From assembly GCA_034433695.1 (NCBI GenBank), contig DAOUAK010000139.1, positions 1 to 14,489 on the forward strand: DNA of 14,489 bases. Reading direction: 5' to 3'. The position numbers were made by a program, and so were the translations under genes. Shown here piece after piece: positions 1 through 14,489 of this stretch. The DNA comes from Chloroflexia bacterium. GTDB taxonomy: Bacteria; Chloroflexota; Chloroflexia; DTKN01. The notes beneath the pieces were generated by a model. That model was not told where the DNA came from, did no database searches, and saw nothing but the letters and a program-made list of their open reading frames with translations. Positions within the stretch are counted from its first letter, which is position 1. Each line of letters begins with the position of its first letter.

Positions 1-82
1 CCTCGGCCCCGTCTCTTCGGGCAGAAGGTACTTTCCTTGCCCTCATATTCGGAAGTCGGGACTTGCCCAAATTTTCGGGAAT

Positions 83-110
83 GGGGTAGGGACAGGGCAA
101 GCCCTACCCC
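83..110. other. Perfect 9-bp inverted repeat (GGGGTAGGG / CCCTACCCC) with a 10-nt loop
   Basis: Read directly: ggggtaggg (83-91), acagggcaag, ccctacccc (102-110). No U-tract follows on either strand, so a terminator role is uncertain. Confidence 0.4.
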
Positions 111-319
111 TACCCGGCTTGGAATTCGTCCTGCAACTCCTGACACTCTTCTGTGGTACAATACATCCGGGCACCTTCTATTTTCGTTCTGATCACGTCT
201 ATTCTACCATAGGCGAGAAACGTGGAGGTGCCCTCCTGTTGGCCAAAAGCAGGGGCGCAATTTAATTACGCCCCTACAAAAATGGCGCGCACCCGGCCCA
301 TACGTCAAGGCGCGTCAAG

Positions 320-365
320 TCAAATGATCATGTTACCGAAGCCTGTTCGTTCCTTCAAATGATCA
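320..365. repeat. Two exact copies of the 11-bp direct repeat TCAAATGATCA, 35 bp apart, each containing the ATGATCA(T) palindromic core. Preceded by CGTCAAG x2 (303-309, 313-319).
   Basis: Read directly at 320-330 and 355-365. Candidate operator or protein-binding sites in the low-GC leader upstream of the SPFH gene. Confidence 0.4.
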
Positions 366-468
366 GGATGAGTGGGGGAAGAGAATGGGCCTGGGCTTGG
401 GAACAAATGAAAAAGGCCGCCTGATGATTTCCCGACTTTTTGGGGGCACACCCAGGGAATACGCAAGG

Positions 469-497
469 TTGACAAAGGGCACCTTTGCGGGTAAACT
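469..497 (+). promoter_or_regulatory. Sigma70-like promoter TTGACA-17-TAAACT for the SPFH gene
   Basis: -35 ttgaca at 469-474, 17-nt spacer, -10 taaact at 492-497. AGGAG at 527-531 and ATG at 542 lie downstream. Confidence 0.5.
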
Positions 498-541
498 GTA
501 GACAGGCCGGATTACTGTGGTTCACCAGGAGAAGAAAAGCC

Positions 542-1789
542 ATGGAGGATCTCGAGATCCCCGAGGAGGAAAGGGATCGTGTGCCCAGGGACAGGAGAGG
601 GATTCGGTTGCTCTTGCGGCTGGGCCTGATCATACTCGTGCTGGGCCTGGGTGGATACCTGGTCTGGCAAGGAGGGTGGCTGGGCGTCCTCTTTTGGCTC
701 CTCATGATTATCTTCCTGATCGAGCACTCCGTCGGCATCCTCTTCGCCCTCCATGACGAACCCGGATCCCGCTGGTACGGATTCCTCTTCTGGGTGTCCA
801 GCGCCTTTCTGGGTTCTCCGGCCGTTCAGATGGTGCGCCAGAAGGACCTGGAGGTCAAGACGGTGCGGCCGGCCGGACCGCTGGCTTCTCTCTTTGCCCG
901 GCTGGGGGCGCCGGCCATCGTCGTCATCGAAAACGGCCTGGCCGCCGTCTTTGAGCGGAGCGGAAAATTCACCCAGGTGCACGGCCCCGGCATCGTCTAT
1001 ACCCGACGTTTCGAGCGCGTGGCCCATGTGATTGACCTGCGTCCGCAACTGCGCCAGGCCGAGATCAAGGATATCCAGACCCGGGATGGCCTGAAGTTCG
1101 ACATCAAGCCGCTCTGGGTCCTCTTCCAGGTAGCCACCGAATATCCCCAGCAGGCCGATTACGGCTACTCCGAGCAGGCCGTGCTCGATCTGGTCTACCG
1201 GGGCGGGCTGCTCTACAATGAAAAGGGGGAGCGGATCGAATGGGGCCGGCGGGTGGTGGGGATGATCGAATACCACCTGCGACAGGTGGCTTCCCGATAC
1301 GACCTCCTGGCTCTGGTTCAGGGGGACGGGGGCAGGAATGCCCGGCAGAATTTTCTCCAGGAGGTGACGGAGGCGGCGCGTTCGGACCTGCAGAGGTGCG
1401 GTGTGCACCTGGTTGGGATTGATATGGGGGATGTGGAGGTGCCGGGCGAAATCCGGGCCCTGCTGGCCCTGCCGATTCGCCAGAGGGTGGACCTAGGATG
1501 GGCACGGACCCAGCGGAGCGCCGTCATCGGCATCTCCGAAGGGCTGCGACAGGCGATGGACCGGATCAAGGAAGCCATTCCCGAAGAGGCCGGGCAGAGG
1601 TCGTACCTCCTTCTCAATTTGATGGCCACGCTGGGGTCGGTTCTGGAGAAATTCCTGGAACTGGCCCGGCCTTATTACCGGGAAGAGCGCGAGGAACTGG
1701 AAAAACCGGCGGAGGAGGGCCGGCCGGCCCTGAGGCCGGGGATAACGAAACCGGAGGCCGGAGCGGCCGGAAAGAAGGAGGGGGGATGA
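542..1789 (+). CDS. SPFH/band-7 (stomatin/prohibitin/flotillin/HflKC) domain membrane protein. Two N-terminal TM helices and a coiled-coil, charged C-terminal tail.
   Basis: ORF track 485..1789. I prefer the ATG at 542 (MEDLEIPEE..) because AGGAG sits 10 nt upstream; the 485 TTG start has no RBS. Hydrophobic segments LLLRLGLIILVLGLGGYLV and LGVLFWLLMIIFLI are followed by an SPFH-like core (PAIVVIENGLAAVFERSGKF..GIVY...IDLRPQ...IKD.QTRDGL.FDIK). Confidence 0.8.
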   Translation: MEDLEIPEEERDRVPRDRRGIRLLLRLGLIILVLGLGGYLVWQGGWLGVLFWLLMIIFLIEHSVGILFALHDEPGSRWYGFLFWVSSAFLGSPAVQMVRQKDLEVKTVRPAGPLASLFARLGAPAIVVIENGLAAVFERSGKFTQVHGPGIVYTRRFERVAHVIDLRPQLRQAEIKDIQTRDGLKFDIKPLWVLFQVATEYPQQADYGYSEQAVLDLVYRGGLLYNEKGERIEWGRRVVGMIEYHLRQVASRYDLLALVQGDGGRNARQNFLQEVTEAARSDLQRCGVHLVGIDMGDVEVPGEIRALLALPIRQRVDLGWARTQRSAVIGISEGLRQAMDRIKEAIPEEAGQRSYLLLNLMATLGSVLEKFLELARPYYREEREELEKPAEEGRPALRPGITKPEAGAAGKKEGG

Positions 1790-1797
1790 AAGGAGGG

Positions 1798-2313
1798 TCA
1801 GGAGGAAGGTTCGGTTTCTTTGCCGATGAGCCTGGGGGGTAGCCCGGTCGGTTCCCGCCAGAAGCGGTCTGCGGAAACCTGCTTGGACCAGCGCCGGGGA
1901 TCTTGCCGGCTACCGAGTGCCTGGAGGAGGGCCGAGACGACCTCGCCGATGCCCTGGTAGTAGCGGTCGGTCTGCGGAGAAGGTTGCTGGCAGGCCTGGG
2001 CGGAAATGGCCGAGCGATAAACGGCGGCGACGATGTTCTCGATGTCCTCCAGCCACCAGTGTTCGGTGCCCGAGGTCGTCCTTGGCCTTTTCCGCGAGGA
2101 AGTTTGGCGGGGAATCTGGTCGAGTTGTTCCAGGGGTAGCCCGAAGGCCAGCATGAGGGCCTGAGTAGCCACCCGGCATCCCCAGCGGTAGAAACGTTCC
2201 TCGGAGGTCGTCGGGCTGTTGTCCCCGGTATCCGGTTCGGGCAATATTTTGGCGGCATAAATCGCCAGAAGGATGTTACGGATGTCCTCGCCACTCCAGA
2301 TTTCCGAACCCAT
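1798..2313 (-). CDS. Hypothetical protein of 171 aa containing an internal tandem duplication of a roughly 55-aa module
   Basis: ATG at 2313 with AGAGGA RBS 6 nt upstream. Repeat 1 is IWSGEDIRNILLAIYAAKI...ERFYRWG...ALMLAFG. Repeat 2 is WWLEDIENIVAAVYRSAI...DRYYQGIG...ALLQALG. The protein-like composition contrasts with the overlapping garbage frame 1614..2294. No recognisable family. Confidence 0.6.
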   Translation of the reverse strand: MGSEIWSGEDIRNILLAIYAAKILPEPDTGDNSPTTSEERFYRWGCRVATQALMLAFGLPLEQLDQIPRQTSSRKRPRTTSGTEHWWLEDIENIVAAVYRSAISAQACQQPSPQTDRYYQGIGEVVSALLQALGSRQDPRRWSKQVSADRFWREPTGLPPRLIGKETEPSS

Positions 2314-2421
2314 CGGTCATCCTCTTGGAACCGGTCCGAAAATAGGCGTGGGACGGTCTGAAGAGGCCGTCCGGGCAGGTTAAAAAGCCTGCCCTACAAG
2401 TTTTCGGTATCTCCGGAAAAT

Positions 2422-2450
2422 AGTGTAGCACATCTTTTCGACAATGTCAA
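2422..2450 (-). promoter_or_regulatory. Sigma70-like promoter on the minus strand (TTGACA-17-TACACT) for the 171-aa gene. Its -35 overlaps the RBS and first ATG of the divergent + gene.
   Basis: Minus strand reads ttgaca (2450-2445), ttgtcgaaaagatgtgc (17 nt), tacact (2427-2422). The roughly 100-nt 5'UTR contains two hairpins: GGGCAGG..CCTGCCC at about 2373-2395 and GGACGG..CCGTCC just downstream on the minus strand. Confidence 0.45.
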
Positions 2451-2461
2451 GGAGGAAAAAG

Positions 2462-3019
2462 ATGTTGGGCTCCGATTGGCTGGAATACTTCCCTGAACAA
2501 CTCCTCACCCTGGATGCCATGCGGACGATTTTCCGACAGGTGCGCGAAACCTTTACCTGGTCCTGGCCGAACAAGCGGGCCGAGCGGGAGTGGCGCCGGC
2601 TGGCCGGGATGGTCCTGGAGGCCCTGGAGGAGGCGTTCATCTGGGGAGCGGTGGTCAAAGGACGGTGGGTGGGCCGGATTCATGACCGCCTGGCCGCCCT
2701 GGAAAGCGGGAAAGGAAAGGCTTCGGTCCGGACGGTACGGGAGGTCCGGGCCGCCTACATCACTTTCCTGGACCGGCTTTACGGGGCCATCTTTCGGCAC
2801 GTGCTCGCGCATATGCCAACGGCCCTCCCCACCGAGGTCGGGTATTTCCACCTCAGTCAGGTGGTTGTCTTCCGTTACGCTCGGCTGCGGGACGCGGAGA
2901 AGCCGGCCCTGGAGGAACTTTTGGAGTTTCTCTATCTGGGCGGCCCGCGTTTCGAGATGGTGTTCTCCTGGCAGCCGCCGGGCGGAAAGGAAGGGGAAAC
3001 CCTCCTTCGGCTCCGATAA
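2462..3019 (+). CDS. Hypothetical protein of 185 aa, transcribed divergently from the 171-aa gene
   Basis: ORF track 2444..3019. I prefer the ATG at 2462 (MLGSDWLEYF..) because GGAGG at 2451-2455 has 6-nt spacing. Protein-like composition with no recognised motif. Stop TAA at 3017-3019. Confidence 0.6.
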   Translation: MLGSDWLEYFPEQLLTLDAMRTIFRQVRETFTWSWPNKRAEREWRRLAGMVLEALEEAFIWGAVVKGRWVGRIHDRLAALESGKGKASVRTVREVRAAYITFLDRLYGAIFRHVLAHMPTALPTEVGYFHLSQVVVFRYARLRDAEKPALEELLEFLYLGGPRFEMVFSWQPPGGKEGETLLRLR

Positions 3020-3097
3020 GGGCCATCCGTGCCCTTTCTTGTCCGTGCCGGCCAAGCGTGCAAGCCATAAGGGGGAAAGTTGATGCCGACATCCTAC

Positions 3098-3126
3098 TTG
3101 ATAAACCCCCGTCTTCATGGTAAAAT
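3098..3126 (+). promoter_or_regulatory. Near-consensus sigma70 promoter TTGATA-17-TAAAAT upstream of the MNT-HEPN cassette
   Basis: ttgata at 3098-3103, 17-nt spacer aacccccgtcttcatgg, taaaat at 3121-3126. AAGGAGG follows at 3128-3134 but has no well-spaced start codon; the nearest is a TTG at 3136, 1 nt away. Confidence 0.5.
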
Positions 3127-3403
3127 AAAGGAGGTTTGCAGGTCACTGCGTTCTATTCCGGACGACGCGGCGCACTGGACCGGGCAACCCATGGTTTTCT
3201 GGTCGCGGCGACAGCCGGCGGTTTCTATGCGAATACGGGAAGCAACGAGTTCATCTACCGCGATCGGTTTCAGCACAGCAGTTGGCTGGCGATACCCATC
3301 CTTCTCTGGACGACTTCACCCGGCACGATGGAGTTCGAGGACGGGACTAGACCTGCGCGACCCGCCGTGGAAGTTACTGAAACCGCTAATCCGGTGGTAA
3401 GCG

Positions 3404-3727
3404 ATGGAAGAGACTCTAAGGGAAGTCAAACGGATCATTCAGGAAGAGGTGGAAGGCGCAGGTTACCGGGTGCGACGTCTCCTCCTTTTCGGCAGCCGGG
3501 CCCGCGGAGAGGCCCGGCCTGACAGCGACTGGGACTTTTATGTGATCATCGACGCCGATGCCGATCGCCAAACCCGCCACGCTATTGCCTCCCGCATCTG
3601 CTGGCGGCTGGCCTTGGAAGGAACCGTCGTTGACGTCTTTGTGCAATCAGAACGCGTGGTGCGGGAACGGGAAGGAGATGTCGGCAGCCTCACGTATTAT
3701 GCGCTGAAAGAGGGTGTCGCGCTATGA
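3404..3727 (+). CDS. Minimal nucleotidyltransferase (MNT, pol-beta superfamily), MntA-like antitoxin partner of HEPN
   Basis: Diagnostic motif LFGSRARGEARPDSDWDFYV (GS-x9-11-DxD). 107 aa. A 4-bp ATGA overlap with the downstream HEPN gene. Confidence 0.85.
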   Translation: MEETLREVKRIIQEEVEGAGYRVRRLLLFGSRARGEARPDSDWDFYVIIDADADRQTRHAIASRICWRLALEGTVVDVFVQSERVVREREGDVGSLTYYALKEGVAL

Positions 3728-4128
3728 GTGAGGCCACCGTTCGGCGTTGGATTCAAAAGGCTGAGAACGATCTCAAGATCGGCGAGGACGAGATGTGTAT
3801 GCCGGATCCGGCGACCGATATGGTGTGCTTCCACATGCAGCAGTGCGCAGAAAAATACCTTAAGGCATTCTTGATCTTCCACCGCCAGGAACCTCCCCGG
3901 ACGCATCGCTTGGCGGCGTTGATTGCGCGATGTGGGCAGATCGATCCTTCGTTCGTCGAGATGATGGAGTGGGGGGTGGATGACTTGACTCCCTATGCAA
4001 CCGAGATGCGTTACGCGGAGGAATTTGCTCTCCCGGATCTCGAAGAAACCCAAAGGGCCATCACTCTGGCGAAACGCGTTCGGACCTTGGTGCTGGAGAG
4101 GCTGACGCAGAGGGGATTGAGCCTTTAG
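3724..4128 (+). CDS. HEPN-domain protein (HepT-like toxin partner of MNT)
   Basis: 134 aa. KYLKAFLIFHRQEPPRTHRLAALI matches the HEPN (PF05168-type) conserved R-x(4-6)-H / P.TH.L..L region. It is translationally coupled to the MNT gene. The cassette is about 55% GC against about 67% in the flanks. Confidence 0.8.
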   Translation: MSEATVRRWIQKAENDLKIGEDEMCMPDPATDMVCFHMQQCAEKYLKAFLIFHRQEPPRTHRLAALIARCGQIDPSFVEMMEWGVDDLTPYATEMRYAEEFALPDLEETQRAITLAKRVRTLVLERLTQRGLSL

Positions 4129-4197
4129 GAGATGTCGCCTATGCACACCCTTCACCCGGTAGCCCCTTCCGGGCATCGCCCGGCCGGGACCGTCGCC

Positions 4198-4440
4198 TTA
4201 TGGCGTCGGCGTGACGACCGGCGTGGGAGGGGCCGGCATCGTGGGTGGGACGGGGGTCAGGGTCGGGATGAGGAACCGCCCCGGCACCTCGGTCCAGGGC
4301 AACGGCGTGGGTAGGGGAGCCTTCCAGGCGCAGGAGCGGGGCCAGATAACCACCAGAATCAGCACGGCCAGAACGACGGCCACCAGGGCCAGGAGTTCCA
4401 GCCGGCCGCTCCAGGAGTTGTTCGCTTTCCGTGTACCCAT
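4198..4440 (-). CDS. Small (80 aa) single-pass membrane protein with a Pro/Thr-rich C-terminal tail
   Basis: ATG at 4440 (minus) preceded by GAAGGAGA 5 nt upstream. MGTRKANNSWSGRLELLALVAVVLAVLILVVIW is one TM helix; the tail is PLPTPLPW..PTLTPVPPTMPAPPTPVVTPTP. It is the C-terminal part of the longer spurious ORF 4198..5040 and convergent with the HEPN gene. Confidence 0.45.
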   Translation of the reverse strand: MGTRKANNSWSGRLELLALVAVVLAVLILVVIWPRSCAWKAPLPTPLPWTEVPGRFLIPTLTPVPPTMPAPPTPVVTPTP

Positions 4441-4501
4441 ACGGTCTCCTTCTCTTGCGTTTTGCGCTGCCAGTGTACCACGGGGCAGGAGGGATGTCAA
4501 G

Positions 4502-4530
4502 TTGCACCGGGCCGAATTTTGTGGTATCAT
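4502..4530 (+). promoter_or_regulatory. Sigma70 promoter with extended -10 (TTGCAC-17-TGgTATCAT) driving the leader of the ECF operon
   Basis: ttgcac at 4502-4507, 17-nt spacer, TG at 4522-4523, tatcat at 4525-4530. Predicted TSS about 4537, which is 250 nt upstream of the ecfA1 ATG. Confidence 0.55.
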
Positions 4531-4660
4531 GACTTTGCCACCGACCCCCGGGTGGGCGGTGAGCCAGGGCGGCCGGCGGCCGCAAGTGCAGGCATAGTTC
4601 AGGATCGTCGCTGGGATCGCAGGGCGACCGAGACGGCGAGGTGGCGATGGAAAGAGCATC

Positions 4661-4689
4661 ATCCTCCGGGGAGCCCTGGAGGATTTTTT
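4661..4689 (+). terminator. Rho-independent terminator inside the ECF-operon leader
   Basis: ATCCTCCGGG (4661-4670), loop GAGC, CCCTGGAGGAT (4675-4684). This is a 10-bp stem with one G-U, followed by TTTTTT (4684-4689). It lies about 125 nt downstream of the predicted TSS and about 100 nt upstream of ecfA1. Confidence 0.6.
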
Positions 4690-4786
4690 GTGGGGATCTC
4701 CCCCTTTTCCCCGGCCGGTTGGCCGCTTCTCCCCTCGTCTGCCGACGTCTCCCTTCCTTCCCCGGAGAAACAGGTAGGCGTGGAGG

Positions 4787-5650
4787 ATGGACGAACCCCT
4801 GATCTGCGTCCGGAACCTGCATTTTGCGTACCCTGCCGGCGGGTCTCTCCGGCCGGCGCTCAACGGCATTGACCTGGACATCTGGCCGGGCGAGTATATC
4901 GCCCTCATCGGCCCCAACGGCTCCGGCAAGACAACTCTGGCCCGCCACCTTAACGCCCTGCTTCTGCCCACCGAGGGGGATGTCTGGGTACAGGGAATGA
5001 ACACAAAGGACCCACACTGCTGGCAGGCGATTCGCCGCACGGTGGCAATGGTCTTTCAGAACCCGGACAGCCAGGTCGTCGCCACGGTGGTGGAGGAGGA
5101 CGTCGCCTTCGGCCCGGAGAACCTGGGGGTGCCGGAGGAGGAGTTGCGTCGCCGGGTGGACTGGGCGCTGGAGGTGGTCGGCCTTTCGGCACAGCGGCAT
5201 CGTGCGCCTCAACACCTCTCCGGTGGCCAGAAGCAACGGCTGGCCCTGGCCGGGGCGCTGGCCATGCTGCCCCGCTGTCTGGTGCTGGACGAGGCCACCT
5301 CGATGCTCGACCCGGCCGGCCGGTGGGCCGTCTTGGAGATCGTCCGGGAACTCTATCATCGGGGAATGACCGTCGTTGCCATTACCCAGGATATGGAAGA
5401 GGTTGTCTGGGCTGAGCGGGTCGTCGTCATGGCCGAGGGACGCATCGTCCTTCAGGGTTCGCCCCGCGAGGTGCTGGCGCAGGAGGAAAGGCTGTATGCC
5501 CTGGGCCTGGACGTTCCGCCGCTGGTCCGGCTTTCCCGCGCCTTACATGCCCGTATTCCCGACTTCCCGGACGGCCTGCTGACCCCGGCCGAGTTTGTCG
5601 CGGCCGTCCGGGAGCGTATCCACAGAGGCAGACGATGGACCGAGCCCTGA
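4787..5650 (+). CDS. ecfA: ECF transporter energy-coupling ATPase, first copy (EcfA1/CbiO-like ABC ATPase)
   Basis: Walker A GPNGSGKTT, ABC signature LSGGQKQRLALAGAL, Walker B LVLDEATSMLD. C-terminal region typical of EcfA. 16-bp overlap with the next gene. Confidence 0.9.
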   Translation: MDEPLICVRNLHFAYPAGGSLRPALNGIDLDIWPGEYIALIGPNGSGKTTLARHLNALLLPTEGDVWVQGMNTKDPHCWQAIRRTVAMVFQNPDSQVVATVVEEDVAFGPENLGVPEEELRRRVDWALEVVGLSAQRHRAPQHLSGGQKQRLALAGALAMLPRCLVLDEATSMLDPAGRWAVLEIVRELYHRGMTVVAITQDMEEVVWAERVVVMAEGRIVLQGSPREVLAQEERLYALGLDVPPLVRLSRALHARIPDFPDGLLTPAEFVAAVRERIHRGRRWTEP

Positions 5651-6489
5651 TCGAGGTACACGACCTCCACTATACCTATATGCGCGGGACCCCCCTGGAG
5701 ACGGCCGCCCTCCGCGGCGTCCACCTTGTCGTCCGGGCCGGCGAGATCGTCGGCCTCATCGGGCCAACCGGATCGGGCAAGTCCACCCTTCTCCAGCACC
5801 TGAACGGCCTTTTACGCCCCCAGCGCGGTTCGGTGCGTGTGCTGGGGGAGGACCTCGCCGACCCCCGCGTGGACCTGCGCGACATCCGGAGACGGGTCGT
5901 CCTTCTCTTCCAGAACCCGGAGGATCAGATTTTCGAGCGCTATGTGGCCGACGACGTGGCTTTCGGGCCGCTGAGTTTGGGCCTGCCGCGGGAGGAAGTG
6001 CAGGTGCGGGTGCGCCGGGCGATGGAGGCGGCCGGCCTGCCCTCTTCCTTCGATAACCGGCTCACCTTTGCCCTCAGCGCCGGCGAACGCCGTCGGGTGG
6101 CGCTGGCCGGCGTGCTGGCGTTGGAGCCGGAGGTGCTGGTGCTGGACGAACCGCTGGCCGGGCTGGACCCCCGTGGCCGCCGGGAACTCCTGGCCCTGCT
6201 TCGGGAGTGGCATCGGCGGGAGGGCCGGGCCATCGTCTGGGCCTCCCACTCGATGGAGGAGATCGCCGGCCTGGCCGACCAGGTTTACGTCCTGGTCGAG
6301 GGACGGGTGGTGCTGGAGGGGACCACCCGGGAGGTATTCGCCCAGGGCGAGGCCCTGGCCCGGTGGGGGTTGGAGGTGCCGGTCGTGACCGGGATGTTGA
6401 GGGAACTGGCCCAGGCCGGCCTGCCGGTGCGCGGCGACGCGCTCACTCTGGAAGAGGCCCTCTCCATCCTGGAGGAGGTGCTTCGATGA
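5635..6489 (+). CDS. ecfA2: ECF transporter energy-coupling ATPase, second copy (EcfA2)
   Basis: Walker A GPTGSGKST, signature-like LSAGERRRVALAGVL, Walker B LVLDEPLAGLD. Stop TGA at 6487-6489 overlaps the ATG at 6486 of the next gene. Confidence 0.9.
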   Translation: MDRALIEVHDLHYTYMRGTPLETAALRGVHLVVRAGEIVGLIGPTGSGKSTLLQHLNGLLRPQRGSVRVLGEDLADPRVDLRDIRRRVVLLFQNPEDQIFERYVADDVAFGPLSLGLPREEVQVRVRRAMEAAGLPSSFDNRLTFALSAGERRRVALAGVLALEPEVLVLDEPLAGLDPRGRRELLALLREWHRREGRAIVWASHSMEEIAGLADQVYVLVEGRVVLEGTTREVFAQGEALARWGLEVPVVTGMLRELAQAGLPVRGDALTLEEALSILEEVLR

Positions 6490-7340
6490 GCGATTTTGAG
6501 GTATTGCGCTCCCTCTCTTTCGGCCAGTACCTGCCTGCCGGCTCGCCTCTGCACCGGCTGGACCCCCGGGTCCGATTGACCGGCATCCTCCTGCTCATGC
6601 TGGCGCTGATGGCCTGTGCCCGGCTGACCATCGCCTTTCTGGGGCTGACGCTGGTACTGGGCCTGTTCGGCCTGGCCCGCCTCCCGCTGGGCTATGGACT
6701 CCGCGGACTCCGGCCTCTTCTGCCCCTCTTTGGCTTCGTCCTGGTCCTGCAGCTGCTCTTTTACCCCCATGAAGCCGCCGTTGCTGAAGGCAGCGCCGTC
6801 GTGTGGCAATGGGGACCGATCCTCATCAGCGCCGCCAGCCTGCTCGATACCGCCTCCATTCTGCTGCGCATGGTCGCCATCGCCCTTCTTCTGACGCTCC
6901 TCACCGCCATCGCCGATACCACGGACCTGGTCCACGCCGTGGAGGGGATGTTGCGGCCCCTGCAGCGGCTACATCTGCCGGCCCACGAACTGGCCCTGAT
7001 GGTAGCGATCACGCTGCAATTTATCCCCCTTCTGGGGCGGGAACTGGAACGTCTGCTCAAGGCCCAGGCAGCGCGGGGGGCCGATTTCGGCCGCGGGCGG
7101 GGCAACTTTTTCACCCGTATACGCCGGATGCTGCCGCTCCTGATTCCCCTTTTCCTCGCCGCCCTGCGTCGGGCCGAGGAACTGGCCCTGGCGATGGAGG
7201 CACGGGGGTATGCGGGTGGACGAGGACGGACATCCCTGGTGCGTCTACAGATGCGGCCGGCCGACTTCCTGGCCCTGGCCCTATCCCTGGCCATCACGGC
7301 CCTGGTATTCTTTCTGGATCGAGGGGTTATGCCGCTCTAA
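6486..7340 (+). CDS. ecfT: ECF transporter transmembrane T component (EcfT/CbiQ family)
   Basis: ORF track 6207..7340. The true start is ATG 6486 (MSDFEVLRS..), which overlaps the ecfA2 stop. Multi-TM protein with the characteristic Arg-rich coupling helices (ARGADFGRGRG, LRRAEELALAMEARGY). Confidence 0.85.
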   Translation: MSDFEVLRSLSFGQYLPAGSPLHRLDPRVRLTGILLLMLALMACARLTIAFLGLTLVLGLFGLARLPLGYGLRGLRPLLPLFGFVLVLQLLFYPHEAAVAEGSAVVWQWGPILISAASLLDTASILLRMVAIALLLTLLTAIADTTDLVHAVEGMLRPLQRLHLPAHELALMVAITLQFIPLLGRELERLLKAQAARGADFGRGRGNFFTRIRRMLPLLIPLFLAALRRAEELALAMEARGYAGGRGRTSLVRLQMRPADFLALALSLAITALVFFLDRGVMPL

Positions 7341-7407
7341 AACGCGAGAAGGTGTAAACCCGACCCAACTGTCTGACCCGTATCTTGAAGAAGAAAAGGA
7401 GGTTGCC

Positions 7408-8250
7408 ATGAAAATCACCACCCGTCAGATCGTCGTTACTGCCGCCCTGAGCGCCATCGCTATCGTGCTGGGTGCTACCCGCGTCGGCTTCATCCCCTTT
7501 GTGCTGGGCATCGCCATCACCGTTATGCACATCCCGGTGATCATCGGAGCCGTCCTGGAGGGCCCACTGGTGGGTACGATGATCGGCTTCCTCTTTGGCC
7601 TGTTCAGCCTCATCTGGGCCTTTGTCGCACCCACCGGGCCTGGAGACATCTTCTTCCAGAACCCGCTCATCTCCGTCCTGCCGCGCCTGTTCATCGGCAT
7701 CCTGGCCTACCTGGCCTACCGGGCGCTTCGGGAGCCTCGGCCCTGGAAGGTCTATATCGCCGCCGGGGGAATCCTCGCTGTGGTGGCCATCGCCCTGGTC
7801 CTGACCTACGCCACCCCCCTTCTACCCGACTATGCCAGGGCCGTGGAGCAGGAGCCCGGGCAAATCGTCCCCACCTGGCAGATCATCGTGCTCGTCGCGC
7901 TGGCCATCCTGGTGGTCGTCCTGGCCGTCGGCGTATACCTGGCCTTTCGCCACCGGGTGCTGGAACGCTGGGGGGAAATTCTGGCCATCGGCGCGGCAGC
8001 CGTCGTCGGCACGCTGACCAATACGGTGCTGGTCCTGGGGAGCATTGGGGTAGTGGGCCGGCTGGAGCCGCTGGCCGGGCTGGGCAAGGTGCCTCCTCTT
8101 CCCTGGAGTTTCCTGCTGGCCGTCGGTCTGACCAACGGCATCCCCGAGATCGTCGCCGCCGTCGTGATCACCGTCGCCGTGGTCGCGGCCTGGAAGCAGA
8201 TCGAGTTCGGTTATCGCGGTGCCCGCAACATGCGCACACGCAACACGTAA
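7408..8250 (+). CDS. ECF transporter substrate-specific (S) component. By context (coaX immediately downstream) a candidate pantothenate S component (PanT-like). Unusually long at 280 aa with about 8 predicted TM segments.
   Basis: ORF track 7210..8250. Start ATG 7408 (MKITTRQIVVTAALSAIAIVLG..) with GGAGG at 7398-7402. The N-terminus resembles ECF S components (BioY/PanT style). The C-terminal half adds extra hydrophobic helices and an RNMRTRNT tail. Confidence 0.6.
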   Translation: MKITTRQIVVTAALSAIAIVLGATRVGFIPFVLGIAITVMHIPVIIGAVLEGPLVGTMIGFLFGLFSLIWAFVAPTGPGDIFFQNPLISVLPRLFIGILAYLAYRALREPRPWKVYIAAGGILAVVAIALVLTYATPLLPDYARAVEQEPGQIVPTWQIIVLVALAILVVVLAVGVYLAFRHRVLERWGEILAIGAAAVVGTLTNTVLVLGSIGVVGRLEPLAGLGKVPPLPWSFLLAVGLTNGIPEIVAAVVITVAVVAAWKQIEFGYRGARNMRTRNT

Positions 8251-8279
8251 CGCGCACCACGCAACCCGCACCACGCAAC
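8224..8279. repeat. Short degenerate tandem repeat GCAC(C)ACGCAAC, two exact 12-mers and one degenerate copy, spanning the S-component stop and the coaX upstream region
   Basis: gcaccacgcaac at 8254-8265 and 8268-8279; gcacacgcaacac at 8233-8245. Confidence 0.5.
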
Positions 8280-8292
8280 ACGGAGGACTCCC

Positions 8293-9078
8293 ATGCTCCT
8301 CTGCCTCGACATCGGCAACACCAACATCGTCCTGGGTCTGTACCAGGGGGAAAGGTTGCTCCACCACTGGCGGATTGCCACCGAGCGCGAGCGTACCACC
8401 GACGAGTACGCCGCCCTCTTCCTGACGCTTCTGGCCCATGCCGGCCTGGCGCATTCATCCATCCACGGTGCCGCCATCGCCAGCGTCGTCCCTCCCCTCA
8501 CGGGGGCCTTTGTGGGCCTCTGTCGGCGCTACCTGGAGGTGGACCCGCTGGTGGTGGATGCCGGCGTGCGTACCGGCGTGCGCCTGCGCATCGAGAACGC
8601 CCGCGAGGTCGGGGCCGACCGGGTGGTCAACGCCGCTGCCGCCTTCCGGCGCTACGGTGGGCCGGCCTGCGTGGTGGACTTTGGCACGGCTACCACTTTC
8701 GACGCCATCTCCGCCGAGGGCGATTACCTGGGCGGCGCCATCGCCCCGGGCATCGCCATCGCGGCCAAGGCGTTGACCGAGCGCACGGCCAAACTGCCCC
8801 AGGTGGAACTTGTCCCTCCCCCCCAGGCCATCGGCCGGAACACCGTTCAGAGTATGCAATCGGGCATCCTCTTCGGCTATGTGGGCCTGGTGGAGGGGAT
8901 GGTGGCCCGCTTCCGGCAGGAACTCGGTCCGGAGATGCGGGTCATCGCTACCGGCGGGCTGGCCGAACTCATCGCCCGGGAGACCGACGTCTTCCAGGCG
9001 GTGGACCCCTGGCTGACCCTGGAGGGCCTGCGCCTTATCTACGAACTGAACCGGGGGGAAAAGGCCTCCGGCCGGTAG
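8293..9078 (+). CDS. coaX: Type III pantothenate kinase (CoaX/Bvg accessory factor family)
   Basis: N-terminus MLLCLDIGNTNIVLGLY, plus GADR..VN and VDFGTATTFD acetate/sugar-kinase fold motifs. GGAGG at 8282-8286 is 6 nt before the ATG. 261 aa. Confidence 0.9.
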   Translation: MLLCLDIGNTNIVLGLYQGERLLHHWRIATERERTTDEYAALFLTLLAHAGLAHSSIHGAAIASVVPPLTGAFVGLCRRYLEVDPLVVDAGVRTGVRLRIENAREVGADRVVNAAAAFRRYGGPACVVDFGTATTFDAISAEGDYLGGAIAPGIAIAAKALTERTAKLPQVELVPPPQAIGRNTVQSMQSGILFGYVGLVEGMVARFRQELGPEMRVIATGGLAELIARETDVFQAVDPWLTLEGLRLIYELNRGEKASGR

Positions 9079-9123
9079 CCACCGTATCCGGCTTTGCCGG
9101 AAAAGGCTGCTCGTCGCCCGAGC

Positions 9124-9217
9124 GATGCCCGAAGGGGCGTACCGCATGTGCGCCTGTAAGGAGACAAGATGTATGGGGGCGGGATAGGGTATCGTCCCGC
9201 CCCCCTTCGGGGGCATC
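9124..9217. other. Nested inverted repeats in the convergent intergenic region, possibly a bidirectional terminator
   Basis: Outer arms are GATGCCCGAAGGGG (9124-9137) and CCCCTTCGGGGGCATC (9202-9217). Inner perfect hairpin is GGGGGCGGGA (9175-9184), loop tagggtatcg, TCCCGCCCCC (9195-9204). No U-tract on either strand. Confidence 0.4.
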
Positions 9218-9280
9218 GGCGCGACCGGGGGAATGGAACTACCGTCCGCCGGATCGGGTTTCTCCTGAGGCCCCAATACG

Positions 9281-9694
9281 TTAGCCCGGAACGGCCTTGA
9301 GCGGGTTGGCTCCCAACTTCTGCACCCGCTCGGTCATCTCCTGCACCGCCGCAGCGAAGGAATAGCCCTGCGAACCGGTCACAAAAAAGATTTCCACCCG
9401 TTCCCCGCCCAATCCCACCTCGTCCAGGATTTTCTTGCTCCGGCCGACCCGCTTTTCGGCGCGCAAATTGCCTTCCAGGTGATGGCAGGTGCCCTTGGTG
9501 CAGGCCACCACCATGACCGCGTCGGCCCCCTGTTCCAGGGCTTTGAGGATGTAGAGGACATCCACCTTACCGGTGCAGGGAAGTTTGACCACCTTGACGT
9601 CCGCCGGATACTGGATGCCGGTGGTGCCGGCCATATCCACCGAAGTATAGCCACAGTAGATGCAGGTAAAGACCGTGATCTCGGGCATTTCCAT
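9281..9694 (-). CDS. mvhD: MvhD/FlpD-like iron-sulfur protein (methyl-viologen-reducing hydrogenase delta-subunit family)
   Basis: MEMPEITVFTCIYCGYTSVDMAG...VVKLPCTGKVDVLYILKALEQGADAVMVVACTKGTCHHLEGN carries the conserved Cys pattern of MvhD. Start ATG overlaps the hdrA stop (TGATG) and is preceded by an AAGGGGGAAA RBS. The ORF track's longer 9281..9943 frame is upstream read-through. Confidence 0.8.
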   Translation of the reverse strand: MEMPEITVFTCIYCGYTSVDMAGTTGIQYPADVKVVKLPCTGKVDVLYILKALEQGADAVMVVACTKGTCHHLEGNLRAEKRVGRSKKILDEVGLGGERVEIFFVTGSQGYSFAAAVQEMTERVQKLGANPLKAVPG

Positions 9695-12600
9695 CACTTT
9701 CCCCCTTCTTCTGGAAGCCAATCCCCCAAAACGGCCATTTCGGGGACGATGATCTGCTCGTCCCGGTAAAGCGTCAACTGGATGGCCTTGGCCGGACACT
9801 CCCCGGTGCAGGTGCCGCAGCCCTGGCAACGGCCCGGTTCGATATAGGCCGCCCCCCGAAGGCCGCCCACGCCGGTGCGCGTAGGGTCGATGACCGGGAC
9901 GTCGAAGGGGCATACCCGCACACAGGTCAGGCAGCCCACACACTTGTCAGGGTCCACCACGGCCGCCACCCCGCCGACTTCCAGGACGTCCCGGGAAAGG
10001 ATGGTCAGGGCCCGGCCGGCCGCCCCCTGCGCCTGGGCGATGGCCTCTTCGATGAACTTGGGGTAGTGGGCCATCCCGCACAGGAAGATGCCCTCGCGCA
10101 GAAAGTCTATGGGGCGCAACTTGATGTGGGCCTCCATGAAGAAGCCCTCCGGTGAAAGGGGAACCCCTAAAACCCTGCTCAGGTGTTCCGTGCTGGGGTC
10201 CGGCTGGACGCTCATGCTCAGCACCAGCGCGTCCGGGTGGATCACCAGTTTCTCCCCCAGCGAGAGGTCGGTAGCCCGCACCTCCAAGCGGCCGTCTGTC
10301 GCCTGCACCTGCGGGGGATTTTCCTCATCGTAGCGCACAAAGAGCACCCCCTGCCGCCGGGCTTCGGTATAGTACTGCTCGCGGAAGCCGTAGGTGATTA
10401 GGTCCTTGTAGAGGACATAGATGCGCGCCTTGGGGTTGAGCCGCCGGATCCGGAGGGCATTCTTCACCGTGTTGGTGCAACAGATGCGGCTACAATAGTC
10501 GTAAGGGGCGTCGGGCGGCCGTACACATTGGATCATCACCACCGTGTTCATCTGGGCCACCCGGCCGGGGTTGACCAGGATCAGGCGCTCCAATTCCTGC
10601 TGGGTCATCACCCGCTCGTGTTGGCCCAGGAGGTAGACCGAACCGTGAAATTCCTGCCCGCCGATAGCCACGATGGTTACTCCGTGCTCAACCCCGACCC
10701 GATGCCGGCGGGCCGGATCGTGGCGATGGACCTCGATGGTGGAACGAAAGTTGCCCACAAAGCCTTCGTGGCGCACCACTTCGCTGTCGGTATACACGGT
10801 GATGCGCGGTTCCTGCAGGACCTGATGTACCAGGGAAAAGAGGTAGGCTTGTGGGTCGGCCCCTTCGGCCGTAGAGTAAAGGGCGCGGACGTGGCCGCCC
10901 AGGACATCGCTCCGCTCGACCAGGGTGACGGGGTAGCCGGCGGCGGCGATGGTCAGGGCAGCGTTGATTCCGGCGATACCGCCCCCGATCACCAGAGCCC
11001 GCTTGGCCACACCCACCGGGGTGCGGCGCACCGCCTCCAGCCGGCGTGCCCGGGCCGCGGCCATCCGCACCAGTTCCCGGGCCTGGCGGGTGGCCGCCGC
11101 CGGCGCTTCGCGATGCGCCCAGGCGCACTGGGAACGGAGGTTGGTCATCTCCAGGAGGTACGGGTTCAGGCCGGCCTGCCGCAGGATGTTCTGGAAAAAG
11201 GCCTCATGCGTGCGCGGACTGCAGGCCGCGACGACCACCCGGTTCAACCCCTGCTCCAGGATGGCCTGGCGGATTTTGGCCGGAGATTCGCCGATGCAGG
11301 CGTAATCCATTTCCTCGACATAGACCACATCCGGCAGGGTACGGGCGTAGGCGGCTACGGCCGAGGTATCCACCGTGCCGGCAATTTCGCGGCCGCAGCG
11401 ACAGAGAAAGAGGCCCACCCGGGGGGCTTCCCCGGAGATGTCCCGTTCCGGAGGATATGTCGGGGGTCTGGTCGCCGTGCCGGCCACATCGGCCAGGAGT
11501 TCCATACAACGGGCCGCCGCTGCGCTGGCCTCGGCCACCGTTTCGGCGATCTCCTTAGGGCTGGAAAAGGCCCCGGCCACAAAGATGCCCGGCCGGTTGG
11601 TGTCCACCGGGGTGAATTTGCCTGTAAGACAAAAACCATACTCGTTCAGGGCAATCCCCAGTTCCTGGGCCAGGGCTACGGCCTGCAGCGGCGGTTCCGA
11701 GCCGACCGAGAGCACCACCAGGTCGAAGCGTTCCTCATGCAGTTGCCCCTTTTCGTCCTGATAGCGGAGGAACAGGTCATGGGTAGAAGGGTCTTCGCGG
11801 ATGTTGGAGATACGGCAACGGGTATAGCGGACGCCGTAGAGGTCGCGGGAACGGATAAAGTAGGCGTTGTACTCCTTGTTGAAGGTACGTTCATCCATCA
11901 TAAAGATATGGCATTCGGCTTCTGGGTCGCGCTGGCGGGCCAGGACGGCCTCTTTGGTGGCGTACATACAACAGATAGAGGAACAGTAATCATGCTGGCG
12001 GTCGCGGGAACCGACACATTGGAGCCAGGCGATCTTCTTGGGAGGCCGACCGTCGGAAGGCCGGCGGGCCAGCCCCTCCGTCGGGCCCGAGCGGCTGACC
12101 AGCCGCTCGAATTGCAGGGAGGTGACCACATTGGGATAGCGCCCGAAGCCCAGTTCTTCGCTGAGAAGTGGGTTGTAGAGCGTAAAGCCGGGGGCCAGGA
12201 TAATGGCCCCGACCTCGACCGTTTCCTCCCAGGGTTCTTCCTGGAGGTTGATGGCCCGGGTGGGGCAAACCTCCTGGCACTTTCCGCAACCTTCGCAATA
12301 AGGCCCCTTGTCCACCAGATACACATCGGGCAGGGTACGCGGGGAGACCTTGTAAACCGCCCGGCGGGCGCTCATGCCCAACTGGAACTCGCTGGGGAGT
12401 TCCACCGGGCAGACCCGGGCGCACTCCCCGCAACTGGTACAGCGCGCCACATCCACATAGCGTGGGTAGTGGCGCAGACGCACATGGAAGTGGCCCGGCT
12501 CTCCTTCGACCTGGCTGACCTGGGTCAACGTCATGACCCGGATGTTGGGGTGAGTGCTGTGGTCCAGGAAGACGTAAGAGATGGCCGGCCGGGTGCAACC

Positions 12601-12810
12601 GTAGCCGTGTTCGGCCGTGCCCCGGCAGAGGACACAGTCATGGGAGGGAAACATAAACCCCAACTGGGCGATCTTGCCCCCCAGGGCCGGGGTGGATTCG
12701 ATCAAATAGACCTTCAGGCCGGCCTCGGCCAGGTCGTAGGCGGCGCGCATCCCGGCCACGCCGCCCCCTACGACCAGAACCGCCCCCACTTTTTTCCGAA
12801 GTTCTGTCAC
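9694..12810 (-). CDS. hdrA: Giant (1038 aa) HdrA-like flavo-iron-sulfur protein. Domain order: HdrA module 1 (FAD domain with inserted 2x[4Fe-4S] ferredoxin), internal MvhD-like domain, HdrA module 2, C-terminal 2x[4Fe-4S] ferredoxin.
   Basis: Two dinucleotide-binding motifs (VLVVGGGVAGM and ALVIGGGIAGI). Two HdrA signature regions (IAWLQCVGSRD..YCSSICCMY and VVMIQCV..YDYCSRICC). Four CxxCxxCxxxCP ferredoxin motifs. Internal LFLCRCGREIAG..VVVAACSP resembles MvhD. GTG start at 12810 with GGAGG 9 nt upstream. Confidence 0.85.
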   Translation of the reverse strand: MTELRKKVGAVLVVGGGVAGMRAAYDLAEAGLKVYLIESTPALGGKIAQLGFMFPSHDCVLCRGTAEHGYGCTRPAISYVFLDHSTHPNIRVMTLTQVSQVEGEPGHFHVRLRHYPRYVDVARCTSCGECARVCPVELPSEFQLGMSARRAVYKVSPRTLPDVYLVDKGPYCEGCGKCQEVCPTRAINLQEEPWEETVEVGAIILAPGFTLYNPLLSEELGFGRYPNVVTSLQFERLVSRSGPTEGLARRPSDGRPPKKIAWLQCVGSRDRQHDYCSSICCMYATKEAVLARQRDPEAECHIFMMDERTFNKEYNAYFIRSRDLYGVRYTRCRISNIREDPSTHDLFLRYQDEKGQLHEERFDLVVLSVGSEPPLQAVALAQELGIALNEYGFCLTGKFTPVDTNRPGIFVAGAFSSPKEIAETVAEASAAAARCMELLADVAGTATRPPTYPPERDISGEAPRVGLFLCRCGREIAGTVDTSAVAAYARTLPDVVYVEEMDYACIGESPAKIRQAILEQGLNRVVVAACSPRTHEAFFQNILRQAGLNPYLLEMTNLRSQCAWAHREAPAAATRQARELVRMAAARARRLEAVRRTPVGVAKRALVIGGGIAGINAALTIAAAGYPVTLVERSDVLGGHVRALYSTAEGADPQAYLFSLVHQVLQEPRITVYTDSEVVRHEGFVGNFRSTIEVHRHDPARRHRVGVEHGVTIVAIGGQEFHGSVYLLGQHERVMTQQELERLILVNPGRVAQMNTVVMIQCVRPPDAPYDYCSRICCTNTVKNALRIRRLNPKARIYVLYKDLITYGFREQYYTEARRQGVLFVRYDEENPPQVQATDGRLEVRATDLSLGEKLVIHPDALVLSMSVQPDPSTEHLSRVLGVPLSPEGFFMEAHIKLRPIDFLREGIFLCGMAHYPKFIEEAIAQAQGAAGRALTILSRDVLEVGGVAAVVDPDKCVGCLTCVRVCPFDVPVIDPTRTGVGGLRGAAYIEPGRCQGCGTCTGECPAKAIQLTLYRDEQIIVPEMAVLGDWLPEEGGK

Positions 12811-12849
12811 AGAAGTGCACCTCCGTCGTGAAGTCTTTCACCAGGAAAT

Positions 12850-12878
12850 ATTATACGCCCGGGGGAAAGAAATGTCAA
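12850..12878 (-). promoter_or_regulatory. Perfect consensus sigma70 promoter TTGACA-17-TATAAT on the minus strand driving hdrA-mvhD
   Basis: Minus strand reads ttgaca (12878-12873), tttctttcccccgggcg (17 nt), tataat (12855-12850). Predicted TSS about 33 nt upstream of the hdrA GTG. Confidence 0.55.
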
Positions 12879-12895
12879 AAGAGGAATGCACCTAT

Positions 12896-12924
12896 TTGCA
12901 TCTCCTCCGGCCCTGTAGTAAAAT
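12896..12924 (+). promoter_or_regulatory. Sigma70 promoter TTGCAT-17-TAAAAT for polA, back-to-back with the hdrA promoter
   Basis: ttgcat at 12896-12901, 17-nt spacer, taaaat at 12919-12924. RBS GAAAGGGG at 12941-12948, then ATG at 12957. Confidence 0.5.
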
Positions 12925-12956
12925 GAATTTGTAGCGTGGAGAAAGGGGCAATAGCC

Positions 12957-14489
12957 ATGTCTGAGAGGCCCAAACTGGTTTTGATCGACGGCCACGCCCT
13001 CCTCTATCGGGCTTATCACGCCCTGCCGGCCACGATGGTGACCTCCAAGGGGGAGCCGACCAACGCCCTCTACGGCTTCCTTTCCACCGTCCTCAAGGTG
13101 CTGGCCGAGGAGCAACCCGACCATGTGATCGTCTGCATGGACCGGGGGAGGACCTTCCGCCACGACCTCTATAAGGAGTACAAGGCTCACCGCGCCAAGA
13201 TGCCCGATGACCTGCGGCCGCAGGTGGAACGGGCCGAGGAGGTCCTGAGCGCCCTGGGCATCCCCTCCTGCGGTCTGGACGGATACGAGGCCGATGACCT
13301 CATCGGCACGCTGGCCCGCCAGGCGGAGGAGGCCGGCCTGGATACCCTCATCATCACCGGCGATAGCGATGCCCTGCAACTGGTCCGCGAACACGTCCAC
13401 GTGCTCGTCCCCGGCCGTAAATACAGCGACACCCTCCGTTACGACCCGGCCCGGGTGCAAGAGCGCTACGGCTTCGAGGCCGAGCGCCTGGTCGAGTTCA
13501 AGGCCCTCAAGGGGGATCCCTCCGATAACATCCCCGGCGTGCCGGGGATCGGAGAGAAGACGGCCGAGGAACTGGTGCGTAACTTGGGTTCCCTGGAGGC
13601 CATCTACGAGAGGCTGGAGCAGATTCCCCCCCGCTATCGCAAGGCCCTGGAGGAGAACCGGGAACAGGCCTTTCTCAGCCGCGACCTGGCCCGAATCCGC
13701 ACCGATGCCCCGATCCGGCTGGACCTGGAGGGCAGCCGCTTCGGCGCCTACGACCGCGAGGCCGTGGTGCGCCTCTTCCGCGAACTCGAGTTCCGGAGCC
13801 TTCTGGAGCGGCTCCCGGGCCGGCGGGAGGCCGAGCCGGCCCCGATCTCCCGCCAGTTGCCCCTCTTTGCCGAAGGCACCGCCGCCCTGCCGGAACCGAC
13901 GGAGCATCCGGCCTACCGCATCGTCCGGGATGAGGCCGCCCTGAAGGAGATGCTGGCCGCCCTGGGCTCCGGCCCCCTGGCCCTGGATACCGAAACCACC
14001 TCCACCCAGCCGATGGATACCGAACTGGTAGGGATTTCCCTGGCCCGAGGCGACGGCCGGGCCTGGTACATCCCGGTCGGCCACCGCACGCCCGACGGCC
14101 GGCGACTTCCGGAGCAACTGCCCTGGGAGACGGTCTGCCGGCACCTTTCCCCTCTCCTGGGGGATGCAGGCATCCCCAAGATCGACCACCATGCCAAGTT
14201 CGACACCCTGGTGCTGGCCGAGCAGGGGCTGGAGGTGCGCGGCATCACCTTTGACACCTTAATTGCCGCCTACCTGGTGGGCGGGCGTTCGGGCCTGGCC
14301 GAGGGCGAAGGAGAAGCCGAAAGCGGCTCCGCCGCCCTGCGGAAGGACCGTTCCATCGGGCTGAAGAACCTGGCCTTCCGCTACCTGGGCGTGGAAATGC
14401 GGGACATTTCCGAAATCCTGGGGAAGGGAAAGGCCCAGCGCACGATGGACCGGGTGCCGATCGAGGTGGTCGGCCCGTATGCCTGTGCC
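12957..14489 (+). CDS. polA: DNA polymerase I, 5' part (5'-3' exonuclease/FEN domain and start of the 3'-5' exonuclease domain). It runs off the window end.
   Basis: Not in the ORF track because there is no stop inside the window. MSERPKLVLIDGHALLYRAYHAL..GEPTNALYGF..YKAHR..GYEADDLIGTLA..ITGDSDALQL is a classic PolI 5' nuclease. LALDTETTS is the Exo I motif DxE. Confidence 0.9.
   Translation, partial: MSERPKLVLIDGHALLYRAYHALPATMVTSKGEPTNALYGFLSTVLKVLAEEQPDHVIVCMDRGRTFRHDLYKEYKAHRAKMPDDLRPQVERAEEVLSALGIPSCGLDGYEADDLIGTLARQAEEAGLDTLIITGDSDALQLVREHVHVLVPGRKYSDTLRYDPARVQERYGFEAERLVEFKALKGDPSDNIPGVPGIGEKTAEELVRNLGSLEAIYERLEQIPPRYRKALEENREQAFLSRDLARIRTDAPIRLDLEGSRFGAYDREAVVRLFRELEFRSLLERLPGRREAEPAPISRQLPLFAEGTAALPEPTEHPAYRIVRDEAALKEMLAALGSGPLALDTETTSTQPMDTELVGISLARGDGRAWYIPVGHRTPDGRRLPEQLPWETVCRHLSPLLGDAGIPKIDHHAKFDTLVLAEQGLEVRGITFDTLIAAYLVGGRSGLAEGEGEAESGSAALRKDRSIGLKNLAFRYLGVEMRDISEILGKGKAQRTMDRVPIEVVGPYACA

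Follow-up and report, generated by a model that had tools for sequence, protein, structure and literature searches.

It is highly probable that the window, i.e. the whole stretch of 14,489 nt analysed in the present study, carries an intact MNT/HEPN-T module led by the remains of the 3′ part of a type III mod gene, the two having been stranded from a restriction-modification (R-M) operon. MNT/HEPN-T modules are already known, and the biology found here is ordinary and tidily explained. It removes an apparent oddity: the long, protein-like 'untranslated' stretch in front of the module would be a dead methyltransferase gene and not a new RNA or micro-protein.

The MNT and HEPN genes

The module consists of two genes:
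3404..3727, + strand: MNT, minimal nucleotidyltransferase, presumed antitoxin; ORF of 107 aa with PF01909 and PF18765
3724..4128, + strand: HEPN of the HEPN-T (PF05168) family, presumed RNase toxin; ORF of 134 aa with PF05168

Both genes lie on the same strand with MNT first, an order also found in relatives, and they overlap by ATGA at 3724–3727, as the sequence-only reading had noted; this overlap suggests translational coupling. The Pfam scan assigned the upstream ORF to PF01909 (E 5.5e-9) and PF18765 (E 1.9e-8), and the minimal nucleotidyltransferase signature hG[GS]x9-13Dh[DE]h with a third acidic residue is present in this gene. The GS..DxD motif recognised earlier corresponds to G30-S31...D42-W-D44, and the third acidic residue is D77; in an alignment of 34 sequences, no variation occurs at G30, D42, D44 and D77, and S31 is found in at least 90%. 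The search for MNT homologs yielded 210 proteins, the best with 74% identity. Relatives in the PDB are 1wot, 7ae2 ('MNT antitoxin') and 9xbd, and the PADLOC match is PDC-S09. An exact-protein look-up found neither the MNT nor the HEPN of the window on record.

The downstream ORF covers 115 of the 117 positions of the PF05168 profile (E 3.4e-22) and has a relative in PDB entry 1wol (E 8e-4). Comparison with 32 homologs revealed the invariant residues C35, K44, H61, L88, R96 and Y97, and the HEPN of the window shows every residue shared by at least 90% of them, including H61, R96 and Y97. The invariant R96-Y97 pair is followed mostly by acidic residues at +3/+4, and the canonical Rx4-6H is absent. 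The R-x6-H motif read previously (R54...H61) turned out not to be the family motif, R54 being present in 2 of the 32 homologs. The label 'HepT/MntA-type' was a misfit as well: in the Pfam search (E up to 0.01) only PF05168 was matched, with no match to PF01934/DUF86, and no RX4HXY motif occurs anywhere in the HEPN sequence. In HepT, the tyrosine of this motif is AMPylated. By its sequence, the protein is a member of the HEPN-T family and not a HepT.

MNT/HEPN toxin-antitoxin modules with HEPN-T (PF05168) toxins have been described (PMC2701414; PMC3710099). According to the HEPN census, HEPN-T proteins possess R-Y with D/E where other families have H, and a conserved H elsewhere; clustering with R-M operons was also remarked (PMC3710099). 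The module of the window resembles them in its gene order, MNT preceding HEPN with the stop of one overlapping the start of the other, in GS...DxD with a third Asp in MNT, and in a PF05168 toxin; the invariant R-Y with mostly acidic residues behind it and the invariant H elsewhere fit the census description and may represent the HEPN-T variant of the motif. Nothing essential differs; the copy described here has no R-M partner and has a mod relic as its leader. The HepT/MntA pairs (DUF86/PF01934; Shewanella SO_3166/SO_3165, PMC4621449; the Aphanizomenon pair, PDB 7ae2) follow the same two-gene logic, and the MNT of the window is homologous to chain B of 7ae2 (E 5.5e-4), but the toxin of the window belongs to another Pfam family than PF01934 and has no RX4HXY. 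The span 3404–4128 can be regarded as an intact two-gene MNT/HEPN toxin-antitoxin module of the ordinary type, in which the antitoxin role of MNT and the RNase toxin role of HEPN are presumed.

The Mod relic in the leader

Between a promoter-like site and MNT lie 277 nt without a usable start codon. The following features were distinguished in this region:
3098..3126, + strand: sigma-70-type promoter-like site, TTGATA-17-TAAAAT, with a TG-extended -10; 10 of 12 consensus matches
3128..3134, + strand: orphan AAGGAGG resembling a Shine-Dalgarno sequence, 2 nt past the -10 hexamer
3136..3231, + strand: 5′ third of the leader, with 'GGFYA' at 3217–3231 where DPPY would stand
3232..3294, + strand: fossil A, the block after motif IV (DPPY-NTG...) of type III Mod; reads NTGSNEFIYRDRFQHSSWLAI in the phase of 3136
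3294..3400, + strand: fossil B, the last ~35 Mod codons in three phases: THPSLDDFT at 3294–3320, GTMEFEDGT at 3322–3348 and LDLRDPPWKLLKPLIRW-TAA at 3347–3400
3393..3397, + strand: GGTGG, likely MNT ribosome-binding site, 6 nt before the ATG; former Mod Trp-Trp codons

Judging by its similarities, at least 170 nt of the leader (its 3′ two-thirds) represents a Mod methyltransferase gene of a type III R-M system, decayed to a frameshifted pseudogene relic. A similarity search of the stretch, as proposed in the sequence-only reading, did find Mod homology, in 3232–3402. Fossil A lies in the frame that had been called "protein-like". In an hmmsearch of six frames it matched a profile of the Mod motif IV region with an E value of 5.9e-5, and when the 306 stop-to-stop ORFs of the window were searched with this profile, fossil A was the sole significant match (E 5e-4). 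It is a 21-residue match, significant at the protein level: tblastn showed 52% identity with residues 413–432 of the Mod of locus L092, and 16 of 21 residues are identical by eye to 'NTGSDEFIYTDKFQHASWLTM' of P0175. The L092 protein matches the PADLOC model MTase_III (PDLC03638) with an E value of 1e-217, and the next gene in that locus matches REase_III. PADLOC gave two matches in all to the frame from 3136, both MTase_III (E 0.015 and 0.046). A DNA profile of the motif IV region, built from six Mod genes that mostly represent another sequence variant, had no match in the leader.

Fossil B reads as the C-terminal end of Mod, ...KPLIWW-stop, interrupted by frameshifts. In the nhmmer search, a DNA profile built from eight Mod 3′ ends matched window positions 3311–3402 with an E value of 2.7e-11 and a 5-nt deletion, and the 5-nt gap in the alignments of leader and Mod DNA shifts the reading frame. 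Compared by blastn with the region upstream of MNT in related loci, fossil B shows an identity of 74% to L002 over 70 nt (E 2e-6) and of 87% to L005 over 30 nt. The tail protein profile aligns its HMM positions 119–127 and 129–145 in two different frames of fossil B. Its E values taken alone (0.03–0.06), together with the shortness of the protein segments (9–21 residues), leave some room for the reading that the similarity to Mod is due to chance or composition and that the leader is plain spacer DNA. This reading is extremely improbable. The DNA profile gave a single clear match in the 29 kb searched, the next best having an E value of 0.024; two independent Mod regions match collinearly inside one stretch of 170 nt, with no such match in the rest of the window; and, just as in intact loci, the match runs exactly to a stop codon that lies 3 nt in front of MNT.

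The 5′ third of the leader had no match to the Mod N-terminal, motif IV or tail profiles within 3136–3231, and its GC content by codon position is flat. The leader contains no intact Mod ORF with PF01555 and DPPY: it has no Pfam match at E up to 10, DPPY is replaced by 'GGFYA', and the homology is spread over three phases; nor was a Res gene found next to the leader in the window by tblastn with the L092 Res (E up to 1e-3). The leader resembles type III R-M systems (Mod and Res; PADLOC MTase_III and REase_III) in keeping two collinear Mod pieces, the post-motif IV block and the C-terminus including the stop codon, but differs in having no open reading frame, DPPY or Res, with ~90% of mod deleted. 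The Mod remnant is a pseudogene fragment and not an R-M system, and most of 3136–3400 (at least 3232–3400) should be annotated as a fragment of a mod pseudogene, not as an ORF.

Mod junctions in related loci

In relatives, MNT is preceded at a distance of 3–4 nt by the end of a Mod gene, which is either intact or internally deleted. Among MNT relatives of at least 40% identity, eight distinct loci have a Mod tail directly upstream of MNT (L002, L005, L015, L095, L096, L097/98, L114 and L121), and the same is true of L085, found via the Mod search. The metagenome contig L096 contains the complete order Mod-MNT-HEPN-Res. In L085 the order is Mod(deleted)-MNT-HepT followed by the N-terminus of Res, so a HepT-like gene occupies the same Mod/Res junction. 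Internal Mod deletions occur in L002, L015 and L082 as well as in L085. In L092, L093 and L086, Mod ends with ...KPLIWW-stop directly before Res. The junction ...TGGTGG-stop-N3-4-ATG is found between Mod and Res in these three loci and between Mod and MNT in L002, L005, L096 and L085; a vestige of it is kept in L087, L089 and L099 though Mod is gone. The GGTGG at 3393–3397, part of this junction in the window, is the likely ribosome-binding site of MNT. Directly behind the same ...LIWW-stop codons one finds MNT with HEPN-T, MNT with HepT, or a 23S-rRNA-IVP gene plus MNT-HEPN.

The cassette (3020–4130) has a GC content of 57.9%, as against 64.0% in the whole window and 63–68% in the flanks. The contrast with the surroundings described earlier is real; the figures, about 55% and 67%, needed correction. 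GC3 is 0.64 in MNT and 0.70 in HEPN, and 0.69–0.87 in the other genes of the window, mostly 0.78–0.87. The closest intact MNT homologs (72–74% identity) sit in unrelated contexts. A representative search found a distant relative that carries the upstream SPFH-hyp-hyp185 trio with no MNT/HEPN downstream of it, but with different downstream genes too. The lower GC3, the unrelated contexts of the homologs and the trio-bearing relative without MNT/HEPN support the horizontal acquisition suggested earlier, and the cassette is located at a synteny break.

The sequence-only reading had also considered the leader as a remnant of a gene disrupted when the cassette inserted. The remnant is there, as the 3′ relic of a type III Mod. 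That it represents a resident gene of this genome cut by the insertion is very unlikely, despite the synteny break and a GC3 below that of the neighbours. In at least nine other unrelated loci an identical junction connects this Mod 3′ end with the start codon of MNT, which ties the relic to the cassette and not to the insertion site. Furthermore, neither the window nor its close relative L001 contains any further Mod or Res sequence. Most likely, the relic either came in together with the cassette or decayed on the spot within an R-M operon, and the decay may have occurred before the transfer or at the present site. The gene identities, the homology of the fossils, the conserved junction and the related architectures were shown in the present analysis.

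The leader as a gene, an RNA element or a plain transcript

The promoter-like sequence TTGATA-17-TAAAAT at 3098–3126 was confirmed and found to be TG-extended; on its match to the consensus, it is a predicted, presumed promoter of the MNT-HEPN operon. Three such sites occur in 2400–4600 against 0.5 expected, all of them intergenic; the other two (4500..4472 and 2450..2422, both on the minus strand) each lie upstream of genes. The promoter segment falls in a run of 100 N in L001 (GCA_037443735.1; 5500–5599 of L001), the one close relative, which makes conservation unreadable there; L001 also has an apparent frameshift in MNT. As was pointed out before, the AAGGAGG has no correctly spaced start codon: no ATG, GTG or TTG occurs 5–10 nt downstream of it, and the TTG at 3136, which begins 1 nt past it, is too near to serve as a start. 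The AAGGAGG is probably located at or upstream of the transcription start, and for this reason it is unlikely to be a ribosome-binding site for a transcript from 3098–3126. In the small membrane-protein gene at 4443, by comparison, the promoter is followed by a leader of 26 nt, then AAGGAG, a 6-nt spacer and the ATG. The promoter, AAGGAGG and first codons were also considered as an old 5′ end of Mod ('VTAFYS' against 'MTKEQKFYNAL'); the two have just F-Y(-S) in common, no profile supports the comparison, and the idea is speculative.

The frame from TTG 3136 is indeed open, to 3522 (128 aa), with a 118-nt out-of-frame overlap with MNT, and a second plus-strand frame is open at 3080–3400 (106 aa). 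It was thought that the former might encode a small protein, and either product could be a third component of the module. Two open plus-strand frames across the leader are unusual at 59% GC (the chance estimated from base composition is ~5% per frame), and one stretch of the leader is protein-like. It is nevertheless hardly credible that a small protein is encoded here. The protein-like stretch is accounted for as the Mod relic, and the homology switches among all three plus-strand phases. TTG 3136 lies 1 nt past the Shine-Dalgarno-like sequence, and the 3080 start lies upstream of the promoter. The GC content by codon position is flat (0.55–0.64 in all six frames), whereas real genes show about 0.7/0.45/0.8; neither frame has a Pfam match at E up to 10, and the overlap with MNT is out of frame. 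Open frames of this kind would be expected to remain from a gene that died recently.

A structured 5′UTR or cis-encoded RNA, the other proposal for this stretch, found no support. The distance of 270 nt from promoter to start codon is long for bacteria, and fossil sequence could have been co-opted as a cis-acting element regulating the operon, e.g. a riboswitch, an RNA thermometer or an antisense target. Such a function seems very improbable. The leader folds no better than shuffled sequence on either strand (MFE z-scores of +0.64 and +0.49), and the Rfam search of the leader found nothing at gathering scores, a permissive search giving matches to miRNA and frameshift elements at chance level (E 8–9). 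The same position is taken in related loci by coding Mod sequence, by unrelated DNA or, in L087, by a leader of 45 nt that has a TATAAT of its own; hence there is no conserved non-coding element beyond the last ~15 nt. The identity of 98.9% between the leaders of the window and L001 is uninformative on constraint, as the whole cassette is ~98–99% identical. The sequence may simply be an unstructured 5′ leader.

Proposed history and significance

The ancestral order would have been Mod, MNT, HEPN, Res, as it survives in L096, with each start within a few bases of the preceding stop. The terminal TGG-TGG-stop of Mod, 3–6 nt upstream of the next start codon, probably served as the ribosome-binding site of that gene, and the Mod piece would stay attached to the cassette because Mod's terminal codons supply this site. 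An internal deletion has fused the post-motif IV block (3232–3294) to the last ~35 Mod codons (3294–3400), and at least three frameshifts, together with the loss of DPPY, have ruined the reading frame. The R-M genes would have been lost in this genome, leaving the cassette stranded at a synteny break. Transcription probably starts from 3098–3126, the fossil being carried as a long unstructured 5′ leader.

One intact and several decayed examples document that MNT/HEPN-T cassettes of this clade have their place between the mod and res genes in a type III R-M family and retain the terminal codons of Mod at the position expected for a ribosome-binding site. The case is a small but concrete data point for toxin-antitoxin modules that hitch-hike with restriction systems in defence islands and persist after these are lost. 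A precedent for a HEPN RNase between R-M subunit genes, comparable with the Mod-MNT-HEPN-Res order of L096, is PrrC/EcoprrI, where a HEPN anticodon nuclease is encoded inside a type Ic R-M operon (PMC3710099). PrrC, however, is a single ABC-ATPase-HEPN protein restrained by the R-M enzyme, whereas the HEPN described here has its own MNT partner and no R-M is left in the window.

A bolder and rather doubtful suggestion is that the junction between Mod and Res in this type III R-M family is a recurrent docking site for small toxin cassettes, with the terminal Mod codons acting as a portable ribosome-binding or translational-coupling signal. If so, cassettes would move or survive along with a piece of mod, a toxin embedded in the R-M operon could be a backup (abortive infection) or an R-M addiction module, and the window would hold a stranded survivor of such an operon.

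Flanking regions

The upstream 191-aa gene (2444–3019) was considered as a further Mod relic after weak tblastn and HMM hints; hhalign gave a probability of 0.15%, and the full-library search placed the gene in its own family of 169–277-aa proteins, so that the idea was rejected. An empty-site search of metagenome contigs with this protein found nothing, and the genome-contig scan revealed no close relative of the window's own locus other than L001. The analysis found neither tRNA genes nor convincing flanking repeats, direct or inverted.

Outside the cassette proper, one short element was detected:
4158..4179, + strand: short GC-rich hairpin element, between HEPN and a convergent membrane-protein gene

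It is possibly a bidirectional terminator. An inverted second copy of this hairpin lies at 9122–9143, after coaX, which makes two matches against 0.01 expected.

Cassette genes, composition and promoter

The genes and elements of the window to which the text refers are as follows.

3098-3126 (+), promoter-like site from a consensus scan, TTGATA-17-TAAAAT with a TG-extended -10
3404-3727 (+), MNT, 107 aa, matches to the nucleotidyltransferase families PF01909 and PF18765
3724-4128 (+), HEPN, 134 aa, PF05168 (E 3.4e-22)
4158-4179 (+) and 9122-9143 (-), GC-rich hairpin-containing element of ~22-30 nt, GGTAGCCCCTTCCGGGCATCGC, two copies in opposite orientation
4787-9078, ECF transporter operon (ecfA1, ecfA2, ecfT, S component) and type III pantothenate kinase
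9281-12810 (-), genes of an HdrA-like 1038-aa flavo-iron-sulfur protein and an MvhD/FlpD-like protein
12807-14192 (-), ORF of 461 aa without a Pfam match, upstream of the HdrA-like and MvhD/FlpD-like genes

The MNT-HEPN pair is an ordinary toxin-antitoxin cassette of a known sort; it is of modest interest, chiefly for its junction with a methyltransferase gene, which recurs and is precisely conserved. Both genes are intact, and the ORF calls reproduce the predicted ATGA overlap of the HEPN start with the MNT stop. The alignment of homologs showed that MNT retains G30, S31, D42, D44 and D77, and the HEPN copy retains all residues conserved in at least 90% of 32 homologs, among them the invariant H61, R96 and Y97. 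The sequence-only reading had called the pair HepT/MntA-type and pointed to an R-x6-H motif. By its family match, the toxin is HEPN-T (PF05168) and not HepT (PF01934), and R-x6-H is not conserved as a motif: only two of the 32 homologs have R54. Two papers describe HEPN as the toxin and MNT as the antitoxin of such pairs, the motif histidine of HEPN-T as often replaced by aspartate with a conserved histidine elsewhere, and HEPN-T proteins as clustering with restriction-modification (R-M) operons (PMC3710099; PMC4621449).

The lower GC content ascribed to the cassette was confirmed, with somewhat different figures (57.9% for 3020-4130 against 64.0% for the window, rather than 55% against 67%). 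GC3 is 0.64 in MNT and 0.70 in HEPN; the remaining genes of the window span 0.69-0.87, most of them 0.78-0.87. The consensus scan also agrees with the near-consensus promoter at 3098-3126 followed by AAGGAGG without a properly spaced start: AAGGAGG begins 2 nt past the -10 hexamer, and the only start codon nearby, TTG 3136, is spaced by 1 nt. Three promoter-like sites were found in 2400-4600 against 0.5 expected; the other two each lie upstream of a minus-strand gene, one of which has an ordinary 26-nt leader and then AAGGAG-6-ATG.

A mod remnant upstream of MNT

The 277-nt leader between the promoter-like site and MNT (3127-3403) had been suggested to encode a small protein, to be a structured 5′UTR or cis-encoded RNA, or to be the remnant of a gene. 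A small protein is disfavoured by the absence of a codon-position GC pattern in all six frames (all positions 0.55-0.64, against ~0.7/0.45/0.8 in real genes of the window), by the lack of a Pfam match even at E 10 for both long plus-strand frames, and by homology spread over several phases. The RNA readings fared no better: Rfam gave nothing at gathering scores and only chance-level matches at E 8-9, and by minimum free energy neither strand folded more stably than its dinucleotide shuffles (z +0.64 and +0.49).

A gene fragment, for which BLASTX of 3130-3400 had been proposed, is what the homology searches revealed, in the form of pieces of Mod, the methyltransferase subunit of type III R-M systems. 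A blastn comparison of the leader with MNT loci of other genomes gave matches just upstream of MNT in two of them, L002 (74% over 70 nt, E 2e-6) and L005 (87% over 30 nt). The matching DNA of L002 is the end of a 271-aa ORF with the C-terminus ...DLRNPPWEMVKLLIWW and a stop 3 nt before MNT. Its window counterpart, LDLRDPPWKLLKPLIRW-TAA, is in the phase of MNT, and GTMEFEDGT lies in a different phase across a 5-nt gap. A DNA profile built from the 3′-terminal 135 nt of eight Mod genes, MNT sequence excluded, matched 3311-3402 (E 2.7e-11, a 5-nt deletion in the alignment; runner-up in the window, E 0.024), and positions 119-127 and 129-145 of the Mod C-terminus protein profile align to two different frames of the same leader DNA.

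A second piece, 3232-3294 (NTGSNEFIYRDRFQHSSWLAI), matches the profile of the catalytic motif IV region in a six-frame search (E 5.9e-5) and is its sole significant match among all 306 stop-to-stop ORFs of the window (E 5e-4); this is the frame that had looked protein-like. It shares 16 of 21 residues, counted by eye, with protein P0175 (...DPPYNTGSDEFIYTDKFQHASWLTM) and has 52% identity to residues 413-432 of the Mod of locus L092. PADLOC, given the frame from 3136, matched only two models, both MTase_III. The phases of the remnant run 1, 0, 1, 2, the DPPY motif is missing, with 'GGFYA' instead, and ~370 codons are deleted between the two pieces. Judging by these similarities, at least the 3′ 170 nt of the odd leader are what is left of a type III mod gene, now a pseudogene. 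The remnant explanation holds for this part; for the first ~95 nt (3136-3231), the protein and DNA searches with Mod profiles gave no assignment.

The parent gene encodes the type III R-M subunit Mod, as the following comparisons show. The N-terminal 190 residues of the L002 ORF match hundreds of 'site-specific DNA-methyltransferase' proteins, and the final ~78 align with the C-terminus of that family. L092, L093 and L086 have the gene in complete form (~820 aa, PF01555); there it ends in ...KPLIWW-stop, and a ~990-aa ResIII/SWI2-SNF2 gene (Res, the helicase-nuclease subunit) begins 3-4 nt past it. PADLOC identifies the L092 pair as MTase_III (PDLC03638, E 1e-217) and REase_III.

Among the best 120 database matches of each search, N-terminal Mod matches are at most 475 aa and C-terminal-tail matches at most 156 aa long, unlike the full-length genes of 820-1016 aa on contigs. 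Mod genes are often frameshift-split in assemblies, as in L092 (712+108 aa), L093 (470+302 aa) and L086; phase variation, errors of assembly or truncated contigs are possible causes. In L086:2700-7610, from a Defluviitoga tunisiensis MAG, the entire mod gene is tandemly duplicated (~2.5 kb) upstream of an intact res, each copy being broken into several ORFs. The 1016-aa homolog at L121:447-3497 has an inserted DUF559/REase_MTES_1575 endonuclease-like domain (residues 317-421).

The Mod/MNT junction in related loci

The MNT protein search gave 210 homologs; scanning species-representative genomes with the MNT alignment gave 80 loci, and a second scan, of metagenome contigs, 80 further loci. Among loci with MNT at least 40% identical, MNT is directly preceded by a Mod tail in L002, L005, L015, L095, L096, L097/98, L114 and L121, and likewise in L085, reached through the Mod search. 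Mod is full-length in L096 (866 aa), L114 (857 aa) and L121 (1016 aa), has an internal deletion with the frame kept in L002, L015, L085 and L082, and is only a stump in L095, L097 and L099. Two of these loci are organised as follows.

L096:895-3495, Mod; 3501-3824, MNT; 3821-4228, HEPN; 4225 to locus end, Res homolog (52.6% identity to L092 Res)
L085:976-3224, deleted Mod, MNT, HepT-like PF01934 gene and the first 63 Res residues at the contig end

L096:895-7321 holds an entire type III R-M operon in which MNT-HEPN is inserted between mod and res, and the four genes abut or overlap. In L082:6001-7675, the Mod ...LIWW stop is followed by a 23S_rRNA_IVP gene and then by MNT and a truncated HEPN; L085 and L082 thus carry different cassettes at the same position behind this stop. 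In L114:3300-3490, the Mod LIWW-stop is at 3343 and a second TTTTGGTGGTGA lies 130 nt further, directly before MNT; from this arrangement, it looks as if a cassette with its own Mod-end stump was placed behind an intact Mod.

The ...TGG-TGG-stop-N3-4-ATG junction is identical before Res and before MNT, and its vestiges precede MNT even without Mod, in L087 (MNT 74% identical, with its own TATAAT ~45 nt upstream) and L089. On the simplest interpretation, the Trp-Trp codons (GGTGG, window 3393-3397) would also serve the following gene as its ribosome-binding site, which is why the mod end would stay attached to the cassette.

Genomic context and origin

To judge by gene order, the cassette is accessory DNA at a synteny break, because a distant relative keeps the upstream SPFH-hyp-hyp185 trio with different downstream DNA lacking MNT and HEPN, and the nearest intact MNT-HEPN pairs (72-74% identity) sit in unrelated contexts, two of them again beside methyltransferase genes. 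The proposed horizontal acquisition is supported by these contexts, the cassette-free relative and the lower GC3. No tRNA gene or flanking repeats were found in the window. The relic may be what is left of a whole R-M operon that decayed at the site, or may have arrived as just a fragment.

The trio (window 485-3019; L174-L177) comprises SPFH/Band_7 (+), a ~170-aa protein (-) and a ~185-aa protein (+), and its conservation extends to distant relatives; neither the ~170-aa nor the ~185-aa protein has a Pfam family, and among 1.8 billion proteins just 13 representative clusters belong to the 185-aa family. The upstream neighbour 2444-3019, which probably starts at ATG 2462, was considered as a Mod relic and rejected, as it belongs to its own small family. 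The GGTAGCCCCTTCCGGGCATCGC copies (two matches in the window against 0.01 expected) each lie between convergent genes, one after HEPN and the other after coaX; the element is possibly a bidirectional terminator or REP-like.

Proposed working and a close relative

Transcription would start from the 3098-3126 promoter and run through the mod remnant, MNT translation would be initiated at GGTGG-6-ATG, and that of HEPN would be coupled to it via ATGA. HEPN would be held in check by MNT. The HepT toxin is controlled by nucleotidylation in HepT/MntA; on this model, the check may be nucleotidylation of Y97 by MNT.

The MNT homolog P0064 led to L001 (GCA_037443735.1), a ~99% identical locus with the same neighbours. 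Its sole N-run, of exactly 100 N (L001:5500-5599, window 3055-3139), stands opposite 85 nt of AT-richer DNA (47% GC) containing the promoter-like site and AAGGAGG. This run of N is possibly an assembly gap or masked stretch, and strain heterogeneity or low coverage at this point is conceivable. At L001:5864-6587 (window 3404-4128), a 1-nt deletion in a T run splits MNT into ORFs of 46 and 61 aa; either this frameshift is a sequencing error or the cassette may be decaying in this lineage. Between L001 and the window, HEPN shows six nonsynonymous differences, one of them Q40R at a position that at least 90% of homologs conserve, and a single synonymous one; the synonymous to nonsynonymous ratios in neighbouring genes are 12:9, 9:4 and 3:1.

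What the first reader, a model, noticed from the sequence alone, without database searches (positions are those of the whole stretch)
4441..4786. Candidate attenuator or riboswitch leader upstream of the ECF-panT-coaX operon
An extended -10 promoter (4502-4530) is followed about 125 nt later by a strong intrinsic terminator (10-bp stem with GAGC loop at 4661-4684, then T6). After the terminator comes a roughly 70-nt CU-rich tract (4700-4765), and only then the first gene, ecfA1 at 4787. A promoter followed by a structured leader and a terminator is the classic layout of riboswitch or attenuator control. ECF S-component genes are often riboswitch-controlled for TPP, FMN, cobalamin, preQ1 and THF. 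To my knowledge no pantothenate- or CoA-responsive RNA has been described, and this leader matches none of the riboswitch consensus sequences I can recall (thi-box, B12-box, T-box and others). The 4600-4660 segment could form alternative anti-terminator pairings, for example GGAGG near 4638 with the CCTCC 5' arm of the terminator. An alternative reading is an independent small RNA of about 150 nt that ends at this terminator.
Basis: partly seen in the sequence, partly recalled or inferred. Interest (0 to 1): 0.7.

Follow-up and report, generated by a model that had tools for sequence, protein, structure and literature searches.

The report
Known pan RNA motif leader
The leader in front of this pantothenate-uptake operon is a divergent copy of the already described "pan" RNA motif (two small hairpins, then a terminator), a regulatory element whose signal is still unknown, so it is a known kind of element and not a new riboswitch class.

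Summary
A conserved promoter (4502-4530), a structured leader of about 150 nt, a strong terminator (4661-4689), a CU-rich spacer and then ecfA1-ecfA2-ecfT-panT-coaX are all present and are conserved in relatives.

The leader is not a new RNA class. It is a tandem "pan" motif (Rfam RF01749, Weinberg 2010). It has two hairpins (4536-4565 and 4605-4639), and each is a stem interrupted by two bulged A residues.

Rfam's own model misses the window, with no hit even at E<=10. A covariance model I built from 58 other pan RNAs, leaving out the window's clade, matches 4534-4642 full-length at 40.9 bits (E about 2e-9). It also scores the three loci that pass Rfam's pan threshold at 53-85 bits.

In 130 loci the motif sits upstream of PanG-type reductase, panB, panC, panD or ECF-PanT-coaX genes. 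In 111 of the 130 a terminator follows it.

In most members the 3' strand of hairpin 2 is complementary to the terminator's 5' arm, which would act as an antiterminator. In the window's clade this pairing is no better than chance.

Published in-line probing of a single-hairpin Geobacter pan RNA with pantothenate, CoA and beta-alanine showed no binding, so the effector (protein or metabolite) is still unknown.

Verdict: a new, divergent member of a known orphan cis-regulator, of modest interest.

The parts
4502..4530 (+). Promoter of the leader and operon: -35 TTGCAC (4502-4507), 17-nt spacer, TG (4522-4523), -10 TATCAT (4525-4530). The expected transcription start is about 4536-4538, which is the first bases of hairpin 1.
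   Evidence: Sequence read. Conserved with a TATAAT -10 in L081-L084, L206-L209, L211 and L212. Not listed by the consensus scan because the -35 matches only 3 of 6 bases. The start site is inferred, not measured.
4536..4565 (+). pan hairpin 1. Stem a 4537-4538/4563-4564; stem b 4539-4543/4557-4561; bulged A4544 (5' side) and A4562 (3' side); stem c 4545-4547/4554-4556.
   Evidence: Found by the descriptor search and aligned to hairpin 1 of model R2. The family consensus is aGCCAUCG-A-CC..GG-CGGUG-A-GCu, and 9 of its 10 pairs show changes on both sides. It is also present in the minimum-energy fold.
4569..4583 (+). Clade-specific GC-rich hairpin in the linker (GCGGCC GGC GGCCGC). It replaces the AU-rich linker of typical pan RNAs.
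   Evidence: Folds. The stem is kept with changes in L082 (GCGGC/GCCGU), L084 and L208. It appears as an insertion relative to model R2. It is probably one reason the Rfam model fails here.
4605..4639 (+). pan hairpin 2. Stem a 4605-4610/4634-4639; bulged A4633; stem b 4611-4615/4628-4632 with a G4613 x G4630 mismatch where most members have a U.G pair; bulged A4616; stem c 4617-4620/4624-4627; loop AGG.
   Evidence: The core TCGCTGGGATCGCAGGGCGACCGAGAC equals the second hairpin of RNAs that pass Rfam's pan threshold (L121 alignment). Matched by models R1 and R2. Folds alone at -19.1 kcal/mol.
4640..4660 (+). Spacer between hairpin 2 and the terminator. It contains GGUGGC (4640-4645), complementary to GCCACC (4537-4542), and a small GAUG/CAUC hairpin.
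   Evidence: Its role is unproven, and its sequence varies among clade members.
4661..4689 (+). Intrinsic terminator: 10-bp stem, GAGC loop, then a T run.
   Evidence: It starts 25-26 nt after hairpin 2; 71 of 103 other loci with a terminator have it 20-29 nt after hairpin 2.
4690..4786 (+). Remaining 5' UTR, including the CU-rich tract 4700-4765. GGAGG 4782-4786 abuts the ATG.
   Evidence: 79% C+T. Not conserved beyond L081. The predicted fold that covers GGAGG has a z-score of only -1.58.
4787..9078 (+). Regulated operon: ecfA1 4787-5650, ecfA2 5635-6489, ecfT 6486-7340, PanT-like S-component 7408-8250, coaX (type III pantothenate kinase) 8293-9078.
   Evidence: Pfam, NCBIfam, nearest solved structures 4RFS_S and 6ZG3_C. 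The same gene order is found in L081-L085. The S-component start codon was read.

Best explanation
The intergenic region encodes a tandem pan-motif leader RNA (Rfam family RF01749) that acts in cis as a transcription attenuator for the ecfA1-ecfA2-ecfT-panT-coaX operon.

Transcription starts about 7 nt after the -10 element. The first roughly 105 nt fold into two hairpins, each a stem interrupted by two bulged adenosines lying 5 base pairs apart on opposite strands. An intrinsic terminator follows 25 nt later.

When a pantothenate/CoA-pathway signal is high, an effector binds and stabilises the two hairpins. The terminator then forms and most transcripts end near 4689, so uptake and phosphorylation of pantothenate are switched off. 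When the signal is low, read-through expresses the operon.

In most family members the switch works as follows. The 3' strand of hairpin 2 (CCGAGACGGC) can pair instead with the 5' arm of the terminator, which makes an antiterminator.

I think the effector is more likely a still-unidentified, probably dimeric, RNA-binding protein than a metabolite bound directly by the RNA.

Shown: family membership, the tandem architecture, the gene association, the terminator, and the antiterminator complementarity at family level. Inferred: the direction of regulation, the transcription start, the nature of the effector, and how the hairpins talk to the terminator in this particular clade.
For: - Membership. 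The hairpin 2 core is near-identical to the second hairpin of RNAs that pass Rfam's pan gathering score (L099 43.4 bits, L121 41.6, L093 40.1). Model R2, built from 58 other tandem RNAs without the window's clade, matches the window at 4534-4642 over all 93 positions at 40.9 bits, E 2.4e-9, and this is the only hit in the window. The same model gives 85, 76.5 and 52.7 bits to the three Rfam-positive loci.
- Architecture. [quoted passage not shown] - Structure support. 95.7% of cells are paired, 12 of 22 pairs show changes on both sides, and 0 of 500 shuffles reach the observed values.
- Gene association. Of 102 first downstream ORFs, 51 are Rossmann-like/DUF2520 (47 with both domains), 15 EcfA, 10 PanB, 6 PanD, 6 peptidase S58 and 4 PanC. 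ECF-S-coaX operons follow the motif in L001, L121, L128, L134 and others.
- Attenuation. A terminator-like hairpin follows the motif in 111 of 130 loci. The duplex between the hairpin 2 3' strand and the terminator 5' arm has a median of -12.6 kcal/mol, against -7.3 for shuffled arms, and 87% of 103 loci are at or below -9.
- Local conservation. The whole layout is conserved in ten distinct relatives with 67-95% EcfA1 identity.
- Protein rather than metabolite. [quoted passage not shown]
Against: - Rfam's own pan model gives no hit on the window even at E<=10 on a 121-nt stretch.
- In the window's clade the canonical antiterminator pairing is weak (-4.1 to -7.3 kcal/mol) and no better than shuffled arms. 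The alternative GAGG...CCUC hairpin is no better than shuffled interiors. The coupling of sensor to terminator is therefore not demonstrated for this locus.
- Hairpin 2 carries a G x G mismatch where most members have U.G.
- No candidate binding protein is known or visible in the operons.
- The two hairpins have different conserved sequences, which fits a symmetric homodimer poorly.
- The broad spread with constant gene association (three phyla according to Weinberg 2010) is just as typical of true riboswitches.
- The published negative probing used a single-hairpin RNA and only three compounds, and the authors said the construct may have been inactive.
- Part of the covariation evidence is circular. 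Hairpin 1 copies were selected with a pairing descriptor, and stem b of hairpin 2 was fixed by the search pattern.
Confidence: 0.55

Rival explanations
1. It is a true riboswitch. The two pan hairpins together bind a small molecule of the pantothenate/CoA pathway directly, for example pantoate, 4'-phosphopantothenate, 4'-phosphopantetheine, dephospho-CoA or an acyl-CoA. Ligand binding stabilises hairpin 2 and so favours the terminator, with no protein needed. The two small hairpins would cooperate, as they do in guanidine-II riboswitches.
For: - The architecture is the classic one of sensor, antiterminator and terminator. The sensor's 3' strand competes for the terminator's 5' arm in 87% of 103 loci.
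- The gene association with one pathway is strict across many lineages.
- The conserved nucleotides sit at bulges and flanking pairs.
- No regulator gene is linked to the motif.
- The negative binding test covered only pantothenate, CoA and beta-alanine, on a single-hairpin deltaproteobacterial RNA.
- From my own knowledge, mini-ykkC tandem hairpins were also once thought too simple and turned out to bind guanidine.
Against: - The three most obvious ligands gave no modulation.
- I found no validation in the literature 16 years after the description. The 2022 reviews still list CoA as lacking a riboswitch.
- The hairpins are very simple and their loops are not conserved, so a loop-loop pocket of the guanidine-II type is unlikely.
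Confidence: 0.3
2. It is an independent small RNA of about 150 nt, transcribed from the 4502-4530 promoter and ending at the 4661-4689 terminator. It would act in trans, and the ECF operon would have its own promoter in the CU-rich spacer.
For: The promoter and a strong terminator delimit a discrete unit of about 150 nt. A 97-nt spacer separates the terminator from ecfA1. Terminated leader transcripts would in any case accumulate as a small RNA.
Against: - The motif is always on the same strand as pantothenate genes and directly upstream of them in the loci examined.
- In many loci only 20-90 nt separate it from the start codon, and some have no terminator at all, for example L001.
- The antiterminator complementarity only makes sense for control in cis.
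- The promoter scan found no promoter-like site between 4690 and 4786.
- The spacer is not conserved among relatives.
Confidence: 0.05
3. The hairpins are not sensors. They would be 5'-terminal stabilising stem-loops, or a constitutive partial terminator that merely sets the expression level, with no response to a signal.
For: Hairpin 1 starts at the predicted 5' end of the transcript. In the window's clade no convincing alternative pairing links the hairpins to the terminator.
Against: Generic stabilisers would not keep about 20 invariant nucleotides, including four bulged A residues, across distant lineages. They would also not be restricted to pantothenate genes. The family-wide antiterminator complementarity argues for a switch.
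Confidence: 0.07

Closest known systems
pan RNA motif (Rfam RF01749; Weinberg et al. 2010, Genome Biol 11:R31)
   Same: Each hairpin is a stem interrupted by two conserved bulged A residues. The hairpins are in tandem. The element lies in the 5' UTR of pantothenate-related genes and occurs in Chloroflexota. The hairpin 2 core is almost identical to that of RNAs passing the Rfam threshold.
   Different: - It falls below any reportable Rfam score.
- It is GC-rich (72%), with an extra GC hairpin inserted in the linker.
- It has a G x G mismatch where U.G is usual.
- The downstream operon is an ECF-PanT transporter plus coaX, whereas the original description lists panB, panC and panD.
- The antiterminator complementarity typical of the family is degenerate here.
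Guanidine-II (mini-ykkC) riboswitch
   Same: Two small, simple hairpins in tandem, upstream of functionally coherent genes, and long regarded as too simple to be a metabolite sensor (my own knowledge).
   Different: Guanidine-II is recognised through conserved ACGR loops that kiss. In pan RNAs the loops vary, and the conserved features are bulged A residues and the flanking stem pairs. No ligand is known for pan. There is no sequence similarity and no Rfam hit.
Protein-mediated transcription attenuation of the PyrR type (pyr operon leaders of Bacillus)
   Same: A conserved hairpin in the leader, whose stabilisation by a bound factor would free the downstream segment to form a terminator. The logic of binding hairpin, antiterminator and terminator is the same as the family-wide pattern found (comparison from my own knowledge of PyrR).
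   Different: No binding protein is known for pan. The sites are tandem hairpins with bulged A residues and not a PyrR binding loop. Rfam's PyrR family does not match.
Riboswitch-controlled ECF S-components (TPP-thiT, FMN-ribU, THF-folT, preQ1-queT)
   Same: A vitamin-specific ECF transporter placed under a leader RNA with a terminator. The control matches the substrate's own biosynthetic regulon, because the same RNA precedes panB, panC, panD and panG-type genes elsewhere.
   Different: Those aptamers have proven ligands and complex folds. None of them matches here. Here the whole ECF module plus coaX is in the regulated operon, not just the S-component.

Membership tests
pan RNA motif (RF01749) | [quoted passage not shown] | tested here: met
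   Hairpin 1 has bulged A4544 and A4562. Hairpin 2 has bulged A4616 and A4633. In each, the two A residues are 5 bp apart on opposite strands (descriptor search; model alignment; definition quoted).
pan RNA motif (RF01749) | Two hairpins in tandem (most members) | tested here: met
   Model R2 aligns both hairpins, 4534-4642, over positions 1-93 of 93. The descriptor picked up a hairpin upstream of hairpin 2 in 106 of 130 loci, against about 34 expected from shuffles.
pan RNA motif (RF01749) | Score at or above Rfam's gathering threshold (36.2 bits) with the curated model | tested here: not met
   No pan hit on the whole window at gathering. None at E<=10 on 4380-4850 or on 4528-4648. Of the 18 loci scanned, only 3 reached the threshold, so the curated model is insensitive to this type of pan RNA.
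pan RNA motif (RF01749) | Demonstrable homology to accepted members | tested here: met
   Model R2 was built without the window's clade. It gives 40.9 bits (E 2.4e-9) to the window and 85.1, 76.5 and 52.7 bits to L099, L093 and L121, which pass Rfam's threshold. The hairpin 2 cores can be aligned base for base.
pan RNA motif (RF01749) | Position in the 5' UTR of pantothenate (vitamin B5) genes | tested here: met
   The downstream operon encodes an ECF module, a PanT-like S-component and type III pantothenate kinase. These are pantothenate genes, though not the panB, panC and panD named in the original description.
pan RNA motif (RF01749) | Stems supported by covariation | tested here: met
   Tested at family level on alignment A3. 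12 of 22 pairs show changes on both sides, 95.7% of cells are paired, and 0 of 500 shuffles reach this. Versions with the 3' partner slid by 1-3 columns give 26-50% paired. Caveat: selection by descriptor and by search pattern inflates the pairing.
Riboswitch (metabolite-binding RNA in general) | Direct, selective binding of a small-molecule ligand by the RNA | not testable with these tools
   [quoted passage not shown] No positive report was found.
Riboswitch or attenuator expression platform | Mutually exclusive terminator and antiterminator, with the antiterminator sharing a strand with the sensor | tested here: inconclusive
   Family-wide this is met: median duplex -12.6 against -7.3 kcal/mol for shuffled arms, with 87% of 103 loci at or below -9. 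In the window and its clade it is not met: -4.1 to -7.3, no better than shuffles. The alternative hairpin is not significant either.

The most novel reading that the evidence does not exclude
The tandem pan hairpins could be a genuine riboswitch for an untested intermediate of the pantothenate/CoA pathway, such as pantoate, 4'-phosphopantothenate, 4'-phosphopantetheine, dephospho-CoA or an acyl-CoA. Both hairpins would be needed for binding, which would explain why the single-hairpin Geobacter construct showed nothing. If so, this would be the first natural RNA sensor for the CoA branch of metabolism. The many Chloroflexota examples found here, with their clear terminator/antiterminator platforms, would be the constructs to test.
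Probability: 0.27. Interest if true: 0.85.

Novelty: new member of a known kind. Interest (0 to 1): 0.35.

Why it matters
For annotating this window the result is ordinary. The leader can be labelled a pan-motif cis-regulator, and its presence independently supports reading the S-component as PanT and the operon as a pantothenate salvage unit.

The wider value lies in what the comparison turned up:

- Rfam's pan model misses most GC-rich or Chloroflexota-type members; only 3 of 18 scanned loci passed.
- The family is much larger than described.
- Its regulon extends to ECF-PanT-coaX operons, PanG-type reductases, S58 peptidases and an Opp-like ABC transporter linked to coaX.
- Most members carry an explicit terminator/antiterminator switch tied to hairpin 2.

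Reviews from 2022 still name CoA as a conspicuous gap among riboswitch ligands. The pan motif is the one described RNA tied to that pathway, and its effector has never been found. These constructs and this regulon list make the question (protein or metabolite, and which one) easier to attack.

Tried and rejected
1. **Known Rfam families.** There was no hit at gathering on the whole window. Only noise appeared at E<=10 on 4380-4850 and on 4528-4648 (MEG8, mir-3960, Atu_Ti1). That looks like novelty, but the homology route below overturned it.
2. **Exact-protein look-up of EcfA1.** The protein is not on record, so I used relatives instead.
In 8 clade members the fold is -3.5 to -8.8 kcal/mol with z-scores from -1.2 to +1.3 against shuffled interiors. 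Rejected as unsupported.
4. **Canonical antiterminator in the window's clade.** The duplex between the hairpin 2 3' strand and the terminator 5' arm is -4.1 to -7.3 kcal/mol, no better than shuffles. Pairing the hairpin 2 5' strand with the arm gives -6.8 to -12.8 against -7.7 to -9.1 for shuffles, which is also not convincing.
5. **Long-range helix GCCACC 4537-4542 with GGUGGC 4640-4645.** It is strong in the window, L081 and L082 and weaker in L084, but broken in L083 and absent family-wide (mean -4.9 against -4.4 for shuffles). I left it as unexplained and made no use of it in the mechanism.
6. **Leader peptide.** An ATG at 4529 opens a 22-codon frame, but it lies inside the -10 element. 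In L082 the corresponding frame stops after about 10 codons (read). Rejected.
7. **Stability of the whole leader.** The z-score is -0.76 for 4530-4790 and -1.99 for 4534-4692, which is not informative on its own.
8. **CU-rich tract as a conserved element.** It is not conserved beyond the 95% relative. The fold that covers the SD has z = -1.58.
9. **Literature on the function of pan RNAs.** I found nothing beyond the original description and mentions in transcriptome papers. The 2024 B. subtilis CoA-pathway paper does not mention an RNA element.

Full report
**Observation**

The 345-nt intergenic region 4442-4786 lies between a divergently transcribed small ORF (ATG at 4441 on the minus strand) and ecfA1 (4787).

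On the plus strand it holds a -35 TTGCAC (4502-4507), a 17-nt spacer, TG (4522-4523) and a -10 TATCAT (4525-4530). The consensus scan does not list this promoter because the -35 matches only 3 of 6 bases. The promoter is nevertheless kept in all ten distinct relatives read, whose -10 is TATAAT.

The scan does find the terminator: stem 4661-4684, 10 pairs, loop GAGC, then a T run.

The tract 4700-4765 is 79% C+T, which puts it in the top 0.04% of windows of that size in this sequence.

Pfam and NCBIfam confirm ecfA1, ecfA2, ecfT, an ECF S-component and a type III pantothenate kinase. The best matches of the S-component among solved structures are 4RFS chain S and 6ZG3 chain C. From my own knowledge these are the two ECF-PanT structures.

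**Known-family search and relatives**

Rfam 15 gives nothing at gathering thresholds on the whole window. At E<=10 on the leader it gives only noise. Taken alone that would suggest novelty.

I therefore fetched relatives. The closest genome-collection EcfA1 homologues are Chloroflexota at no more than 60% identity. The protein database holds relatives at 67-95% identity. Their contigs carry the same ecfA1-ecfA2-ecfT-S-coaX operon where the contig reaches that far.

In these relatives the whole leader is conserved: the promoter, a first hairpin (GCCACCG-A-CCC...GGG-CGGUG-A-GC), a variable GC hairpin, a 35-nt core, and the terminator.

A blastn/nhmmer pass over the 80 more distant loci showed that the core alone (TCGCTNGGATC...GACCGAGAC) recurs just upstream of ecfA in the distant Chloroflexota MAGs L017 and L001. 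A first covariance model added L009 and L013.

**Metagenome scan**

I took the first ORF downstream of the motif in 102 loci and scanned them against Pfam. The families that matched were:

| Downstream gene family | Loci |
|---|---|
| Rossmann-like (47 of these also match DUF2520) | 51 |
| EcfA | 15 |
| PanB | 10 |
| PanD | 6 |
| Peptidase S58 | 6 |
| PanC | 4 |

The Rossmann-like plus DUF2520 architecture is that of the PanG-type ketopantoate reductase, according to PMC4572677 citing Miller 2013. tblastn with the window's proteins finds ECF-S-coaX operons behind the motif in L001, L121, L128 and L134, and partial ones in about ten more loci. The element is thus tied to pantothenate synthesis, uptake and phosphorylation.

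**Identification**

Scanning 18 of these loci with Rfam gave hits to RF01749, the pan motif, in L099 (43.4 bits), L121 (41.6) and L093 (40.1), against a gathering score of 36.2. The alignment of L121 shows that my core is the second hairpin of the tandem model. It also shows that what I had first read as internal loops are paired, so the structure is one long stem with one bulged A on each strand.

[quoted passage not shown] In the window, hairpin 2 is 4605-4639 with bulged A4616 and A4633. Hairpin 1 is 4536-4565 with bulged A4544 and A4562.

A descriptor search picked up a hairpin of this shape upstream of hairpin 2 in 106 of 130 loci, against about 34 expected from shuffles. Most of those lying 20-60 nt upstream share the consensus aGCCAUCG-A-CC..GG-CGGUG-A-GCu.

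**Membership test**

I built a tandem covariance model (R2) from 58 sequences, leaving out the window and its close relatives. With all filters off it finds one hit in the window: 4534-4642, full length, 40.9 bits, E 2.4e-9. The same model scores the three Rfam-positive loci at 85.1, 76.5 and 52.7 bits.

On the 58-sequence alignment, 95.7% of cells are paired and 12 of 22 pairs show changes on both sides. No shuffle out of 500 reaches these values, and versions with the partner slid by 1-3 columns drop to 26-50% paired.

Two caveats apply. The hairpin 1 copies were chosen with a pairing descriptor, and stem b of hairpin 2 was fixed by the search pattern. That part of the evidence is therefore partly circular.

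The curated Rfam model fails on the window for three probable reasons: the window RNA is 72% GC, it carries an inserted GC hairpin (4569-4583) in the normally AU-rich linker, and it has a G x G mismatch at a position that is U.G in most members.

**Mechanism at family level**

A terminator-like hairpin follows the motif in 111 of 130 loci. In 71 of the 103 non-clade loci with a terminator it starts 20-29 nt after hairpin 2; in the window it starts 25-26 nt after.

The terminators share a sequence (typically UGCCUUCUCUGG...UCGGAGAAGGCA). Their 5' arm is complementary to the 3' strand of hairpin 2 (CCGAGACGGC). The median duplex energy is -12.6 kcal/mol, against -7.3 for shuffled arms, and 87% of 103 loci are at or below -9.

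When the terminator's 3' arm is blocked, 5 of the 9 non-clade examples folded switch from hairpin 2 to this antiterminator.

So hairpin 2 and the antiterminator exclude each other. Anything that stabilises hairpin 2 favours termination, which is the expected feedback for pantothenate genes. This step is an inference from sequence.

**Mechanism in the window's clade**

In the window's clade the same pairing is only -4.1 to -7.3 kcal/mol, no better than shuffles.

A clade-specific complementarity exists between GCCACC (4537-4542) and GGUGGC (4640-4645). It is strong in the window, L081 and L082 and weaker in L084, but broken in L083 and absent in the family at large.

How sensor and terminator communicate at this particular locus is therefore open.

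**Effector**

[quoted passage not shown] They saw no modulation, while noting that the construct may have been inactive. That RNA is of the single-hairpin kind that the authors say is typical of deltaproteobacteria.

I found no later functional study. Two 2022 reviews still list CoA as lacking any riboswitch.

I favour an unidentified RNA-binding protein, roughly 55:30 over direct metabolite sensing. The reasons are the simple hairpins, the conserved stem sequence and the negative probing. The evidence does not exclude a riboswitch.

**Verdict**

The cis-regulatory reading is supported. The claim of a new RNA class is not: this is a divergent, Rfam-invisible member of the known orphan pan motif, here controlling an ECF-PanT-CoaX operon.

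The independent-sRNA reading is unlikely. The motif sits on the same strand as pantothenate genes and directly upstream of them in the loci examined, often only 20-90 nt from the start codon. The scan found no promoter-like site between the terminator and ecfA1.

Noticed in passing
window 4472-4500 (- strand) and 4139-4441 (- strand): A back-to-back divergent promoter. TTGACA (4500-4495), a 17-nt spacer and TG-extended TACACT (ending at 4472) on the minus strand abut the -35 of the leader promoter. It precedes a 100-aa ORF with a good RBS and no Pfam or NCBIfam match. The promoter sequence and a 68-80-aa ORF are conserved in relatives.
   Followed up: partly
L086 7245-8132; L167 3791-4765 (-); 51 of 102 loci: The commonest gene directly behind pan RNAs in metagenomes is a Rossmann-like + DUF2520 protein, the PanG-type ketopantoate reductase architecture. 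The original description listed only panB, panC and panD.
   Followed up: partly
L097 2662-3642; L132 6193-7215; L148 1295-2305 (-): Peptidase family S58 (DmpA/BapA-like aminopeptidase) genes lie directly downstream of pan RNAs in 6 loci. They might supply beta-alanine, but no function was tested.
   Followed up: no
L183 4881-6557; L202 4252-5865 (-): Here the pan RNA precedes an SBP_bac_5 (Opp/Dpp-type) ABC substrate-binding protein, with coaX about 3.6 kb further down the same strand. This may be a non-ECF uptake system for pantothenate or a precursor, under the same control.
   Followed up: no
L082 6001-6975; L083, L084, L206, L207 likewise: Gene callers give EcfA1 of the relatives a roughly 35-residue N-terminal extension (321-324 aa against 287). 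It starts just after pan hairpin 2 and reads through the leader terminator, so it is almost certainly a mis-called start.
   Followed up: partly
window 4537-4542 and 4640-4645: GCCACC (the 5' strand of hairpin 1) is perfectly complementary to GGUGGC immediately 3' of hairpin 2. The fold that uses this helix is 3.5 kcal/mol better than the two-hairpin fold. The pairing is conserved in some clade members but not all, and not in the wider family.
   Followed up: partly
window 4700-4765 and 4731-4786: An extreme CU-rich tract (79% C+T). The predicted fold pairs CCCCUCGUCUGCC (4731-4743) with GGUAGGCGUGGAGG (4773-4786), which covers the GGAGG that directly abuts the ATG. The z-score is only -1.58, and the tract is replaced by unrelated GC-rich sequence in relatives at 83% identity or less.
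   Followed up: partly
window 4613 (pairs with 4630); same position in L081-L084, L206-L212: All members of the window's clade have G where most of the family has U (CUGGGAUC against CUUGGAUC). This turns a conserved U.G wobble in stem b of hairpin 2 into a G x G mismatch. The same variant occurs in a few unrelated loci (L100, L120, L127, L140, L189, L196).
   Followed up: no
window about 9281-12810 (- strand); L081 4801-7172: Downstream of coaX, on the opposite strand, lie a FlpD-domain protein and a 1038-aa FAD/NAD-binding protein with 4Fe-4S ferredoxin domains (heterodisulfide-reductase-like). A radical-SAM DUF512 protein follows at 12807-14192. None of these is related to the leader.
   Followed up: no

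Follow-up and report, generated by a model that had tools for sequence, protein, structure and literature searches.

The hdrA–mvhD gene pair described here is of a known kind, an electron-splitting module that as a rule works for a methylene-tetrahydrofolate reductase. It lies in a window (the whole stretch of DNA analyzed, 14,489 nt of contig DAOUAK010000139.1 from a Chloroflexia bacterium), and we favor, at a probability of about 0.6, the reading that its products form the bifurcating core of an Hdr-type methylene-tetrahydrofolate reductase (MTHFR) of the Moorella/Sporomusa kind, split in two transcription units. The core would consist of a self-heterodimeric double HdrA and the [2Fe-2S] adaptor MvhD, both from the window, and the second unit, metV–metF–hdrCB, would lie elsewhere in the genome; its presence in this organism is proposed because relatives have it. 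The unit and its surroundings are as follows:

8293..9078, plus strand: coaX, a neighbor convergent to the hdrA–mvhD unit
9281..9694, minus strand: mvhD, 137 aa, FlpD family (Pfam PF02662, E = 2e-42; NCBIfam VhuD, 172 bits)
9694..12810, minus strand: hdrA-like gene for a 1038-aa fused double HdrA (open reading frame with a GTG start at 12810 and a TGA stop at 9696–9694)
12820..12824, minus strand: Shine-Dalgarno GGAGG, read from the sequence, 9 nt before the GTG start
12957..>14489, plus strand: polA, a neighbor divergent from the unit

The 1038-aa reading frame is uninterrupted in the window sequence. The ATG of mvhD overlaps the TGA of hdrA as TGATG (gTGATGg), and by this overlap the two genes are, on the sequence, translationally coupled, as the original prediction had held. 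Also as described there, the unit sits between coaX and polA, and no hdrBC, metFV, flx, mvhAG or fdh genes are found in the 14.5-kb window.

Domain architecture and cofactor ligands

The protein carries two HdrA-type FAD modules, with Rossmann FAD starts at residues 11 and 604 and a cysteine signature in each, in agreement with the original prediction. Its domains are:

11476..12789, minus strand: module 1, TrxR-like FAD domain, residues 8–445, without an N-terminal domain (5ODC HdrA alignment)
12235..12462, minus strand: inserted ferredoxin domain of module 1, residues 117–192 (Pfam Fer4_10 at 119–183; 5ODC alignment)
11041..11430, minus strand: HdrA N-terminal (‘MvhD-like’) domain of module 2, residues 461–590 (5ODC HdrA alignment)
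9991..11025, minus strand: module 2, TrxR-like FAD domain, residues 596–940 (internal BLASTP; Pfam Pyr_redox_2 at 605–681)
9766..9969, minus strand: C-terminal ferredoxin domain, residues 948–1015 (Pfam Fer4_21 and Fer4_7 at 950–1012; 5ODC alignment)

In the wide sense, module 2 comprises the N-terminal, TrxR-like and C-terminal ferredoxin domains (residues 461–1015). Ferredoxin-type dicluster domains are placed by Pfam at 119–184 and 950–1012.

Alignment with HdrA of PDB 5ODC, reportedly the HdrABC–MvhAGD structure of Wagner et al. 2017, gives E = 1.5e-171 over three stretches: residues 12–375 match 147–499, residues 461–633 match 2–174 (E = 8e-47) and residues 840–1019 match 467–641. Because the middle domain (461–590) aligns to residues 2–130 of 5ODC, it is the canonical HdrA N-terminal domain and part of module 2. 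The predicted MvhD-like domain is thus present, but it is not an extra MvhD; ‘MvhD-like’ is the literature name for the HdrA N-terminus, and the 25 top-ranking Pfam families listed for the 1038-aa protein do not include FlpD. Pfam and the 5ODC alignment together show the second module to be HdrA-like. The NCBIfam HdrA2 score of 855 bits is under the 1100-bit cutoff, and neither the HdrA nor the HdrA2 cutoff of NCBIfam is reached. The AlphaFold model (pLDDT 84, pTM 0.87) finds its best PDB matches in methanogen HdrA chains (Foldseek E = 1e-50).

The two modules share 27% identity (internal BLASTP, E = 5e-19) with a gap over residues 117–193, as the inserted ferredoxin domain belongs to module 1 only and is deleted in module 2. 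Module 2 also has no cysteine in the Cys197 loop, where module 1 keeps the equivalent C62. Judged by these alignments, the two TrxR-like FAD modules of the one chain are complementary: module 1 contributes the Cys197-type ligand and the sole inserted ferredoxin domain, and module 2 the N-terminal cluster domain and the sole C-terminal ferredoxin domain. In methanogen HdrA, the inserted ferredoxin domain is the ferredoxin-docking site and the C-terminal ferredoxin domain is the MvhD-facing entry. The covalent pseudo-heterodimer foreseen earlier, with an inserted ferredoxin in one module only, is borne out by the 5ODC and internal alignments and matches the complementarity described in PMC9012536.

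The HdrA signature reads CVGSRDx6CSSICC in module 1 (C265/C276/C280/C281, an HA4-type cluster motif) and CVRPPDx5CSRICC in module 2 (C762/C773/C777/C778), and all eight cysteines are invariant in 60 homologues, as are C470, C472, C505 and C530 of the N-terminal domain of module 2. The inserted ferredoxin domain has two CxxCxxCxxxCP motifs (C124–C134 and C172–C182), and the cysteine motifs of the C-terminal ferredoxin domain span C957–C967 and C995–C1005. A domain-wise count predicts seven [4Fe-4S] sites rather than the six claimed before: the inserted and the C-terminal ferredoxin domains account for two each, and the two TrxR-like domains and the N-terminal domain for one each. Both modules have the Glu/Lys pair that serves as a signature for recognizing bifurcating flavins (PMC9430772), namely E235/K286 in module 1, aligned with E356 and K409 of 5ODC HdrA, and E741/K783 in module 2. 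All cluster cysteines, E235/K286, E741 and the FAD glycines are invariant in the same 60 homologues, and K783 is nearly so (at least 90%).

The Cys197-type loop of module 1 is extended:

12583..12639, minus strand: Cys197-equivalent loop D58-C59-V60-L61-C62, then a 13-residue insertion RGTAEHGYGCTRP (5ODC alignment)

This insertion is family-specific, with H68 and C72 invariant among homologues, and it is missing in a 1512-aa GltD-type paralogue. AlphaFold models the region with pLDDT <50.

Promoter and candidate operator

Two elements precede the ribosome-binding site of hdrA:

12850..12878, minus strand: sigma-70-type promoter TTGACA-17 nt-TATAAT
12826..12843, minus strand: candidate Rex-type operator TGGTGAAAGACTTCACGA, between the -10 box and the ribosome-binding site

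The promoter is as perfect as had been claimed (12/12 consensus match), and TTGAC and TATAA(T) are kept at identical spacing in six relatives with no other resemblance in their upstream flanks. The candidate operator matches TTGTGAA-N4-TTCACAA at 12 of 14 positions, and its GTGAA-N4-TTCAC core is the single match in the window, an exact one, in a search that tolerated one mismatch. Both this site and the GGAGG are kept in the relatives L004 and L006, and L080 has an independent 13/14 Rex-type site in its intergenic leader, ~15 nt before the predicted hdrA ATG. In the predicted transcript, the inverted repeat spans positions of about +1 to +18. A palindrome so placed, downstream of the -10 box and ahead of the ribosome-binding site, speaks against constitutive expression, and the high constitutive expression originally proposed is doubtful. 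Transcription is probably driven by a strong promoter of the unit's own and gated by a Rex-like redox-sensing repressor.

Gene neighborhoods and partner assignment

At least 120 protein clusters of ~1030 aa match the 1038-aa protein over 96–100% of its length, and relatives are encoded in at least 589 species genomes, the majority from Chloroflexota. Among loci with at least 600 bp downstream, mvhD follows hdrA in 67 of 70, and metF is found further downstream, on the strand of hdrA, in 29 of the 44 species-level loci whose flank is 8 kb or longer, usually in the order metV–metF–hdrCB; hdrC and hdrB are fused in this lineage. An hdrA–mvhD–metVF–hdrBC(fused) cluster has already been reported in Anaerolineae (PMC5736913).

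The original prediction had called the unit an orphan of unknown donor and acceptor. This is not supported: the architecture is that known for HdrA of Hdr-type MTHFRs (PMC9430772), and the family usually clusters with metV–metF–hdrCB. Within the window's own clade, metF–hdrCB is 4.3–6.6 kb off in L001–L003 and L008, and the assembly GCA_964613665.1, whose HdrA is 84% identical, has hdrA–mvhD on contig 8 and metV–metF–hdrCB on contig 25, though this is a MAG in which binning errors are possible. The identities of HdrCB homologues parallel those of HdrA (78–86% in the clade, then a jump to about 57%). The system of the window lineage thus appears split into hdrA–mvhD and metV–metF–hdrCB at separate places in the genome, not partnerless.

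In the favored reading, the chain would fold back to mimic the HdrA homodimer asymmetrically, so that a single path for electrons replaces the two of the homodimer. The double HdrA would dock MvhD and the HdrC–HdrB fusion protein, the latter wiring HdrA to MetF or MetVF. The methylene-/methyl-THF couple has an E0' of about -200 mV. On the low-potential side the partner would be ferredoxin, at the inserted ferredoxin domain, and a third partner would reach the complex via MvhD; the question of this third partner belongs to the whole enzyme class and is not peculiar to the window locus.

A less probable reading, though one to be taken seriously, is an autonomous HdrA–MvhD module without MetF, a ferredoxin-linked bifurcating or confurcating hub that would be connected via MvhD to a high-potential partner, either a different enzyme or a component of the membrane. 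The unit has its own conserved promoter and is the only part that the 87%-identical relatives have in common with the window; in 9 of the 44 loci nothing related follows mvhD, as in the window, and MvhD of S. ovata is mostly membrane-associated (PMC9430772). Moreover, 27 of the 44 loci have the order hdrA(1030 aa)–mvhD–hdrA(1500 aa, GltD)–(mvhD)–metV–metF–hdrCB, so that a second, GltD-containing double HdrA adjoins metV–metF–hdrCB. There, MetF may be served by an HdrA other than the 1030-aa type, and proximity to metVF–hdrCB would reflect the GltD-type neighbor. Against this, six loci have metV–metF (five with hdrCB) after hdrA–mvhD with no second large HdrA between, four of them directly (L021, L035, L057 and L074). 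L035 and L057 hold two full metV–metF–hdrCB sets, one for each HdrA type, and the set adjoining the 1030-aa type is slightly closer to MetF and HdrCB of the window clade, in whose loci no other conserved neighbor was found. Finally, we know of no catalytic output site in HdrA without HdrBC.

That same tandem order could mean that two double HdrAs, of ferredoxin-domain and GltD (NAD(P)H) types, cooperate in one larger complex with two linked bifurcations, the window organism keeping half the system or encoding the other half elsewhere. The E/K signature in both flavin sites would fit, and class II benzoyl-CoA reductase offers a parallel, as a two-step bifurcation has been proposed for its HdrA-like BamE (quoted in PMC9430772). 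However, this is an argument from gene order alone and seems improbable: no GltD-type HdrA was found within 10 kb in any window-clade locus, and the separate sets in L035 and L057 suggest isoenzymes, not one complex. That a mis-assembly joined two hdrA genes, or that the gene is a pseudogene left over from a disrupted operon, has the unusual length and the lack of partner genes nearby as its sole arguments and is already effectively refuted by the intact reading frame, the many same-length relatives, the invariant cofactor ligands, the conserved promoter and ribosome-binding site and the confident AlphaFold model.

Comparison with known systems

All four domain types of the window protein are homologous to those of methanogen HdrA in HdrABC–MvhAGD, with cluster ligands and FAD motifs conserved and MvhD the adjacent partner in both. 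Canonical HdrA, however, is a single chain of ~650 aa that pairs with a second copy into a symmetric homodimer, which has 12 clusters and two FAD, whereas the window protein is one chain with a predicted seven and two. Hydrogenase or CoM-S-S-CoB chemistry is not expected for it.

ANME archaea have fused or tandem HdrA paralogues (HdrA3/4, 5/6 and 12/13; Chadwick et al. 2022, PMC9012536), which are interpreted as heterodimers by construction, without the two-fold symmetry that HdrA2 has. There as here, one unit has the N-terminal cluster domain without Cys197 and the other Cys197 without the N-terminal domain. By description, the N-terminal domain lies in the N-terminal half of the ANME fusions, whereas in the window protein the order is reversed, with the Cys197 module first. 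The ANME hosts are archaea, and other genes lie nearby (FdhAB-like, HdrD).

The Hdr-type MTHFR of Moorella thermoacetica is MetFV–HdrABC–MvhD (Mock et al. 2014, per PMC9430772 and PMC5861303). [quoted passage not shown] Moorella and window HdrA share the series TrxR-like with ferredoxin, MvhD-like, TrxR-like without inserted ferredoxin and C-terminal ferredoxin, as well as the E/K signature in both modules, a likeness drawn from published descriptions and from the 1512-aa Chloroflexota paralogue of Moorella type, with which the window protein is collinear and 49% identical. In both, mvhD adjoins, and relatives of the window protein cluster with metV–metF and hdrB/C. The Moorella type differs in a ~470-aa GltD-like FAD/NAD(P)H/[4Fe-4S] insert that the window protein does not have, so that the latter has no obvious NAD(P)H site; the lengths are 1487 and 1038 aa, and eight clusters and three FAD are reported for Moorella against the predicted seven and two. 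Unlike in Moorella, hdrA–mvhD of the window is transcribed apart from metVF and hdrBC.

HdrA of S. ovata (942 aa; Kremp et al. 2022, PMC9430772) is likewise a double TrxR-like protein with two FAD sites and no GltD insert, and its C-terminal part has the same MvhD-like, TrxR-like and C-terminal ferredoxin domains without an inserted ferredoxin. In pull-downs it interacts with MvhD, HdrB and MetF; the Hdr and MvhD proteins were not tightly co-purified with MetVF (PMC9430772). Its N-terminal module has no ferredoxin domain, leaving five clusters, and it bears the E/K signature in one module only, whereas the window protein keeps the inserted ferredoxin, a predicted seven clusters and the signature in both modules.

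Genes of the window

The hdrA-like gene and the mvhD gene behind it form a two-gene unit on the reverse strand, between coaX and polA.

Features of the window (coordinates, strand, description)
3404-4128 (+): paired genes for a nucleotidyltransferase (PF01909) and a HEPN protein (PF05168), overlapping by 4 bp
4787-9078 (+): ECF transporter genes (two ABC ATPases, a CbiQ-type T component and an S component) directly upstream of coaX, which is included in the range
coaX: type III pantothenate kinase (PF03309), downstream of mvhD on the opposite strand, convergent
9281..9694 (-): mvhD ORF, 137 codons, with its own ATG overlapping the hdrA TGA (gTGATGg)
9694..12810 (-): hdrA-like ORF, 1038 codons, GTG start, with a GGAGG ribosome-binding site 9 nt upstream
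12843-12826 (-): candidate Rex operator TGGTGAAAGACTTCACGA, between the -10 box and the ribosome-binding site
12878..12850 (-): promoter TTGACA-17-TATAAT, matching the consensus at 12 of 12 positions, within the 147-bp gap between hdrA and polA
from 12957: polA, divergent, upstream of hdrA, with 5'-3' exonuclease domains

The ORF list and the sequence bear out the original prediction on the layout of the unit, namely the 1038-aa fusion, the mvhD gene coupled to it by TGATG, the coaX and polA neighbors and the perfect promoter. It was also right that the window contains no hdrB/C, metF/V, flx, mvhAG or formate dehydrogenase genes. The mvhD product is a full-length FlpD/MvhD protein, matching Pfam PF02662 (E = 2e-42; 144.5 bits against a cutoff of 22.3) over profile positions 1-123 of 123, which places it in the MvhD/FlpD family. 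No intrinsic terminator was detected after mvhD.

Elsewhere in the window, the association of the ECF transporter with coaX suggests a unit for pantothenate uptake and phosphorylation. The overlapping pair of PF01909 nucleotidyltransferase and PF05168 HEPN genes has the look typical of a toxin-antitoxin module. Positions 4129-4786 and 1790-3400 contain no convincing gene, just the overlapping ORFs usual in high-GC sequence, and Pfam recognizes no domain in the 191-aa ORF at 2444-3019. Neither Rfam nor tRNA scanning of the window gave a hit, and its GC content is unremarkable.

Architecture of the 1038-residue protein

According to Pfam, Rossmann-type FAD domains begin at residues 11 and 604 of the protein, and dicluster ferredoxin domains occupy residues 119-184 and 950-1012. 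Among solved structures, the protein matches the HdrA chain of the methanogen HdrABC-MvhAGD complex (5ODC chain A, E = 1.5e-171), which aligns in three stretches.

Correspondence between the 1038-residue protein and 5ODC HdrA
Residues 12-375: 5ODC HdrA 147-499, TrxR-like domain with the inserted ferredoxin domain
Residues 461-633: 5ODC HdrA 2-174, N-terminal domain and start of the TrxR-like domain
Residues 840-1019: 5ODC HdrA 467-641, end of the TrxR-like domain and C-terminal ferredoxin domain

The hallmark of the HdrA superfamily (GxGxxG together with CxG/xSRDx(5-8)CSxxCC) is found twice, which places the protein in this superfamily. It comprises G15-G20 and C265/C276/C280/C281 in module 1 (residues 8-445), and G609-G614 and C762/C773/C777/C778 in module 2 (residues 461-1015). 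The four module 1 cysteines align with C386/C399/C403/C404 of 5ODC HdrA, and C62 aligns with its Cys197. Likewise, E235 aligns with E356 and K286 with K409, and module 2 has E741 and K783 as equivalents; a Glu and Lys pair of this type serves to recognize bifurcating flavins (PMC9430772). Across 60 homologs, no variation is seen in the hallmark cysteines, C62, E235/K286, E741, C470/C472/C505/C530, the sixteen ferredoxin-type cysteines or the FAD glycines, and K783 is nearly invariant (at least 90%).

The two modules are related (27% identity, E = 5e-19 by internal BLASTP), but the inserted ferredoxin domain is cleanly deleted in module 2, which also has no cysteine in the loop matching DCVLC of module 1. 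Their losses are complementary: module 1 keeps Cys197 and lacks the N-terminal domain, whereas module 2 keeps the N-terminal domain (residues 461-590) and lacks Cys197. Seen in both the 5ODC alignment and the internal BLASTP, this complementarity upholds the earlier reading of the protein as a pseudo-heterodimer. Fused HdrAs with complementary halves have been described by Chadwick et al. 2022 (PMC9012536). The second module is indeed HdrA-like, having its own FAD start, cluster motif and alignment to 5ODC.

Two details of the original prediction need correction. An MvhD-like domain had been placed between the modules; the location is right, but because the region aligns end-to-end to the N-terminal domain of 5ODC HdrA, it is the ordinary N-terminal domain of the second HdrA unit, which rules out a genuine additional MvhD domain there. 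The HdrA N-terminal domain is itself called MvhD-like in the literature (PMC9430772). Meanwhile, counting cofactor sites from the sequence gives seven predicted [4Fe-4S] sites instead of six, in addition to two FAD sites.

The protein scores 855 bits against the NCBIfam HdrA2 model NF040770 (cutoff 1100) and 622 bits against the HdrA model NF041778 (cutoff 1400). Since it falls below both cutoffs, it is a homolog of CoB-CoM heterodisulfide reductase subunit A rather than an equivalog.

The AlphaFold2 model, computed from the 60-sequence alignment, has a mean pLDDT of 84.4 and a pTM of 0.87, and methanogen HdrA chains rank first when it is used as a Foldseek query. The data are consistent with the two modules packing as an HdrA-like pseudo-dimer. 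Neither sequence nor Foldseek searches found a double HdrA structure in the PDB copy searched. The single long segment of low confidence covers residues 50-76, the Cys197-type loop, with the C62 loop below a pLDDT of 50.

Directly after the Cys197 equivalent, residues 63-75 (window 12583-12621 (-)) form a family-specific 13-residue insertion, RGTAEHGYGCTRP, in which H68 and C72 are invariant. Modeled with low confidence by AlphaFold, the insertion is missing from canonical HdrA and from the paralog that carries a GltD domain. It may provide an extra ligand for the interface cluster.

Relatives, gene neighborhood and promoter

A protein search returned at least 120 clusters of ~1030 aa with query coverage of 96-100% and identity of 58-93%, and a species-level genome scan yielded at least 589 confirmed relatives, mostly from Chloroflexota. 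The architecture is thus not rare, and clusters of the same full length in such numbers rule out an assembly artifact or gene fusion error, which the original prediction had named as a possible flaw. Among the matches listed, most source-named clusters are labeled Chloroflexi or Anaerolineae, and a few of the 80 loci kept (of at least 589 relatives) carry Deltaproteobacteria or Deferrisomatales labels.

To describe the neighborhood, ORFs were called in 85 related loci and the window and clustered by all-against-all BLASTP, and the recurrent families were annotated with Pfam. The fused gene has conserved neighbors. An mvhD gene follows hdrA in 67 of the 70 loci with at least 600 bp downstream, and metF (PF02219) lies downstream on the same strand in 29 of the 44 loci with at least 8 kb of downstream flank, so that the co-location with metV, metF and hdrB/hdrC that is absent from the window is found in these relatives. 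The usual order is metV (PF12225), then metF, then a gene for a ~480-aa HdrC-HdrB fusion (HdrCB; Fer4 and two CCG domains). The recurrent annotated families are MvhD, MetV, MetF, HdrCB, CBS, Pterin_bind, RACo and FAD_binding_2. None is AOR-like, and BamE-type clustering with bamB or bamCDFGHI is accordingly not seen among them.

A second double HdrA of ~1500 aa, with a GltD/NfnB-like NAD(P)H module, intervenes in 27 of the 44 loci. Six loci have metV-metF after hdrA-mvhD without such a gene between, either directly (L021, L035, L057 and L074) or 5-6 kb downstream (L039 and L071), and five of the six also have hdrCB. A complete set for each of the two HdrA types is present in L035 and L057. It is quite improbable that the two types form one joint complex: their frequent adjacency would suit it, and the loci with a set for each type would not.

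Several further arrangements were observed in the related loci. The ~1500-aa Moorella-type protein, whose NAD(P)H module lies inside the ferredoxin domain (L012 13700-18238 (+), with equivalents in the 27 loci), is encoded between hdrA (1030 aa)-mvhD, which it directly follows, and (mvhD)-metV-metF-hdrCB, giving two double HdrAs and one MetVF-HdrCB. A conserved cluster upstream of hdrA, found in 13 loci in all (for instance L019 1188-9875 (+)), contains an hdrCB-like gene, a single-module hdrA (563 aa), mvhD, and genes for three further proteins: one of 371 aa that is rich in Cys and unmatched in Pfam, one with Fer4 (243 aa) and a FAD_binding_2 flavoprotein (548 aa). In L014 (2667-8292 (+)) and ~10 other loci, several of them from Anaerolineae, genes for a RACo-type corrinoid activator and a pterin-binding methyltransferase lie just upstream of hdrA, as does a malic-enzyme-like gene (~477-aa family, identified by eye). 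The activator and methyltransferase hint at a link to methyl-group (corrinoid/THF) metabolism.

Relatives within the clade of the window, at 82-93% identity, have only the hdrA-mvhD unit and its promoter in common with the window. The shared stretch corresponds to window 9292-12881, with up to 87% nucleotide identity (closest in L004 and L006), and the flanks show no similarity; in each of five relatives (L001, L004, L005, L006 and L008) the cassette has a different genomic context. Nothing in the GC content points to a mobile element as the cause of this sharing of the cassette alone. In L001-L003 and L008, metF-hdrCB is found 4.3-6.6 kb downstream on the other strand. A search with HdrCB of the type in these four loci recovers a clade at 78-86% identity followed by a drop to ~57%, a pattern that mirrors that of HdrA, and three members of this HdrCB clade have a stand-alone metV-metF-hdrCB operon. 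One of these operons lies on contig CAZTIG010000025.1 of a related MAG, GCA_964613665.1, which also has a stand-alone hdrA-mvhD on contig CAZTIG010000008.1, with an HdrA 84% identical to that of the window. The presence of both on separate contigs of one MAG indicates that the system is split into two transcription units in this lineage.

These data modify the original prediction of an orphan with unknown partners. No partner is found in the window, but metV-metF-hdrCB is present elsewhere in the related MAG. Partner genes in the complete genome would speak against an orphan, and a related MAG, rather than the source genome, comes close to showing them. By analogy with its relatives, the window organism probably has metF, metV and hdrB/C in its own genome. 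In nine of the 44 loci, hdrA is accompanied by mvhD only, as in the window. The pair could instead be an autonomous HdrA-MvhD module working with another partner; we consider this unlikely, although the most serious of the alternatives.

The promoter is very likely real, as its hexamers and spacing are kept in six relatives despite differing upstream sequence. Whether it is constitutive, as originally predicted from its consensus hexamers, is made doubtful by the repeat TGGTGAAAGACTTCACGA. This site matches the Rex operator consensus TTGTGAA-N4-TTCACAA (PMC2883068) at 12 of 14 positions, although its core also fits CRP/FNR-type sites; the core GTGAA-N4-TTCAC is exact and its sole match in the window in a search with one mismatch allowed. 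The site is kept in L004 and L006, and L080 (55% identical) has an independent site of 13/14 at 3811-3828 in the intergenic leader, ~15 nt ahead of the ATG predicted for hdrA. In 1.41 Mb of related loci there are five sites of at least 12/14, and three are in hdrA upstream windows against 0.09 expected, these three representing two independent lineages only. In other members of the clade this position is taken by different palindromes, such as TGTGCC-N4-GGCACA in L005. As a lead, this suggests that the hdrA promoter may be gated by a redox-sensing repressor and be redox-responsive rather than constitutive.

Proposed function and relation to known systems

We favor, with a probability of roughly 0.6, a model in which hdrA-mvhD encodes the electron-bifurcating core of an Hdr-type methylene-THF reductase (MTHFR) system, with the partners MetVF and HdrCB encoded elsewhere. 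The basis for this model is that the modules complement each other, with a single domain for docking ferredoxin, a single C-terminal entry domain and the bifurcation signature at both flavin sites, that MvhD is translationally coupled, and that the family is genomically linked to MetV, MetF and HdrCB.

In this mechanism, the single chain would fold into an asymmetric HdrA "dimer" with one electron path. HdrCB would wire it to MetF(V) and thereby to the methylene-/methyl-THF couple, ferredoxin would bind at the ferredoxin domain of module 1, and MvhD would link a third redox partner to the complex. Electron flow could correspond to methylene-THF reduction or methyl-THF oxidation, as either direction fits the sequence.

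A more specific and rather improbable proposal is that the protein represents a ferredoxin-linked, NAD(P)H-independent subtype of Hdr-type MTHFR, or a free-standing HdrA-MvhD hub, in which one asymmetric chain would hold two bifurcation-competent flavins and the family-specific His/Cys insertion would sit at the interface cluster of the pseudo-dimer. In Anaerolineae it would then team with, or replace, the NAD(P)H-type double HdrA on one MetVF-HdrCB.

The physiological second electron partner of Hdr-type methylene-THF reductase has been sought since 2014, and it bears on energy conservation in acetogens and other Wood-Ljungdahl organisms. If the more specific proposal is true, the protein would offer a simplified natural system for finding this partner. 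As a compact two-gene unit that keeps the ferredoxin-docking domain, has no NAD(P)H module and has relatives in at least 589 species genomes, it could be a convenient double-HdrA target for expression, biochemistry and a first structure by cryo-EM. For annotation, the lesson is that an "orphan" hdrA-mvhD pair in Chloroflexota is best interpreted alongside a metV-metF-hdrCB operon elsewhere, and not as a new partnerless enzyme. Beyond its value for annotation and as a structural target, the locus is ordinary and will not surprise a specialist.

The HdrA of M. thermoacetica (1487 aa) consists of an N-terminal ferredoxin domain, a TrxR-like domain split by a GltD domain, an MvhD-like domain, a TrxR-like domain without inserted ferredoxin and a C-terminal ferredoxin domain (PMC9430772), with the E/K signature in both modules (Kremp et al. 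2022, PMC9430772). That of S. ovata (942 aa) has neither the GltD domain nor the N-terminal ferredoxin domain, and one E/K signature (PMC9430772). The order TrxR, MvhD-like, TrxR without inserted ferredoxin, and C-terminal ferredoxin is the same in the window protein, in which Pfam finds no GltD or Fer4_20 domain and thus no NAD(P)H module of the Moorella subtype. It therefore resembles the Moorella form without GltD and lies between the Moorella and S. ovata forms. The protein is collinear with a 1512-aa Chloroflexota paralog (44% identity over residues 8-183, 49% over residues 172-1037), whose ~470-aa insert falls inside the inserted ferredoxin domain. Through this paralog and the published domain description we infer orthology to the Moorella HdrA.

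Clusters of hdrA-mvhD-metVF with fused hdrBC have been described in marine Anaerolineae (Sewell et al. 2017, PMC5736913), and in the list of Buckel and Thauer (PMC5861303) the Moorella complex has an unknown second acceptor. Because the descriptions of Kremp et al. 2022 and Sewell et al. 2017 match, the kind of system is already known. What is particular to the window is its subtype, with the ferredoxin domain kept and no NAD(P)H module, and its split gene organization; the locus is thus a sub-variant of the double HdrA of Hdr-type MTHFR.
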